A stretch of 64,000 nucleotides of DNA from an uncultured bacterium (GTDB lineage Bacteria > Abyssobacteria > SURF-5). Where the stretch lies: contig CAYVQZ010000022.1 in NCBI GenBank assembly GCA_964453435.1, forward strand, positions 4,782 to 68,781, written 5' to 3'. The notes below the pieces were generated by a model. The model searched no databases, was not told the origin of the DNA, and worked only from the letters and a program-made list of their open reading frames with translations. Numbering within the stretch: the stretch's first letter is position 1; each line of letters starts with the position of its first letter. The position numbers and the translations under genes were made by a program. Below, in pieces: positions 1 to 64,000 of the stretch.

Positions 1-458
1 TTGCGGAACAGGGCCTCGCCCCGCGTGCTCAGCGTGTCATCCTCTTCAATGGTCTCGACCCGCGCCTTGAAGAACGGGTCTGTGGAAACGAACTCTTGAA
101 TCTTGAATTTCGATATCCCCTGCACGAGAAGCGCCATTGTTCCGTCGGGCATCTTCATCATCTTCAGCACACTCGCAGCCGTGCCGTATTCGTAGAGGTT
201 TTCCGGCTTTCGCTCCCCGCCCGGTTCCCGCATGGCGACGCATCCGATGATTTTTGTGCTCGATACCGCTTCGTCGATAAGCGCCACGGAACTCTTCTCT
301 CCCACCGAGAGCGGTATCACCGTGAAGGGATACATCACCGTATTCTTCAACGGCAAGATGCCGATAACATCGGGAATCGGCGGATGCTCTTCGGGTTTCG
401 GCTCCTGCGTCGCTATGACGCTCCCGTCAGATTGGTCGTTTATAATATTCGAAGTCAT
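1..458 (-). CDS. lon: ATP-dependent Lon protease, N-terminal part (gene runs off the left edge)
   Basis: Own translation of the minus strand from ATG 458-456 gives MTSNIINDQSDGS...PIPDVIGILPLKNTVMYPFTVIPLSVGEKSSVALIDEA...LKMMKMPDGTMALLVQG, which fits the LON N-terminal substrate-binding domain pattern. The frame is open to position 1. It is absent from the ORF track because there is no stop in the window. Confidence 0.8.
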   Translation of the reverse strand, partial: MTSNIINDQSDGSVIATQEPKPEEHPPIPDVIGILPLKNTVMYPFTVIPLSVGEKSSVALIDEAVSSTKIIGCVAMREPGGERKPENLYEYGTAASVLKMMKMPDGTMALLVQGISKFKIQEFVSTDPFFKARVETIEEDDTLSTRGEALFR

Positions 459-497
459 CGTATCACCCTGCCCGGTTGATGAACCGCGTTCGCCGCC

Positions 498-944
498 TCA
501 GCCTATGTCAATCTGCTGATTCTTCGGCGGTTCAGCCTTCTTCTTCGGCGCATCTATAATAATAAAGCCATTGTTCAGTTTGGCGCTGATTTTCTCGACT
601 TCAACTTCCTCGGGGAGCAGAAGCATTCGTTCGAACGCGTTGTAATTAATCTCCATTTGACAATACCGCTTGTTCTTGTGAGGAATCATATCTCTGCGCA
701 CCCCGCTGATGATAAGCTTGCCCGCATCGTAAATGACCGATACGTCCTCGCGTTCCACGCCCGCAAGTTCCGCCACCACGATAATGCTGTCACCGCTCTC
801 GAACACGTCCACGTTCGGGCGCCATTTCGAGGGCGCGGAATACAGGATAGGGAGGGTCTGGCCGATCATGTGCTGCATGAGATGTTCCATCTCTTCTTGC
901 GCTCGTTTTATGTCTCCGAACAGATTCTTGGGGTCGCCCATCAT
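498..944 (-). CDS. Hsp20/alpha-crystallin family small heat-shock protein
   Basis: From ORF 498..977. The alpha-crystallin core reads RPNVDVFESGDSIIVVAELAGVEREDVSV...ISGVRR...FERMLLLPEEVEVEKISAKLNNGFIII. Start trimmed to ATG 944 (aaagga 5 nt upstream); position 977 is a GTG. Confidence 0.85.
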   Translation of the reverse strand: MMGDPKNLFGDIKRAQEEMEHLMQHMIGQTLPILYSAPSKWRPNVDVFESGDSIIVVAELAGVEREDVSVIYDAGKLIISGVRRDMIPHKNKRYCQMEINYNAFERMLLLPEEVEVEKISAKLNNGFIIIDAPKKKAEPPKNQQIDIG

Positions 945-1004
945 CAACGTCCTTTCGCAACACTCAACACGAAACACGGGAAGAACAACGCACCGCTTTT
1001 TTCA

Positions 1005-1033
1005 ATTATAATTGCCAATCCGAATGAAAGCAA
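1005..1033 (-). promoter_or_regulatory. Candidate sigma-70 promoter for hsp20
   Basis: Minus strand reads TTGCTT, a 17-nt spacer, then TATAAT (1010-1005), about 60 nt upstream of ATG 944. Confidence 0.3.
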
Positions 1034-1035
1034 GG

Positions 1036-1281
1036 CTATGCGGCGCGGCGCACCAGCGCCCGCATCGGCACATTGCAGCAGACGAGCCGCAAGCCGTCGG
1101 ATTTCGACCGTATCACCGCGGCCTCGCTGCCGCAAACGGGGCACCGATACATTTGCGCCCTTCGCTTTTGGAGTTGCATCGGCTGGTTGCAGCAGACGGG
1201 GCGGGCGACACCCGTGCCGGTTCGGATGACGAGTGCTTCGGAGTCGCAAATCAAACAGCGGAATCTATTGCCGATTTCCAT
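1036..1281 (-). CDS. Small protein with two tandem desulforedoxin-like Cys4 modules
   Basis: 81 aa with an ATG start. It has two CxxC-x17-CC modules (RCLICDSEALVIRTGTGVARPVCCNQPM and RCPVCGSEAAVIRSKSDGLRLVCCNVPM). These resemble the desulforedoxin / desulfoferrodoxin N-terminal Fe(Cys)4 pattern. Confidence 0.6.
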   Translation of the reverse strand: MEIGNRFRCLICDSEALVIRTGTGVARPVCCNQPMQLQKRRAQMYRCPVCGSEAAVIRSKSDGLRLVCCNVPMRALVRRAA

Positions 1282-1292
1282 TCTGTGCTCTC

Positions 1293-1511
1293 TTACCGCC
1301 TTTCGTCTTTCTCTTTTCCGAGGACGGACGTCATCAGTTCACCGCAACAGTAAGGTTCGAGCGTGCCGATGCCTCCCTTGGTTATCATGATCATGTTTCC
1401 GCATTTCTCGCAGGCATGGGCCGTCCCCACCTTTATATTCCATGCGCGTTCCCATTCTTCGTGCGTCCATTCGCTTGTTGTATAGTCGTCCCCGTTGTAT
1501 CTCTCTTGCAC
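1293..1511 (-). CDS. Small desulforedoxin-like protein (single Cys4 module with a Trp/Glu-rich N-terminal extension)
   Basis: 72 aa. One module, ACEKCGNMIMITKGGIGTLEPYCCGELM, follows MQERYNGDDYTTSEWTHEEWERAWN. There is an 11-nt gap to the next Dx-like gene and a 12-nt gap from apgM. Confidence 0.55.
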   Translation of the reverse strand: MQERYNGDDYTTSEWTHEEWERAWNIKVGTAHACEKCGNMIMITKGGIGTLEPYCCGELMTSVLGKEKDERR

Positions 1512-1523
1512 GCGTATCTCCTT

Positions 1524-2813
1524 TCAGCCGTTGCGAGCCAGTTCGACCAGCCTCGGAAGCAATTGAACGCCTCTGAGCTCCCCGAGTTTTCCCTTCGCGC
1601 ATTCGGCCTCGGTGTAAGCCTTTATTCCGTCGGGCTCGAGCGACGAATCAAGAATCAGGAGCGGCACGGGGTCCGCAGAATGCGCCTTTATGCCGCACGG
1701 GGTCGAATGGTCCGCCGTCAGCGTGAGGACCACCGAATTCATATCGAGTCCCGGGACCAGGTTCGCAAGGAAAAACTTGTCGATGGCCGCAATGATGTCC
1801 CGCTTCGCCTCGGCGTCTCCGTCGTGCCCCGGGAGGTCGGGCCCTTTGATATGAATGTAAAGGCCTCCGTAGTTCGGCAATTCCTCGAGCGCTTTTTTCG
1901 CAAGCGGCGGGTAGTCCTTTTCGGGGTTTCCCGTTGTCTGCGGAACCGGCACGATATCCATGCCGGTGAGCATCGCGATGCCTTTTTCCACCGGCATCTC
2001 CTGGAAACAGCCGAACTTGACCCCGAAACTCTCGCTGATGGGCGGCATTTCCGGCAGGCGGTCGCCGGCGTCCCGAGTCAGAATAAGGTTCCCCGGCATC
2101 TTCCCTTCGGACCTGCGCTTCTTGTTCACATCCGCCTTGTCGAGCACTTCATGACTCTTCTCGACGAATTCGTTGGTCAGGTTTGCCGCCATCTCGGCGC
2201 CTTCCGGATTCTTTGCCCCCTCGAGCGGCTCGCATTTCTGCACCACGTCTTCGAATTTTTCGAGCGCAACGCCCAGCAATCCTTCCCTGCCATATGCCGG
2301 GTCCGTGTTGGAAACCTCGGCCGAAAGCTTCCCGTCGCACCGGATGACGAGCACTCCCCGATGTTCAATTGTGTTCTTGAACTCGAAATGTACGCCCGGA
2401 ACCGAGGTCAGCTTGACTTTCGAGTTGACCTCGTTGCACAGTTCATCCGCCTCGGCGGTCGTCAGATTTCTGCCGACGCGCCGGTCTTTGATTTCCGGGT
2501 ATGTGCCCGCCGTGGCGAAATTGACACGGTACGCCAGGTCGCCGTTGTTCACCTTCAGCCCGACCGCGTGCGACTCCAGGGGGCCTCTTCCCGTGTAGTA
2601 CTTGTACGCGTCGTAACCGAGTATCGAGATCACCGCGATATCCGATTCGGGCGCTATCCCCGGAGCCACCGTATGCATGAGTCCGTTTTCCCCGCGACGC
2701 GCAAGGTCGTCCATGACAGGCGTGTCGGCGGCCTCGAGCGGCGTTCGATTCCCCAACGACGGCGTGGCCCTGTCAGCTAAACCGTCAAGCACGATGTACA
2801 GAATCTTTTTCAT
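1524..2813 (-). CDS. apgM: Cofactor-independent phosphoglycerate mutase, archaeal ApgM-like
   Basis: From ORF 1524..2966, trimmed to ATG 2813 (MKKILYIVLDGLADR...) with a GGAGGAG Shine-Dalgarno. Metalloenzyme motifs LDGLAD and LTADHSTP are present. Confidence 0.85.
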   Translation of the reverse strand: MKKILYIVLDGLADRATPSLGNRTPLEAADTPVMDDLARRGENGLMHTVAPGIAPESDIAVISILGYDAYKYYTGRGPLESHAVGLKVNNGDLAYRVNFATAGTYPEIKDRRVGRNLTTAEADELCNEVNSKVKLTSVPGVHFEFKNTIEHRGVLVIRCDGKLSAEVSNTDPAYGREGLLGVALEKFEDVVQKCEPLEGAKNPEGAEMAANLTNEFVEKSHEVLDKADVNKKRRSEGKMPGNLILTRDAGDRLPEMPPISESFGVKFGCFQEMPVEKGIAMLTGMDIVPVPQTTGNPEKDYPPLAKKALEELPNYGGLYIHIKGPDLPGHDGDAEAKRDIIAAIDKFFLANLVPGLDMNSVVLTLTADHSTPCGIKAHSADPVPLLILDSSLEPDGIKAYTEAECAKGKLGELRGVQLLPRLVELARNG

Positions 2814-2940
2814 ATCGGGTCTCCTCCGTCTCGAGCGGAACGAAGCATGGGCGCCATGAAGAGGGCGAGAAATGAAAAAGCCGCATTCGAGCAGTCTATC
2901 ATGCGGCGCGCCCTCGCGCGCGGCACAGGTTGCCGCGGGT

Positions 2941-3002
2941 CCAAACGAAAGAGGCGCGCCCGTCACTCCCGGTGAATCGGGCGCGCTCTCTTTTCAAAAA
3001 AA
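2941..3002. terminator. GC-rich hairpin with flanking T/A runs; candidate bidirectional intrinsic terminator
   Basis: gcgcgcccg (2954-2962) pairs with cgggcgcgc (2978-2986) around a 15-nt loop. It is followed by ttttcaaaaaaa on the plus strand and tttcgtttgg on the minus strand. It lies about 140 nt upstream of apgM and about 415 nt downstream of the Nfu gene. Confidence 0.55.
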
Positions 3003-3060
3003 CTTCACTGAAACTGTCAGCCGCTCCGATAATCGCATATCGGCTCATATCGCCGCGTCT

Positions 3061-3090
3061 TTCGCAATCTCAAGGGTGGCATTATGATGC
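3061..3090 (+). repeat. Copy A of a 30-bp conserved intergenic element (TTCGCA-N16-TATGAT geometry)
   Basis: ttcgcaatctcaagggtggcattatgatgc matches copy C at 24 of 30 positions (hand alignment). Confidence 0.7.
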
Positions 3091-3404
3091 GCCGCAGGTT
3101 CGAGGCTGTCCGATAATCGAATTTTCCGCCGAAACGCCAGCGGAGGGGACTGTCACTATTTACGGAATCCCGCGCTCTGTCGTCATTCCCCGGCTTGACC
3201 GCGGAATTCAGTCATTTCTTCGCTGAGTGAGGCGAAGTCCCGCATATTTCGCGGGACAGACCGGGGACTGCCCCCTGGCAGGCGTCAACGTATTCTCGGG
3301 CACACTCACTCTCCCCGAAGCGAACAAACTTCACCATCGCCGAGGGCACTTTCACGTCCCTGGAGCACGGACCACCGGACCGTGGGACAAGCTACACAAT
3401 TCCT

Positions 3405-3626
3405 CTAGACCGCCTCCACGGCTTTGACTGTCGGAACGCGCTCTTTCACCACACGCTCGACTCCCATCTGGAGAGTCATCTGAGCGCCGGGACAGCCCGA
3501 ACATGCGCCGACCAGGCGCACCTTCACAATACCGTCCTCGGTAACATCGATGAGCTCGATGTCGCCGCCGTCGGCCTGCAGCTGGGGTCTGATATCATTA
3601 AGCGCTTCTTGAACTTGTTGTTTCAC
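3405..3626 (-). CDS. NifU C-terminal (Nfu-type) Fe-S cluster scaffold domain protein
   Basis: 73 aa with a GTG start and GGAGG 7 nt upstream. Contains GGDIELIDV...VRLVGACSGCPGAQMTL, including the CxxC motif. Confidence 0.85.
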   Translation of the reverse strand: MKQQVQEALNDIRPQLQADGGDIELIDVTEDGIVKVRLVGACSGCPGAQMTLQMGVERVVKERVPTVKAVEAV

Positions 3627-3699
3627 TGAGAACCTCCTTCAATAGGCTGTTTCGTTGTCTACCCAACTAGTATGCCACAGAATCGATTCACGCACTAGC

Positions 3700-4167
3700 T
3701 CAGGGCATGACGAATTCATGGCCCGGCTTGCGGATGCTCAACACCGGGCAGGGAGCTTTTCGTACGACCTTTTCGGCGACGCTCCCGAACAAAACATGTT
3801 CCAATCCTCCGCGGCCGTGTGTCGCGATCACGATAAGGTCGACATTCTCATTGCGCGCCAACTCGAGTATTTCCATGAACGGCCTGCCCCGGCGGACCAC
3901 CTTTTCTATCTCCATCGAGGTGTCGGTGACCTCGGCGTCAATGATCTCCTGCATTTCCTTGAGCCGGTTCTGCTCCATGTCCGCAAAGGAAGGCATAATC
4001 GGCACATCGAACATGTATGCGTTTGCCAGATACTGAATATCCTCAATCACATGAAGCATATACAGCTTGGAGCCGTACTCCTGTGCGAACGAGAGCGCAT
4101 ATCGAAAAGCATATTTGCTGTGGTCCGAAAAGTCTGTCGGAAACAAAATTTTTTCGATCTTTATCAT
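3700..4167 (-). CDS. Universal stress protein (UspA family)
   Basis: 155 aa. Contains ILFPTDFS, LHV and ATHGRGGLEHVLFGSVAEKVVRKAPCPVL. AGGTGAGAG Shine-Dalgarno. Confidence 0.85.
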   Translation of the reverse strand: MIKIEKILFPTDFSDHSKYAFRYALSFAQEYGSKLYMLHVIEDIQYLANAYMFDVPIMPSFADMEQNRLKEMQEIIDAEVTDTSMEIEKVVRRGRPFMEILELARNENVDLIVIATHGRGGLEHVLFGSVAEKVVRKAPCPVLSIRKPGHEFVMP

Positions 4168-4224
4168 GGTTCTCTCACCTTGCCTCTGTCCGGGGTGCCC
4201 TCGTGTTTTTCCTGACTGCCACGC

Positions 4225-4815
4225 TCACTTTTTCGCCAGCAATTCTTCGAGTCTCTTCTCAGACAGTTCCTCCACTCGAGTATGAATGCTTCCTCCATGG
4301 GTGTCCATCGTGACTATTGCGGGAAATTCAGTCACCTCGAATTCCCAAAAACATTCCGGCATTCCGAACTCCTCGAGTTTGTATGCGTTCCGTATTCGGG
4401 AAACGTAGCGAGCGAGCACCACGGCTGCGCCGCTTACCGCCGAAAGATACACGCAGCCATGACGCTTCAGAGCTTCAACCGTGCGTCCGTCCATGCCGCC
4501 TTTCCCGATAATCGCGCGAACTCCGTAGCGCGCTATGACATCGGGTTCGTAAGGATTCATGCGGTTGCTGGTCGTGGGACCGGCGACCACGAGCTCGAAA
4601 CCGGTTTCCAGCTTGCGGACCAGGGGGCCGCAATGGTACAGCGCCCCGCCCCGCAAATCGAAATCGAGCGTTTCCGGTGTCGCCTCTTCGACGAGGTACT
4701 TATGCGCCCGGTCCCGCGCGGTGAATACGGACCCTGTCAGACGCACCGTGTCCCCCAGGCGAAGCGCGCGAATATCGCTCTCCGACAACGGCGTATGAAG
4801 CTTGACTTCGGACAT
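4225..4815 (-). CDS. Class I (Fe-S) fumarate hydratase / tartrate dehydratase, beta (C-terminal domain) subunit
   Basis: 196 aa containing GDTVRLTGSVFTARDRAHK and IGKGGM. Starts 3 nt after the stop of the alpha subunit gene. Confidence 0.8.
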   Translation of the reverse strand: MSEVKLHTPLSESDIRALRLGDTVRLTGSVFTARDRAHKYLVEEATPETLDFDLRGGALYHCGPLVRKLETGFELVVAGPTTSNRMNPYEPDVIARYGVRAIIGKGGMDGRTVEALKRHGCVYLSAVSGAAVVLARYVSRIRNAYKLEEFGMPECFWEFEVTEFPAIVTMDTHGGSIHTRVEELSEKRLEELLAKK

Positions 4816-4818
4816 AGC

Positions 4819-5703
4819 TTAAACTATTCCCCTGTACTCGAGCGTCCCCTTGCGGTCGGCCCAACAGCAAAAAGCCACATCAACGAAATAGGACGCCGCA
4901 TGGCGATGCGCGGCCCCGACCTTTACGCCCATGACACAGGTGTTGCCGCCGATGCCGATCGGGCCGATTCCCAGACTGTTGCACTCGTTGAAAAGCCTCC
5001 GCTCGAGCGTCGCCAATTCCGGCGAGCCGCTGGCGTCGTCCAGTTCCCTCAGAAGCTGTCTCTTCGAGAGCATGGCCGCGCTGTCCTTGCTGCCTCCCAG
5101 GCCGATTCCGACCACATAAGGAGGACATCCCCGCCCTTGGGCGGCGTGCACCGCATCCAGCACCACCCTCCTCACACCGTCGAGATCGCGTCCCGCGCCC
5201 AGACGCGAATCGGGCAGTTTATAGACCGCGCCGCAGTTCTCGCTCCCGCCGCCTTTCAGCATGGCGCGAATCAGCAAATGATCCTCCGTCCAGGCGTCGA
5301 AATACACCAGCGGCCACAGCGTGCCCGTGTTATCACCCGAGTTCTTGCCCGTCACAGAGTCAACCGCGTTCGGCCGCAATGGAATAGCGCCGGTGGCAAT
5401 CCGCGTCGCTTCCTCAATCGCCTCCCTCACTTTTGAAATCGAAACGTTCTCCGGAACCGTCACGAAGAACACCGGATATCCCGTGTCCTGACACATGGGC
5501 CTCGATTCCGACTTGGCCAACTCGACGTTTTCGAGTATCGTGCTCAAAGCCGCATGGCCGGGGCTATCCTTCTGTTCGGATGCGAGCGAGCGCGCCAGTC
5601 CCTCACGGATGTCGTCCGATAGAACCGTCGCCATCCTGCGATACAGATTCACCAATTCGTCGACGAGTGACACGTCACTCTTCTCTCCTTCAGCGTTCAC
5701 CAT
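4819..5703 (-). CDS. Class I (Fe-S) fumarate hydratase, alpha (N-terminal domain) subunit
   Basis: 294 aa with MCQDTGYPVFFV and KGGGSEN motifs. No obvious SD at ATG 5703, so the start is somewhat uncertain. Confidence 0.8.
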   Translation of the reverse strand: MVNAEGEKSDVSLVDELVNLYRRMATVLSDDIREGLARSLASEQKDSPGHAALSTILENVELAKSESRPMCQDTGYPVFFVTVPENVSISKVREAIEEATRIATGAIPLRPNAVDSVTGKNSGDNTGTLWPLVYFDAWTEDHLLIRAMLKGGGSENCGAVYKLPDSRLGAGRDLDGVRRVVLDAVHAAQGRGCPPYVVGIGLGGSKDSAAMLSKRQLLRELDDASGSPELATLERRLFNECNSLGIGPIGIGGNTCVMGVKVGAAHRHAASYFVDVAFCCWADRKGTLEYRGIV

Positions 5704-5892
5704 GAGGAGCGTTCGCTCCGGCGACGTGGATTCCTTCGCCCAAGGTCAGGGCGGACGCAATTCCATGTCCCCGGTCTCTTTGACCGCCGGTCTCAAGAAC
5801 GTGAGAAGTTATCCTCCTCACTAAATTATGAGGCGTATAAAAGACAAGGGCTATTTATGATATGCGCCTCGTAAGATACCAGCAGCGCCGTA

Positions 5893-5922
5893 ATTATATT
5901 TGGATGGGTTTTATTTTGTCAA
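5893..5922 (-). promoter_or_regulatory. Consensus-like sigma-70 promoter upstream of the fumarase genes
   Basis: Minus strand reads TTGACA (5922-5917), an 18-nt spacer, then TATAAT (5898-5893). This implies a leader of about 185 nt before ATG 5703. Confidence 0.5.
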
Positions 5923-6322
5923 ACAGGGTTTTTGAGACGAGAACATGCGGTCGGGCCTTGCCTCAGGATTAAATCCCGAAAAAATCCGGCTGAGCTGTTA
6001 TTTATGAAAACGATGAGTTTTTGTCGTAATTTCTCATACTGCCTCGTTCCTGATTTGAAAGATGAGAATATGTTGCATGACGAGGGCCTCTGTTTCTGTT
6101 CCCAAGGCAGGCGCCCAACGGCAGAATCCCCCCGTATTTTGGGGACTCGTGGGATTGGCGGACTAACCGCGAAGCACACCTTGGCCAATTATCGGACATA
6201 CTCTTAAAGGTCGGTTGTTGCGCCCGTGTTACGCACTTTTCGGGCGCTCGCGAACGAAGGTGTGCAGGTGGCGCAATGCTTCCTTTGGATAGCGGAGTGG
6301 AGCGAATCACGGATTGGCGCCG

Positions 6323-8731
6323 TTAGCGGCGCCCGCCGAATCTGGAAGAAACACGGTCCTTCAGTCCTGCCGAACTCCCGCGCCCACTGTTCACGGGTTT
6401 CTGATTTCCGACAGAGCCGCTTCTTTCGGGAGCGCGGTCAATATTCTGCCTGGTCGCGGGAGCGGAGGGACGCTGTATTCGGGCTCTTTGTTCCGGGCTG
6501 CGTTCGATTTTTTGATACGCAGAAGCGGAAGTTCTGCTTCGACTCATTGTGGGACGATTGTTCGTCGAAGCGTCAATTCTTGGCGACCTCTCCAATTTTC
6601 GCTGATACCCTGGGTTGGGGGCAGTGACAGGCTCGCTTCGCGTATCGGTGTTTCGCCTGACCCGTGGAATTTCCCGCTTCATCTGCGTGTCTCTCATCGG
6701 CTCGCGCACGGCGTTCTCGCGGGTCGGAGCCCGCATCGGGGAATTGGAAACCTTTGTCTGCCGGTCAACGGTTCGCCGTTGCTCATGGGTTATGTTCCGA
6801 TTCAATTCGGGAATCTTCCGTCTGTCAAGTTCGTATCCGTAATACCGGCTGTCGCGTTCCGGAGCAGGATTCGAAATGGTTTTTGGAGTAGCCCGGAACC
6901 GTTCCGTATTCCGAGGTATGGCTTCCTCCGTCGCCCTGTCCCGGCCCTGAACCTGCCTGTCTGCAACCTGCCGCGCCTTTTCAACGCGCCCCTTTTCCGT
7001 CAAATTCTGCCGCGGCTGCTTCGCCGTCACATTTTCTTTCCGGGAAACCTCGGGGATGGCCGGAATCTGTCTGGCGCGGTCCGTGAGGTCATATGACCTT
7101 CCGCTCCACCGCACTTTCGAAGGCGCGGCCTTTTTGTCAACCTTTTGCGCATGCGGTCGGATTACTCTCTCGCGGAAGTCAAGCGCCTTCACTTTGTCCC
7201 GTTCCAGTTTTTTCGGCAAGGCGTCCCCTGCAGCAGGTGAGCGAAGATTCTCGGAATAACCACGAGCGTTCTCCAGCTTTGCAACGCGCCTCTGCAATTG
7301 CGGATGTTTGTCAACGGCAAGTATTCTTTGGAAATCCGCTCGGTCGCGAATGGTCTTGCCTTTGTGGAGTGTCTTCTTCAACGTCTCATCTCTCAGGTCC
7401 TCCACAAACCGAAACTCCCCTTTATTTTTCTCGATGAATCCTCTGTCGATATGACGGCCCCTATCCACGGGAAACGTCTTGATATCTCTACGATTCTTGT
7501 AGTCGTCGCGGGCATTTCGTCCGTCCCGATCGCCTTTATGGTGCTCGTCGTCGTGGTGTTTATCACGGTCATGATGCCCATGGTGGCCGTGATCGTGGTC
7601 ATCATAATAATGATGATGGTGGTGATGATGATGGCGATGGAAATCGTCGTAGAAGACGAAGGAGAACGAGAACCAGTCGATGTAGCTGACTACATGGAGC
7701 GACGAGACGTAATAGGGATAGGTTGTTATTACGGGATATCCATAATACCCTCGGGGAACCCAGCCGATGTAGTCATCATAAACGACCCAGTGGACGTACG
7801 AAGGCCGCCATACATATCCGGGTATCCAGACCCAGCCATAGAGCGGGTCGTAATTCCATGAGCCGTAGTGATAGGTCGCATAGCCCCATGGTTCTTCCGG
7901 TATCCAGACCCACCCATAGTGGTCGCTGTAAAACCAACGCCCGTGATAGTAGGGGCGCCATTCTTCGGCGACGTACGGCTGCCACGCGTACGAACCATAT
8001 CTGTCGGAGTGAACCCACTCGCCGTAACCCTCCAAGTTTTCCGCGCCCACGATATCTTGTTCAATATAGGGGGGACGCTGGTATGCGGATAAAGCTATGT
8101 CGCGCTGCTCGCTCCAATCGTCAAATCCGTCCCGACTCGCAAACTCTATTGTCGAGAACTCCGTGACGCCCTGAGGATTGACCATGACTCGCTCGCCGGT
8201 CCCGATATGCGAGCGTTGCGACGGCGTTTCCAGCTCGACTTGCCCTCGAAGAACCCTCACCTCCGCTCCTCCGTCATCAAAAACATTGACGCGAGCAAGC
8301 GCAGTTTTCGTTGCCGTCACCTGGCCGCTGGGAAAGGTCAGAACGACCGGTTCCCCTCGCTCCTGCGAAACCCTGAGGTACGCCCGGCCAGAGTCGATTC
8401 CAACAACTTTTCTCCCTTTGGTTTCTATGAGAGCGATTCTCGAGCCCTCTCCGATTCGAAACGTGAGCCCGGGTTCGAACTGTATCTCCGCTCTGCCCGT
8501 TTCATTCGTCTGCAGTAAATCGCCTTCTTCCAGAATCAGGTCAGGCTCGGCATAACTCCAATCGATATCGTCTTTCCCGAGGATGAAGGTGTCGGCCACC
8601 GTCTCACTCAATCGGGCTGCAGGCGGAGAAATGTACGCCACGCCGTTGCCCGGCCAAACAAACAACAAAGCGACGGCAAGCAGGACAAGCCGCCCCGTTG
8701 TCCCTCGGATTGTCCATCTGCCAGCATTCAT
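6323..8731 (-). CDS. Secreted or membrane-anchored FecR-domain protein with Trp/Tyr-rich repeats, a His-rich tract and a long basic low-complexity tail
   Basis: 802 aa. The N-terminal hydrophobic segment is RLVLLAVALLFVWPGNGVA. A FecR-like beta segment follows (GRAEIQFEPGLTFRIGEGSRIAL...RVLRGQVEL). YGWVWIP occurs twice within a W/Y-rich block, then HRHHHHHHHH..., then about 390 aa rich in R/K/E/P/S. GGGAGG Shine-Dalgarno. Confidence 0.7.
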   Translation of the reverse strand: MNAGRWTIRGTTGRLVLLAVALLFVWPGNGVAYISPPAARLSETVADTFILGKDDIDWSYAEPDLILEEGDLLQTNETGRAEIQFEPGLTFRIGEGSRIALIETKGRKVVGIDSGRAYLRVSQERGEPVVLTFPSGQVTATKTALARVNVFDDGGAEVRVLRGQVELETPSQRSHIGTGERVMVNPQGVTEFSTIEFASRDGFDDWSEQRDIALSAYQRPPYIEQDIVGAENLEGYGEWVHSDRYGSYAWQPYVAEEWRPYYHGRWFYSDHYGWVWIPEEPWGYATYHYGSWNYDPLYGWVWIPGYVWRPSYVHWVVYDDYIGWVPRGYYGYPVITTYPYYVSSLHVVSYIDWFSFSFVFYDDFHRHHHHHHHHYYDDHDHGHHGHHDRDKHHDDEHHKGDRDGRNARDDYKNRRDIKTFPVDRGRHIDRGFIEKNKGEFRFVEDLRDETLKKTLHKGKTIRDRADFQRILAVDKHPQLQRRVAKLENARGYSENLRSPAAGDALPKKLERDKVKALDFRERVIRPHAQKVDKKAAPSKVRWSGRSYDLTDRARQIPAIPEVSRKENVTAKQPRQNLTEKGRVEKARQVADRQVQGRDRATEEAIPRNTERFRATPKTISNPAPERDSRYYGYELDRRKIPELNRNITHEQRRTVDRQTKVSNSPMRAPTRENAVREPMRDTQMKREIPRVRRNTDTRSEPVTAPNPGYQRKLERSPRIDASTNNRPTMSRSRTSASAYQKIERSPEQRARIQRPSAPATRQNIDRAPERSGSVGNQKPVNSGRGSSAGLKDRVSSRFGGRR
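7538..7639 (-). other. His/Asp-rich tract inside the FecR-like CDS
   Basis: Codons read H R H H H H H H H H Y Y D D H D H G H H G H H D R D K H H D D E H H. On the plus strand this appears as atgatgatggtggtgatgatgatggcgatgg. Confidence 0.9.
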
Positions 8732-9010
8732 GGTTCTTCCCTCCCGACTATATCGGCAATGAAGCCTCTCAAAATATTGTCATCGCTTCATTCTCCATGT
8801 TAGTCGATTCAACCGCCGAAAATATTCACTTCCGGCCCTTCTCGCGAACCACCGCGCTCGTATCGGCTTACGCGATCGTCCAGCAATTCGGATTGGGGGA
8901 CTGCCCCCGAAGCGCGAATTGCCGAATCGCGGGGCGTATTCATTGCCCCCGCCCGCATTTACACCTTTCATAATTTATCAAATTTCCGCCGCTATTTCCA
9001 TTCGACTCCC

Positions 9011-9040
9011 TTCATAAATGCAATGATTGCAATATGATGT
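9011..9040 (+). repeat. Copy B of the 30-bp conserved intergenic element (TTCATA-N16-TATGAT)
   Basis: ttcataaatgcaatgattgcaatatgatgt matches copy C at 26 of 30 positions (hand alignment). Confidence 0.75.
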
Positions 9041-9388
9041 GCGCTCAAGGAGCCGGTGAGGGCGCCTGACGAGCCGAAAGCTTCCTGTCTCCTTCCTTTA
9101 AGTTTAGCATCGAAAGGTTCGATCAGGAAACCCCCTGCAAGCCCGTTCTTCCCTTTCATTATCGAGAAAGCGCAGCAACATTTTCAGCCGGTTTTTGGCT
9201 CTCATTTTTTAGACACATCCCGGGCCGCAGAAGTTAAATCGGCTCTCCTTTTTCTCCCCGCCGCCAACATAAATTCAAACTTTTGCGAAAGCTGTCTTTT
9301 GGAGTTTTCTGGGGGTAACCTCTCGATGGACCCTGCTCGTTTCAACTGCGTCAAGCGGCCCCGCAAGGCATTTCATCCCCGAACCCTG

Positions 9389-9417
9389 TTGAATCGGCCC
9401 TTGTTTTCTGTTAGAAT
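9389..9417 (+). promoter_or_regulatory. Candidate sigma-70 promoter for the RmlC-like gene
   Basis: TTGAAT, a 17-nt spacer, then TAGAAT, 54 nt upstream of ATG 9471. Confidence 0.4.
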
Positions 9418-9470
9418 GCCTCGGCTCGAATAATTGCACGGGCGCAGGCCCTTCAGGGAGGTAGCGAAAA

Positions 9471-9920
9471 ATGATAAACGGCGTGAAGAAGGTTTCGCTT
9501 ATTCGTCACGTGGATGACCGCGGCTACGTCACCGAGATTCTCCGTTCGGATTCACCGCATTTCCAGAAGTTCGGCCAGGTTTACGTCGCCACGTGCCGCC
9601 ACAACGTAATCAAAGCCTGGCACTGCCACCGAAAGCAGACGGATAATTTTTTCGTGGTCAAGGGAACCGCAAAGATAGGTTTATATGACGACAGACCTGA
9701 CAGTCCGACGCGCGGCGAGTACAACGTGCTCATTCTCGGCGAAGACGGTGAGAACATGCTCCTGAGTATCCCGCCCATGGTATGGCACGGCCAGATGGGC
9801 CTGAGCGAGATGAGTTACCTGCTCAATATTCCCACCGAAGCGTACGACCCCAAAAATCCTGATGAGCTCAGAAAACGGGTCGATGAACTGGAAGACATCT
9901 GGACAATCAGAAACCGGTAG
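9471..9920 (+). CDS. RmlC-like cupin (short dTDP-4-dehydrorhamnose 3,5-epimerase-related sugar epimerase/isomerase)
   Basis: 149 aa containing DDRGYVTEI, KAWHCHRKQTDNFFVVKGTAKIGLYDDRPDSPTRGE and IPPMVWHG. GGGAGG Shine-Dalgarno. Confidence 0.7.
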   Translation: MINGVKKVSLIRHVDDRGYVTEILRSDSPHFQKFGQVYVATCRHNVIKAWHCHRKQTDNFFVVKGTAKIGLYDDRPDSPTRGEYNVLILGEDGENMLLSIPPMVWHGQMGLSEMSYLLNIPTEAYDPKNPDELRKRVDELEDIWTIRNR

Positions 9921-10016
9921 GAGCGGTTCGTTCCGTCTCCGCTTTCCGTAACTCTCCCGACATTCCTGCACGCCCGTGCCCGTTCCCCCGCGAGGTCAGG
10001 CGCACACAAAGCTTTT

Positions 10017-11543
10017 TCAGGGCGCGTACTCGATTACGTATATTCCCTGCGCCGGAACCGCCACATTCCTGAATCGCCCGTATTTATCGGAGGGGATATC
10101 GTGCTCTTTCAACCATTCGGAGAAACTTCTTTTTGTGACGACAAACCTGATTCCGAGCATGTTCAGATTTTCGAGCGTTTCTTCCGGCTGGAATGCCCTG
10201 CGCCAGTAATTTCCATGCTGCGTGTCAAGGTAGGTATGCGACTCGATATGGTACGCGAGGTGGGGTCCGAGGTCGGTGAGCACAGGCGAACGGGCGGGCC
10301 GATTCAGGGAGTTGACGACGGAGGCGACATGGTGGAACGGAATCCATCCGGTGTCTTTTTGCAGTTCCGCAATGTGGCGGGAACTGAAAAATTGGCCGAG
10401 GTATATTCCGCTTATCGCAATCAGGACTTGGATTGCCGCCATCAGCCACAATCTTTTTTGCTTGCTTATTGGAATGATTTCGAGAGCGGCGCCCACTGCG
10501 GCGGCCCATATGATTGCAGCCAGCGGTACGGCCATCAGCATGAATCGTTCATATCGGTAATACCAGAAGGAATGCAGGAACGCATATGCGAGAAATAGCA
10601 GACTGACCGCCCGTATCTTTGCTCCCAGTTTGCCGAAAAGCGAGAATAGTAACCCTCCCAGAAAAATCAATTGTCCCACTGACAACCACGCCACTCCGGC
10701 AACAATCGTAGCCGCTTCCTGCGCCGCCGCCTCCACCGACCTGATGGGCCAATGCATGAACCCGAACGGAACCCATACGTTGTAAGCGAAATTCGCGAAC
10801 ACGTCGGTTCGCAAGACCGTGCTTCGAAACTCCTCAAAGTATGCCGGAGACTCGCCCGCGTTCGCGCGAAGCCATATCCAATACAGGAGAGGCGGAAGCG
10901 CTGCAAGGACCGCCCCCGCCAGAAGAGGGAGCGCCTTCGCATGGGCGCGGTTCGTGAAAATAAGGAGAAAGAATATCGGAAACAGGAAGGCCGACTCAAC
11001 CCGCGTGACGATAGCGAAGCCCGCTGCGGCGCCGGCAAGGAAAAGGCTTGCATATCTCCCTGTCAGCACATACCTCATGAAGCAGACGAGTGATATGAGT
11101 GAAAGCGCCAGCGCGGCGCTTTCGGCCATGGGGAGAGAGAACCATTTGATGACGACGGGACTCGCCAGAAAAGCCGCGCACCCGAGGTAAGTTCCGGATT
11201 GAAGGTCGCATTCTCGCGCGACGGCGAACAAAGAAAGAGCGCAGACGACATACAGGGCGACGTTCATGAAGACAAACGGCTTGCCCAACAAGTAACAGAC
11301 GGAAAGGATATACGAATAGCCGGGAAGATACTTGGAATCTATCCCGTCGTTCCACGAAGTTGTCGGTCCGTCGCCGTTTGCTATCTGTTTTGCTTTGGAG
11401 AGATAGAAATAACTGTCTATCGTATAGGTGGCTGTCTGCCCGGCCTGCTCGATGATGACCATCGCCCCGACAAGACAGGTGAGAATCGTAACAAGTGCCA
11501 AGGCGGAACGTTGAAGCCGGAAAGGGTCAGCCTGCTCTGTCAA
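10017..11543 (-). CDS. Polytopic membrane glycosyltransferase, GT-C fold (ArnT/PMT-like)
   Basis: 508 aa with more than 10 hydrophobic helices and an early loop DSYFYLSKAKQIANGDG. The soluble C-terminal part is about 100 aa. Position 11543 is a TTG, so the start is uncertain. Confidence 0.6.
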   Translation of the reverse strand: MTEQADPFRLQRSALALVTILTCLVGAMVIIEQAGQTATYTIDSYFYLSKAKQIANGDGPTTSWNDGIDSKYLPGYSYILSVCYLLGKPFVFMNVALYVVCALSLFAVARECDLQSGTYLGCAAFLASPVVIKWFSLPMAESAALALSLISLVCFMRYVLTGRYASLFLAGAAAGFAIVTRVESAFLFPIFFLLIFTNRAHAKALPLLAGAVLAALPPLLYWIWLRANAGESPAYFEEFRSTVLRTDVFANFAYNVWVPFGFMHWPIRSVEAAAQEAATIVAGVAWLSVGQLIFLGGLLFSLFGKLGAKIRAVSLLFLAYAFLHSFWYYRYERFMLMAVPLAAIIWAAAVGAALEIIPISKQKRLWLMAAIQVLIAISGIYLGQFFSSRHIAELQKDTGWIPFHHVASVVNSLNRPARSPVLTDLGPHLAYHIESHTYLDTQHGNYWRRAFQPEETLENLNMLGIRFVVTKRSFSEWLKEHDIPSDKYGRFRNVAVPAQGIYVIEYAP

Positions 11544-11596
11544 TGAACTCCCTCTCTGAGTTAACGGGAGAAGAGAATCCGCCGCGGCTTCTCACG

Positions 11597-13372
11597 TCAT
11601 TCCCGGAGTTTTTCCAATGTTGTTTCAAGGTCTCTTTTGGCCTTCGGTATCCAACGGCTTCGGGGATATTCATCTATGAGTTTCTGGTAGCGGCCGGCAG
11701 CGAGGGCGTACCTGCCCTCCTCGAAGTAGGATTGTCCGAAGTTGTGCAGGCTGTCCGCAACGCTTTTGCTCGACTGGTTTTCCTGAAGCAGTGATTCAGC
11801 CTCCCGCAGGCGCGCGCTGCTCGGATATTGTGTCATAAAGTCCCGAATGAGTGAGATCGCCTCCTCGTATGTGGTCTGGTCGAGCCGGGCCAGCAAGCGG
11901 CGGTAAGCACGCTCGGATGGGTCTTTGGCAAGCAATTCCGCTTCTTCAAGCTTTGAACGCACGGCGCTTGCTGTCGGTGTTTGCGGGTATTGGTCCATGA
12001 TTTGACGATACAACGCGGCCGCATTATCATACTGTTCTGATTCCATTTGTTCTTCGGCCTGGCGCGCGAGCTGGGATGCTTTTTCCTCTGATTTTCTCAA
12101 TTCCTGATTTGTGATCCCTTTTTCGATCTTTGCAGCTTCTGCCCGAGCTTGAACCGCCGCTCCCGTATCCGGATAGCTTTCCATGACACTCCTCAAGAGG
12201 TCGAGCGCCGTGGCGTGGTCCCCTTCCGCGTACATGTTCAATGCATGGTCCAGCCGTTGTCGCGCGAGTTGTTCATTCTGCAGCTTGAGTTCCTCCCGCT
12301 GGGCTTCCAGTGTCTCACGCGCCTGTTCGAGAGTCGGTAGACGCTCCTGGATAAGTTTCGCTGTTTCCGTTTCCGGGTATAGTCCAAGGATTGTGCGGGA
12401 AACGCTTACGGCCTGGTCCAGTTGCCCTTCCGCCAAGGCCCTCTCCACATCCCGAAGCAATTGTTTCGCGTTGGCCTCGCGCTCCGCACGCATCTCCTCC
12501 GTCATCTCGAATTGGGCGGGTGTCCCGCCCGGGGAACTGATGGCCCCCTGCCTCCGGGTGGCCGAAATTTGTTCCAAACCATCCATCCGGCCCGGCCGTT
12601 TTGCCGAATCCAGTCTCGAGGTGAAGACCAGCATCGCGGCGAGAGAGAAAAGCAGAACCATCGCTCCCGAAACCGAGCCTGCCAGAGCGAAGGGGTGTCC
12701 TTTCGCCGAATCTTTGTTCAATCGAATTCTGGAGATCGCAATTCTGCCGAGCATCGCGGCGACCAGTCCGACGAGGGCTGCCCCCAGCGCCGCCGTGATG
12801 TTGAATTTCGGAAAAATTATGAAAAACGCGGAGAGCAACGCGACAATTCCGAATACAAGGCTTGCAAGCGCCATTCTGCCCGGAAAGGATGGTTGCGCCG
12901 CGCCGGGAATGATTCGGGCGACAGGACCCGCCCCGACAGCGGTCCCCGGCTCGGCTCCCACCTGTTTCTCCGCCCTGCACCTGCGGCAGTACATCTTTGC
13001 TTCGAGTCGCTCGCCGCACTCTTCACAAATGAATTTGCCGCATCCCACGCAGATGTGGCTCGACGTTCGTTCCGGATGGAATGCACAAGAGGGCATTTCT
13101 ATCTCGTTTCCGCTCTCGGGCAGGACAATCGATTCGGGTGAAGGATGGATTTCGCGCTTTTTCCCCTGTTTTTCAAACAGGTCGAACAATTCGAGCGCTT
13201 CGGAAGCGCGAACCCAATCGCCCATCTCGTCGTTCGTCACGAGGTCGTCCGGGTCTATCTGTTCCGATGCCACCCAGTGCCGGAGCACCTCGAGAGTGGC
13301 AGGCTCGAGTTTGCTGCCATCACTCTTCTTCACCTTCCAGTTCCGCGTATCGCGAAGTTCATCTCCGCTCAT
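11597..13372 (-). CDS. Membrane protein with GYF_2-like domain, B-box zinc finger, two TM helices and C-terminal TPR/YbgF-like repeats
   Basis: From ORF 11597..13393 (TTG), trimmed to ATG 13372 with a GAGGA SD. Contains WKVKKSDGSKLEPATLEVLRHWVASEQI...GDWVRA and CAFHPERTSSHICVGCGKFICEECGERLEAKMYCRRC. These are followed by a hydrophobic pair and repeated YxxA...YP TPR-like units. Confidence 0.7.
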   Translation of the reverse strand: MSGDELRDTRNWKVKKSDGSKLEPATLEVLRHWVASEQIDPDDLVTNDEMGDWVRASEALELFDLFEKQGKKREIHPSPESIVLPESGNEIEMPSCAFHPERTSSHICVGCGKFICEECGERLEAKMYCRRCRAEKQVGAEPGTAVGAGPVARIIPGAAQPSFPGRMALASLVFGIVALLSAFFIIFPKFNITAALGAALVGLVAAMLGRIAISRIRLNKDSAKGHPFALAGSVSGAMVLLFSLAAMLVFTSRLDSAKRPGRMDGLEQISATRRQGAISSPGGTPAQFEMTEEMRAEREANAKQLLRDVERALAEGQLDQAVSVSRTILGLYPETETAKLIQERLPTLEQARETLEAQREELKLQNEQLARQRLDHALNMYAEGDHATALDLLRSVMESYPDTGAAVQARAEAAKIEKGITNQELRKSEEKASQLARQAEEQMESEQYDNAAALYRQIMDQYPQTPTASAVRSKLEEAELLAKDPSERAYRRLLARLDQTTYEEAISLIRDFMTQYPSSARLREAESLLQENQSSKSVADSLHNFGQSYFEEGRYALAAGRYQKLIDEYPRSRWIPKAKRDLETTLEKLRE

Positions 13373-13505
13373 TTTTTCCTCGCGACCCTTCAAGACAGCG
13401 AAGCTGTCCGACAGTAGTTTGCAAGGCCGAAATGGCCGCCACCGGGAACGGTGTCCCTAACCGCCAAATTCATGAGTTTTTGCTCGCCATTTTCATGGCG
13501 CCTCG

Positions 13506-13535
13506 TTCATAATTTCAATGATGGCAATATGATGC
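13506..13535 (+). repeat. Copy C of the 30-bp conserved intergenic element (TTCATA-N16-TATGAT)
   Basis: Sequence ttcataatttcaatgatggcaatatgatgc. It lies inside the predicted 5' leader of the minus-strand GYF/B-box/TPR gene, in antisense orientation. Confidence 0.75.
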
Positions 13536-13554
13536 CGCACTCCTTCTCAACTCA

Positions 13555-13584
13555 ATTATAAACAAGGACTTCTGTCATGGTCAA
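13555..13584 (-). promoter_or_regulatory. Candidate sigma-70 promoter for the GYF/B-box/TPR gene
   Basis: Minus strand reads TTGACC (13584-13579), an 18-nt spacer, then TATAAT (13560-13555). The resulting leader is about 180 nt. Confidence 0.45.
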
Positions 13585-13623
13585 GCAGGGAGGCCCGATT
13601 CATGCGGCGTGGTTTCTCCGGTA

Positions 13624-15054
13624 TCACCGGGGAACCCTCGAATACCTGAGGGCGCTCCTGATTCCCCTGCACAGACGAGCAATATCATGCGGCGATTTCA
13701 ACCGGCTGGCGCGTCGCACGATATACGCCGGGCGAAAATAGAATCTGCGATAAGCTTGACCGATAAGTTGGCTTAATTTCTCGGGACTGAGTTGCCTTGT
13801 CCCAACGACAGGAGCACGACTCGTATATAAGGACCATTCGTTATGGATTAACCCCTCGTGTTTGAGCTGCTCATAGTAGGGCGTATTCGGGTAGGGGGTG
13901 GCCGCTGTGAACTGCGCCACGTCGGGTTCAAGGTTGACAGCCAATTCCACGGTCGCGCGAACGGTCGCTTCCGTTTCGCCGGGAAGCCCAATGATAAAAA
14001 ACGCCATCGTCTCGATGCCGAGTTGTCTGCAGCGCAGAAAGATGTTGCGGATTCGTTCACGAGGGATGGGCGTTCGTCTTACGTCTTTCAGAATTTCGGG
14101 GTCCGCCGATTCGACTCCGAAATTGATTGCCTTGCAACCGGCCCGGGCGAAGCTTTCGACCAATTCCTCGTTTGCCAGGTCGGCGCGTGTCTCACAGCGC
14201 CAGTCAACCTTGATTCCTCTCGAAGCGATCAGTTCGCATATCTGTCTTGCCCTGGGCTGATCGGCTGTGAACAGCGGGTCTCGAAAGAGAATCTCGCGCA
14301 CTCCGTATCGCTGCACACACTCCTCGATCTCGGCCACAACGTTTTCGGCGCTGCGCCCTCTCCACTTTGTTCCATGCCCGATGCGATAGGGACAATAGGT
14401 GCAGCCGTAATAGCAGCCGCGACTCGTCAGCATGGTGGTAAAAGGGGTCTTGCCCCAGACCGCCGAACGGTATTGGGCCATCGGCAGCAACTCACGCGCG
14501 GGGAACGGCAGATCGTCCAGGTTTTCAATGAGCGCGCGGTCCGGAAAGTGGAGAATCCCCGGTTCGGAACGCAGGCTTAATCCGGGAATACCGGTTGGAG
14601 GTTTTTCCCGTGCGAGCGCTTCGGATAATTCGGCGACAGTGAGTTCGGGCTCTCCCCGAACAACCGCATCGGCTCGCGAGTCCCGAATCGCCTGGTCGGC
14701 AAAAATCGACACATGAGGTCCAAGAAGGACAACGAAAGAGCGGGGACACGCTTCTTTGATGGCGTTTGCAATCGCCAAGTCGTCATGAATCGAAGGTGTG
14801 GCCGTGTTGACGGCAATAAGCCCGAAGCCTCCTTGCTTGACCCATGAGAGGGCTTTCGCCGGTTTCCAGCGAAGCGCGACGGCGTCCAGAATCTTGACTT
14901 CGAGACCGGCCCTCGCGATGACGGCGGCGCAATATGCCAGCGTGAGAGGGGGTGTCATGTTCGTACTTTTGATCTCGAATCCGAACCCGCCCATGTGGTC
15001 GCGGCTGATTACCACATCGCGGTCGGGCTGAGGGTTGAGCAGAAGGGTTTTCAT
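13624..15054 (-). CDS. B12-binding-domain radical SAM enzyme (class B)
   Basis: 476 aa. The N-terminal Rossmann-like cobalamin domain includes VVRGEPELTVAEL. The radical SAM cluster motif is SRGCYYGCTYCPY (CxxxCxxC). Confidence 0.85.
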   Translation of the reverse strand: MKTLLLNPQPDRDVVISRDHMGGFGFEIKSTNMTPPLTLAYCAAVIARAGLEVKILDAVALRWKPAKALSWVKQGGFGLIAVNTATPSIHDDLAIANAIKEACPRSFVVLLGPHVSIFADQAIRDSRADAVVRGEPELTVAELSEALAREKPPTGIPGLSLRSEPGILHFPDRALIENLDDLPFPARELLPMAQYRSAVWGKTPFTTMLTSRGCYYGCTYCPYRIGHGTKWRGRSAENVVAEIEECVQRYGVREILFRDPLFTADQPRARQICELIASRGIKVDWRCETRADLANEELVESFARAGCKAINFGVESADPEILKDVRRTPIPRERIRNIFLRCRQLGIETMAFFIIGLPGETEATVRATVELAVNLEPDVAQFTAATPYPNTPYYEQLKHEGLIHNEWSLYTSRAPVVGTRQLSPEKLSQLIGQAYRRFYFRPAYIVRRASRLKSPHDIARLCRGIRSALRYSRVPR

Positions 15055-15055
15055 G

Positions 15056-16249
15056 TCAACCGGCTCGACCTCTCTTTATCCGTTTCCAAACAGGACTGAA
15101 ATCCCCCTTAAAATACCTGATGGGGCCGGCGGCGAGGGAGAGCGCAATCAGAACCATGCCGGGCAGCGCCCCGAATATGTCCAGAAGGAATCGTCCGGGA
15201 CTTCGGACGAGCGGGGCAAGAAATGCGGTTCCAATAATATAGGAGACGGCCGTCGCCGTTCCCATTGTCGCCAGGAGCGGAACCAGCGCCTGCCGATCGA
15301 AAGCCGACCCGTACAACGCGGCGGCCGCGAAGGAAATTATAAGCAGGTAAACCCGGAGAATACGAAATAAAGCATACTCGGGAAGGATGACAAGGCCATA
15401 CCACCCGTAGCGCGGGTTGAAGAGCAATCGCCAATGGCGCATCAGCGACTGAGCCATGGCGCCCGCGTTGCGCTGTTTCTGGCGGGCGAAATCTTCAAGA
15501 GACTCCGCAGCCTGATATGTCGCCGACACTTCGGGCTCGAAGGCCGCTCGATAGCCCCGCTCGCGGAGTGAAATTCCGAATTCACGGTCCTCGTATATAA
15601 CTTCTGTCGAGAAATCACCGACAGCGGCGTGACGGACGACCGACAATTGGCCGAACAACCCGCCTGCGCTGTCCAAAAGACTTTCACCCAATTTCTGGGC
15701 GTTCTGGATATCGAAAAGAAATTGAGCGGTCCGGGTCAGATAATTCGCATCGCGATTGCGAACGGAAATGCTCCCCGACACAGCGCCAACCCGCGAGTCT
15801 CCGGCCCGGGCGACAAGCCTCCGAAGACATTGCGGGGACATGAGAACAGTCGTATCGGTGAGAACGATGAGTTCGGTCGTCGCTTCGGCGAACGCCATTT
15901 TCTGGGCGTATATCTTGCCCCGACGCCGATTTGAGCGTATCAGCCTGACCGTTCCCTTATCAAACCGCCGAACAATCTCCGGAGTTCGGTCAGTGGAGCC
16001 GTCATCGACAACGATTACGTTCAGAAGCTCGTGCGGGAAATCGGACTCGAAAAGGTTTTCCAGTTTTCTGCGGATATGATGCTCCTCATTGTAAGCGGGA
16101 ATGACGACTGTTATGGGGACGGTTTGGTCGGGAGCCGGCCGAAGCGGACGCAGCGACCATGCGGCCAGCATCAGAAGGTTGTAGACCATATACTGCCCCA
16201 GGGCGAGTCCACCGGTTGCAAGAGCGACTATAAAAAGAATTGACTCCAT
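15056..16249 (-). CDS. Multi-TM family-2 glycosyltransferase of the processive (NodC/PgaC/HpnI/ceramide-glucosyltransferase-like) architecture
   Basis: 397 aa. An N-terminal TM helix is followed by VVIPAYNEE, VVDDGSTDRT, LTDTT, YEDRE and QKQRNAGA (in place of QxxRW), then C-terminal TM helices. The stop lies 1 nt before the radical SAM gene start. Confidence 0.8.
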   Translation of the reverse strand: MESILFIVALATGGLALGQYMVYNLLMLAAWSLRPLRPAPDQTVPITVVIPAYNEEHHIRRKLENLFESDFPHELLNVIVVDDGSTDRTPEIVRRFDKGTVRLIRSNRRRGKIYAQKMAFAEATTELIVLTDTTVLMSPQCLRRLVARAGDSRVGAVSGSISVRNRDANYLTRTAQFLFDIQNAQKLGESLLDSAGGLFGQLSVVRHAAVGDFSTEVIYEDREFGISLRERGYRAAFEPEVSATYQAAESLEDFARQKQRNAGAMAQSLMRHWRLLFNPRYGWYGLVILPEYALFRILRVYLLIISFAAAALYGSAFDRQALVPLLATMGTATAVSYIIGTAFLAPLVRSPGRFLLDIFGALPGMVLIALSLAAGPIRYFKGDFSPVWKRIKRGRAG

Positions 16250-16258
16250 TATGTGCTG

Positions 16259-18850
16259 TCACTCCCGGGTCTCGCGCGCCGGCTCGCGCAACACGCGCAA
16301 GCGAAGCCGGTAATCGCCGAAGAAATTCCAATTGGAAGACAAGCTTATATCGAGAGCGAACTTATCGGCGTCTCGCAGGATTCCGTCGACCGAGCCTTCG
16401 ATTACCTGAAGCGTATAGCTCTTTTCTCCGACCGACACAAGCAACTCATTGTTGTCGAGAGCAGACGCGGCCGTGTATTCGCCCACCAGGTCGATTCGAA
16501 CCTGCCGGGGCCCGAGATCGCCTGCGAGCGTTCTTATGACGAATTCAAGGTCCGCGAACTGGCGTTTGCCCGAATCCATTCCGTTCGCCAGGATTGACAG
16601 GTCAATCGCATGCAGGGGAGTGAGGTATCGGCGCATGGCGCTCCCGTTTCCGGAGTCGAAGGTTTCGACCCGCATCACCTCGAACGCGTCGGCGCCTCCG
16701 ATTTCCGATGGCGGCGGATTCAGCCGATGACGATTAAACAATATCCTCATAATCGGAACCAGTTTCAATATCTGACGGCCCGGATAGACTTCTCTCAACA
16801 TGGTGTAAAGAGCATGGACAAGTCCCCTTTTCCAGCCGTAACAGCCGTCAAAAGCCGGTCGAATCCCGAGTTTCTCGCCGAGCGAGAACTCTGGTCGGTC
16901 CTGGAGGATGCCAACAAAAGACGGATTTGACGCAGACAGTTCCAAGTTCTGATGCGTCGACGGTACGGGGATTAAGAGTTGCGAGTGACGCTCGGCTGTC
17001 CGTTCTTTTTCCGGCGCTTTAAGCGCATCCAGCAGGAACTCGACAAACGAATCGGTGACAAACGTCGGTTCGATGTGAATACTCTCCAGCCCTGTGGGAT
17101 AATCAAAGAACCACGTTTCGGAGAATCCCCCATCCCGCTCCTGAAGCGCGGCAATATTTTCGAACAGTTGCCAGGCGAGATTTTCCCACATTGTCTCGAC
17201 AGTCTTGCCGGCCAGTCTCAAGAACGCACGGGCTGTCAACAGTCCTCCCCAGAGGTCGATTCGAGGGGTAATGGAACTCGCGAGCCCATCGAATGACATG
17301 ACCGCGCTGAACTCGCCGCCACCTGGACGAATCCATTGAAGCGCATAGACGCCCCACTTTCTCGCCTGGCTGATTGCGTCGGAGGCGGCGTCAAGCTCGT
17401 GCCAATCAAGATTCGCATGGATGCACGCCTCGGAGCTTATCCCGTCCGCTTCCGACGGGTCAACATCGCGAAGATACTGCCTGCAGGCAAAAAAACTCGT
17501 GTTTCTGTTCACGAAACGCAAACCGGCTTCGGCGGCGCTCCGATACCTTTGTTTTCTTGTGCGCCGATATGCCGCAACGAGCGCGCGAACGGCTTCGGCG
17601 GTTGCGGCGACGCAGCCGTCCATACGTTTTCCCGGTTTTCCTCGAAACACCGCCGGCCACCAGCCTGCTTCGGTCTGCGTTTCCGTGAGCCAATCGGCTC
17701 CCGAACGCGCAAGAGGGTCGATTTCCTCGTCGCCGGTCAATGAGCAATATTCGAACAGCCGTCGGACAACGGTGGCCATGCCGCCGGGAAATCCGACAAA
17801 TCCGATTCCGTGATGCGTGAAGGGAATGAGGCCGTCGCCATTGAAATATGTCGTGGTGTGCCAAAGTTGTTTTCCGGCCATCTCGTAGCAATACGCCTTG
17901 CTTGAAAGTTTCTCGGACAGTGCCTTCTCTCTTTCCCGCGCCTTGTCGTGCCCCATTTCGGCCAACCGTCGGAATAGCACCAATTTCGTCAAGTCATCGG
18001 TCACATGAGAATGTTTGAATTCCTTTGATTCAAAGCCGGGAATGTTCTTGCGCGGAATGTGAAGATGCGTGCGGTTCCGGTCATCCCACACTCGATTGTA
18101 AAAGCGAAGCGCCGCCCGAAGTTTTTGGTCGAGCCGCCCCGGCGAAAGATTGCTTTCCATGTGTGAGTCGAGCCCCACGTGGTCCATGCAGGCGCACACG
18201 CACTCTTCCCATGTGTCCGCCGCCACAAGCAGGAAGCGGGCGTCGAATGCCTGACGCTCGTCCAGTCGCAGCGTGTATCCGTGTCGTTTTGCCCCAGTTC
18301 CAAACCACCCGAACGGCTTGCGAATCACTTCAAACTCAGGAAGGAGGGCGGCGGAGAAATCCACGACCGCCTGAGCGCCCGTCGCCTTTATGAAAAGGGG
18401 ACTGAACCCGAGGGGAAACAAAATTGTTTTTGGAAACGCGATGGCAAAGGCCCTGTGTCTCTCCTGCCAGCATGCGACCGGCATTTTCGTGAAGAGCGCG
18501 GCGTCATATCGAGCGCGAGCCCTGATGCGAAACTTGTAATAGGAATTGTACGGGAACGGCAGTTTTCGTTCCGCAATCGAGTGGTCATTCGTCAGATGAT
18601 AGCTTCTGCCTCCGATGAACGCCGCTTCGGGATAGAACTCGCCCAGCCTGAGACCGAGGATTTCGAGCGGAAGCAGGTGGTCCAAGGACTTTTCCACAGT
18701 CCAGCGAACCGTTACGAGGACCGCGCCTTCGCGAGCCGAAACTTCGGTGTTTTGTCGGACCCCCTCGGGCGGCTTTGTTCTCAAATTCCCCACGAACGCT
18801 TCATTGAGGATAATCTCTCCCTTTCGGATTTCAATCTGATGCAAAGCCAT
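16259..18850 (-). CDS. Large cytoplasmic protein of unknown function (possible alpha/alpha-toroid repeats)
   Basis: 863 aa with an ATG start, no signal peptide and no family I recognise. Segments WLTETQTEAGWWPAVF...DGCVAATAEAVRALVAAY and IAALQERDGGFSETW resemble prenyltransferase/terpene-cyclase-type toroid repeats. The gene is tightly coupled to both neighbours. Confidence 0.6.
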   Translation of the reverse strand: MALHQIEIRKGEIILNEAFVGNLRTKPPEGVRQNTEVSAREGAVLVTVRWTVEKSLDHLLPLEILGLRLGEFYPEAAFIGGRSYHLTNDHSIAERKLPFPYNSYYKFRIRARARYDAALFTKMPVACWQERHRAFAIAFPKTILFPLGFSPLFIKATGAQAVVDFSAALLPEFEVIRKPFGWFGTGAKRHGYTLRLDERQAFDARFLLVAADTWEECVCACMDHVGLDSHMESNLSPGRLDQKLRAALRFYNRVWDDRNRTHLHIPRKNIPGFESKEFKHSHVTDDLTKLVLFRRLAEMGHDKAREREKALSEKLSSKAYCYEMAGKQLWHTTTYFNGDGLIPFTHHGIGFVGFPGGMATVVRRLFEYCSLTGDEEIDPLARSGADWLTETQTEAGWWPAVFRGKPGKRMDGCVAATAEAVRALVAAYRRTRKQRYRSAAEAGLRFVNRNTSFFACRQYLRDVDPSEADGISSEACIHANLDWHELDAASDAISQARKWGVYALQWIRPGGGEFSAVMSFDGLASSITPRIDLWGGLLTARAFLRLAGKTVETMWENLAWQLFENIAALQERDGGFSETWFFDYPTGLESIHIEPTFVTDSFVEFLLDALKAPEKERTAERHSQLLIPVPSTHQNLELSASNPSFVGILQDRPEFSLGEKLGIRPAFDGCYGWKRGLVHALYTMLREVYPGRQILKLVPIMRILFNRHRLNPPPSEIGGADAFEVMRVETFDSGNGSAMRRYLTPLHAIDLSILANGMDSGKRQFADLEFVIRTLAGDLGPRQVRIDLVGEYTAASALDNNELLVSVGEKSYTLQVIEGSVDGILRDADKFALDISLSSNWNFFGDYRLRLRVLREPARETRE

Positions 18851-19745
18851 TTCGTTTCCTTGTCAGCCAAAAAGCCGCTCCCATCAGGGCAGGTATCCCC
18901 AAGCCTAGTATGTCATACATCAGGCTTATCATAAGGGACTGTTCATAGCTTGCGCCAACCGGCGGCCGTTGCAACAGTATTATCATAGCTGCTTCTCTTA
19001 TGCCAAATCCGGAGAAACTGATCGGGAGCATTGATGACAGCAGCGCGGGCGGAACAACCAGCGTAATGTGCGACACGTGCGCTTCAAGCCGAACAGCCTT
19101 GCAGAAACACCACACTTCCAAAAAGACCACGCCCCAATAGCAGGCGGTTGCAACAGCCGCGCCGAAAAGCCGGTTCGGAGAGACGGCGCGCCAGAAGTCA
19201 GGCAGGGAGACCCCCCGCGCATTTGCCCACAGAAGACCGGCCGCCATTGCGCCGGCGAGTGACACCGCCATGAGCGCAATGGCGAGCGTCCACCCCGCAT
19301 TCCAGTCCATCCGGAAATCGGACCTGAAAAACACATACAGCCCAAGTGCGGCAAGCGGCCCGAGAAACATCAGGTCCAGAACCCTTTCGGCAACGAAACA
19401 TATGAGTCCTCGCGTTGCCGGAACACCCGATTCCGCCTTCAACATGTAAATTTTGGTTATCTCTCCGATTTTTGCCGGAGAGAGGATTCCGGGCAGAAAG
19501 GAAATCATCTGAATTCTCAGGGTTTCCCGGAGCTTCCGGAACGCCGATTCTCCGAAGACCATCAGGGCCAACCGGTAAGCTCGCATCACCTGACCAACCA
19601 CGATCAACACGACGGACGCGGCGAGAAACGTGTAGCGGATGTCTCCGAGGCGGGGGATATCTTTGTCGAAATCCGCCTTTTGAATGATAAAGAGGAGGAT
19701 AGTAAGCGAGACGAGTATCTTCAGAGCGGTTGAGAATTTTCTCAA
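18831..19745 (-). CDS. UPF0104 / lysylphosphatidylglycerol-synthase-TM-region (flippase-like) membrane protein
   Basis: From ORF 18831..19892, polytopic. Contains MRAYRLALMVFGES...ISFLPGILSPAKIGEITKIYML. The ORF's 5' extension overlaps the upstream GT2, so the likely start is TTG 19745 (GGGAGG 4 nt upstream) or TTG 19757. The 3' end overlaps the next gene by 20 nt. Confidence 0.6.
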   Translation of the reverse strand: MRKFSTALKILVSLTILLFIIQKADFDKDIPRLGDIRYTFLAASVVLIVVGQVMRAYRLALMVFGESAFRKLRETLRIQMISFLPGILSPAKIGEITKIYMLKAESGVPATRGLICFVAERVLDLMFLGPLAALGLYVFFRSDFRMDWNAGWTLAIALMAVSLAGAMAAGLLWANARGVSLPDFWRAVSPNRLFGAAVATACYWGVVFLEVWCFCKAVRLEAHVSHITLVVPPALLSSMLPISFSGFGIREAAMIILLQRPPVGASYEQSLMISLMYDILGLGIPALMGAAFWLTRKRNGFASD

Positions 19746-19759
19746 TAAGCCTCCCAACG

Positions 19760-20623
19760 TTAAGGAGAACGCTTGTCTATCAGGTCGGCCAGCAATCCGA
19801 TGACCGCCACCTGAACCGCCAACGACACAAGGATGATAACCGTGACGTCCATGACCCGGCCCAGAAAGAATGCGCTGTACAGCAAAATCCACATTCCGAG
19901 CAAAAAAAGGGCAACGCTGATTGGTATGAATATCTTCAGGGGATTGAAATACATCACTGTGCGAATAATAGTCATTAAGAATCCGAGAGTGTCGGAAAAT
20001 GGCCGTATCTTGCTCTTCCCCGTCCGCGGATGATAATCAATAGACTGGAAATGAACCCGATAGTCATTGCTCAGCATGGCAAGCGTTATGGTCATTGTGA
20101 AGGAAAAGCCCTGCGGCAGGATATTCAGGAAGCGCTGAACCGCTTGCTTCCGCATCACCCGCATTCCGGAGTTGAGGTCTGGTATCTTCGTCGAAGCAAG
20201 ATAGTTGGCGAGCGCGGTGAGCGCCCATTTGGCCGGTCGCCGAAAGAGCGGCATGGCGACATTGTCGCCCGTCCGCGCTCCCACAACCATGTCGGAATAC
20301 TCCATTGCCCGAACCAGGCCCGGCAGCGACTGCGGAGGATACGTGCCATCTGCGTCGGTTATGGCGATCAGTTCGTGGTGCGCAACCTTCAGACCTTGCT
20401 TTATCGCTGCGCCGTATCCCCTGTTTATGCCGAGGTCTATGACGCGAGTATGGCGATATTGTTCCGCCACCCGGGAGGTTTGGTCGGTGGAGCCGTCGTT
20501 GACCACGATGATCTCGTATTGCGCCCCCTCCGCTTCCATCGCGGAGATGATTCCTTCCAGGACGGAGCCGATGCTTTGCTCCTCGTTATGTGCCGGAATG
20601 ATAATCGAGACGGGTTCAGACAA
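19760..20623 (-). CDS. Polyprenyl-phosphate glycosyltransferase-like GT2 (GtrB/ArnC/DPM family) with C-terminal TM helices
   Basis: 287 aa with a TTG start and GAGGAGG SD. Contains IIIPAHNEE, VVNDGSTDQT, GINRGYGAAIKQG and ITDADGTYP, plus two C-terminal hydrophobic helices. Confidence 0.8.
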   Translation of the reverse strand: MSEPVSIIIPAHNEEQSIGSVLEGIISAMEAEGAQYEIIVVNDGSTDQTSRVAEQYRHTRVIDLGINRGYGAAIKQGLKVAHHELIAITDADGTYPPQSLPGLVRAMEYSDMVVGARTGDNVAMPLFRRPAKWALTALANYLASTKIPDLNSGMRVMRKQAVQRFLNILPQGFSFTMTITLAMLSNDYRVHFQSIDYHPRTGKSKIRPFSDTLGFLMTIIRTVMYFNPLKIFIPISVALFLLGMWILLYSAFFLGRVMDVTVIILVSLAVQVAVIGLLADLIDKRSP

Positions 20624-20701
20624 TCCGATTTCCTCCTCGGCGCCACTTTCGGGTGTGGCCCGATTTTGTGCTTTTGACAGGAGGCGACTCGCCGACGCCT
20701 C

Positions 20702-21577
20702 TCACGTTGAGAGAGCGCCCCACGCTTCAGGCAGACAATCCACGAGGTCGCCGGCAATCGTTCCCCACGATGTAAACCGCTCGGCGGCAAAATCGCCGGC
20801 CAGCCCATGCAGGAAGGTTCCGAGCGCCGCCGCGTTCGGCGCGGTGAGTCCCTGACACAGGAGGGCGGCAAGAATTCCGGTCAGCACATCGCCGCTTCCG
20901 GCGGTTGACATGCCCGAATTGCCGGTTGTATTCAGAAGCAAGCGGTTATCGCTCGTCGCGACGAGTGAGGGAGCTCCCTTGAGAATGAGTTCCACCTTCC
21001 ACTTTGCGGCGTATTCCCGAGCGATTCGCTCTCTATTTCTTTGTATATCGAAAACCGGCATCCCGGTCAAGCGCGCCATTTCCCCCGGATGCGGAGAGAT
21101 AATCGTGGGCTTCGTGCGGGAACTGAGGAGTTCGAGGTGGCCGGGCAATGCATTCAATCCGTCTGCATCTATAACCATTGGCAGGTCGACCTTCTCGATG
21201 AGCGAGCGCATGAGCAGTTGCGTTTCCGGGTGGGTGGACATTCCCGGCCCGAGCGCCATCGCATGCATCCGTTCTGACAATTTCATAATTTCATCGAATG
21301 CGGGAAGGCTCAGTGTTTGGTCTTCCGTTTCGGGCAAGGGACGGGTCATCGTCTCGGTCAGGCGGGCCTCCATTGCAATGTTGAGAGACCGGGGCAGTCC
21401 CAGGGTGACCATGCCCACACCCGCTCGCAAGGCCGATTCGCATGTCAGACAGGCCGCGCCCGTCAGTCCCGCAGAACCCGCTATGACAAGCAAATAACCG
21501 TATGTTCCCTTGTGTGAATCCTGCGGGCGCGGGGGAACCAGTGACCGAGCAAGATCGGGGGTGATGGACTGCGTCAT
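20702..21577 (-). CDS. nnrD: ADP-dependent NAD(P)H-hydrate dehydratase (YjeF C-terminal type)
   Basis: 291 aa containing [23 protein letters not shown] and GSGDVLTG. The ATGA start overlaps the pdxJ stop. Confidence 0.8.
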
Positions 21578-22287
21578 TTCAGAAGTTCGAGCATCTCCCG
21601 AACGGCGCGGTCCAGTCCGACAAGGACGGCCCGCGCGACTATATTGTGCCCGATGTTAACCTCATGAAGTTTCGGGATCGATTTGATGGGAATCACATTT
21701 TGATATGTCAATCCGTGACCGGCATGGACTCTGAGCCCCAGCGCGACAGCCTGGCGCCCGCCCTGAATCAGCCTTTCGAGTTCCATCGTCCGGGAATCTT
21801 CGGTCCTGCAATTTGCATACGAGCCGGTGTGGAGCTCGATTGCATCCGCTCCCACCTTCTTTGAAGTCTCGATCTGGCCGGGGTCGGCTTCGATGAAAAG
21901 ACTGACCGGAATATCGATGGCCTTGAGCCGCTTGACGACATCCGCAATTTGGTCGGTATTCGCGGCTATGTCGAGCCCCCCTTCGGTGGTCAGTTCCTCT
22001 CTCTTTTCGGGGACGAGTGTGACCTGGTCTGGCTTCACCTCGCGTGCGATGCCGACCATTTCCTCTGTCGCCGCCATCTCGAGGTTAAGTTTTGTTTTCA
22101 CGACTTTTCGCAGCAGCTCCAAGTCCCTGTCCTGTATGTGCCGCCTGTCGCCACGCAGGTGAACGGTTATCCCATGAGCTCCGGCCAATTCGCAAAGAAC
22201 GGCTGCGGCGACAGGGTCCGGCTCAATGTCTTTTCTGGCTTGCCGGACGGTGGCCACATGGTCGATGTTGACACCCAGATGTATCAT
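21574..22287 (-). CDS. pdxJ: Pyridoxine 5'-phosphate synthase
   Basis: 237 aa containing [20 protein letters not shown] and VHAGHGL. Confidence 0.9.
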
Positions 22288-22388
22288 ATCGCTGTTTTCC
22301 TCATTTGATTCGACTGTCGATTTTCGATTCCGCCGACGCTCCTCGTTGGAAGCCGCCCTTGTTTCGGACGACTCTCAATTGTGCAAAT

Positions 22389-23738
22389 TCATCCCAACTC
22401 TTGGTGAATGATTTCAGCAATCGATTGCGCGAATTCCGTTATTTGCTTTTCATCCTCCCCTTCCAGCATGACCCGCGCCACGGGTTCCGTGCCGGAATAT
22501 CTCACCAATATCCTCCCGGCATCGCCGAGCTCGTGTTCCACCAACCCTATCTGTTGCTTCACGCGGGCGACATTTTCCAGAGGCTCTTTTCGGTGTACAC
22601 GCACGTTTATGAGCGCCTGCGGGAACCGCGTCATGCACGCCGCCAGTTCTTTCAGGGTTTTTCCCGTTTTCCGCATGATGGCCAGCACTTGCAGGGCGGT
22701 AATCAGGCCGTCGCCCGTCGTATTGTAGTCGAGGAACACAATGTGTCCGGATTGCTCGCCGCCCACCGTGTACTTGCCGCGGACCATTTCTTCCACGACG
22801 TACCGGTCTCCCACTTGTGTCTGGACCACGCGACCTCCCGCCTTTTTCATTGCCTGGCTCAGGCCGAGATTGCTCATGACGGTTGTCACAAGGGTGTTCC
22901 GGGCCAATCGTTGCTCCTTCATTATGTCGAGAGCGCAAATGGCCATTATCTGGTCGCCGTCGATGTAGGTTCCATCGGCGTCGGCCATGACCACTCTGTC
23001 CGCATCGCCGTCGAAAGCCATGCCGACATCGGCCTTCCGGGCTTTCATCTCCGAGCACATTTGCTCGGGGTGGACCGCTCCGCAATCCCTGTTGATGTTC
23101 ATGCCGTCGGGGTCGATGTTGAGAGGAATAATTTCGGCCCCCAGTTCGGACAGGACACTCGGCGCCGCCTTGTACGTTGCGCCGTTCGCGCAATCCACCA
23201 CAATGCGCAAGCCGTCGAACGTCATTCGCTTCGGTATGGTAGTTTTGACGAACTCGATGTAGCGCCCGACGGCATCGTCTATTCGGAACGCTTTTCCGAC
23301 CTTGTGAGCCGTTGGCCGTATGTGGTCGATCTTGCCGGATGCGATGAGGTCCTCCATTTTCTCCTCGATTTCGTCCGGCAATTTGAATCCCTCGCGCGAG
23401 AAGAATTTTATTCCGTTATCTTCGTACGGGTTGTGTGATGCCGAGATGACAATCCCGGCATCGGCTCGAAGGCTCCGCGTAATGAGCGCGACCGCCGGCG
23501 TTGGCATCGGCCCGACCAGCAGAACGTCCACGCCCATGGAACAGATGCCGGCAACGAGCGCGGCCTCTATCATGTAGCCGGAGAGCCGGGTGTCTTTTCC
23601 GATGAGAACGCGATGCCGCCTGTCGTTTTGCATGAAGATGTGTCCCGCCGCCCGTCCCAGCTTCAAAGCGGTCTCGCAGGTCATCGGTTCGACGTTCGCG
23701 ACTCCCCGAATCCCATCGGTTCCAAACAGTTTCCGCAT
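22389..23738 (-). CDS. glmM: Phosphoglucosamine mutase
   Basis: 449 aa containing [23 protein letters not shown] and GEQSGH. Confidence 0.9.
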
Positions 23739-23771
23739 GCTGTTCTCCCCTGACGACTGATTACATCTTCC

Positions 23772-24971
23772 TTACCATCTTTTTCCCATAATTGCATCTG
23801 TCATTTTGGCGACGCGCGCCATTTCCTTCACGTCGTGCACCCGGACGATGTGCGCGCCGTTGGCAATCGCGACGGAAACCGCCGCCGCCGTGCCTTCGAT
23901 CCGGTCGTAGACTTCGGCGTCGAGCACCTTTCCGATGCTGGACTTGCGCGACGGGCCGACAAGGAGGGGTTTGCCGAGCGCTCTCAGCCGAGAGAGTTCG
24001 CGAAGTATTTCCAGATTATGCTCAACCGTCTTGCCGAACCCGATTCCGGGATCGATAATCACCTGGTTCTCACTGATGCCGCTCCGGACGACGAAATCGA
24101 TCCGCTTCTGAAGGAACGACAAGATTTCGGGTATCAACGCATCATAGGAGGGATTTTCCTGCATTCGTTTCGGTGTGCCTTGCATATGCATGATTATGAG
24201 CGGACATCCGCTCTCCCTGACGACCTCCGCCATTTTTTCGTCGGACTGCAGCCCGCTGATATCATTCACCATTTGGGCCCCGGCCTCGAGTGCGCGTCGC
24301 GCGATTTCGGCCTTGCAGGTATCAATCGAAAGTGGGATGGTGAGATTCTTCGCAAGATGTTCAACCACCGGTATTACTCGTTTTGCCTCTTCCTCGAGGG
24401 GTACCGTCTCGGCGCCGGGACGAGTGGATTCTCCGCCAATGTCAATTACGTCCGCGCCCTCTTGCGCCATCTTTTCACCGTGCGCGATGGCCGCGTCAAA
24501 ATCGAGGAACCGGCCCCCGTCGGAAAACGAGTCGGGGGTCACATTGAGAATTCCCATTATCTTCGTGCGGTCCCCGAGCGTCAGGGGTCCCTTCGGCATG
24601 TCTAGCGTGAACCGTTCCGTTGAATAACGCTGGACGGCTATCCCGAAATCTCTGCAATCGAGGACCGGTTCGCTCTCGACTGAAGCCGGCCGTTCTTCAC
24701 AAAGTTCCTTTGGGGACCCGATATACACGCAGAAGTCGACCTTGCCCGCTTTGAACACAGCTACGATTCCTCCGAACGATTGTTGGGCGATCCGTTCGAG
24801 ACGCCGTATCTGCTCCGCAGTGGGGTCTTCGATGGAAAACAGGCCCACTCGTGAATTGTCGAGAATCGACCTGATGGTTGAGTGCGTGTTCGGAGGGAGC
24901 CAAGCGGGAGGTTCGGACACTTCGCCAAGGTAAAGCACGTGACTCCCGGGAAGGCGGTTAAGCAGGCTCAT
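23772..24971 (-). CDS. folP: Dihydropteroate synthase with an unusual N-terminal extension of about 125-140 aa
   Basis: From ORF 23772..25016. The canonical core starts at MPKGPLTLGDRTKIMGILNVTPDSFSDGG (ATG 24599). The frame stays open for 139 further codons upstream, with candidate ATGs at 24971 and 25016 that overlap the ftsH 3' end. Confidence 0.8.
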   Translation of the reverse strand: MSLLNRLPGSHVLYLGEVSEPPAWLPPNTHSTIRSILDNSRVGLFSIEDPTAEQIRRLERIAQQSFGGIVAVFKAGKVDFCVYIGSPKELCEERPASVESEPVLDCRDFGIAVQRYSTERFTLDMPKGPLTLGDRTKIMGILNVTPDSFSDGGRFLDFDAAIAHGEKMAQEGADVIDIGGESTRPGAETVPLEEEAKRVIPVVEHLAKNLTIPLSIDTCKAEIARRALEAGAQMVNDISGLQSDEKMAEVVRESGCPLIIMHMQGTPKRMQENPSYDALIPEILSFLQKRIDFVVRSGISENQVIIDPGIGFGKTVEHNLEILRELSRLRALGKPLLVGPSRKSSIGKVLDAEVYDRIEGTAAAVSVAIANGAHIVRVHDVKEMARVAKMTDAIMGKRW

Positions 24972-26772
24972 CGAGGATTTTGTCCAATTGATTTCCCTCA
25001 ATAACCTCGAGTTCAATGAGTTTCCGCGCTACTTTATCCAGTTTTTCCCTGTTTTCTTTGAGCAATACTTTTGCGCGCTCATGGCATCGTTCCACGATCT
25101 CGCGGATTTCTTTGTCTATCTCCGCAGCGATTTCTTCGCTGAAATTGCGCTCTTTCAGGATGTCCCTTCCCAGGAAGACTTCGTCGTTTTCGCCGAACGA
25201 TATGGGACCCAGCTTCTCGCTCATCCCCCATTCGCACACCATCCTGCGGGCAAGCTGAGACGCGTTTTTTATGTCGTTGCCCGCTCCGTTCGTAATGTCC
25301 TGCAGAACAAGTTCCTCCGCTGCGCGTCCGCCGAGCATCATGGTGATGAGATTCGTGATGTATGTGCGCGAGTACGTGTGGCGGTCCTCGAGCGGCAGGT
25401 GCTGTGTAAGACCAAGGGCGCGCCCGCGCGGTATGATTGTCACTTTATGCAGCGGGTCCATGCCTGGAAGCAGGTGTCCGACGAGCGCATGCCCCGCCTC
25501 GTGATAGGCGGTAGTCCGCTTTTCCTCCTCGCTGATGAACATGCTCTTTCGCTCCGGCCCCATCAGGACCCTGTCTTTGGCTTCTTCAAAATCGTGAATG
25601 TCAACGAATTCTTTGCTTCGGCGGGCAGCCAACAGAGCGGCTTCGTTGACCATGTTGGCAAGGTCTGCGCCCGAGAAGCCGGGAGTTCCGCGGGCCAGAA
25701 CCTTCAAGTCGGTCCCTGGCGCAAGCGGAATTTTTCGGGTGTGAACCTTCAGGATTCCCTCGCGTCCGAAAATGTCGGGATTGTCAACGACAATCGAGCG
25801 GTCAAATCGTCCGGGCCGAAGCAGGGCCTTGTCCAGCACATCCGGCCGGTTCGTCGCCGCCATCAGGATGACTCCCTCGTTGCTGTTGAATCCATCCATT
25901 TCAACCAGCAACTGGTTCAGTGTCTGTTCCCTTTCGTCGTGCCCACCGCCCAGGCCGGCCCCGCGCTGGCGCCCGACGGCATCCAGTTCATCGATGAAGA
26001 TGATACACGGGGCATGCTTCATGCCGGTTGCAAACAGGTCGCGCACACGAGCGGCGCCGACGCCCACGAACATCTCGACAAAATCCGATCCGCTGATATT
26101 GAAAAAGGGAACCTTGGCTTCTCCTGCGACTGCCCGGGCAAGGAGGGTTTTGCCTGCCCCCGGCGGTCCCATAAGGAGGACTCCCTTGGGAATTTTTCCT
26201 CCCAGGCGGGTGAATTTCTTTGGGTCTTTCAAAAACTCAATCACTTCTTCCAATTCTTCTTTTGCCTCTTCCACTCCGGCGACGTCTTCAAACGTCACTT
26301 TCCCCTGTGTCTGCGAGTGCATGCGGGCGCGGCTTTTGCCGAATGAAAGCGCTTTATTACCGCCCGCCTGCATTTGACGGTAGGCGAAATACCAGATCAG
26401 CAGGATGATAAGAGCGAAAGGCAGAATCTGAATGAGAATCGTCTGCACCAGTTTCGGAGAATACGGTTTTTCCGAATACTGCACATTATTCTCTTTCAGG
26501 ATATCATGAATTGCCGGGTCGGAGGTAAATGTTTTGAAAGGCCGACTCCCCGTCAGGTCGCCGGTGATCGTGACACCCGACCCGATACCGGTGGCCTCGT
26601 TCGCCTGCAACGTAACCTTGGTGACCTGTCCGTTCTTTACGTGGTCGAGAAACTCGCCATAGCTTATGTCGTCCGGTGGCGCCTGCTTGTTCTCGCGGAA
26701 AAGGAGCACGACGACAAGCAATACGGCCATAATTGCCCAGAAGGCAACGGTTTTATATCTGTTGGCGTTCAT
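24958..26772 (-). CDS. ftsH: ATP-dependent zinc metalloprotease FtsH
   Basis: 604 aa with [18 protein letters not shown], the second region of homology, and the HEAGHAL zinc site. Confidence 0.95.
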
Positions 26773-26912
26773 CCAGTAATCAACCTCACCCGATGTTTCA
26801 CGCCCGGACCGCGCTTCTCCGGCGCGCGTTTAACCAATGAACCACCCTAATCTTAGCACAATTCCCACAAAATAACAACAAAGAATGAGGAGCAAAAGGC
26901 AGGCCGAAGGAA

Positions 26913-27437
26913 TCACTTCTCAAGTATGCATATGTCCCGCAATTGACGATACTTTTCGTCAAAGTCGAGCCCGTACCCGACGACAAATTTGTCGGGAATG
27001 GTGAAGCCGGTATAATCCGGCCGAATCATTTCCGTTCGCCCGGGAGATGGTTTGTCGAGCAAAGCGCACAGCCGGACGCTGGCAGGCTCGCGAACCGAGA
27101 GGTAGTTCGTCAAGGCGCGGTAGGTAAGCCCCGTATCAATAATATCTTCAACGATCAGAACATGCTTGTTTCTGACGCCCGAGGAGAAGACCGGCGAAAG
27201 AGTTACGCGCCCCTTGCTGCTGGAATTATAATAGCTCGATGCCGCGACGAAATCGATTTCAACTGTCAGCTTCAGGTTTCTGAGAAGGTCGGCCATAAAA
27301 ATAACCGCTCCTTTGAGCACACACATGAGCACCACTTGCTTTCCCTCATAATCCCGTGAGATGGTTTCGCCCAGCTCTTTGACGCGGCTCGAGATTTGCT
27401 CCTTGTCAAGGAGTATGGAAAGGTGTTCGTTTTTCAT
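26913..27437 (-). CDS. hpt: Hypoxanthine phosphoribosyltransferase
   Basis: 174 aa with the PRPP motif VLIVEDIIDTGLT, plus KFVVGYGLDF. Confidence 0.9.
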   Translation of the reverse strand: MKNEHLSILLDKEQISSRVKELGETISRDYEGKQVVLMCVLKGAVIFMADLLRNLKLTVEIDFVAASSYYNSSSKGRVTLSPVFSSGVRNKHVLIVEDIIDTGLTYRALTNYLSVREPASVRLCALLDKPSPGRTEMIRPDYTGFTIPDKFVVGYGLDFDEKYRQLRDICILEK

Positions 27438-28848
27438 AGTCTACCCGAAGAGCGGCGCGTGAGTTTGCCTTCAGCATAAATCGTCGGTCTATGACGTGTC
27501 CCATCACCCACATGATGGCGCCGTTGGACAAAAGCAGTGGTACCCCGTCGCGCAGAAACCGGGGAATCTTCTTGTCAATGAAAAGGTCTTTCAGTTTCTT
27601 TTCTCCTCGCATTCCAAGCGGGCGAAACGTGTCGCCGGCGCGTCTGGAGCGCACCTCGAGCGGCAGACGGACGGCATCCAGCTCAAAGTACTGGCGGGTG
27701 GCCGAGCACCTTCGGATAAGGCTCGATGGGGATGCAATCTTCTTCAGAACTTTTGTTTTCACAACGACATCGAACTGGGGAACGGGGGTCTGAGCGTCGA
27801 GAGCGACGGCGACAGCGGTTTTCCTGATGCCGGAGCGCGTTCCGGCTGCAGTAATGAGACCGAACCCGCCGCTTACCTCCATGCGGAGTTTCCCGGGCAT
27901 TTCAAGACGTCCGGCGCCTGCCCGGACGAGCGAATCGGCCTTGGCATGGTGACGAGCTTCCAGCATGGGCGCATTTGGTTTCGCGCGGAGGATGAGGCGC
28001 GAAATGATTCTTTTCCTCAACGCGGGATGCATTGCGGCGAGAAGGTCGGCGTGAAAAAGAATCCAATGTGCCTTTTCCTCCACAATCATCTCAGCGGTGA
28101 GAAGCCTGGCCTCTGCGTCAACGAAGTCCCTTTCTGTCGCAAGCGCGGCCGCTGTCGTTACGAGCCGCTCCTTCACTTGCGGGTTGTATTCCCGTTCCAG
28201 GTGTGGCAGCAGTTCCAGACGAATCTTGTTGCGCAGGAAATCGACCGATTCGTTCGACGCGTCTTTCCGGAATTTCAGCTTGCGGGTTCTCAGATATGCG
28301 ATGACATCCTTTTTCCAAGCGTTGATGAGAGGACGAATGATGCGCGGGCCCTTCTCTCCTGCGAGAAATCTGGCTGGCGGAATGCCTGCGAGACCGTCGG
28401 AACCCGAACCTCGAATCAACCTCATGATTATTGTCTCCGCTTGATCGTCCGCCGTGTGGCCGACCGCGATTTTGCTTGCGCCCAGAGACGCGCACGCACG
28501 CGACAAAAAATCGTAGCGAAGCGTCCTTCCCGCCGTTTCAATTGAAAGTTTTTGTTCCTTCGCGAACTCGCCTGCATCCGCTGCGCCCGATGCGAATGCG
28601 ATGCCGCGCCGATTGGCGATTTCTTTGGCGAATCGGGCATCCTCCTCCGCTTCTCTGCCGCGCAGTCTGTGGTTGAAATGGGCAGCGCATACCGTGTGGG
28701 AGTATCGCGGCCGGAGTTCGAGGAGCACATCGAGGAGGCAAATCGAGTCGGGTCCTCCTGAAAGAGCGACCAGAACTGTTTCTCCCTCGGCCAGCATTCT
28801 GTGTCTATCGATTGTCTCGACAACTATTTGCAGCAAATCTTTTCGCAT
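27406..28848 (-). CDS. tilS: tRNA(Ile)-lysidine synthetase
   Basis: From ORF 27406..28965, trimmed to ATG 28848 (MRKDLLQ...). The PP-loop is VALSGGPDS. Overlaps the hpt start by 32 nt. Confidence 0.85.
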   Translation of the reverse strand: MRKDLLQIVVETIDRHRMLAEGETVLVALSGGPDSICLLDVLLELRPRYSHTVCAAHFNHRLRGREAEEDARFAKEIANRRGIAFASGAADAGEFAKEQKLSIETAGRTLRYDFLSRACASLGASKIAVGHTADDQAETIIMRLIRGSGSDGLAGIPPARFLAGEKGPRIIRPLINAWKKDVIAYLRTRKLKFRKDASNESVDFLRNKIRLELLPHLEREYNPQVKERLVTTAAALATERDFVDAEARLLTAEMIVEEKAHWILFHADLLAAMHPALRKRIISRLILRAKPNAPMLEARHHAKADSLVRAGAGRLEMPGKLRMEVSGGFGLITAAGTRSGIRKTAVAVALDAQTPVPQFDVVVKTKVLKKIASPSSLIRRCSATRQYFELDAVRLPLEVRSRRAGDTFRPLGMRGEKKLKDLFIDKKIPRFLRDGVPLLLSNGAIMWVMGHVIDRRFMLKANSRAALRVDYEKRTPFHTP

Positions 28849-28999
28849 ATGATAAATATACCATTTTGGCGGCGGCGCATCAATGAGGCCGAGAGAAGGG
28901 AAGGACATGCGGGAGATGGAACGATGACCGTTGAAGCGCCGCGTGAAGGCCGGAAGCGGTCCCAACTGGCCTCCCGGCGCCAGGAAAACGACGCGGTCG

Positions 29000-29281
29000 C
29001 TAGTCAGTCCCTTTCTTCCATTTTCCCCTGTCTTTTTTCCAGTTTTTGAGCAGAAAGGCTACCCGTTTGACGCCTTTGGCTCGCAGGATGGTTGTCTCGA
29101 TAACACCGAGCAGCCTGGCCTCTTCTCGCTCGCTCATTTCGCGCGGAGGGACCTTCTTCAACTCGCCTCGCACGGTAACCGCGCCGGACGCCGTGCTCAC
29201 GCCGAGCGACGAAATGTCGAGATTGTTTTCCACCAGAATCCTTCTCACCCTCGAGTTTATTTTCAGGTCCTCTTCTGACAT
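29000..29281 (-). CDS. Small BON-like domain protein
   Basis: From ORF 29000..29512, trimmed to ATG 29281. Sequence is MSEEDLKINSRVRRILVENNLDISSLGVSTASGAVTVRGELK... followed by a basic tail. Confidence 0.45.
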   Translation of the reverse strand: MSEEDLKINSRVRRILVENNLDISSLGVSTASGAVTVRGELKKVPPREMSEREEARLLGVIETTILRAKGVKRVAFLLKNWKKDRGKWKKGTD

Positions 29282-29546
29282 TCGGAACTCCACAAACCGG
29301 CAAGACGGACAGATAACCCTTTTTAAGATGAGCCGGCGGCGCCGCTCAGCAAACCGCCAAAGATGTTCAAAGGGAACATGAATCAGAAGATAATTTATCA
29401 GTGACAGACGAAAACAGTCAAGCGCGAGCGGACGGCGCGAGCGGAGAGCATGGCGCCCACCCTCGGCGATTCTTCGGTTGAGAAGGCCTTTTGATTCTGT
29501 TATAATCCACACGATTCTTTGGCTCCAACAATTACGAAGGGGAATC

Positions 29547-30932
29547 GTGGGTACCCGTCTTGGAAGCGAGTTCCGGCTCGAATCGAAACTGTCCGACCTT
29601 TACGCAGACCTCAATGCAATCCTTCGAGCGAACAAAGCGGCCGTCAAGGACGAAGTCGAGCGATTCAAGCAGAAAGCCGCGGAAAACCATCTGCAGTACG
29701 CCGGCCGTGCGCTCTTGATAGCCTTTTATCCGTTCATCGTAACGGCGGCCCAAGCCCGTTCCATCGCCGGCGTGGCGGAATCGATGCTCGGACTGGCGGA
29801 GAGAACCACCCGCCTGTTTCTCGAGGAAGAATCATTGAGGCAGCCATTCGGATTCGGCCCCGAGCAATTGAGGCTGATCGAGGCGCATCCGGGATACGAG
29901 CTTTCGATTCCGTGCGCACGGTTCGATTCCTTCTTCGACGGACAATCGCTGCTCTTTTCGGAGCTGAATACCGACGGGGCATCCGGCATGGATGGAGCGG
30001 ACAAGCTTCCCAAATTTCTGCTGGCTTCTCCCACCATGCAAGCCTTTTTTTCGAAATATCCGGTCCGTGTATTTGATATCAATGAACGCGTTCTCGACAC
30101 AATCTTGCAATGTTACCGCCAGTTTGTCGGAGGCAACGGCGTGTCATCGTCCCCACGCTTGGCAATTGTGGATTGGAACGATGTCCTGACATCGGAGGAA
30201 TTTTTCGCATTTCGGGAATTCTGCGGCGAACGCGGCTACGAAGCCGTCGTGGCCGACCCGAGAGAGCTGGAATACAACGGTGAAGTTTTATCGCATAAAG
30301 GCCTGAAGATTGACATAATTTACAGAAGAGTCGTTTCGCTCGAACTCATCGAGCGACTGGACGAAGTAACGGCGATGATCGAGGCCTTCGTTGACCACAA
30401 TGTTTGCATGGTCGGCTCGTTCCGCTCCGATGTGGCGTTCAACAAGAAAATATTCGAGGCGATGCAAAGCGGCGAGTTCGCCCGTTACTACAGCGAACGG
30501 GAACGCAGGCTGATTCATGAACACGTGCCGTGGACACGCTCCTTTGTCGATGCGGAATGCACATATCGGGGCCGGCAAACAAACATCACGGAGCTTGCCA
30601 GAGAAAACAAAGACAACTTTGTGCTGAAACCCGCCACGATGTACCAGGGAAGAGGGGTGAAGCTGGGCGTTCAGCATACTACCGAACAATGGGAGGACGC
30701 TCTCAAGGCGTGCCAGGCTGACGATTTCGTGCTCCAGGAATTGCTTCCGATACCTTCTCTCCCGATTGGCGTGTGGAACGACGAACTGGAAATGGAGGAG
30801 CGGCTGATTCATCTGGGGGAATTTGTGTTTGGAGGAGGGTTCTGCGGCTTTTACTGCCGTGCGTCCGATGTCCCGGTCGTGAACAGCCACAGCAAGGAAC
30901 TGCTTGTTCCCTGCTTTGTCCTGGAAGATTGA
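29547..30932 (+). CDS. ATP-grasp-like ligase (circularly permuted / glutathionylspermidine-synthase-like architecture)
   Basis: From ORF 29478..30932; the likely start is GTG 29547 after aagggga. Contains RLAIVDWNDV...GYEAVVADPRELEY...IDIIYRRV and NFVLKPATMYQGRGV. The family assignment is from remembered patterns only. Confidence 0.5.
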   Translation: MGTRLGSEFRLESKLSDLYADLNAILRANKAAVKDEVERFKQKAAENHLQYAGRALLIAFYPFIVTAAQARSIAGVAESMLGLAERTTRLFLEEESLRQPFGFGPEQLRLIEAHPGYELSIPCARFDSFFDGQSLLFSELNTDGASGMDGADKLPKFLLASPTMQAFFSKYPVRVFDINERVLDTILQCYRQFVGGNGVSSSPRLAIVDWNDVLTSEEFFAFREFCGERGYEAVVADPRELEYNGEVLSHKGLKIDIIYRRVVSLELIERLDEVTAMIEAFVDHNVCMVGSFRSDVAFNKKIFEAMQSGEFARYYSERERRLIHEHVPWTRSFVDAECTYRGRQTNITELARENKDNFVLKPATMYQGRGVKLGVQHTTEQWEDALKACQADDFVLQELLPIPSLPIGVWNDELEMEERLIHLGEFVFGGGFCGFYCRASDVPVVNSHSKELLVPCFVLED

Positions 30933-30941
30933 GGTCTGCGA

Positions 30942-31790
30942 ATGCCAAAAAAAAGCGCGACAACCGAGAAAAATTCGAAAGTCATCGACGCCCACGTGCA
31001 TATTAATTTCGAGCGCCCGTTGTCGCAGGAATTAGCGGCAAAAATAGGGCTCACGTACACACCGGAGGGACTGCTCCGGGACATGGACGATAACAATGTG
31101 GTTCGCGCCCTTGTCATGACTGTGCCGGGGCAAATTGAGACTGCGAAACGATTCGCCAAACAGTTTCCTGAACGATTCTGGGTTGCCGGCTCGGCCGATC
31201 CCAAGAATCTTACGGATGACTACCTCATGGCGCTCGAATCGGACATGGCCGACGGCTCCATTCGCGCCATCAAATTCTACGTCGGCTACCAGCACTATTA
31301 TCCGGATGACGAGGATTGCGTGCCGATTTATGAACTCGCCATGAAACACGACGTGCCCGTCATCTTTCACACCGGCGACTGCGTGAGCGCGATGGCGCGT
31401 TTGCGTTTCTCGCATCCGCTCAATATTGACGAACTGGCCTTTCGTTTTCCCGAGTTGAAGATTGTGATGGCGCACATGGGAAACCCCTGGCTCCATGATG
31501 CGGCCGAAGTTATCTATAAAAACGAAAACGTTTACGCCGACCTCTCCGGAATCATAACCGGCTTGCCCGACGCGTACTGTGATGAATACCGGGAGTGGAT
31601 TCGGAATCAGTTGCAGGGAGCTATCTACTATTGTGGCGCCGACAACCTGTTGTTTGGAACCGATTACTGCCTCGCGTCGCATGCCGATGCCATCGATTTC
31701 TTCTCCCGCCTGAAAATCAAGGAAAACGATTTTCCGAAGATTTTTTATGAGAACGCCTTGAGGCTGTTCGGCAGAGGCGAGAACGTATGA
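30942..31790 (+). CDS. Metal-dependent amidohydrolase (TIM-barrel, Amidohydro_2-like)
   Basis: 282 aa with the VIDAHVHINF HxH motif, plus HTGD, MAHMGNPW and GTDY. Starts 9 nt after the ATP-grasp stop. Confidence 0.75.
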   Translation: MPKKSATTEKNSKVIDAHVHINFERPLSQELAAKIGLTYTPEGLLRDMDDNNVVRALVMTVPGQIETAKRFAKQFPERFWVAGSADPKNLTDDYLMALESDMADGSIRAIKFYVGYQHYYPDDEDCVPIYELAMKHDVPVIFHTGDCVSAMARLRFSHPLNIDELAFRFPELKIVMAHMGNPWLHDAAEVIYKNENVYADLSGIITGLPDAYCDEYREWIRNQLQGAIYYCGADNLLFGTDYCLASHADAIDFFSRLKIKENDFPKIFYENALRLFGRGENV

Positions 31791-32017
31791 ACCGCGAAAC
31801 GAGGAATGGGCTATGAATCTGCCCACCGGTTGGCGATGCGGCTTATTGGGAGACACCATGGCGCATCCTGTCCCCAATAAGCCGGGCCGAGAGCGTCGCT
31901 CGCGGGCCATTCGTGCAAACCGTTTTTTGAGGCCTTTTGTTATTCCAATCGTGGGATAGGTTCCCCTGTTCCGCCTGCCGCGACCCATGAGAGCATCACA
32001 GAGAAAAGGAGGCAGAA

Positions 32018-32644
32018 ATGATTTTCAAGCAGATACCGGTCGGCATGATGGCGAATTTCACATACGTCCTCGGGTGCGAGAAAACGAGGAAGGCTGCAGT
32101 TGTGGACCCGCCCTCCGATATATCGGACATCATAAAGGTCGCAACGGAAAATGGTTTGAACATAGAATTCATAATTGCGACTCACAGCCATTCCGACCAC
32201 ACGGAAGGCATCCGCTCGCTCGTTCGGCAAACCGGCGCAAAAGTGGCCGTACACAAGGAAGACGCTCCAAGTCTCGAGCGACGCAACATTCCGACCGACA
32301 GACTTGTCGGAGACGGCGATGAACTGATGGTGGGCGATATCCGGATTGAAATTCTGCACACGCCCGGCCATACACCCGGCAGCATATGCCTGCTGGCGGA
32401 CAAAAAGCTCCTGACCGGTGACACCTTGTTTGTCGGTAACTGTGGCCGCAGCGACCTTCCCGGCGGCAGCGCCAGACACCTGTATCAGAGCCTGCATGAG
32501 AAACTGAAGAAATTGCGGGACGATATCGAAGTGTACCCGGGCCATGACTACGGCGACCGGCCCGCCTCAACGATAGCACGCGAAAAGGCGACGAACCCCA
32601 CACTGACCTGCAAGTCATACGAAGAATTTGAGAGGGTCCCCTGA
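32018..32644 (+). CDS. MBL-fold metallo-hydrolase (glyoxalase II-like)
   Basis: 208 aa containing ATHSHSDHTEG, HTPGHTPGS and GHDY. AAGGAGG Shine-Dalgarno. Confidence 0.85.
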   Translation: MIFKQIPVGMMANFTYVLGCEKTRKAAVVDPPSDISDIIKVATENGLNIEFIIATHSHSDHTEGIRSLVRQTGAKVAVHKEDAPSLERRNIPTDRLVGDGDELMVGDIRIEILHTPGHTPGSICLLADKKLLTGDTLFVGNCGRSDLPGGSARHLYQSLHEKLKKLRDDIEVYPGHDYGDRPASTIAREKATNPTLTCKSYEEFERVP

Positions 32645-32810
32645 GTTCCGGAAAAAACGCGCGCCTGAATGGTTTCATGATACAACGAGGCATGCGCCCT
32701 CAAACCGTGGGACACACTCACAGTGAATCTGTTCGGCGGTTGTCCGGCCAAAGGGGTGCGAATGATGCCCGGGCCCCGCGTGGGGGCTGGTGTCTCCGAG
32801 AACAGGCATT

Positions 32811-32847
32811 GACAGAAAAGCCGGAATGCGCCGAAGCGCATTCCGGC
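32811..32847 (-). terminator. Intrinsic terminator downstream of rpoD
   Basis: A perfect 12-bp stem pairs gccggaatgcgc (32820-32831) with gcgcattccggc (32836-32847) around a cgaa loop. On the minus strand it is followed by TTTTCTGTC. It lies 22 nt past the rpoD stop, in a convergent gap. Confidence 0.7.
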
Positions 32848-32868
32848 CGCAGCGAGTCTTTGACCTCT

Positions 32869-34716
32869 TTATTCGGTAACCGTCCAGTCGAGGAAGCTTT
32901 TCAGTTTGCGGCTTCGGGTCGGATGACGCATCTTCCGGATTGCTTTTGCTTCTATCTGCCGAACCCGCTCGCGCGTCACGTTGAAAACGCTGCCAACTTC
33001 TTCGAGAGTGCGGGGATAACCGTCGCCCAGGCCGAAACGGAGACGGAGAACTTTTTCTTCTCGCTCGGTGAGGGTTTTCAACACCTCTTCGAGTTTCTCC
33101 TGGAAAACGGTGAATGCGGCGGTATTGATGGGAGTCTCGATAGACCTGTCCTCTATGAAATCGCCGAAACTGCTGTCGCCCTCATCGCCGATGGGCGTTT
33201 CAAGCGATATCGCCTCCTGCGCTATCTTCAGAATTCCCCGCACTTTTTCGACTTCCATCCGCATTGCCTCCGAGATTTCCTCGGGAGTCGGTTCTCTCCC
33301 GTACTCCTGAACGAGCCGGCGCGAGGTGCGGATCACTTTATTGATTGTTTCGATCATGTGGACCGGTATCCGGATTGTGCGGGCCTGGTCGGCGATTGCC
33401 CGAGTGATCGCCTGCCGAATCCACCATGTCGCGTAGGTTGAGAACTTGTACCCCCGGCGGTACTCGAATTTGTCAACAGCCTTCATGAGGCCTATGTTGC
33501 CTTCCTGTATCAGGTCGAGGAACGACATCCCGCGATTCGTATACTTCTTCGCGATGCTCACGACGAGACGCAGGTTGGCTTCCACAAGGTCCATCTTGGC
33601 CCGGTAAATCTCGGCCTCGTTATTTTCGATTCGTGTTATCAGTCCGTACAGCCCCTGTTTGGTCAGTCGTGTCTCGTGATAGATCGTGTTCAGGCGCCGC
33701 TTCGCGTTATGGAGTTTCCTTTCGAGTTCGACGAAGCGGCCCAATGAAACGGGGATTCGCCGAGCCAAACGCTTCGAGTCGATCTGTCGCCGGCGCAGTT
33801 TTTTCCCGAGGTCTTCAATTTTGTCTGCGCTCAGCTTCAACTCGTCTTCGATGGTCTTTATCTCCTGCTCGGCCGTTTTGACCTTCCCGCGGAGATTCTT
33901 TATTTTTGTGGCTATCCTGTTGACCTCTTTGATCTTGAGATTCAACTCGCGGAGCGCCGCGGCCTCTCTTGTCCGGATTGTCGCGATCTCGCTCCGCAGC
34001 CGGTTCTTGGTTTTGGAGCCGAGCCGGGGTCTCTGCAGGCTTTTTTCCAGCCTGCGAATCGACGCCTCGCTCTTGTGCAGTAAATCGATGATCTTCGGGA
34101 GGCGGGCCTCGAGCTCCTTCAGCTTTTTGTCATCATCTTCTCGCGAAACGCTCTCCAGCGAGAGTTTTCCCCTGACTATTTTCTGGAGGAGCGGCAGTAT
34201 CTCTTTCAGCCCGTATGGGGTCCGGATGATTGTCTCCCGCAGGCCGTTCTCGGCTTTTTCGATGTTTTGGGCTATTCGAACTTCTTCATCTTTGGTCAAG
34301 AGAGGAACGCGTCCCATTTCTCTGAGATACATCCGCACGGGGTCGTCCGCTCGGTCCACGCGGGAGGGCGCAAATTCTCTTTCCTCTTCGTCTTCTTCGA
34401 TTGCGGCCTCTTCCGGCTCTTCGAGCTTCAGCGTATCCACAACATCAATGTCGTGGTCGCCAAGCGTAAGCAGTATCTCGTCGATTTCGCCGGAGGAAAC
34501 GACATCGTCCGGAAGCATATCATTGATTTCGTCGTAGGTAAGTTGTCCGCGCTTTTTGCCTTTCTCGATGAGCTCCTGAACAACATCGCTCTCTCTCACC
34601 TTTTTTTCAAGAGTTCTTTCCACACTATCACCCTTTTGAATAGTCTCTTTTGCGCTCTGCTTCTGCGGCGCTTTCGGTTGAGCCTTCTCCCTTTTCTGTT
34701 GCGTCCGTTTGGACAC
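32869..34716 (-). CDS. rpoD: RNA polymerase primary sigma factor (sigma-70)
   Basis: 615 aa with a GTG start. Region 2 reads [14 protein letters not shown] and region 4 reads [20 protein letters not shown]. Confidence 0.95.
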
Positions 34717-34813
34717 AGCTTTCTTTTTTACCTTTTTCGAAGTTATTCTTCCCGACCTCCCTTTTCAGGAATTTTGCCGCCGTGCCTCGCAGAGACCCGG
34801 GTGCGCCCGTCCG

Positions 34814-36739
34814 TCATCCGCTGCATTCGGCCGCGTTTCTCTTCTTCCACTCGTTCACAAGCTTGGCGTCGCCGGCGCGTTCTGCCCTGCGCATCTCTCT
34901 TTCACGTATCTCCGCAATCGCCGAGGCCAATTTGTCGTCTTTGTTCTCGACGTCACCGTAAACCGGTATCTCTTTCATTTGCTCCTTGATATTCTTCAGG
35001 CCCCGGTTCAATTCGGTCTTTCGCCTGTATAGCTCCGTGAGCAACTCGTGGTTGTTGGCTTTCTCGGCCTCCCGTATCTCTTTGAGCACATTCGCCAACG
35101 CCTCTTTTTTCTGATGACTCGCTATAAACGCGGTCCACCATTCGACGGGGTAGAAAGTTTCCGGACCCGCCTTATCAAAAACCAGACGCGAAAACATTCT
35201 CTGCGTGTCTTCATCCTGAATTCTGTCAAACAACGCATTCTCATTCGTTATGTCGGCGTTATCATCGAGAATCGTTTCAAGTATCTTTTTCAGAGCGTCG
35301 TTCCTGATAATCGTAAAATCCAGATTTTCGCGAACGATGCCTCGGTGCTCCGGACGCTCGAAAAGCATCCGAATCAGCCACATGCATTTTCTCTCATCGT
35401 GGCGAAGCTGGTTTTCCACACGGCGCGCTTCTACTTCTATTTTGTCCGTAAAACCGCTTTTTTGCGAGGCTTGGAGCAAAATTTCCGGCCGTATCTTCAG
35501 CCTGCTGGCCGCCAGCCTGAAATACTCCTCCCGCCTGATGGGGTCCGGAATTTTGGCGACCAGGGAAGCCAAAGTGTTTGCGGTTTTCACCTTGCTCTCA
35601 ATTTCATTCTCATCCCAGCCGGCGCGATCGCGCTCGACATAGAAATCCACGAACGTCATGGCTTTATCAACAAGAGCTCTAAATGACTGCTCCCCTTGAG
35701 CTTGGACAAATTCGTCGGGGTCCTTGCCCGATGGCAGGAAGACGAATTTGACACCCAAATCCTGAGCCAAAAGCACGTCGATGCCTCGGCCGGTCGCCGC
35801 TTTTCCGGCTGAATCGAAATCAAAAACAAACACCACGTCGGTCGTGTAACGCTTTAATAAACGAGCCTGCGATTGTGTGAAGGCTGTTCCCAGAGATGCA
35901 ACAACGTTGTCAATTCCGTTCAATACGAGCCGGATAACGTCGGTATATCCCTCGACCACAATCACAGGGTCATTATTCGACAAGTTCTTCTTTGCCCGAT
36001 TCAGGTTGTAAAGGGTCTGCCCTTTCTGATAGATGGGCGTCTCGGGCGAATTGATGTATTTTGGTTGATTTTCCTCGAGGGTTCTGCCTCCAAAGGCTAT
36101 CACCTTTCCGGTGAGCCCGTGAATGGGAAACATTACCCTGTTGCGGAAAGCGTCGTACAAGCCACCTTCCGAATTTTTCTTCACCAAACCTCCCGTCAGC
36201 AGCAACTCCTCCGAAAACCCTTTCTTCTTGGCCGCACAGAGAAAGGAATCCCATCCCGCCGGCGCATACCCGAGAGAGAACTCTTTGACCGCGTTACCGG
36301 CTAAGTTTCTTTTTTTCAAATAGTTGCGTGCATTTTCGGCATCGGGAGAGTTCAGCAAGGCGCCGTGATAAAAGCGGGTCGCAAAATCGTACAACCCGAA
36401 CAGGCTCTCCTTCAACCGTTCTTTTTCGGGAGCGCGGGATTCCTCTCGAACCTGGATTCCCAATCGGCCGGCGAGAAGCTTGACCGCCTCGCCAAAGGTC
36501 AGCCCCTCCTGCCGCATCAAGAACCCGAAGACATTGCCCCCGGCGCCGCACCCGAAACAATGGTACAGTTGTTTTCCGGGGCTTACGACGAAGGACGGTG
36601 TCTTTTCCTGGTGGAAGGGACAGCATGCCTTGAAATTCGACCCGGCCTTGGTTAAGGTGACGTATTCCGAAACCACCTGAACGATGTCGGCCTGGGAACG
36701 AACATATTCGATTGTATCAGGTGAAATGCCCTGTGCCAT
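34814..36739 (-). CDS. dnaG: DNA primase
   Basis: 641 aa. The zinc finger is CCPFHQEKTPSFVVSP...HCFGCG and the TOPRIM segment is VVVEGYTDV. Confidence 0.9.
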   Translation of the reverse strand: MAQGISPDTIEYVRSQADIVQVVSEYVTLTKAGSNFKACCPFHQEKTPSFVVSPGKQLYHCFGCGAGGNVFGFLMRQEGLTFGEAVKLLAGRLGIQVREESRAPEKERLKESLFGLYDFATRFYHGALLNSPDAENARNYLKKRNLAGNAVKEFSLGYAPAGWDSFLCAAKKKGFSEELLLTGGLVKKNSEGGLYDAFRNRVMFPIHGLTGKVIAFGGRTLEENQPKYINSPETPIYQKGQTLYNLNRAKKNLSNNDPVIVVEGYTDVIRLVLNGIDNVVASLGTAFTQSQARLLKRYTTDVVFVFDFDSAGKAATGRGIDVLLAQDLGVKFVFLPSGKDPDEFVQAQGEQSFRALVDKAMTFVDFYVERDRAGWDENEIESKVKTANTLASLVAKIPDPIRREEYFRLAASRLKIRPEILLQASQKSGFTDKIEVEARRVENQLRHDERKCMWLIRMLFERPEHRGIVRENLDFTIIRNDALKKILETILDDNADITNENALFDRIQDEDTQRMFSRLVFDKAGPETFYPVEWWTAFIASHQKKEALANVLKEIREAEKANNHELLTELYRRKTELNRGLKNIKEQMKEIPVYGDVENKDDKLASAIAEIREREMRRAERAGDAKLVNEWKKRNAAECSG

Positions 36740-36761
36740 ACCGTTGCTGCTATTATTGCTC

Positions 36762-37772
36762 CTATCGACCTTTTCCCGCTCTGATTCGTGACACGCGCGT
36801 GAAGCCCGAACACCCGTAAATTTCCAAATTCCCGTATTTTCGGCAGAGCGCGTCTAAGAAAAGATTCACTCCAAAGGAATCGCTGGCCATATGCCCGGCA
36901 ATGACAATGTTGACGTGTTGCTTTTTTGCCTCTTTCAGGTGTTCCTCGCCGATGTGCATGCCGACAATCGTGCCCACCCCGGCTTGCACGAGTTTCTCGA
37001 ATGCTTGCTTTGAGCCTCCCGTGCCGCCCGTCATGTCAACAAATATCTTGCCGACCCTGTTGCCCGGGCTTCCCGCCAGAATTCGCGGACCTGCGTTGTA
37101 TAAGGCCCGCTCGCGGTATTCCGGCAGTTCCAGCAGAAAATCGACTATTTCAGACAAAAAAACCGGCTTGAGCCGATCAAATTCTTTCTGCAGAAAACGG
37201 GTCACACCATTGTCTGCCGGCGTGTGAACGCATGCGAACGGTAAATCAAGCAAGCGGGCAGCGTCGACAGCGCGCGTATGATTTACGGGGAGAACCTTCC
37301 GCTCGACCTCCTTTATACGGTCTTCCAATATTCCTTCTGCAACATTTATCGGAACGCCAAACCTGTTCAGGATATCGGCCTGCATTTCCATGACCTCATA
37401 AAAATTGGCCATCGCCCTGCCTTCGGGATGATGGGCCAATATGAGGTCAACGGACTTTCCGTTATCGCGCAAACGGTCAGCGAGCAAAACCTCCCCGATT
37501 TCAAGATCGATACCAACAAGGAGCGACCCGACCGCGGCGCCGGGGTCGCCGAAAAGGATTCGCGTGTCGGCGTATGGATTCGTTAATTTCTCTTTGTCGA
37601 AAAGTTCTTTCTGCTTCTGGTCGAGCTTCTCGTAGTCTTTGCGTTGTTTCTGAAGGAAGGAATCGATGAATTTTTTGCCCCTCGGGTCATTGCGTATCCC
37701 CCAATCAACAGAGAAGTTATACAATTTTCCGAGGGTTAGGGAACCTTTTCCTTGCACATCGAATTCTACCAT
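36762..37772 (-). CDS. Nif3-like dinuclear metal centre protein
   Basis: 336 aa containing DLILAHHPEG and IVIAGHMASDSFG. Confidence 0.6.
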   Translation of the reverse strand: MVEFDVQGKGSLTLGKLYNFSVDWGIRNDPRGKKFIDSFLQKQRKDYEKLDQKQKELFDKEKLTNPYADTRILFGDPGAAVGSLLVGIDLEIGEVLLADRLRDNGKSVDLILAHHPEGRAMANFYEVMEMQADILNRFGVPINVAEGILEDRIKEVERKVLPVNHTRAVDAARLLDLPFACVHTPADNGVTRFLQKEFDRLKPVFLSEIVDFLLELPEYRERALYNAGPRILAGSPGNRVGKIFVDMTGGTGGSKQAFEKLVQAGVGTIVGMHIGEEHLKEAKKQHVNIVIAGHMASDSFGVNLFLDALCRKYGNLEIYGCSGFTRVSRIRAGKGR

Positions 37773-37820
37773 AAAATCGGCTTTTTGTCAAACAGACCGG
37801 CCGGTATGTTTTTAATATTA

Positions 37821-38165
37821 TTAACCTGGAGGCCAACTTAATTTGCGGCCCCCGAGCAAATGGGCATGGAGATGGAATATCGACTGGCCACCGTCTTTGT
37901 TACAATTTATTACAATCCGGTAGCCTTTCTCGGTCAGGCTCTCGTTTTCGGCAAGTTGACGGCAGGCGAGCAGAAGACCCGAGAGCAGTCCCGTATCGGT
38001 TTCCTTAACATCGTTAAACGTTGCCACATGGTTCCTGGGGACCACCAGAATATGGGTGGGCGCTTGTGGCTGGGTGTCGCGAAAACCCACAAATGATTCG
38101 CTTTGATACACAATGTCAGATTTGATTTCTCCGGTTGCTATTTTGCAGAAAATGCATTCCGCCAT
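37821..38165 (-). CDS. HIT-family nucleotide hydrolase/transferase
   Basis: From ORF 37821..38201, trimmed to ATG 38165 (MAECIFCKI...) with a GGAGG SD. The histidine triad is HLHAHLLGG. Confidence 0.85.
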   Translation of the reverse strand: MAECIFCKIATGEIKSDIVYQSESFVGFRDTQPQAPTHILVVPRNHVATFNDVKETDTGLLSGLLLACRQLAENESLTEKGYRIVINCNKDGGQSIFHLHAHLLGGRKLSWPPG

Positions 38166-38187
38166 CGCGCATACCTCCTTGTCTCGG

Positions 38188-39495
38188 TTATTCAATTGCA
38201 TTTGCTATTGCCATGCCCGATTCTTCGTCCACTTTGATTATGCGAGCCAGGAAAATGGTGTTTAACCGGTCCGGGGAAGTATCGAGCACTTTGACTCGAA
38301 TATAGTTTGAAGTCACTCCCGTGCAGGATGTTCCGTTTCCTGCACAGGTTTCGGCGAGAACGGCAAGCGTCTTTCCAATGAATCGACGTTTATAGTTTTG
38401 CGATGCGCGTTCACCGATTCCGAGCAATTGCCTGGCGCGTGAACTGCTGGTTGCAGATGGAACGGGGGGTTGCATCGTTGCAGCTCGGGTACCCGGCCGC
38501 GGCGAGTAACGAAAGACGTGAACCTTTGCGAATTCAAGTTCGCTTACCGCATCGCACGTGTGTTGAAATTCTTCTTCACCTTCTCCGGGGAAACCGACGA
38601 TGACGTCCGTTGTCACGCCAACCCCGGGAATCCTTCGCCTGATTTCACCAACTCTCCGAAGGAAACCATCACGTGAATACTTACGCCCCATTTTTTGCAG
38701 TATTATCTCGTCGCCGCTTTGAAGCGGAACATGAAGATGGTGGCAAAGCCTTTGTGACCGGGCAATAAATTCGAGCAGCTCGTCCGAAATCTCATTGATT
38801 TCGATGGAACTCAGCCTAATTCGCTCGATTCCGCACTCGCGCTCCGCCCGCTCGAGAAGCGCGAGCAGCGAGTCTCGACTGGATTCGCGTCCGTAGAAGC
38901 CGAGATGGATGCCCGTGAGCACGACTTCCTTGTATCCTTTGGCAGCCAGATTGTTGATTGCGGCAATGATTTTGTCTGGTTTCTCGCTCCAGAGTTTCGG
39001 GCGAACGAGCGGAACAATGCAATACGAGCAGAAGCAATCGCAGCCGTCCTGTATCTTCAAGAACGCCCTGGTATGTTCGGCGAAGTATGACTGCCCGGCC
39101 GTCATCCGCGCGCCAGCCCCATGCATGAGGCCGGCTTGGGCCAGAAAGGAGGCGAGAGCGGAGAAATCGCGGGGCTGCGCCACGATGTCGGCGCCCGGAA
39201 TTGACCCGGAAGACCCGATTGTTTCGCTCGCATGACAGCCCGTGACGACGATTGCGGCCCCGGGGTTTTCCCGTTTCGCCCTGCGGAGCGCCTTGCGAAA
39301 CTTGGCGGCGGCGGCGGCGGTCACGGTGCAGGTGTTTATGACAATCAGGTCAGGGCGGCGGTCGCTGTTCTCGCCCGTCGGCGGCGTCGAAGGCAAGGCT
39401 TCCATGAGTCCCCATCCCCGAAGGGTTTCGCGAAGTATCTGGGAATCGCACTGATTGACCTTGCATCCGAATGTCAGTATGCGAAACGATGCCAC
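38188..39495 (-). CDS. mtaB: tRNA t6A37 methylthiotransferase (MiaB-like radical SAM, MtaB type)
   Basis: 435 aa with a GTG start. Contains TFGCKVNQCDS and QDGCDCFCSYCIVP. Confidence 0.8.
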   Translation of the reverse strand: MASFRILTFGCKVNQCDSQILRETLRGWGLMEALPSTPPTGENSDRRPDLIVINTCTVTAAAAAKFRKALRRAKRENPGAAIVVTGCHASETIGSSGSIPGADIVAQPRDFSALASFLAQAGLMHGAGARMTAGQSYFAEHTRAFLKIQDGCDCFCSYCIVPLVRPKLWSEKPDKIIAAINNLAAKGYKEVVLTGIHLGFYGRESSRDSLLALLERAERECGIERIRLSSIEINEISDELLEFIARSQRLCHHLHVPLQSGDEIILQKMGRKYSRDGFLRRVGEIRRRIPGVGVTTDVIVGFPGEGEEEFQHTCDAVSELEFAKVHVFRYSPRPGTRAATMQPPVPSATSSSRARQLLGIGERASQNYKRRFIGKTLAVLAETCAGNGTSCTGVTSNYIRVKVLDTSPDRLNTIFLARIIKVDEESGMAIANAIE

Positions 39496-39498
39496 TTG

Positions 39499-40245
39499 CT
39501 AGATTTCTCCCAATTCGTACAGGACGAGCGCCGCGGCGACGATTGCGGCCGTCTCCGTTCGGAGAATAGTGCGACCGAGGGAAAAGGCCGGAACTCCTGC
39601 GTCCACAAGAAGTTTTGCCTCTTCAGGTGACAGACCCCCCTCGGGGCCGACTATAACAGCGACAGATGGTTTCTCGCTACAATCGCGTAACAAATGGTGA
39701 AGGCTTTCGCCTCGGCCCTTCTCGTCCGCCACAAGCAACTTGGTGTGTTGAGCGAGTTCTTTCGCCGCTCCTTCCAGTTCCGGATAAAGCATTATTTCCG
39801 GGATATCGCTGCGTCCGCATTGTTTCGCCGCGGCCTCGGCTATTCGCCGCAACCGGTCAAGCCGGTTGTGCATTCTCTCGTAGGCATTGCCGTATGAGGA
39901 GAACCGCATGGGAACGAACACGATTTTGCTGACACCCAGTTCCGTCAGTTTTTGAGTGACCAAATCGGCCTTTGGCAATCGCGGGATACCCTGGACAACC
40001 ATGACGTCCGCTTTCTTCGGACCGGGAGAAGGCGCACTCCGTGAAATGCGAGCGACAACCCCGTCTTCGGTCACTCGTTCCACCTCGGCCGTGTATCGGT
40101 TTTGATTTTCGTCAACGAGTCGTATGGCGCTTCCTTTCTTGAGACGCAGAACAATCCGTCCATGGCGTGCGTCGTCGCCCACTATCGTGACAAGCTTATG
40201 GGAATCGATTTGGGACTGTCTGATGAAAAACTGTGGGATAGTCAT
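39499..40245 (-). CDS. rsmE: 16S rRNA (uracil1498-N3)-methyltransferase
   Basis: 248 aa with the PUA-like N-terminus FFIRQSQI...HGRIVLRLKKGS and the SPOUT C-terminus VIVGPEGGLSPEE...SLG..ILRTETA. Confidence 0.85.
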   Translation of the reverse strand: MTIPQFFIRQSQIDSHKLVTIVGDDARHGRIVLRLKKGSAIRLVDENQNRYTAEVERVTEDGVVARISRSAPSPGPKKADVMVVQGIPRLPKADLVTQKLTELGVSKIVFVPMRFSSYGNAYERMHNRLDRLRRIAEAAAKQCGRSDIPEIMLYPELEGAAKELAQHTKLLVADEKGRGESLHHLLRDCSEKPSVAVIVGPEGGLSPEEAKLLVDAGVPAFSLGRTILRTETAAIVAAALVLYELGEI

Positions 40246-40275
40246 CAGGGAGCACTCGCACGGTTGGAGATTCCG

Positions 40276-41382
40276 TTATGCGCCAAAAACTTCCTTAAAT
40301 TTGTCCAGGAACTTCTTGGTGAGCGGGTGCGCTTCGTTGCCGCTGATTCTGGCAAATTCTTCGAGCAACTCTTTTTGACGGTCGTTCAACCTGGCCGGCG
40401 TTTCAATGATGACACGGACCAGCAGGTCTCCCCTCCCGTGGCCACGTATATGAGGCATGCCCTTGTGTTTGATCCGGAAAACTTTGTGGGTCTGCGTGCC
40501 CGGCGGAATTTTCAGCGTCACTTTCCCATCGAGAGTCGGCACCTCAAGCTGCGTGCCGAGCGCCGCTTGAGGAAACGAGATGGGCACGTTGCATGTGAGG
40601 TCGCTGTCCTCGCGATGAAAGAAGTCGTGCGGCAGGACTTTGACAAGAATATAGAGGTCCCCGGGCGTGCCGCCGCTGATTCCTGCCTCGCCCTCTCCGC
40701 GATACCGGATACGGGAGCTCGAATCGACGCCGGGCGGGATGCTTACCCGCAGTTTTCTCTGATTGCGAACCCGGCCCTCGCCCTTGCAGGCCTTGCACGG
40801 ATTCTCAATGACGGTTCCCAGGCCGACGCAGCGATGACAGGTGCGTGTGATGCTGAAGAAGCCTTGCGTTTGCCTCAGTCTCCCGGCGCCTCGACAGACG
40901 GGGCAGGTCGCTCGCGAGGTTCCCGCCGATGAGCCGGCGCCGTGACATTCCTCACAGGTTTCCATTCGGGCGACGTTGATTTCTCTGTCCACACCTTCGT
41001 ATGCTTCCTCGAGGGTGACCTCGAATTCATATGCTATGTCGTCCCCCCGTTGCGCCTGCGTGCGTCGCCTGGTGGTTGTGCCGCCGAAGAAGTCTTCGAA
41101 AATGTCCCCGAAAATGTCGCCAAAAGAGCCGAATCCGGAGAAATCACGGAAACCGCCACCGACACCGGCGTGACCGAACTGGTCGTAGGTGGCGCGCTTC
41201 TCGGGGTCTATCAGAACGGCATACGCCTCGGAGATTTCTTTGAACCTTTCTTCTGACTCCTTGTTTCCGCGCGTGCGGTCGGGATGGTGCTCCATCGCGA
41301 GCTTGCGATAGGCTTTCCTTACCTCATTTTCTGAGGCGTCGCGAGATACCCCGAGGATGTCATAATAATCGCGTTTACCCAT
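40276..41382 (-). CDS. dnaJ: Molecular chaperone DnaJ
   Basis: 368 aa. The J domain reads DYYDILGV...HPD, followed by a G/F region and four CxxCxGxG zinc repeats. Confidence 0.95.
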   Translation of the reverse strand: MGKRDYYDILGVSRDASENEVRKAYRKLAMEHHPDRTRGNKESEERFKEISEAYAVLIDPEKRATYDQFGHAGVGGGFRDFSGFGSFGDIFGDIFEDFFGGTTTRRRTQAQRGDDIAYEFEVTLEEAYEGVDREINVARMETCEECHGAGSSAGTSRATCPVCRGAGRLRQTQGFFSITRTCHRCVGLGTVIENPCKACKGEGRVRNQRKLRVSIPPGVDSSSRIRYRGEGEAGISGGTPGDLYILVKVLPHDFFHREDSDLTCNVPISFPQAALGTQLEVPTLDGKVTLKIPPGTQTHKVFRIKHKGMPHIRGHGRGDLLVRVIIETPARLNDRQKELLEEFARISGNEAHPLTKKFLDKFKEVFGA

Positions 41383-41455
41383 GCTGACTTAAAATCGACT
41401 TTCCCCCTGTTGTCCTGACCGTTTAGGCTGGCGCCGGAAAAAAACGTGTCCCGAG

Positions 41456-43375
41456 TCAGTTCTTCGGCTCTTCTTCGTCAACGACCTCGTAATCGGCATC
41501 GGCGACATTTGCCTCGCCTTCCTGCGCAGTCTCTCCTTCGGTCTGCGTTTGAGCCCCGCCTTCCGCTCCAGGCTGTTGCGCCTGCTCGTAAAGACGTTGG
41601 GCAAACTCATGGGAGACGGATGTGAGTTCCTCCATCGCTCGTTCGATTGCTCCGATATCTTCTCCGCTCATTGCCTGGCGCACCTTGTCGATTGTGGCGT
41701 TTGTTCGGTTCCGCTCGTCTTCGCTCACCTTGTCGCCCAGGTCCTTCAGCGTTTTCTCCGTGCTGTAGACAAGGGAATCCGCCTGATTCCGGGTCTCGGC
41801 CAGTTTGCGGCGGCGTTTATCTTCCTCGGCGTGTGATTCGGCCTCCGTGACCATTTTCTCGATTTCTTGTTCGGAAAGCCCGCTCGACGCCTCGATCCGG
41901 ATTTTCTGTTCCTTGCCCGTTCCGAGGTCTTTGGCCGACACGTGCACGATTCCGTTCGCGTCGATGTCGAACGTCACCTCGATCTGGGGAATTCCGCGGG
42001 GGGCGGGGGGGATTCCCAGCAGATCGAACCGCCCAAGCGTGCGGTTATCGGACGCCATCTCCCGCTCGCCCTGCAAAACATGGATACTGACCGCCGTCTG
42101 ACCATCCGCCGCCGTGGAGAATATCTGGCTTTTCCGCGTGGGGATGGTAGTGTTCTTGGGTATCAACTTCGTGCAAATGCCGCCGAGTGTTTCTATGCCG
42201 AGGGAAAGCGGAGTTACATCGAGCAGGAGCACGTCCTTCACATCGCCCGAAAGCACGCCCGCCTGTATGGCCGCGCCGATCGCGACGACTTCATCGGGAT
42301 TCACGCCCTTATGAGGCTCCTTGCCGAACAGGTTCCTCACAAGGGATTGAACCGCAGGCATGCGGGTTTGGCCGCCGACCAGAATGACTTCGTCGATATC
42401 GTCCGGAGAAATCCTTGCGTCCCGCAGCGCCGTGAGACATGGCTGCCTGGTGCGCTCGATCAGGTCGTCCACGAGTTGTTCCAGCTTGGCGCGGCTCAGC
42501 GTCATGTTCAAGTGTTTGGGACCGGAAGCGTCGGCGGTGATAAAAGGAAGGTTGATATCCGTTGTCTGCGAGGTCGAAAGTTCACATTTCGCTTTTTCGG
42601 CGGCCTCTTTCAATCGTTGCAGGGCCATACGGTCAGCGCGGAGGTCGATCCCCTGTTCTCTCTTGAATTCGTCTGCGAGCCAGTCGATGATCCTCTGGTC
42701 GAAGTCATCTCCCCCGAGATGCGTGTCGCCGTTTGTGGCTTTGACCTCGAAGACGCCCTCGCCGAGTTCGAGGATGGAGATGTCAAATGTTCCTCCGCCC
42801 AGGTCGTAGACGGCTATTTTCTCGTCCTTTTTCTTGTCGAGACCGTAGGCGAGGGAGGCGGCGGTCGGTTCGTTTATTATCCGGAGAACCTCCAGTCCGG
42901 CAATCCGGCCCGCGTCTTTCGTCGCTTGTCGTTGGGCATCGTTAAAGTATGCGGGAACCGTGATGACGGCCTGGCTCACTTTCTCCCCGCTATAGTCTTC
43001 AACCGTTTCTCTCATTTTCTGGAGGATCATCGCCGATATCTCTGGAGGATTCATCGTCTTTCCGCCAACATCGACGACGACGTTGTCGCCGTCTCCCGAT
43101 TTCACCTCATAGGGCACGAGTTTTTCTTCGGTGAGAACCTCGTTGTGTCTCCGACCCATGAATCGCTTGATGGAGAAAACGGTGTTTTCGGGATTCGTGA
43201 TCGCCTGCCGTTTGGCCACCGTGCCGACAAGCCGCTCGCCCCCCTTCGTAAAAGCCACTACGGAGGGGGTGGTTCGCCCGCCCTCCGCGTTTGGCACGAC
43301 AGTCGGTTCGCTCCCCTCCATGATTGCGACACACGAGTTTGTGGTTCCCAGATCGACACCTATTACCTTACCCAT
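41456..43375 (-). CDS. dnaK: Molecular chaperone DnaK (Hsp70)
   Basis: From ORF 41456..43384, trimmed to ATG 43375 ([14 protein letters not shown]...). Contains DLGGGTFD. Carries the long form of the N-terminal insert ([33 protein letters not shown]). Confidence 0.97.
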
Positions 43376-43484
43376 TCGCCACAATGCCTCCGCTTTCCGT
43401 TCCCGTTTGTCCGAGATGTTCGCCCGCCGCTGGTTTCATTATCAGTAAACGTTTCCCTGTCCCTCTCCGCAGCAGACGCAAGGC

Positions 43485-44165
43485 TTATTCGTCCCCTCCG
43501 GATGAGCCTTCGTCCTCATGCACGTGCTCGTGAGTGCCGACGGTCACCTGGGCCGGCCTCAGCACTTTGTCATGCAGATAATATCCTTTCCGGATTTCAT
43601 CCACGACCGACCCCTCGGGCTTGTTCGGAGCATACACCCGCAACAGCGCGTCGTGCTTATTGGGATCGAATGGATGGCCCACGCTCTCGATGGGCCGAAC
43701 GCCGAGCTTCTCGAGGACATCGCGAAACTGGCCGAGGATCATGTCCACTCCCTCGCGGAGCTGGGAGTTCGAATCACCATGCGTGCGTGCCGACTCCACC
43801 GCTCGTTCCAGATTGTCAACAACGGGAAGAAGTTCCTCGACAGCCCTCTCGGCTCCGTATTTCAGAAGGTTGGCCTGGTCTTTCTGAACCCGCTTCCGGT
43901 AATTGTCAAAGTCGGCCTGGGTCCGAAGCAGGCGGTCGTAATACTCGTCCCTTTCCCGGGCCAGCCTAGCTGCTTCCTCGGGCGTTATGGAAAACGCTTC
44001 GCCGGAATTGGGTTCAACCGCTTCAGGGATTGGCCCGGTTTCCTCCGGCTCGCCTTCAAACGCAGCATCCGCCTGCTCATTTCGGTCAGAGACTTCTCCC
44101 TCGGTTGCTTCCGCAGGGGCTCTCGTTTGGTCTTTCTTGTATTTCTGGTCTTTCTTCCTGGACAT
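43485..44165 (-). CDS. grpE: Nucleotide exchange factor GrpE
   Basis: 226 aa containing RTQADFDNYRKR and GYYLHDKVLRPAQV. Confidence 0.9.
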   Translation of the reverse strand: MSRKKDQKYKKDQTRAPAEATEGEVSDRNEQADAAFEGEPEETGPIPEAVEPNSGEAFSITPEEAARLARERDEYYDRLLRTQADFDNYRKRVQKDQANLLKYGAERAVEELLPVVDNLERAVESARTHGDSNSQLREGVDMILGQFRDVLEKLGVRPIESVGHPFDPNKHDALLRVYAPNKPEGSVVDEIRKGYYLHDKVLRPAQVTVGTHEHVHEDEGSSGGDE

Positions 44166-45245
44166 TTATTCGCCTCCGCTCAGTTCTGTCAAAACACAGC
44201 CGAGCTTGGCGGCTACGAACGCCACGAGAGAGGATGTTCGTGAATATTGCATCCTCGTCGGTCCGATCACCCCAATCGCTCCCATCGTTTTTCCGGCAAT
44301 TTGGTAAGGTGAGACCACGATACTGCAGTTTCGCACATCATCTAATTGATTCTCCGACCCGATCCGGATGCACACGCCGGTCGGCCCGTCGGTGACAATA
44401 CAACTCTCAAGCAATTCGTTCACTTGCCCCTTCTCGTCAAGCACCCTCAGGACCGGCCGCAGTTGGTCAAGACTCTGAAACTCGGGATGGTCAAATATTT
44501 TCTCCATTCCGTTGAGAAACACCGCCCGCTTCGGTTCCTCAAAAAGTACTCCTCGAAACACTTGATGGGCGAGAGCCGCCAATCGTTCGTCGAGGGGGTC
44601 TGTTGAATCGCCGAAGGGCTCAACGGAATCAAGCAGCGAGCTTATCGCCGTGACGGAGAGCGCAAACAGATTGTCATTTAGAAACGTTGTCAACTGTTCC
44701 AAAATTGACTCCGGCGTGCCCGCCGGCAAAATCGAAACGCTTGTTCGCACATCTCCCACATTGGTCACAAGAACCGCCAACACCTTGTTGTTCGACAGAG
44801 GAACGACTTCAAGGCGCCGAATGGTTTCCGTGTCCATTTTCGGCTCCTGAACGACGGCCGTGTAAGAGGTCAGAAAGGAGAGCACTTTTGACGAGAGAGC
44901 CATCAGGTCCTCTATTTGCTTGATCTCCGCACGATATTGCTCTTCCACACGCACTTGGTCCTGGCGATCCACCGCGCGCACTTCCATAAGGGTGTCAACA
45001 TAAAACCTGTAGCCTAAATCGGTTGGTACACGGCCCGCCGAGGTGTGAGGCTGTCGCACGTACCCCATTTCTTCGAGGTCGGCCATCGCGTTTCGGACGG
45101 TGGCGGGGCTGAGCGTCGAGCCCATCTTCTTCGCGACGGTGCGCGACCCAACTGCCTCTGCAGTTGTAATATAAGTGTTTATAATGGCTTGCAAAATTCT
45201 CCGCTGTCTTTCCGCCAAGGATGAACTTTTTTCCATCGTATCCAT
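44166..45245 (-). CDS. hrcA: Heat-inducible transcription repressor HrcA
   Basis: 359 aa with the winged-helix N-terminus AERQRRILQAIINTYITTAEAVGSRTVAKK...SPATVRNAMADLEEMGYV. Position 44166 is the last base of the hrcA stop codon and lies immediately adjacent to the grpE ATG (44163-44165). Confidence 0.9.
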   Translation of the reverse strand: MDTMEKSSSLAERQRRILQAIINTYITTAEAVGSRTVAKKMGSTLSPATVRNAMADLEEMGYVRQPHTSAGRVPTDLGYRFYVDTLMEVRAVDRQDQVRVEEQYRAEIKQIEDLMALSSKVLSFLTSYTAVVQEPKMDTETIRRLEVVPLSNNKVLAVLVTNVGDVRTSVSILPAGTPESILEQLTTFLNDNLFALSVTAISSLLDSVEPFGDSTDPLDERLAALAHQVFRGVLFEEPKRAVFLNGMEKIFDHPEFQSLDQLRPVLRVLDEKGQVNELLESCIVTDGPTGVCIRIGSENQLDDVRNCSIVVSPYQIAGKTMGAIGVIGPTRMQYSRTSSLVAFVAAKLGCVLTELSGGE

Positions 45246-45254
45246 CCGCCGTTA

Positions 45255-45281
45255 TTGGCACTCGCCAACCCAGAGTGCTAA
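45255..45281 (-). promoter_or_regulatory. CIRCE operator (HrcA binding site)
   Basis: TTGGCACTC-gccaaccca-GAGTGCTAA matches the consensus TTAGCACTC-N9-GAGTGCTAA with 1 mismatch. It lies between the predicted -10 and the hrcA ATG. Confidence 0.85.
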
Positions 45282-45291
45282 GCTTCACAAA

Positions 45292-45321
45292 AGTTTATCA
45301 GAATCCCAAATATTTTGTCAA
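45292..45321 (-). promoter_or_regulatory. Sigma-70-type promoter of the hrcA-grpE-dnaK-dnaJ unit
   Basis: Minus strand reads TTGACA (45321-45316), an 18-nt spacer, then TAAACT (45297-45292). CIRCE starts 10 nt downstream. Confidence 0.55.
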
Positions 45322-45507
45322 GAGACCCAAATGGCGCACAAACCGCCTGAAACCAAGTTTTTCCGATATCATGTGCGCCGCCAGGATCGTGCCCAACCTC
45401 ACGGGTACTCTCTTGCTGAGCTTTCGCGTCAGCGACGCGAGGAAGGATTACCTGAGGAGACACGGACGCGAGCAGAAATGAGACCGGAGGAAGGATGCTC
45501 GAAATCC

Positions 45508-45537
45508 TTGACCACCGGGTATGTTTCGCGGTAGTAT
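45508..45537 (+). promoter_or_regulatory. Candidate sigma-70 promoter for the sulfatase-fold lipoprotein gene
   Basis: TTGACC, an 18-nt spacer, then TAGTAT, 53 nt upstream of ATG 45590. Confidence 0.4.
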
Positions 45538-45589
45538 GGAGTAAAGAAACCGTATTCCCTCACAGGACGAGTCCCCGGGAATTCCTCTC

Positions 45590-46936
45590 ATGAAGTTTCG
45601 CGCGGCATCCAGACTCAGAGCGGCGGCTTTCCTATGCCTCATTCTGCTCTTCGTATCCTGCTCTTCGAGCAGCCCTCAGAAGAACGACAATGTCGCACTC
45701 ATTATTATCGACACGGTCAGGGCCGACCGGCTTGGCTGCTACGGATTCCTTCTCCCGACGAGCCCAAACATCGACAAGCTGGCCGCACGCGGCACGCTGT
45801 TTGAGAAGGCGGTGACTTGCTCGCCCGTTACCCTCCCGTCGGTCAGCGCGATGCTTACATCCACGTATCCGATATACAATAACGTTCGATACAACGGCTT
45901 GTTTTTCTTGAGCGATTCGAGCATTACCCTCGCAGAGATTCTGAAGGAACACGGCTACACGACCGCGGCGTTCGTGGGCGGTTTCCCGCTTGAGTCCCGG
46001 TTCAAGGTGAATCAGGGGTTCGACGTGTTCGACGACGACTTCTCAAACTCGGTCAAAGCGGCGAAGCGGAAATGGATTGGTCACGAAGCCGATGGATTCG
46101 AGCGGACCGCCGCCGAAGTGAACGAGCGTGTATTCGCCTGGCTCGAGGAGGCGAAGGACGAACGCTTCTTTCTTATGGTTCATTATTTCGACCCGCACTG
46201 GCCCTATGAGCCGCCCAGCCCGTACGATGAACGATTTGACAGCCCGTACAACGGAGAGGTGGCGTACACCGACGAGCAGGTCGGCAAGCTGCTGGACAAA
46301 CTCCGCCAACTCGGGCTTGACAAGAAAACGCTGGTTGTGTTGACCGGTGACCACGGCGAGGGACTGGGGGCCCATAAGGAACTCACGCACGGCCAATTCA
46401 TCTTTGATACCACCGTTCTCATCCCGTTGATACTGTATCATCATGACCGCATACCCGAGGGCCTCCGCGTGAAAACGATGGCCAGGAGCATAGATATTAT
46501 GCCGACTATACTCGATTTCCTGGGTATTTCCGCCGGGTCCCGGTCCCACGGCGTCAGCCTTCTGCCGGCGCTCGACGGAAACGCCGAAGAAAAACCGGTG
46601 CTCCTGGAAACGATGCTTCCCTATTACGAAAGCGATGACCTGCAGGATATACCCGTGAAAATCGCGGGGCTGCGAACCGGCAAATGGAAGCTGGTTTACG
46701 CCACGATGGAAAAGGATGGGAAACCCGGCTGGGTGGGTGAACTCTACAACATCGAGAAGGACCCTCTCGAGGTCTTCAACGTAATTGAGGAAGAATACGA
46801 AACCTTCAGCCGCCTGATGAACGAGATGCACGCGCTAAAGAAAACATACGCTGAAAGCGCGATACGCGGCAATCAATTCGGCGAAATGGACGAGGAGACA
46901 CGGGAAAAACTGAAGAGCCTCGGCTATTTCAAATAA
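45590..46936 (+). CDS. Alkaline-phosphatase-superfamily (sulfatase-fold) hydrolase/transferase, probable lipoprotein
   Basis: 448 aa. The signal peptide has a lipobox-like FVSC. Contains IIIDTVRADRLGCYG and CSPVTLPSVSAMLTSTYP (Thr at the expected nucleophile position, no CxPxR), plus GDHGE. Confidence 0.8.
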   Translation: MKFRAASRLRAAAFLCLILLFVSCSSSSPQKNDNVALIIIDTVRADRLGCYGFLLPTSPNIDKLAARGTLFEKAVTCSPVTLPSVSAMLTSTYPIYNNVRYNGLFFLSDSSITLAEILKEHGYTTAAFVGGFPLESRFKVNQGFDVFDDDFSNSVKAAKRKWIGHEADGFERTAAEVNERVFAWLEEAKDERFFLMVHYFDPHWPYEPPSPYDERFDSPYNGEVAYTDEQVGKLLDKLRQLGLDKKTLVVLTGDHGEGLGAHKELTHGQFIFDTTVLIPLILYHHDRIPEGLRVKTMARSIDIMPTILDFLGISAGSRSHGVSLLPALDGNAEEKPVLLETMLPYYESDDLQDIPVKIAGLRTGKWKLVYATMEKDGKPGWVGELYNIEKDPLEVFNVIEEEYETFSRLMNEMHALKKTYAESAIRGNQFGEMDEETREKLKSLGYFK

Positions 46937-46968
46937 CACGCCGCTTGAATTTCGGGGGAGCTGGCTGG

Positions 46969-49167
46969 TCACTTGATATAGCCCAGACTCCTGAGGTTCT
47001 CGACATCGCGCGGGGCATAGCGCGGAGAGGTCTCGCTCCGCTGTTCCTCCCGGCAGAGATAATCTTCATGAATTGCTCGCCAGTGAGCGGCGAGTTCAGG
47101 ACTGTCCGCGAGAATATTGATTGATTCATCAGGGTCAACGCTCAAGTCATAGAGCCGCTCTCCGTCGGGCCCCGCGATATATTTCATTTCACGCGAACGG
47201 AAGCAAATCCGATTCGAAAGGTCCTCCGCGATTATGTGCTCGCGATCGAGGCGCCGCTCTCTGCCTTCTATCAAGGGGAGCAAATTCATTCCGGCGCCTT
47301 TCAACTCATCCTCCAATCCTGCAGCCGCCAAGACCGTAGGCGCCAGGTCGATTATTGACACCAATTCATCCACCTTTTGGACATGGTCCATCCCGGGAAC
47401 ATGCATAATCAGAGGAACATGAATCAAATCTTCGGTGAGATCATGCCCGTGGCAGAAATAATACCCGTGCTCGCCCATCGCTTCCCCGTGGTCGGCCGTG
47501 AAGATCACCACTGATTTATCCCACAGGCCTCTTTTCTTGAGCTGTTCGAGCAGGTCGCCGATAAGGTCGTCTGCATATGCAATTTCCCCATTATAGCGAA
47601 TCCGATAGTCAGCCGGAGAGTTGTGGCCCGGTATATATTGGTACATGGGGATGCCGTTCCTGCCGTCGTTGTCGGTAACAGGCAGGACCTTTTGGTCGTC
47701 TCGGCTCATGCGCTCGGGAATGCGTCTCAAATACCTTTCGGGAGGAATGTAAGGTCCATGCGGGTCCTGGTAATGAACCCAGAGAAAGAACCGCCGCTCG
47801 CCTATTGCATCAAGAAAACCGAACACATATTCGTTGGTTTTCTCGGCAGTTCTCTCAATCACCCCGCGCGAAAGCGGGAACGAGGTGTACGTGTCGTCAT
47901 AAATGCGGAATCCCTGCCAAAAGCGCCGTTTCCGATGGAGCACCGAATTGCTGACAAAGGCGGCGGTGAGATACCCGTTCCGAGATAATATTTTCGCAAG
48001 CGTTTCCTGGTCGGGTATAATCTTCGGCTTGCCCGGCACACCGACAGAGTGAACGGTGCGATATGTTGACGTCATCATGGACCACACGGCGGGCGCGGTG
48101 TACGGAGCGGTCGAAGCACAATTCGTGAAAATCGTAGACTGTTCGCCGAAAACATCAAGTTTCGGAGTCGTCTTCAAGTTATAGCCGTATGAACCCATGT
48201 GGTCGGCGCGAAGCGTGTCGAGCGTTATAAGGATGACATTGGGGCGCTCGCTCCGGGTTTCCGCCTTTGCCGAAGAAAGCATCCCCGACGCGAAAGCCGC
48301 TCCAAGAACGCCCGCAAACAGGAGGGCGGGGCGCGACGGCTTCTGAAGCATGTTGCTCGAAATTCTTTCCAAGAGATGCTCCAACCGGAATGTCTTCAGC
48401 CACACCAACGCCACGGTCAACGCAACCAGAGTCACCAGTGCGACGATTATCCAACCGGTGTTGGTCGCGGAAGGATTCTGCAAAGGCCATAGAAGGGAAA
48501 CGGCCGCGGCCACAAGACAAGCGAGAGACCAGGAGATGAGCAAAAAGGCAGGCGACGGCTTTTGCTGGCGTCGGCCGGACATCAAAATGACCGAGATGCT
48601 ATGGACCGGCGCCGCGACAGCCACAGAAACCGGCACGGAGACATAGGGAACAAGCAACAGGAGACCGCTCAACCAGTGGCCATCGAGAAAGCGAGAGGCC
48701 AGCATCGGAGGACTCATATACGGAGAGATTATGAGGAGCCTTCCTGTCCAATGCCCGTGCATCAACCGGAAGAGAGCCACAGAGCTCAGCAGGTATGCAG
48801 ACAGCCAAATCGCGAGAAAGGAAAGACGGTCAAGCCGGAAACTTCTGTTTCTCGTTTTCCGCAGGAACAGAGAATCAAGCCCGAGCCCGAGCATGAGCCA
48901 GAAGCCTATCCAGATCGCCGGACCGGCGCCAAATAAGACATGCATCGTTCGCTGGACGGCAAAGCTTCCCATCCAGCTTTCGGTTACCAGAATCCACCTC
49001 TGCGGCTCGCGCAGGACCGCAACGAACTGCGCGGCGGCGCCGCCCCCGGCGAAAAGCAGCAGGAGCGCGAGGCTTCGAAACAGTTTTCGCCCGCCATCGT
49101 GAATGACGATAGCTGTGCCCGAACCTCCGGTCTTGTCAATTACGGGTTCGTCAGGATTGGCTTTCAT
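46969..49167 (-). CDS. Polytopic membrane protein with a C-terminal sulfatase-fold domain (LtaS/EptA/OpgB-like architecture)
   Basis: 732 aa. About 330 aa of hydrophobic helices are followed by VILITLDTLRADHMGSYGY, ASTAPYTAPAVWSMMTSTY and TADHGEAMGEHG. Confidence 0.75.
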   Translation of the reverse strand: MKANPDEPVIDKTGGSGTAIVIHDGGRKLFRSLALLLLFAGGGAAAQFVAVLREPQRWILVTESWMGSFAVQRTMHVLFGAGPAIWIGFWLMLGLGLDSLFLRKTRNRSFRLDRLSFLAIWLSAYLLSSVALFRLMHGHWTGRLLIISPYMSPPMLASRFLDGHWLSGLLLLVPYVSVPVSVAVAAPVHSISVILMSGRRQQKPSPAFLLISWSLACLVAAAVSLLWPLQNPSATNTGWIIVALVTLVALTVALVWLKTFRLEHLLERISSNMLQKPSRPALLFAGVLGAAFASGMLSSAKAETRSERPNVILITLDTLRADHMGSYGYNLKTTPKLDVFGEQSTIFTNCASTAPYTAPAVWSMMTSTYRTVHSVGVPGKPKIIPDQETLAKILSRNGYLTAAFVSNSVLHRKRRFWQGFRIYDDTYTSFPLSRGVIERTAEKTNEYVFGFLDAIGERRFFLWVHYQDPHGPYIPPERYLRRIPERMSRDDQKVLPVTDNDGRNGIPMYQYIPGHNSPADYRIRYNGEIAYADDLIGDLLEQLKKRGLWDKSVVIFTADHGEAMGEHGYYFCHGHDLTEDLIHVPLIMHVPGMDHVQKVDELVSIIDLAPTVLAAAGLEDELKGAGMNLLPLIEGRERRLDREHIIAEDLSNRICFRSREMKYIAGPDGERLYDLSVDPDESINILADSPELAAHWRAIHEDYLCREEQRSETSPRYAPRDVENLRSLGYIK

Positions 49168-49209
49168 AACTTCAACAGGTGTTATTCTTTTCCTTCAACA
49201 ACACTTCCA

Positions 49210-49238
49210 AATATAAAGATCGCGGCGCGCCTTGTCAA
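49210..49238 (-). promoter_or_regulatory. Candidate sigma-70 promoter for the membrane sulfatase-fold gene
   Basis: Minus strand reads TTGACA (49238-49233), a 17-nt spacer, then TATATT (49215-49210), 43 nt upstream of ATG 49167. Confidence 0.4.
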
Positions 49239-49338
49239 TCGAACCCATGGTCGAAGGCCAAATGAACCGGTCGGAGTTCTTTTCTCAAACAGACTGCGGG
49301 TCATCACTTTCCACTTGCTCCGAACATGGAAATGGCGT

Positions 49339-51363
49339 CTATTCCTCCGAGAGGTTGTTCCGGATTTCGGCGGGAATGAGGATTGCCCAGTAGTCTTGTT
49401 GCCTTATGACGGTCGCACTCGGGTTCATGGATTGCGCTTTACGCAGAAACATCTCCTCGGCTGGCCCGGGGTCGACGACGAGCGCGGTGGCTGGCCGCAA
49501 AGCGAATTCCTCCGCCATGGCCTCAATATCTTCGAACTCCATCCAACGAATGTGCGCCCTGTCGCTCCCTGGACGAGACCTGTCGTAGGTGATCAAATGG
49601 AGCAAAAACGGGAAGTCCTTCAGCCGATTTGAGATGAAGACAGAATAGGACGGTGGAATCGACCGCACGAATTCGGCGGCCTTTCTGGGATGTGGCTCCC
49701 GGCCCAATGCGGAATCCGTGTCGGCGTAAACAAGGAACAAGCTGGTCAGCGAAATTGTGGCGAGAAAAAACAGGACAAGCATTCGCGACAAATTGCGGCT
49801 TTGAAATCCGCCAAAAGACTCATTGACTCTCCAAACCTTCGCAAGCAGCAATCCCCCTATCATTGCCGGCACAGGAACCAGCGTGGCGAATAATCTGCGC
49901 TCCGCAAAACCGAAGCCCGTCGCCGCAGGCAGAAAAGCGACGGGTATCCACAATAGCACAAGCAGGTTCTCGAAAGTTTTCCTGAAACCCGCGAGCACGC
50001 CCAACCCGAGGAGAAAGAGTACGCCGGAAATGGGATTCGGATAGAAGGTATTCGATGGGTGGTGTGTCTTGGGCATCAATTGGGTCGCCGCTTGGAACCC
50101 TCTGAGCACATTTCCAATGAAAACATGAGTCGGGCGCAAGCCGGAATATTCGGCGGCGGCCAGAAAGTTGCCGGATTTTCCGTACAGACGGAGGAATTCC
50201 TTGAGGTTCTCCCACCCGATAGTAAGATGGGGAAGGAGAACCAACAGGAACGCGGCGGTGAAAGCGCATATCTCGGCGAATGACATGCCTCTGCGGCCGC
50301 GATTTGCAGCGAGGAACCTCCCCGCAACAACCACCGCTATCGCAAAGGGGGCCATGACAAAACATGAGGCATACAAGTACAACGTTGCTCCCGTCAGGGC
50401 GCCCAGAAGAGCGAAGTTCCATTTCCCCCCGATTCGTACGGCGCGGATCAGAACAAAGAGCAGAAGCGCCAGAAACATCGGCCCTTCTATCTCGTGCACC
50501 CCGAATTTGCTGTACCCCACGTGCCAGGGATCGGCGGCTACCAGGAATGCGGAAAACATGCCCGCTTTGCTTCCCCACAGCTTCTTGCAGAGGATATAAA
50601 CGAGGAGGATGGTAAACGTCCCCTCGAGGGCTGAGACAGTTCGGTGTTGAAACAATCCGACCCCGAAAGCCGAAAAGGCGAGACGAATTGCCGCAATCCT
50701 GATCAAATGGATTTTCCGAACGTCCGGCTGTTCGAAAAAGGATTGGGGATGCTCGCCAACCTCGAGAGCCGCCTTCGCGAAAAGCTGTTCGTCAACCGTA
50801 TAGCGGACCGGAAAAACGTCCAGCTGATAGAGTCGCACCGCAAGCCCAAAGAGAACGATCGCCATGACAACTAATTTCTCGACGCGGGCCGAGCGTGAAA
50901 TCTCCGGTCGGTTCACACGCTCAAAACGCCCGGCTGCCCAGCCCAGCATGGGAAGAATTAGTCCGCCGGCCAATATCCACGTGCGGCCGGATATGCCTTG
51001 GAGCCCGTAGATCAGGAAAAAGGCTCCAGCCAAAACAAGGAGCCATCTGTTCAAAATAGCGGGCGTTCCCAGCTTTCGGAGCACGAGTGAACGCGTTGCG
51101 GAAAGGGCTGCAACCGCAAGCGTCAGAAGCGCCGGCGCAGTCAAGGGCGAGCCACCCCAATGGTACATTCTCGAGCCCAAAACAATTGCCCGATTCATTA
51201 TTGCGCCCAGCTCCTCCAGCACAAATCCTTGACTCAACGCCTGGGCCGACATGCGACGATAGACGAGGAAAAAGAGCGTGCCGGCGAACACGGTCCACAG
51301 TGTCGCCGCGAGCGCTCGGCGCGAGTTTGAGCGGATAGGCTCCAGAAATCCGGAATCATTCAT
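49339..51363 (-). CDS. Polytopic GT-C glycosyltransferase (ArnT/PMT_2-like)
   Basis: 674 aa with more than 10 TM helices. The first periplasmic loop reads YTVDEQLFAKAALEV (a DE motif as in ArnT/PMT). The soluble C-terminal domain is about 150 aa. Confidence 0.6.
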   Translation of the reverse strand: MNDSGFLEPIRSNSRRALAATLWTVFAGTLFFLVYRRMSAQALSQGFVLEELGAIMNRAIVLGSRMYHWGGSPLTAPALLTLAVAALSATRSLVLRKLGTPAILNRWLLVLAGAFFLIYGLQGISGRTWILAGGLILPMLGWAAGRFERVNRPEISRSARVEKLVVMAIVLFGLAVRLYQLDVFPVRYTVDEQLFAKAALEVGEHPQSFFEQPDVRKIHLIRIAAIRLAFSAFGVGLFQHRTVSALEGTFTILLVYILCKKLWGSKAGMFSAFLVAADPWHVGYSKFGVHEIEGPMFLALLLFVLIRAVRIGGKWNFALLGALTGATLYLYASCFVMAPFAIAVVVAGRFLAANRGRRGMSFAEICAFTAAFLLVLLPHLTIGWENLKEFLRLYGKSGNFLAAAEYSGLRPTHVFIGNVLRGFQAATQLMPKTHHPSNTFYPNPISGVLFLLGLGVLAGFRKTFENLLVLLWIPVAFLPAATGFGFAERRLFATLVPVPAMIGGLLLAKVWRVNESFGGFQSRNLSRMLVLFFLATISLTSLFLVYADTDSALGREPHPRKAAEFVRSIPPSYSVFISNRLKDFPFLLHLITYDRSRPGSDRAHIRWMEFEDIEAMAEEFALRPATALVVDPGPAEEMFLRKAQSMNPSATVIRQQDYWAILIPAEIRNNLSEE

Positions 51364-51369
51364 AGAATG

Positions 51370-53049
51370 CTAGTTATGCTGGGGTGCAGGTTGTCCGGAG
51401 GATGTCCGGCTCGCCCCCTTTTTATCTGTTCGGGAATTCTTCTGTGAGGTTCGCAAATCAAATATTATTGTGTCGGGCCGGCTCGGGTCTGTGAAGAACA
51501 AACTATTCTCGAAAAGGTAGTCGCGCATCTCACTCCTCTCGCGCCCTTCGCCTGCAAGCGCTTCCGAAAACACGAACAGAGAAATTCCTTCTTCTTCAAT
51601 CGCCTCGCGTAAGCGCTCCAAGGAGGATATCCCCCCATAGTAATTGCGGCCAAGATAAAAGTAGAAGGCCGGCGACATGGCTCCGTAGCCGTACCCAAAA
51701 TCATTAACTCCCCCAACCGACTCGCTCTCTCCGAGGAATCCGCTCAGGCTGGTGGCTAGAGCGTATCCGCGTTGGTTTTCCGGTTGCCATACCATGAGAT
51801 CGTATTTCCTCTGCGTTTTGTAACTCATGAAGGCGAGGTAGGCTGTCAGCAGAACCGCAAGGAAAAGCGTCAACCACCGTTCCTTCGCTGTTGCCGTTTT
51901 GGGTTCCACCAGCGCTCGCGCGCACGAGACGGCCAGAAAAGGAGAGAAAAGGGTCAAGAAATGCAGATGGCTGCCGACCATCCCGAGGAAGATCAAAAAG
52001 AACAGCGCTGGCAGGAGCAAGACCATGAAAAGGAACGAATCGCCCGAACCTCGGTTGTTTTTCCAAAAAATTGTCCCGAGTATCCAGAAAGTTGAAAGAA
52101 CGAGCACGGGGATAGTCAGCAACTCGCGGTAGTTCGGAATCAACTTGCGGACGTTGATGCTGAAGAACCCTCTTATATAGGAGATATTGAACACGCTTTC
52201 AGCGAGCGCTTTGGAACCGAGGGCCTCCGGATTCTGACGCAGCAGAAGAATCTGAGTGACGTATCCCAACCCAACGAGCAGGCACGAACCGACTATCACG
52301 CACAGCGCCGTTCGATGCCTTTTCCATGTCCCGGTCACCAGGGCGTGAATGAGAATCACGGGAGCGGCCAGATAACCCACAATATGATGCAAACACCCAA
52401 GCGCCACCGCCAGGACGACAAGGTAACAGTGCGCTTTTGATTCGGAGTTCGACCAAAGGGTGTATGCAAGCACGGCGGCTGTGGGAAACAGAAAAACCCA
52501 TGCGGTGTAAAGCAGAAACATATTCACGGGAAGCAGCAACATGAGGATACTGCTCAGGGCGGCCGTTCGATGGTCGAAAAGCCTCCATGCCCCGACACAC
52601 ACAAGGGAAAACAGGGCCGCGGCGTAGGCGAGCTCGACCATTCGGAAACTGAGCGTCGTAACCCCGAAAAGTCGGAAACCCAGCGATTGAACAATGAAAT
52701 AAGCCGGCATCTCGGTGAACTTGAACACGAGGTTATCCGGGGCGGGATTCAGGTTGTCGCAGACACCCAGCCAGTTGCTGAAGTAGCCGTGGCGAAGATA
52801 ATTCAGTGCCCTGACCGCATAGAACGGTTCTCCCGCGAAAGGTTTGCCGTAATCTCTGAATGGCTCGGCGAGATGCCGGAGATTGAGAAGAATGAAAAGC
52901 GCTCCGGCAAGAAAAATTATGGTCAGACACGCATACCGAACGCGCGAACTATCGCCCGAAAACAGTCCGTTTCCTGATTCGGAATTTGCGCGGCGCATGC
53001 TGTGGACGGCTGTCGAGACCGACCGGTTGCACGTATCCAGTCGAATCAT
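51370..53049 (-). CDS. Polytopic GT-C glycosyltransferase (ArnT/PMT_2-like), paralogous architecture
   Basis: From ORF 51370..53055 (TTG), with ATG at 53049. It has many TM helices and an early loop FAGEPFYAVRALNYLRHGYF. The stop is 6 nt before the next GT-C gene. Confidence 0.6.
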   Translation of the reverse strand: MIRLDTCNRSVSTAVHSMRRANSESGNGLFSGDSSRVRYACLTIIFLAGALFILLNLRHLAEPFRDYGKPFAGEPFYAVRALNYLRHGYFSNWLGVCDNLNPAPDNLVFKFTEMPAYFIVQSLGFRLFGVTTLSFRMVELAYAAALFSLVCVGAWRLFDHRTAALSSILMLLLPVNMFLLYTAWVFLFPTAAVLAYTLWSNSESKAHCYLVVLAVALGCLHHIVGYLAAPVILIHALVTGTWKRHRTALCVIVGSCLLVGLGYVTQILLLRQNPEALGSKALAESVFNISYIRGFFSINVRKLIPNYRELLTIPVLVLSTFWILGTIFWKNNRGSGDSFLFMVLLLPALFFLIFLGMVGSHLHFLTLFSPFLAVSCARALVEPKTATAKERWLTLFLAVLLTAYLAFMSYKTQRKYDLMVWQPENQRGYALATSLSGFLGESESVGGVNDFGYGYGAMSPAFYFYLGRNYYGGISSLERLREAIEEEGISLFVFSEALAGEGRERSEMRDYLFENSLFFTDPSRPDTIIFDLRTSQKNSRTDKKGASRTSSGQPAPQHN

Positions 53050-53124
53050 TCCCAATTATACCACGACAAGACGAACCTCTTGTGGTCCGACCAACGAGCG
53101 GAATCAAAAAAATGCAGCCCGAGC

Positions 53125-53991
53125 TTACAGAGAAATGTCCCGCTCCTCCCGCGCCGATACAGCCCTTTGTTGCGATTCCTCTCCGGACGGCCCGGCAGAC
53201 GTTTCGGGCTCCACTATGCGATAGTAGGATTCTTCGAAAAGTTTTCGTCCGCTCTCGTCGAAAAGCCCGAATTTCCCGAGATGCATTCTCTGGAGCCTGA
53301 ATTTGAGGGAAGTAAGCACGCATCCGAACCCGTACTTCATGCTGCGAGTGAAATTGATGGAAGACGCCTCGGGGAAGTACTTTGTGGGGCAGGATATCTC
53401 GCCTATCTTATATTTCCAGAAGATAATCTGGGCGAGCATTTCATTATCGAAAACGAAGTCATCGGAATTCTCGAGCAATGGGAGCGACTCCAGCACCTTC
53501 CTTGAAAATGCCCGGTAACCGGTATGATATTCGGAGAGTTTGTAAAAAAGCAGCAGGTTCTCGAACATTGTCAGAAACCTGTTGGAGATGTATTTGTAAA
53601 CCGGCATTCCGCCCTTCAGCGCGCCCACTCCGAGGATGCGTGAGGCAATGACCACGTCGTATTCGCCCACCGCGATGAGCGACACCATTGCGGTAATCAG
53701 CTTCGGCGAATACTGGTAATCAGGATGAAGCATGACCACGATGTCCGCGCCCGTCTTCAGAGCCTCGCGATAGCAGGTTTTTTGGTTGCGTCCATATCCG
53801 AAGTTCCTCGCGTGAATGAACGTTTTGATGCCAAGTTTTTTGGACATCTCGATTGTGTCGTCATGACTGCCGTCGTCAACGAGCAGTATCGTGTCAACGA
53901 CATCCAGCGGGACTTCGTCGTAGGTTTGCTTCAACGTCTTGCCCGCGTTGTAGGCGGGCATTACGACTGCAACCCTCTTTCCCTCAATCAC
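53125..53991 (-). CDS. Soluble GT2, dolichyl/polyprenyl-phosphate hexose synthase-like (DPM1/Ppm1 type)
   Basis: 288 aa with a GTG start. Contains [30 protein letters not shown] and HPDYQY. No C-terminal TM helix. Confidence 0.8.
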
Positions 53992-54112
53992 TGTCCATTC
54001 TCCGAGGTGTCATTCAGCGACCCCGATACGCCTCACCATCCTACCAGAAGAGAATTGCCGAATCAATAAGCGCTTGCATGCATTCGGTCTTCGCCGGGAC
54101 CTCTTCGGGCGG

Positions 54113-55600
54113 TCATTTTCCCATCATCACGCGGCGCGACTTTTCGGACAGCTTTTTTTCCTCGGCCTCCTCAAGCTTTTCATCCACGCGCTCGCGATGA
54201 ATCTCGATGCCATGATAGAGGAATGACTTCTGGATGAAGTCGAATTGGCCCTCGATAGCCTTTCGGGTGGACCTGTATCCGTGAACCAGAGCGAGGTCCA
54301 TAAGTTTGCGCGATGCATTGAGCGGATTGTGAAACATGGTGGGGTCTTCCGGATCGGGCTCAATCAGTATCGTGGTTACCTTCGGATTTTCGGACTGATA
54401 GCGTTCGATCTTGCGAAGGATAATCTGGTGCAGCATGCTGCGGTACGATTGCTCCAGGATACCCAACGGGCCGAGGTCTTTCAAAAGACCCTTCCTCTTG
54501 CTTACGAACGGAACAAGCGGGTTCACGCAAATGACAAGGTCGGCGCCGCGTTCGATCGCAATGTCGAGATTGGCGGCATTGCAGATCGCCCCGTCGATGT
54601 AATAACGGCCGTCGATCTTGACGGGGCTGTAGGTCAGCGGCAGCGCGATAGAGGCTTCGACCGCCTGGGATATCGGAGTATCCATATCATCGGCTGCGCC
54701 GAACACGCGTCTTTCGGTGGTATCGAGGTCGGTCGCGATGATATATAACTCTGCGCCTCGGTCTCTGAGATCGGCGAAACTGTTTGTTCCCTGAGCCTCC
54801 TCCAATATATTTTCAAGGAAATGCCGTATCCGTTTGGCCGAAAGAAGGCTGGTCATGAAAAAGCTAGAGAGAAAGAGGGGGATATCCTTGTTGGGCTCCC
54901 CCCAGAGAGAGGACAAACCACGAAACAGGTTGGGCACAAACATCGCCATTTTATAGAAGAATTCTGAGATATTCGGATAATAGGCCTGCGCCCATTCGAG
55001 TTTGCGCCTCTCCAGCATCATTCGGAACGGAATTTTATTGGCGGCGCACGTTGCGACGAAAGCGCCGGCGCTGATACCGACATAGATATCGAAATCGTGA
55101 ACCCCAAAATCATAAAGCGCCCTGAGACTGCCGAACTCGATGAAGCCTCCGAGTATGCCTCCCCCTTCGAGCAACAGCGCTGTTTTCCCGCGTCCCATCC
55201 TGGGAGCGAGAAGCATATGAACAAATTGCTCCGCGCCTTCTATCTTCTCACAGTAGAAGTCAACGCCGCCGACCCGTCCCCATGTGTAGGATTCCACCGA
55301 ACGGTCGTCGTTGACCAGCCCGATCCTGCCGCTGTAAACTCGTCGAAGTTTCTTGAGAGCCGGCATGATGACAGAAGCGTTTCCGCCCGGAAGGTTCAGG
55401 AGAATTCCGTTCAAGTAGTAGTTCAGAAACGAGTGGGCGGACTCGATATCGGAGCAGCTCATAATTTCGAGCGTGCCGCCCTGGCGCTTCGCGGTGTTCC
55501 GGAGGATTCTCTTGACATTTGAAAGGTTGCGCGGCCTGTCGCTCACGATAAGCACGCGGGCAGCGCCATCTGTGCTCACCGGCAAGTTCGTGCCTTTCAT
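54113..55600 (-). CDS. Patatin-like phospholipase with an N-terminal receiver-like (pseudo-receiver) domain
   Basis: 495 aa. The patatin motifs are LLLEGGGILGGF (oxyanion) and GISAGA (GxSxG). The N-terminal ~130 aa has REC-like strand patterns (RVLIVSD, GILLNLPGGN, GVDFYCEKI) with Asn where the phospho-accepting Asp is expected. GAGGAG Shine-Dalgarno. Confidence 0.8.
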   Translation of the reverse strand: MKGTNLPVSTDGAARVLIVSDRPRNLSNVKRILRNTAKRQGGTLEIMSCSDIESAHSFLNYYLNGILLNLPGGNASVIMPALKKLRRVYSGRIGLVNDDRSVESYTWGRVGGVDFYCEKIEGAEQFVHMLLAPRMGRGKTALLLEGGGILGGFIEFGSLRALYDFGVHDFDIYVGISAGAFVATCAANKIPFRMMLERRKLEWAQAYYPNISEFFYKMAMFVPNLFRGLSSLWGEPNKDIPLFLSSFFMTSLLSAKRIRHFLENILEEAQGTNSFADLRDRGAELYIIATDLDTTERRVFGAADDMDTPISQAVEASIALPLTYSPVKIDGRYYIDGAICNAANLDIAIERGADLVICVNPLVPFVSKRKGLLKDLGPLGILEQSYRSMLHQIILRKIERYQSENPKVTTILIEPDPEDPTMFHNPLNASRKLMDLALVHGYRSTRKAIEGQFDFIQKSFLYHGIEIHRERVDEKLEEAEEKKLSEKSRRVMMGK

Positions 55601-55641
55601 AAGTCTCCTCGATATTCAGGAAATTGCTGGAACCCGAGAAA

Positions 55642-55671
55642 ATTCTACCATTTGTCGTTTGGAGTTGTAAA
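55642..55671 (-). promoter_or_regulatory. Candidate extended -10 sigma-70 promoter for the patatin gene
   Basis: Minus strand reads TTTACA, an 18-nt spacer, then TGgTAGAAT, about 40 nt upstream of ATG 55600. Confidence 0.3.
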
Positions 55672-55920
55672 GGCGGGAGAGCGAATCGGCCGGCGAACTC
55701 ATTCCGTAAACGTTGATTGAGACGCCACGGCGGCTGCGTGAGGAGAAGGATTCTTCGAAACTGCCCGAGGCCTGACTCGCTGTAGCATTGCCGGCACGCG
55801 TCCTGCGTGACTGGCGGGATAGATTGGCAGACTGCCCCCAAAGCGAGGTAATCGAGTCGTTAGACAAATTCCCCGCACACAAGGGCAAATATCGAAGACC
55901 GGATTTGCACAACGTAACCC

Positions 55921-55976
55921 AAAAAGCACGGCTGCGCCGGCAACCATGGCGTGGGTGGAAGAACAAACCGGCGCAG
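55921..55976 (-). terminator. Possible terminator after the 178-aa gene
   Basis: On the minus strand a 9-bp stem pairs CTGCGCCGG with CCGGCGCAG (55968-55976 / 55932-55940) around a 27-nt loop. A TTTTT run follows 6 nt later. The large loop lowers confidence. Confidence 0.35.
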
Positions 55977-56007
55977 TGCAATCAAGGTCGAAACGTAATT
56001 GGCCACA

Positions 56008-56544
56008 TTAGCGCTCGAATACGAGATGCTTTACCGTATAGGGATCACCCAGGAAAAAGTCTCCCTTTTCCGTTTTTCCTTCGATAGTGCCGAAATCGGC
56101 ATTCATGAGCACGTCCTTCGTCGTTCCGTCCGCAAGAACCATTTTTGCAGAGGTGACATTCTGGATGTATGGAATGTCTTTCGTCACTCGATGAATACAA
56201 CCGCTGAACCGTATTTCTTTTACTTTTTGAATGGGAATCTCAGTGCGGCCCGATGCGGTCTGGACCACAAAGCCATCGACCGGTTTTCCCATGTAATCGC
56301 GGATGACAAAATCGCGCACCGTCACGGTGGCCTCTTCCTGCCACATCAGGCCCGGATGAAAAATGACAGCAGGCCGGTAAGCGCGATCAATGGTAATCGT
56401 GATGGTTTTCCCCTGGTCGACAAACGCGGCCGAGTCGGAGATAAGAACGCCCGGCTCCGTCTCACCGGCCGCCTTGGATGCAAAAACGACAACCATCGCC
56501 AATGCGACCAAAACCATTGCGGCAATCCGATATTTCATTGTCAT
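56008..56544 (-). CDS. Secreted 178-aa protein, stand-alone copy of the domain found at the N-terminus of the adjacent OmpA-family protein
   Basis: Signal peptide MTMKYRIAAMVLVALAMVVVFASKAAG with a GGAGG SD. Residues ~47-178 align by eye with OmpA-protein residues ~33-164 (ITITIDR...IFHPG...VQTASGRTEIPI...MNAD.G.IEGKT..G.FFL..PYTV). Confidence 0.55.
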   Translation of the reverse strand: MTMKYRIAAMVLVALAMVVVFASKAAGETEPGVLISDSAAFVDQGKTITITIDRAYRPAVIFHPGLMWQEEATVTVRDFVIRDYMGKPVDGFVVQTASGRTEIPIQKVKEIRFSGCIHRVTKDIPYIQNVTSAKMVLADGTTKDVLMNADFGTIEGKTEKGDFFLGDPYTVKHLVFER

Positions 56545-56585
56545 TGTGATACCTCCACTTTTCGAATCTTTTCACTGAACAAGGC

Positions 56586-57653
56586 CTATCGACTCATTAT
56601 CCGTATTTCAATGCGTCTGTTCTTAGCCCTCCCTTCGGGAGTTTCGTTTGAAGCGATTGGCTTGGACTCGCCAAAGCCTCGCGTTTGCAGCCTGCCCGGA
56701 TTCACTCCCTTCGAAACGAAGTACTCCATGGCTGCGTTTGCCCGTTTCTCCGAGAGCGTCTGGTTGTATTCATCCGACGCTATGCTGTCGGTGTGCCCCT
56801 GAATTTCTATTTCGAGAGTGGGATTCATCTGCAGTATTCGGACATTTTCGTCCATCACACCGTAATATTCGGGTTTGATCTCCCACTTGTCATACTCGAA
56901 GTGCACTCCTTTGATGATCCAGCAGCCGATATCGTTTACGGGAGCGCCTGCAGGCGTGTCGGGACACTCGTCCTTATAGTCCGGTACTCCGTCGCCGTCG
57001 CTGTCAAGCGGGCAACCGTTTTCGTCGACCTCCACTCCCATGGGAGTATCGGGACACAGGTCCTTTTCGTCGACCACGCCGTCGCCATCGCTATCGAGCG
57101 GCGCCGGTTTCCCAGCAACCGGTTTTTCGACTTTCTTCGGCTTCGCGGCGGGTGCTGCAGCCCGATTGAATACAATTCGCCTGACCGTATAGGGATTATC
57201 AAGGAAAAATTCGCCGAGGTCGGTCTTCCCCTCAATCTTTCCCCAGTCGGCGTTCATAATCACGTTCATTTTCGAACCGTCAGTAAGGAAGATATCGGCC
57301 TCGACCGTATTTTGAATGTGCGCAATGTTATTACTGCGTTTCTGAATCCAATTGTTCAGCCGGATTTCTTCGACGGCATAAATCGGAATCTCGGTCCTCC
57401 CCGAGGCCGTCTGAATAACAAAATCTTCAATCGGGTCTCCGTAATAGTTTCGAATGACAAAGTCGTGGACCGTGACAGTTTCCGCTTTTTGAAAGAGCCT
57501 GCCCGGGTGGAAAATGCTTTCGGGCAAGTCCCCGCGGTCAATCGTGATTGTGATGGATTCCGCTTCCCGCTGGCCGGCCGCCGCAAGCGGGCTGAGAAAG
57601 GCGACAATTGCTGGCACAAGAAGAGCCACGAAAAGAAATCGAAGAGGCTTCAT
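56586..57653 (-). CDS. OmpA-family protein: novel N-terminal domain, thrombospondin type-3-like Ca-binding repeats and OmpA C-terminal peptidoglycan-binding domain
   Basis: From ORF 56586..57770, trimmed to ATG 57653 (MKPLRFLFVALLVPAIVAFLSPLAAAG, AAGGGGG SD). DSDGDGV.D..D.CPDTP occurs twice. The OmpA_C segment is IQGHTDSIASDEYNQTLSEKRANA...NRRIEI. Confidence 0.85.
   Translation of the reverse strand: MKPLRFLFVALLVPAIVAFLSPLAAAGQREAESITITIDRGDLPESIFHPGRLFQKAETVTVHDFVIRNYYGDPIEDFVIQTASGRTEIPIYAVEEIRLNNWIQKRSNNIAHIQNTVEADIFLTDGSKMNVIMNADWGKIEGKTDLGEFFLDNPYTVRRIVFNRAAAPAAKPKKVEKPVAGKPAPLDSDGDGVVDEKDLCPDTPMGVEVDENGCPLDSDGDGVPDYKDECPDTPAGAPVNDIGCWIIKGVHFEYDKWEIKPEYYGVMDENVRILQMNPTLEIEIQGHTDSIASDEYNQTLSEKRANAAMEYFVSKGVNPGRLQTRGFGESKPIASNETPEGRAKNRRIEIRIMSR
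56922..57098 (-). other. Two thrombospondin type-3-like repeats within the OmpA-family CDS
   Basis: The two repeats are LDSDGDGVVDEKDLCPDTPMGVEVDENGC and PLDSDGDGVPDYKDECPDTPAGAPVNDIGC. Confidence 0.8.
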
Positions 57654-57978
57654 TTGACAGTTACCCCCTTTTGTCCGTATTTGTCCCCTGCAAATTTTTC
57701 CTATGTGGATTAGCATAAAACGTACCATACGAAACAGTGATTGGCGCCGGAGTTGTATCAGCGCGGGCACGATTGATGCAAATTCAATATCAATAAAGGC
57801 TTATGCCCTCAAAGAAGGGCAAGCGGGGGCGCCTTATGCCTGTTCAGCCTCTTCGAACCGGCGAGAAACCGGCGAAATAAGCACGCCGGTTTACGTTTTC
57901 GTCACATGGAATGCCGGAAAGAAAAGCCGGCAGGCGCAGTTGCCGAACGTCCACAGTGCCGGGACCTCAAAGCCCGTT

Positions 57979-58000
57979 GTCATGCTCGTGTCATGCTCGT
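57979..58000 (+). repeat. Perfect tandem 11-mer GTCATGCTCGT x2 abutting a predicted -35 box
   Basis: The sequence ttGTCATgctcgtGTCATgctcgtTGACA places TGTCAT hexamers 11 bp apart, followed by TTGACA. Confidence 0.9.
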
Positions 58001-58029
58001 TGACATCGACCGAGGGCTTTTGCTAGACT
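58000..58029 (+). promoter_or_regulatory. Candidate sigma-70 promoter for the BON-domain gene
   Basis: TTGACA (58000-58005), an 18-nt spacer, then TAGACT (58024-58029), 54 nt upstream of ATG 58083. Confidence 0.45.
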
Positions 58030-58082
58030 TCTCAAAAATACCGCCGGAAGAACCGTTTCCCATCAACTGAACAGGGCGTGCA

Positions 58083-58898
58083 ATGTTACGAAAGCTGGTA
58101 TTAAGCGCTCTCGCCGTGGCTGCAGTTGCGTTGGCCATTTTTTCGTACACGAAATATTACGCCCGAAAAGACATTTCGCAGGCGCTGCAGGATGCCCGCT
58201 TGACGGCATCCGTTAAAACCGCGCTTGCGCTCAATCGGCATTTAAGAGCCAGTGACATAGACGTTTCGGTTACCAACGGGGAAGTGACCCTTTCCGGCCA
58301 GGTGGGCACCGATATCCAACGGGAGCTTGCCAGGGAAATCGCTCTCAGCATCAGGGGAACGGACAAAGTAGTGAATAATACGGTCGTCAACCGGTCGCTC
58401 ACAGTGAGGCCGGCTGTCCGGGAGCGCACGCTCGGAGAAAAACTTGATGACCTCACAATCGAGGCCTCTATCAAGACCGCGCTCCTGCTGAACGAGAATG
58501 TGCGGGCTCGCGAAATAGGGGTCCGTTCAAAGCGCGGAGCGGTCACGCTCGCCGGGAAAGTGTCATCGGCCGCCGAAGCGGAGTTGGCCCGGAAGATAGC
58601 TGAGGATATTGAAGGTGTTCTCACGGTGGAAAATCATCTCGAAATCGAGAGCGGCGATGAGACCGATGACAGAAAGTTCAGCGAGAAAGTCGACGACACC
58701 CGGATTGTCGCGCAAGTTCGGGCCGCGCTGATGGTAAATCGAAATATCGACTCGACGGAGATCGAGGTCTCGAGCCGTAATGGTATCGTAACACTTACCG
58801 GCATTGTGCCCGGCGGAGCCGAAAAAGACCTTGCCCAGGAGATCGCCGAAGATTGCAGGGGGGTCCAAGGCGTAATAAACGAACTGCGCATTAGGTAA
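58083..58898 (+). CDS. Periplasmic protein with three BON domains (OsmY-like)
   Basis: 271 aa with an N-terminal hydrophobic anchor. Three repeats fit the pattern V..AL.....R...I.V....G.VTL.G.V......LA..IA....GV..V.N. Confidence 0.8.
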   Translation: MLRKLVLSALAVAAVALAIFSYTKYYARKDISQALQDARLTASVKTALALNRHLRASDIDVSVTNGEVTLSGQVGTDIQRELAREIALSIRGTDKVVNNTVVNRSLTVRPAVRERTLGEKLDDLTIEASIKTALLLNENVRAREIGVRSKRGAVTLAGKVSSAAEAELARKIAEDIEGVLTVENHLEIESGDETDDRKFSEKVDDTRIVAQVRAALMVNRNIDSTEIEVSSRNGIVTLTGIVPGGAEKDLAQEIAEDCRGVQGVINELRIR

Positions 58899-58905
58899 GA
58901 CAGAC

Positions 58906-61261
<2,356 letters not shown>

Positions 61262-61457
61262 GAAGTAGCTTCGCACGGTCACAGACGCCGGACATCGTTG
61301 AGAAGAAACTTGAAGGGGAATTACTGTGAGCTCGTCAATTTATCATTCTCAACTGTTGAGTTCTCTCGAGACTGTGGTATTATAACTTCATACAAATCTT
61401 ATATGGCGATTTTCTGTTACACTTCTGACCGATGAGAGTAGCGGCAAGCTTTCAAGC

Positions 61458-62849
61458 ATGAAACGACCGTCCAAAAAAAGTTATCTACCGCTCCAAATGG
61501 ATTTGCCATTACCAGTGTCGCAACCGTTTGAAAATTCTGGAGCGCGCAAGACCGACCGAAACGACATTGCCGCGAACAAGCTCTCGTCGGAGGACCGGCC
61601 TATCCATAATTGGTACCGCTTCGTCCTCTCATTCCCCCCTCACCTCGTGCGCGAATATCTGGAAGACTTCGGAATTACCGAGGGCCACGTCGTGTTGGAC
61701 CCCTTCTGCGGCACAGGAACAACACTGGTTGAGTGCAAGCTGAACGGAATTTGTTGCATAGGGGCTGAGGCGAATCCTTTTGCGCATTTCGCCAGTTCCG
61801 TGAAGGTGGACTGGGGAATTGATCCAGACCTGTTGGAAAAGCATGCTCGCGAGGCTGGCGAGAAAGCTCGCTCTCTTCTTGCCGCACAGGGAATAGATGA
61901 CAACCGACCTTTCCTCGGAAGCACGAAGAATATTTCGTTAACCAATTTGAAGCCCGCCGTATCGAAGCTGATCATAAATAAATCAATAAGCCCTCTGCCT
62001 CTTCATAAAATACTCATCCTGCAAAAGTGTATCGATAACTACAAGGGAGAACGACACTACCATCATGAATTGCTGGCTTTGGCAAAGACGTTGGTGTTCG
62101 GTGTTAGCAACTTGCACTTCGGCCCCGAAGTGGGTGTTAGAAAAATCAAGAGCGACATTCCGGTAATAGCAAGTTGGTTGCACGAAATAGAAAAAATCTG
62201 CGCCGATGTGCGAGCCATTGCGGGCAATGAATACCCACCCTCGGCAGTCCACCTGTTAGATGCGAGAGAGGTCGGGACAGCGCTTCTGAACTCCTCCGTC
62301 GATGCCGTAATAACGTCTCCGCCATACCCAAACGAAAAAGACTATACCAGAACTACACGCCTTGAATCCGTGGTCTTGGGTTTCATCGAAGATAAAGACG
62401 AACTTCGAAGGTTGAAGAAAAATCTTATAAGGTCAAACACTCGCGGCGTTTATAAGGACGACACCGATGACAAGTGGATCAACGATCATGAAGGAATCCT
62501 TAAAATCGCAGAAACTATTGAGAAAAGAAGAGTCGAGCTTGGGAAGAACTCTGGCTTTGAGAAGCTTTATGCCAGGGTAACCAAACTTTATTTCGGAGGG
62601 ATAGCTCGTCACCTCGACAGCCTCCGGTCTGTTCTCCGTCGGGGCGCTCAGCTTGCATATGTTGTCGGAGACCAAGCGTCTTATCTCAGAGTCAGAATCG
62701 AAACAGGCAGACTCATTGCAGAAATAGCCGAATCATTAGGCTACGAGTTGGTGAGGATAGACCAGTTTCGCAATCGCTTCGCCACCGCAACGAAACAAAG
62801 GCTGAACGAAGAGGTCGTTATTTTGCGGTGGAAAGGAGGAAATAGCTGA
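61458..62849 (+). CDS. DNA (N4-cytosine or N6-adenine) methyltransferase, SPPY type, with motif I preceding motif IV
   Basis: 463 aa. The AdoMet motif I is VVLDPFCGTGTTLVECKLNGICCIGAEANP, near residue 80. The catalytic motif IV is VITSPPYPNEKDY, near residue 287. The gene lies in an A+T-richer segment. Confidence 0.8.
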   Translation: MKRPSKKSYLPLQMDLPLPVSQPFENSGARKTDRNDIAANKLSSEDRPIHNWYRFVLSFPPHLVREYLEDFGITEGHVVLDPFCGTGTTLVECKLNGICCIGAEANPFAHFASSVKVDWGIDPDLLEKHAREAGEKARSLLAAQGIDDNRPFLGSTKNISLTNLKPAVSKLIINKSISPLPLHKILILQKCIDNYKGERHYHHELLALAKTLVFGVSNLHFGPEVGVRKIKSDIPVIASWLHEIEKICADVRAIAGNEYPPSAVHLLDAREVGTALLNSSVDAVITSPPYPNEKDYTRTTRLESVVLGFIEDKDELRRLKKNLIRSNTRGVYKDDTDDKWINDHEGILKIAETIEKRRVELGKNSGFEKLYARVTKLYFGGIARHLDSLRSVLRRGAQLAYVVGDQASYLRVRIETGRLIAEIAESLGYELVRIDQFRNRFATATKQRLNEEVVILRWKGGNS

Positions 62850-62853
62850 GAAT

Positions 62854-63651
62854 ATGAAAGACCGAAAGGATCGGTACTCCAAAATCATAGAGGAAGTTTT
62901 CAAGTTGGTCTATCAGGAAGGAGTGACCGAACTTGACTTTGAAAGAACGGATATAAATCGCGCTGCCGAGCGGCTTAAAATAAAACTTCCAAAAAATTTG
63001 GGAGACGTCATTTACTCATTCAGGTACAGAACTTCTTTTCCACCTCAAATAACAAAGATGACCCCAAAGGGGCATGAGTGGATTATCCGTTTGGCCGGTC
63101 GCGGTCGGTATAAATTCGTTTTGGTCAGGAAAATCGACATATCACCCGACGATAAACTGGTTGAGACAAAGATTCCGGACGCCACTCCGGGAATAATCGC
63201 TCGGTACGCAATGACAGATGAACAAGCATTGCTAGCCAGGTTGCGGTATAATCGCCTGATCGATATTTTTACTGGGATTACTTGTTATTCCCTGCAAAAC
63301 CATCTGCGGACTACGGTTCCGAATATCGGCCAGGTGGAGACCGATGAAATTTATGTGGGGATCGATAAACGCGGTGTACATTATATTTTGCCCGCTCAGG
63401 CGAAGGGAGGAAAAGATAAGCTCGGAGTTGTTCAGATAGAACAAGACACGGCATTGTGCGCGGCGAAATTTCCTGCTCTCGTTTGTCGACCCATTGCTGC
63501 ACAGTTCATGCGCGAGGATCTCATTGCGCTCTTCGAATTGCAGGAAACCGAAGACGGAATCAGGGTTTTGACGGAAAAGCACTACAAACTTGTAAATCCC
63601 GATGAATTATCGCCAGCTGAATTGGAAAGTTATCGCACACGCCAATCATGA
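62854..63651 (+). CDS. Candidate restriction endonuclease partner (PD-(D/E)xK-like)
   Basis: 265 aa, starting 4 nt after the methyltransferase stop. A possible nuclease core is VETDEIYVGIDKRGVHYILPAQAKGGKD (D-x10-Q-x-K). I recognise no family. Confidence 0.45.
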   Translation: MKDRKDRYSKIIEEVFKLVYQEGVTELDFERTDINRAAERLKIKLPKNLGDVIYSFRYRTSFPPQITKMTPKGHEWIIRLAGRGRYKFVLVRKIDISPDDKLVETKIPDATPGIIARYAMTDEQALLARLRYNRLIDIFTGITCYSLQNHLRTTVPNIGQVETDEIYVGIDKRGVHYILPAQAKGGKDKLGVVQIEQDTALCAAKFPALVCRPIAAQFMREDLIALFELQETEDGIRVLTEKHYKLVNPDELSPAELESYRTRQS

Positions 63652-63695
63652 AATGACTCTGCAGAATGCGAGGTCGAGAACCTGACGGGAGGCTT

Positions 63696-64000
63696 ATGGA
63701 ACACACGTTTATCAAGGCGTTCAGCATTCCCGAGAGTTGGGTATACCTGGTCAGAGCGATTCTCCAAAAAGGGAGAGATTTCACAATCGATTCGGGAAGC
63801 TACGCGCAGCAGACCAGGAAGGAACTCGACTTCGTGACGGTTCAGATTGAAAAGCCCGCCCACCCGCCGATTGTGCCGACCAGCGGAATGATGCCCCCGG
63901 GCTACACCGGCCCGCCGCCGACCACCCTCGATTATGTGGATAATGATTACGTGCCGAACTATTTGATGTCGGGCGTCAGAACCCAAAAAGAGACATACAC
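63696..64000 (+). CDS. Thymidylate-synthase-like protein (methanogen/archaeal-type ThyA-like N-terminus), partial; runs off the right edge
   Basis: Own translation from ATG 63696 (GGGAGG SD) gives MEHTFIKAFSIPESWVYLVRAILQKGRDFTIDSGSYAQQTRKELDFVTVQIEKPAHPP...NYLMSGVRTQKETY. The family call rests on a remembered pattern only. Not in the ORF track because there is no stop. Confidence 0.35.
   Translation, partial: MEHTFIKAFSIPESWVYLVRAILQKGRDFTIDSGSYAQQTRKELDFVTVQIEKPAHPPIVPTSGMMPPGYTGPPPTTLDYVDNDYVPNYLMSGVRTQKETY

Follow-up and report, generated by a model that had tools for sequence, protein, structure and literature searches.

The five minus-strand genes described here form a conserved functional unit that recurs in unrelated genomic surroundings. 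In order of transcription they encode a GtrB-type glycosyltransferase (gene 1), a UPF0104 protein (gene 2), a soluble orphan (gene 3), a membrane-embedded GT2 (gene 4) and a B12 radical SAM enzyme (gene 5). Our preferred reading, to which we give about an even chance, is a membrane-associated module in which a lipid-linked sugar is assembled, chemically altered and exported from the cytoplasmic side of the inner membrane. The original prediction had put the pathway forward as a candidate undescribed one, and no description of the five-gene unit was found in the literature searched. All positions refer to the window, the whole 64-kb stretch of DNA that was analyzed (Table 1).

Table 1. Features of the five-gene unit and of its downstream flank.
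Feature	Position in the window	Strand	Basis
Gene 1, GtrB/DPM1/ArnC-type GT2, 287 aa	19760..20623	-	PF00535 109 bits; TTG start, GGAGG Shine-Dalgarno
Gene 2, UPF0104/LPG_synthase_TM flippase-like polytopic protein, 304 aa	18831..19745	-	PF03706 113.8 bits vs cut-off 33.4
Gene 3, soluble three-domain orphan, 863 aa	16259..18850	-	ORF listing, AF2 model
Gene 3, N-terminal beta-sandwich, aa 1-211	18218..18850	-	predicted model
Gene 3, (alpha/alpha)6 six-hairpin toroid, aa 214-625	16976..18211	-	predicted model
Gene 3, C-terminal beta domain, aa ~640-855	16286..16933	-	predicted model
Gene 4, membrane-embedded GT2, 397 aa	15056..16249	-	PF00535 98.9, PF13641 78.5, PF13632 55.2, Glyco_transf_21 36.4 bits
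Gene 5, class B (cobalamin-binding) radical SAM, 476 aa, remotely HpnJ-like	13624..15054	-	PF02310 44.3, PF04055 88.6 bits
Sigma-70-like promoter match	13555..13584	-	TTGACC-18-TATAAT, 11/12 (consensus scan); pattern match only
Membrane protein, GYF/zinc-ribbon N-terminus, three or four TM, BamD/YbgF-like TPR C-terminus	11597..13393	-	Pfam, NCBIfam, TM segments
PMT_2-family GT-C glycosyltransferase, 508 aa, polytopic	10017..11543	-	PF13231 35.4 bits vs cut-off 26.1
RmlC/FdtA-like cupin, 149 aa, convergent	9471..9920	+	PF00908, PF14667, PF05523

The reading frames were taken from the ORF listing, with one revision. The listed frame of gene 2 (18831–19892) has a mechanical GTG start at 19892 and would overlap gene 1 by 133 nt. 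Inspection of the sequence revealed an in-frame TTG at 19745, preceded by GGGAGG. The Pfam match of the long frame starts only at residue 56, and the protein counted from the TTG falls within the length range of its orthologues (297–307 aa). With this start the spacings within 13624–20623 are, from low to high coordinate, 1 nt, 9 nt, a 20-nt overlap and 14 nt. These are the spacings given by the original prediction, which had read them as co-translation of one unit; tight spacing rather favours co-transcription and translational coupling. Shine-Dalgarno-like motifs precede genes 1, 2 and 3, with weaker ones ahead of genes 4 and 5. The promoter-like match sits in the 230-nt gap past the stop codon of gene 5 and probably marks the 3' boundary of the unit.

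For all five proteins the domain calls made earlier agreed with the Pfam, NCBIfam and hydrophobic-segment results. The best NCBIfam matches of gene 1 were all polyprenyl-phosphate glycosyltransferases, every one under its equivalog cut-off (AglJ 116 bits, Dol-P-hexose transferase 101, ArnC 73.5, PgfS 66, PpgS 64.5). Two hydrophobic segments near its C-terminus (approximately residues 231–249 and 260–278) are read as TM helices, and the protein is a predicted polyprenyl-phosphate sugar transferase. Its orthologues share 53–80% identity across three bacterial lineages and locus L015. Gene 2, with about seven or eight hydrophobic segments, scored above the cut-off for TIGR00374 'flippase-like domain' (51.8 versus 43.2 bits), but reached merely 25.5 bits against the GlcN-PG flippase (GpgF) equivalog cut-off of 320. 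A flippase role is putative even for GpgF and HpnL (PMC12713373; bioRxiv 10.1101/2025.07.29.667474).

Gene 4 has hydrophobic segments at both ends, one at the N-terminus and three or four towards the C-terminus, and its best NCBIfam matches were PgaC (94 bits versus a cut-off of 422), MftF (82) and HpnI (35 versus 310). Its conserved motifs are VVDDGSTD, TD(T/A)T, YEDREFG and QKQRN. The last occupies the position of QxxRW, the GT2 processivity motif, with N in place of W in all orthologues, and gene 4 is probably non-processive. Gene 5 carries the CX3CX2C motif as GCYYGCTYC. Its curated matches ranked HpnJ (247 bits versus 577.6, over the full length), AprD4 (171) and BchE (158), none of which bears a methyltransferase name, followed by P-/C-methylases at 139 bits or less. 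Orthologues of gene 5 share 50–75% identity, and the next relatives fall steeply to about 40%. One such relative (L016) and a 32% match on a plasmid (L030) both lie among polysaccharide-type genes. For HpnJ the proposed substrate is a lipid-linked glucosamine (PMC13459092, PMC9204698), and a sequence similarity network places HpnJ in a cluster with two methylases, Fom3 and MoeK5 (PMC9204698). The chemistry of gene 5 may be methylation or rearrangement; the HpnJ comparison does not separate the two.

The gene 3 product had been called unrecognizable. It matched nothing in Pfam or NCBIfam, but the AF2 models (full length, pLDDT 76.7, pTM 0.80; toroid only, pLDDT 86.8, pTM 0.89) predict a carbohydrate-enzyme fold built on a six-hairpin toroid. 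In Foldseek the toroid resembled GH76, cellobiose and GlcNAc 2-epimerases, YihS, mannose isomerase and GH88 at TM 0.6–0.72. It thus shares the (alpha/alpha)6 toroid of AGE-superfamily epimerases/isomerases and six-hairpin glycosidases, and differs from them in its low identity (10–14%), in having no Pfam match over threshold and in its two flanking beta domains. Weak profile matches to glucuronyl C5-epimerase were also obtained. The hydrophobic-segment scan detected neither a TM segment nor a hydrophobic N-terminus, and the protein is therefore probably cytoplasmic. Its close family has 19 members within a superfamily of 126 representative clusters, the distant members of which are for the most part archaeal. 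Judged by these relatives, gene 3 probably represents a previously unnamed enzyme family common to the bacteria studied here and archaea. The invariant residues of the superfamily are R253, P266, F273, G350, G353, P355, G396, W398, L460, R461, D462, R530 and E578. A His pair (H346/H347) offered a possible hint of AGE-type epimerase chemistry. Unlike R253, R461, D462, R530 and E578, the pair varies across the superfamily, and epimerase chemistry is a candidate reaction only.

Abyssubacteria-type contigs are syntenic throughout, from tilS-hpt-ftsH-folP-glmM-pdxJ-nnrD to the cupin gene, and conservation inside this clade by itself proves little. Two GC-rich loci (L013/L014, GC 0.68) keep all five genes in the same order (GT2-UPF0104-orphan-GT2-rSAM) between unrelated flanks, namely a divergent beta-propeller/S55 peptidase pair on one side and a glyoxalase gene on the other. 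Thus the adjacency is neither chance nor mere lineage synteny. L005 and L029, counted as one lineage (orphans 74% and extra rSAMs 80% identical), retain four of the five genes in order as GtrB (60%)-orphan (32%)-extra B12 rSAM-GT2 (44%)-rSAM (50%), with UPF0104 gone from between them. In L015 (GC 0.34) the GtrB-like GT2 (53%) and the rSAM (51%) occur without the orphan, beside UPF0104 and PMT_2 genes. Of all the genes in the unit, gene 1 shows the tightest coupling to the rSAM from lineage to lineage. Archaeal relatives of the orphan again adjoin small glycosyltransferases and UPF0104 proteins: at 22–25% identity they lie in GT28-unknown-GT4-orphan-UPF0104 arrays on Thermoplasmatota-type contigs, and an Archaeoglobaceae contig carries GT2-UPF0104-GT4-orphan. 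One protein (P0026) fuses an orphan-like domain to a GT4, and an Archaeoglobaceae locus (L027) encodes a GT2::LPG_synthase_TM fusion of 535 aa. All hosts of the unit are uncultured, the source being a Hydrogenedentota/Abyssubacteria-type bacterium.

Downstream, the TPR gene follows the rSAM in seven loci (L001, L002, L004, L007–L009, L012) and is missing there in L014; it is tied to the unit solely in the Abyssubacteria-type clade. The GT-C gene, with at least nine hydrophobic segments, is the second gene downstream on the same strand, is conserved in Abyssubacteria-type loci and is a candidate periplasmic user of a flipped lipid-linked sugar. The related clusters L014 and L015 likewise have PMT_2 genes in their vicinity, but these are not close homologues of the GT-C gene described here. 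The cupin, at the same position with 75–83% identity in L001, L002, L009 and L012, is possibly an NDP-sugar isomerase or epimerase; its association with the unit is weak.

For the module we infer the following substrates and order of steps, together with flippase activity and the GT-C link. Gene 1 would load polyprenyl phosphate with a hexose or HexNAc, using a nucleotide sugar as donor. Gene 4, apparently non-processive, would add a further sugar or glycosylate a second lipid; two GT2s per unit fit a two-sugar lipid-linked product or, equally, two separate acceptors. The lipid-linked sugar would then be altered by the toroid protein, likely by epimerization/isomerization or trimming, and by the HpnJ-like rSAM, likely by ring contraction, dehydration or C-methylation at an unactivated carbon. 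UPF0104 would flip the product to the outer leaflet, and in this lineage the module probably feeds the GT-C, which would pass the sugar to an envelope acceptor. This last step may fall outside the module, because the GT-C has its own promoter-like site, is non-adjacent in L014 and is non-orthologous between lineages. The original prediction of membrane-lipid glycosylation is supported in part, namely in that the five genes belong together as a conserved unit. It overlooked the PMT_2 GT-C and the GtrB-UPF0104 pairing, seen also as the archaeal fusion, and because of these the direct glycosylation of a membrane lipid is no more likely than a polyprenyl-phosphate-sugar donor route.

Closest to the original prediction is an HpnI/J/L-like head-group pathway ending in a membrane glycolipid. 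In it gene 4 would directly glycosylate a non-hopanoid membrane lipid, the rSAM, helped by the toroid protein, would turn the sugar into a carbocyclic cyclitol by ring contraction, and UPF0104 would flip the finished lipid. We regard this as possible but rather unlikely. It draws on the score of gene 4 above the threshold of Glyco_transf_21, the ceramide glucosyltransferase family, on the full-length match of the rSAM to HpnJ, its best curated match, on a gene set mirroring a real hpnJ-hpnI-LPG-synthase-domain cluster, and on the archaeal orphan relatives with GT28, GT4 and UPF0104, enzyme types of glycolipids. The gpgSDF and hexSDF operons, moreover, both give membrane glycolipids (PMC12713373). 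Against it, equivalog thresholds are missed widely at 25–31% identity, the unit contains no HpnK/YdjC-type deacetylase by Pfam and NCBIfam, the conserved GtrB-type GT2 is given no role despite its coupling to the rSAM, and the GT-C is unaccounted for. The ring contraction itself, as for the BHT cyclitol ether and calditol, is a proposed activity of HpnJ (PMC13459092).

Still less probable, in our estimate, is an exopolysaccharide or oligosaccharide synthase operon with a PgaC/NodC-like gene 4, an rSAM decorating the polymer and a toroid protein acting as polymer-modifying epimerase, lyase or hydrolase (cf. glucuronyl C5-epimerase, alginate/heparin lyases). PgaC does top the NCBIfam list of gene 4, with EpsU, EpsD and NodC next, but far below its cut-off, and the processivity motif is altered in every orthologue. 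With its toroid between two beta-sandwiches, gene 3 is reminiscent of polysaccharide lyases and GH15/GH65 enzymes, and the weak C5-epimerase matches also favour this reading, yet a probably cytoplasmic toroid would be kept apart from an exported polymer. Although rSAM relatives occur among polysaccharide-type genes, the unit has no Wza/Wzc, ABC exporter, PgaA/B or Bcs-type partners, and its UPF0104 and GtrB-type genes indicate lipid-linked monosaccharide chemistry. That the genes are neighbours by inherited synteny alone, with unrelated envelope functions, would suit the syntenic Abyssubacteria-type region. This is strongly disfavoured, to the point of being very improbable, because of the cross-lineage conservation: the five stay together with every flank changed, four persist in L005/L029, and the frames overlap or nearly abut.

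A parallel with hpnI, hpnJ and hpnL had been drawn at the outset. The gene combination and the HpnJ match of the rSAM bear it out; the three proteins fail the equivalog cut-offs. Identity of the unit proteins with HpnJ, HpnI and HpnL was rejected on the NCBIfam scores given above, HpnL giving none. In BLAST against bona fide Hpn proteins, gene 5 shared 31% identity with annotated HpnJ and gene 4 shared 25% with HpnI in the catalytic half only, while gene 2 gave no match to HpnL. A survey placed HpnI/J domains solely in genomes having SHC and HpnH (bioRxiv 10.1101/2025.07.29.667474). The original prediction had seen no squalene-hopene cyclase (SHC), HpnH or YdjC nearby, and the scan of large ORFs in the window likewise yielded none. 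Judged by these comparisons, the hopanoid link is remote and the unit is not a hopanoid pathway.

Among known systems, the real hpnJ-hpnI-(LPG-synthase-domain gene) cluster of Burkholderia sp. PAMC 26561 likewise encodes a membrane GT2, a B12-binding radical SAM and a UPF0104/LPG-synthase-domain protein together; here the GtrB-type GT2 and the toroid protein are two extra genes. The operons gpgSDF (P. aeruginosa, GlcN-phosphatidylglycerol) and hexSDF (C. difficile, aminohexosyl glycolipid) combine glycosyltransferase, modifier and UPF0104 (PMC12713373). Our unit shares with them a glycosyltransferase, a cytoplasmic head-group modifier and a predicted UPF0104 flippase, but uses two GT2s, a toroid protein and a B12 radical SAM instead of a GT4 and a deacetylase. 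Calditol synthase (Cds) is known from acidophilic archaea, and we know of no calditol-type lipid from these bacteria. Cds, which acts on the archaeal GDGT head group, is a radical SAM enzyme with a proposed contraction of a lipid-linked hexose ring (PMC13459092). The likeness of gene 5 to Cds is one of proposed role. The unit and its flank also resemble the three-component systems GtrA/B/C, ArnC/D/E-F/T, AglD/R/S and PgfS/M, with a GtrB-type GT2, a candidate flippase and a GT-C (PMT_2) on the same strand. In contrast to GtrA or ArnE/F systems the candidate flippase is a UPF0104 protein, and the GT-C lies beyond the promoter-like site and the TPR gene and is not adjacent in other lineages. To our knowledge, no three-component periplasmic glycosylation system includes a radical SAM or toroid enzyme. 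In the Arn pathway, ArnD modifies the lipid-linked sugar before flipping, and by analogy a modification of the sugar ahead of flipping is plausible for this unit.

The genes of the unit are numbered in the order of transcription, from the GtrB-type GT2 (gene 1) to the B12-binding radical SAM enzyme (rSAM, gene 5). For gene 2, the mechanically assigned GTG start is too far upstream, and a TTG at 19745 is preferred. Inspection of the sequence revealed that this TTG is in frame and preceded by a GGGAGG motif. The LPG_synthase_TM match starts only at residue 56 of the long ORF, and the orthologues have a length of 297-307 aa. Therefore, the start was moved to this position. With the revised start, the ORF list gives spacings of 1 nt, 9 nt, a 20-nt overlap and 14 nt, read from gene 5 to gene 1, and thus recovers the values of the original prediction. 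Gene 1 also starts with TTG, seven bases past a GGAGG. The unit lies 78 nt downstream of an nnrD-like gene. At its other end, the gene 5 stop codon is followed by a gap of 230 nt, in which a consensus pattern scan found a sigma-70-like match (11/12) at 13584-13555. Thus, spacings and gap delimit a compact five-gene block with a plausible 3' boundary, and the close spacing argues for co-transcription and translational coupling. A terminator scan revealed no convincing minus-strand candidate after the rSAM gene, and Rfam gave no match to a riboswitch or other RNA anywhere in the window.

Features in and around the five-gene unit (window positions)
Feature	Position	Strand	Remark
RmlC/FdtA-like cupin	9471-9920	+	convergent with the PMT_2 gene
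PMT_2 GT-C	10017-11543	-	downstream neighbour
TPR membrane protein	11597-13393	-	downstream neighbour
Gene 5, rSAM	13624-15054	-	ORF listing
Gene 4, membrane GT2	15056-16249	-	ORF listing
Gene 3, orphan	16259-18850	-	ORF listing
Gene 2, UPF0104	18831-19892	-	ORF listing, mechanical GTG start
Gene 1, GtrB-type GT2	19760-20623	-	ORF listing
dnaJ	40276-41382	-
ORF of 700 aa, Pfam NAD-GH (PF10712), 460 bits	41867-43969	+	between hrcA and dnaJ
hrcA	44166-45245	-
Further sulfatase	45590-46936	+
Second envelope-glycosylation-type block	46969-53991	-
Sulfatase/LtaS-like protein, 732 aa	46969-49167	-	second block; Sulfatase domain aa 309-617
PMT_2 GT-C, 674 aa	49339-51363	-	second block
Unknown protein, 561 aa	51370-53055	-	second block
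GT2, 288 aa	53125-53991	-	second block
DNA methylase-like ORF	61458-62849
ORF without Pfam match	62854-63651		follows the DNA methylase-like ORF

Gene 1 (287 aa) carries an N-terminal GT-A domain (GT2; PF00535 at residues 6-164) and two C-terminal hydrophobic segments, predicted to be TM helices. The five NCBIfam families that it matches best (AglJ, Dol-P-hexose transferase, ArnC, PgfS and PpgS) all transfer sugars to polyprenyl phosphate, and with these features it falls into the GtrB/ArnC/DPM1 type. It stays below every equivalog cut-off tested (AglJ 116 versus 325, ArnC 73.5 versus 529, PpgS 64.5 versus 370 bits). Gene 2 exceeds the thresholds of both PF03706 (113.8 versus 33.4 bits) and TIGR00374 (51.8 versus 43.2 bits) and has multiple TM segments. 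These matches assign it to the UPF0104/LPG_synthase_TM family, with a predicted flippase-like function; the GpgF equivalog was matched with 25.5 bits, versus a cut-off of 320. Gene 4 (397 aa) encodes another GT2, whose hydrophobic segments number one at the N-terminus and three or four at the C-terminus. It scored low against the processive synthases PgaC (94 versus 422 bits) and NodC (65 versus 550 bits), and QKQRN replaces the QxxRW motif of these enzymes in all five orthologues aligned. Gene 4 is apparently non-processive.

The 476-aa product of gene 5 matches the B12-binding domain PF02310 (44.3, threshold 32.1) and the radical SAM core PF04055 (88.6, threshold 29.5), and its CX3CX2C cluster motif reads GCYYGCTYC. 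By domain order and motif it is a predicted class B radical SAM enzyme that would use cobalamin. The best curated match is HpnJ (TIGR03471), full-length with 247 bits versus an equivalog cut-off of 577.6, followed by AprD4 (171 bits), BchE (158 bits) and P- and C-methylases (at most 139 bits). None of the three nearest families is named a methyltransferase; a published sequence similarity network, however, puts HpnJ together with Fom3 and MoeK5, which are methylases (PMC9204698). Identity within the rSAM family falls sharply past about 50%, to about 40%, and the one relative of about 40% that was looked up was surrounded by polysaccharide-type genes. The best plasmid match (32% identity) lies on Solidesulfovibrio carbinolicus plasmid pDCAR1 (56896-82299), in a sugar-modification cluster with epimerase/dehydratase, acyltransferase, glycosyltransferase and sialate O-acetylesterase genes. 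Three more radical SAM genes are nearby, and IS elements flank the whole cluster.

The unit had been likened to hpnI, hpnJ and hpnL of hopanoid side-chain synthesis, and this likeness did not extend to the equivalog level. Beside the low HpnJ score, gene 4 reached 35 bits with HpnI (TIGR03472; cut-off 310), and HpnL (TIGR03476) was not among the two NCBIfam families that gene 2 matched at E <= 0.01. Gene 5 is 31-32% identical to annotated HpnJ on Burkholderia and Mycetohabitans replicons, and gene 4 shares 25% identity with an annotated HpnI along 248 aa. Gene 2 gave no BLAST match to the Burkholderia LPG-synthase-domain gene adjoining hpnI. As originally noted, squalene-hopene cyclase (SHC), HpnH and YdjC-type HpnK are missing nearby: neither the large ORFs scanned across the 64-kb window nor the genes listed for four homologous loci (L001, L002, L004 and L014) include any of them. 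Membership in the hopanoid pathway was rejected on these three lines of evidence. In a recent survey, HpnI/J domains were confined to genomes with SHC and HpnH, and HpnL function was regarded as unclear (bioRxiv 10.1101/2025.07.29.667474).

The product of gene 3 (863 aa) had been described as unrecognisable. This holds for profile searches, which gave no Pfam or NCBIfam match, but not for structure prediction, which revealed a six-hairpin carbohydrate-enzyme fold. The full-length AlphaFold2 model, built with 19 homologues as input (pLDDT 76.7, pTM 0.80), has an N-terminal beta-sandwich (aa 1-211), an (alpha/alpha)6 toroid (aa 214-625) and a C-terminal beta domain. A model of the toroid only, built from 61 sequences, was better (pLDDT 86.8, pTM 0.89). 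In the PDB, Foldseek matched the toroid to GH76 mannanases, cellobiose and GlcNAc 2-epimerases, YihS sulfoquinovose isomerase, mannose isomerase and GH88 hydrolases, with TM-scores of 0.6-0.72 and an identity of 10-14%. The (alpha/alpha)6 fold of the AGE superfamily is thus present, the same TM range applying to cellobiose 2-epimerase, AGE, YihS and mannose isomerase. The predicted fold points to a carbohydrate-acting enzyme and does not give the reaction. With regard to the catalytic histidine pair that AGE enzymes have in the barrel centre, all members of the close family keep H346, H347 and H478, which are not conserved across the superfamily; R253, P266, F273, G350, G353, P355, G396, W398, L460, R461, D462, R530 and E578 are invariant there. 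A scan for hydrophobic segments found neither a TM segment nor a hydrophobic N-terminus.

Two other assignments of gene 3 were considered. A terpene cyclase was rejected, as the SHC profile match was weak (E 3e-6, no stretch passing alone), covered a single toroid hairpin and was level with those to C5-epimerase and LanC, and Foldseek ranked SHC under the sugar epimerases and GH76. A glucuronyl C5-epimerase is a possible assignment that was not adopted; its sequence matches are weak and it is absent from the top structural matches. The SHC, C5-epimerase and LanC matches, each covering one or two hairpins, are read as generic toroid-repeat similarity.

Conservation of the unit was followed across homologous loci. 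The close orphan family has 19 members, and those named come from Candidatus Abyssubacteria or Hydrogenedentota MAGs. Seven Abyssubacteria-type contigs (L001, L002, L004, L007, L009, L010 and L012) keep the five genes. In these contigs the whole region is syntenic, from tilS-hpt-ftsH-folP-glmM-pdxJ-nnrD to the TPR protein, the PMT_2 GT-C and the convergent cupin, and inherited synteny could explain conservation in this group alone. The adjacency is also kept elsewhere. Two loci of GC 0.68 (L013/L014) have all five genes in the same order: GT2 (56%), UPF0104 (35-39%), orphan (34-36%), GT2 (44-47%) and rSAM (57-58%). Their flanks are a divergently transcribed beta-propeller/S55-peptidase pair on one side and a glyoxalase gene on the other, and none of the flanking genes of the window was found around the unit. 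A further pair (L005 and L029, GC 0.50-0.54) was counted as one lineage because the orphans are 74% and the extra rSAMs 80% identical. Combined, these two loci hold GtrB (60%), orphan (32-33%), an extra B12 rSAM (31%), GT2 (44%) and the rSAM orthologue (50%); here four of the five genes keep their order, and UPF0104 is not inside the cluster. Thus the five genes form a real conserved unit beyond inherited synteny. From the lineage comparison, the GtrB-type GT2, the orphan, the membrane GT2 and the HpnJ-like rSAM form its core, with UPF0104 inside the cluster in two of three lineages.

One more locus (L015, GC 0.34) has the GtrB-type GT2 (53%) and the rSAM (51%) together without the orphan. Counting this rSAM, its region 1-21386 contains three genes for B12-binding radical SAM enzymes; there are also a second GT2, a SAM methyltransferase, DUF362 and UPF0104, along with PMT_2, DUF2206, a CDP-alcohol phosphatidyltransferase, a nucleotidyltransferase and two asparagine-synthase-like genes. 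The record CP070779.1 (L006; 'Hydrogenedentota bacterium', a 3.5-Mb MAG record) was not used as evidence, as it likely contains an assembly junction. At 9815-14056 it has the orphan (860-aa ORF) and a GT2 truncated at about 281 aa, followed by unrelated genes, one of which is of the YdjC family and lies on the opposite strand. Upstream of this orphan, neither UPF0104 nor GtrB is encoded.

An exhaustive profile search placed the orphan in a superfamily of 126 representative clusters, of which 53 have E values below 1e-10. It includes proteins of 1572-1627 aa, and one member (P0026) ends in a GT4 domain. By a metagenome scan and a search for homologues of a distant member, the larger branch was assigned to archaea (Thermoplasmatota, Archaeoglobaceae, Hadarchaeota and Nanohaloarchaea). 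Three archaeal loci (L018; L022, 3902-11660; L026, 3936-11576) share a GT28-like gene, an unknown protein of 600-627 aa that is unrelated to the orphan, GT4, an orphan-like gene and UPF0104. Another (L027, 5239-15230) has GT2, UPF0104, GT4 and an orphan-like gene, with a second UPF0104, a GT2::UPF0104 fusion, DUF2298 and a PLD-family gene nearby, and L028 has an orphan-like gene between two GT2 genes. Taken with the bacterial contexts, these arrays show, in bacteria and archaea alike, a repeated association of the toroid family with UPF0104 and small lipid-type glycosyltransferases. Independent support for a functional coupling comes from the GT2::UPF0104 and orphan::GT4 fusions. In Thermoplasmatota and Archaeoglobaceae the arrays look like an undescribed glycolipid or Dol-P-sugar module.

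Elsewhere in the window, the second envelope-glycosylation-type block means that the genome carries more than one GT2 plus GT-C pairing. The cupin is 75-83% identical and at the same position in four related loci, a conservation that exceeds most genes of the unit; it may supply an unusual NDP-sugar. PF10712 consists largely of antisense translations of dnaK, so the NAD-GH ORF probably lies opposite the real gene, a minus-strand dnaK. Over the last 2 kb the GC content drops to 0.48, and 61458-64000 may be a restriction-modification or mobile insertion.

The best-supported reading, to which we give about an even chance, is a cytoplasmic-face 'make, remodel, flip' module for a lipid-linked sugar. 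Judged by family, the GtrB-type enzyme would load a sugar on polyprenyl phosphate. The apparently non-processive membrane GT2 would add another sugar or serve a second lipid, the soluble toroid enzyme and the B12 rSAM would alter the sugar, and UPF0104 would flip the product. In this lineage, the downstream PMT_2 GT-C may then hand it to an envelope acceptor. The variant originally proposed, with a membrane glycolipid carrying a rearranged head group as end product, is possible but rather unlikely. An exopolysaccharide synthase operon is improbable: the QxxRW motif is missing from the membrane GT2, the orphan has no hydrophobic N-terminus or TM segment, and export partners are absent from the unit. 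That the five genes are mere neighbours fits the syntenic contigs; given the order kept between foreign flanks, we regard it as very improbable.

A bolder reading is unlikely. Here, bacteria without hopanoids would use the unit to produce a sugar that is carbocyclic (cyclitol-type) or radically rearranged in some other way, anchored to a polyprenyl or a membrane lipid. The toroid protein would be the first of a new enzyme family spanning both domains, with epimerisation, isomerisation or trimming of lipid-linked sugars as its task ahead of flipping by UPF0104, and its relatives in archaea would act likewise on the head groups of archaeal glycolipids.

Although UPF0104 'flippase-like' proteins occur widely, their partners and substrates are known in only few cases. 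The unit and its archaeal cousins offer a recurring partnership of UPF0104, small glycosyltransferases and an unnamed six-hairpin superfamily, and hence a testable functional context for this superfamily. A conserved HpnJ-like B12 rSAM without hopanoid context suggests that lipid-linked sugars undergo radical remodelling more widely than in BHT cyclitol ether and calditol, the two cases proposed so far. The hosts are uncultured subsurface bacteria, and the unit bears on an envelope trait; its five genes (7 kb) are compact enough for heterologous expression.

In the literature searched, no publication described this gene set and nothing relevant on Abyssubacteria lipids was found; the Abyssubacteria genome paper does not discuss envelope lipids. 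Arn/gtr-type three-component systems are a close precedent. A polyprenyl-phosphate GT2, a predicted flippase and a GT-C lie on one strand in the window and the Abyssubacteria-type loci. However, the GT-C of the window stands behind a promoter-like site, in L014 the GT-C is 9 kb from the unit, and the GT-Cs are not orthologous between lineages. From ordinary O-antigen/EPS loci, the outcome that would have spoken against the original prediction, the block differs in the absence of Wzx/Wzy, an ABC exporter and an initiating phosphoglycosyltransferase. Close precedents are also gpgSDF and hexSDF, which combine a transferase, a modifier and a UPF0104 protein (PMC12713373), and the hpnI/J/K/L cluster, of which a real example is known and whose chemistry has been reviewed (PMC13459092 and PMC9204698), but the proteins of the unit are not Hpn equivalogs. 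In summary, operons for synthesis, modification and flipping of lipid-linked sugars are of a known kind, and what is new in this unit is one enzyme superfamily that is uncharacterised and the non-hopanoid setting of an HpnJ-like rSAM.
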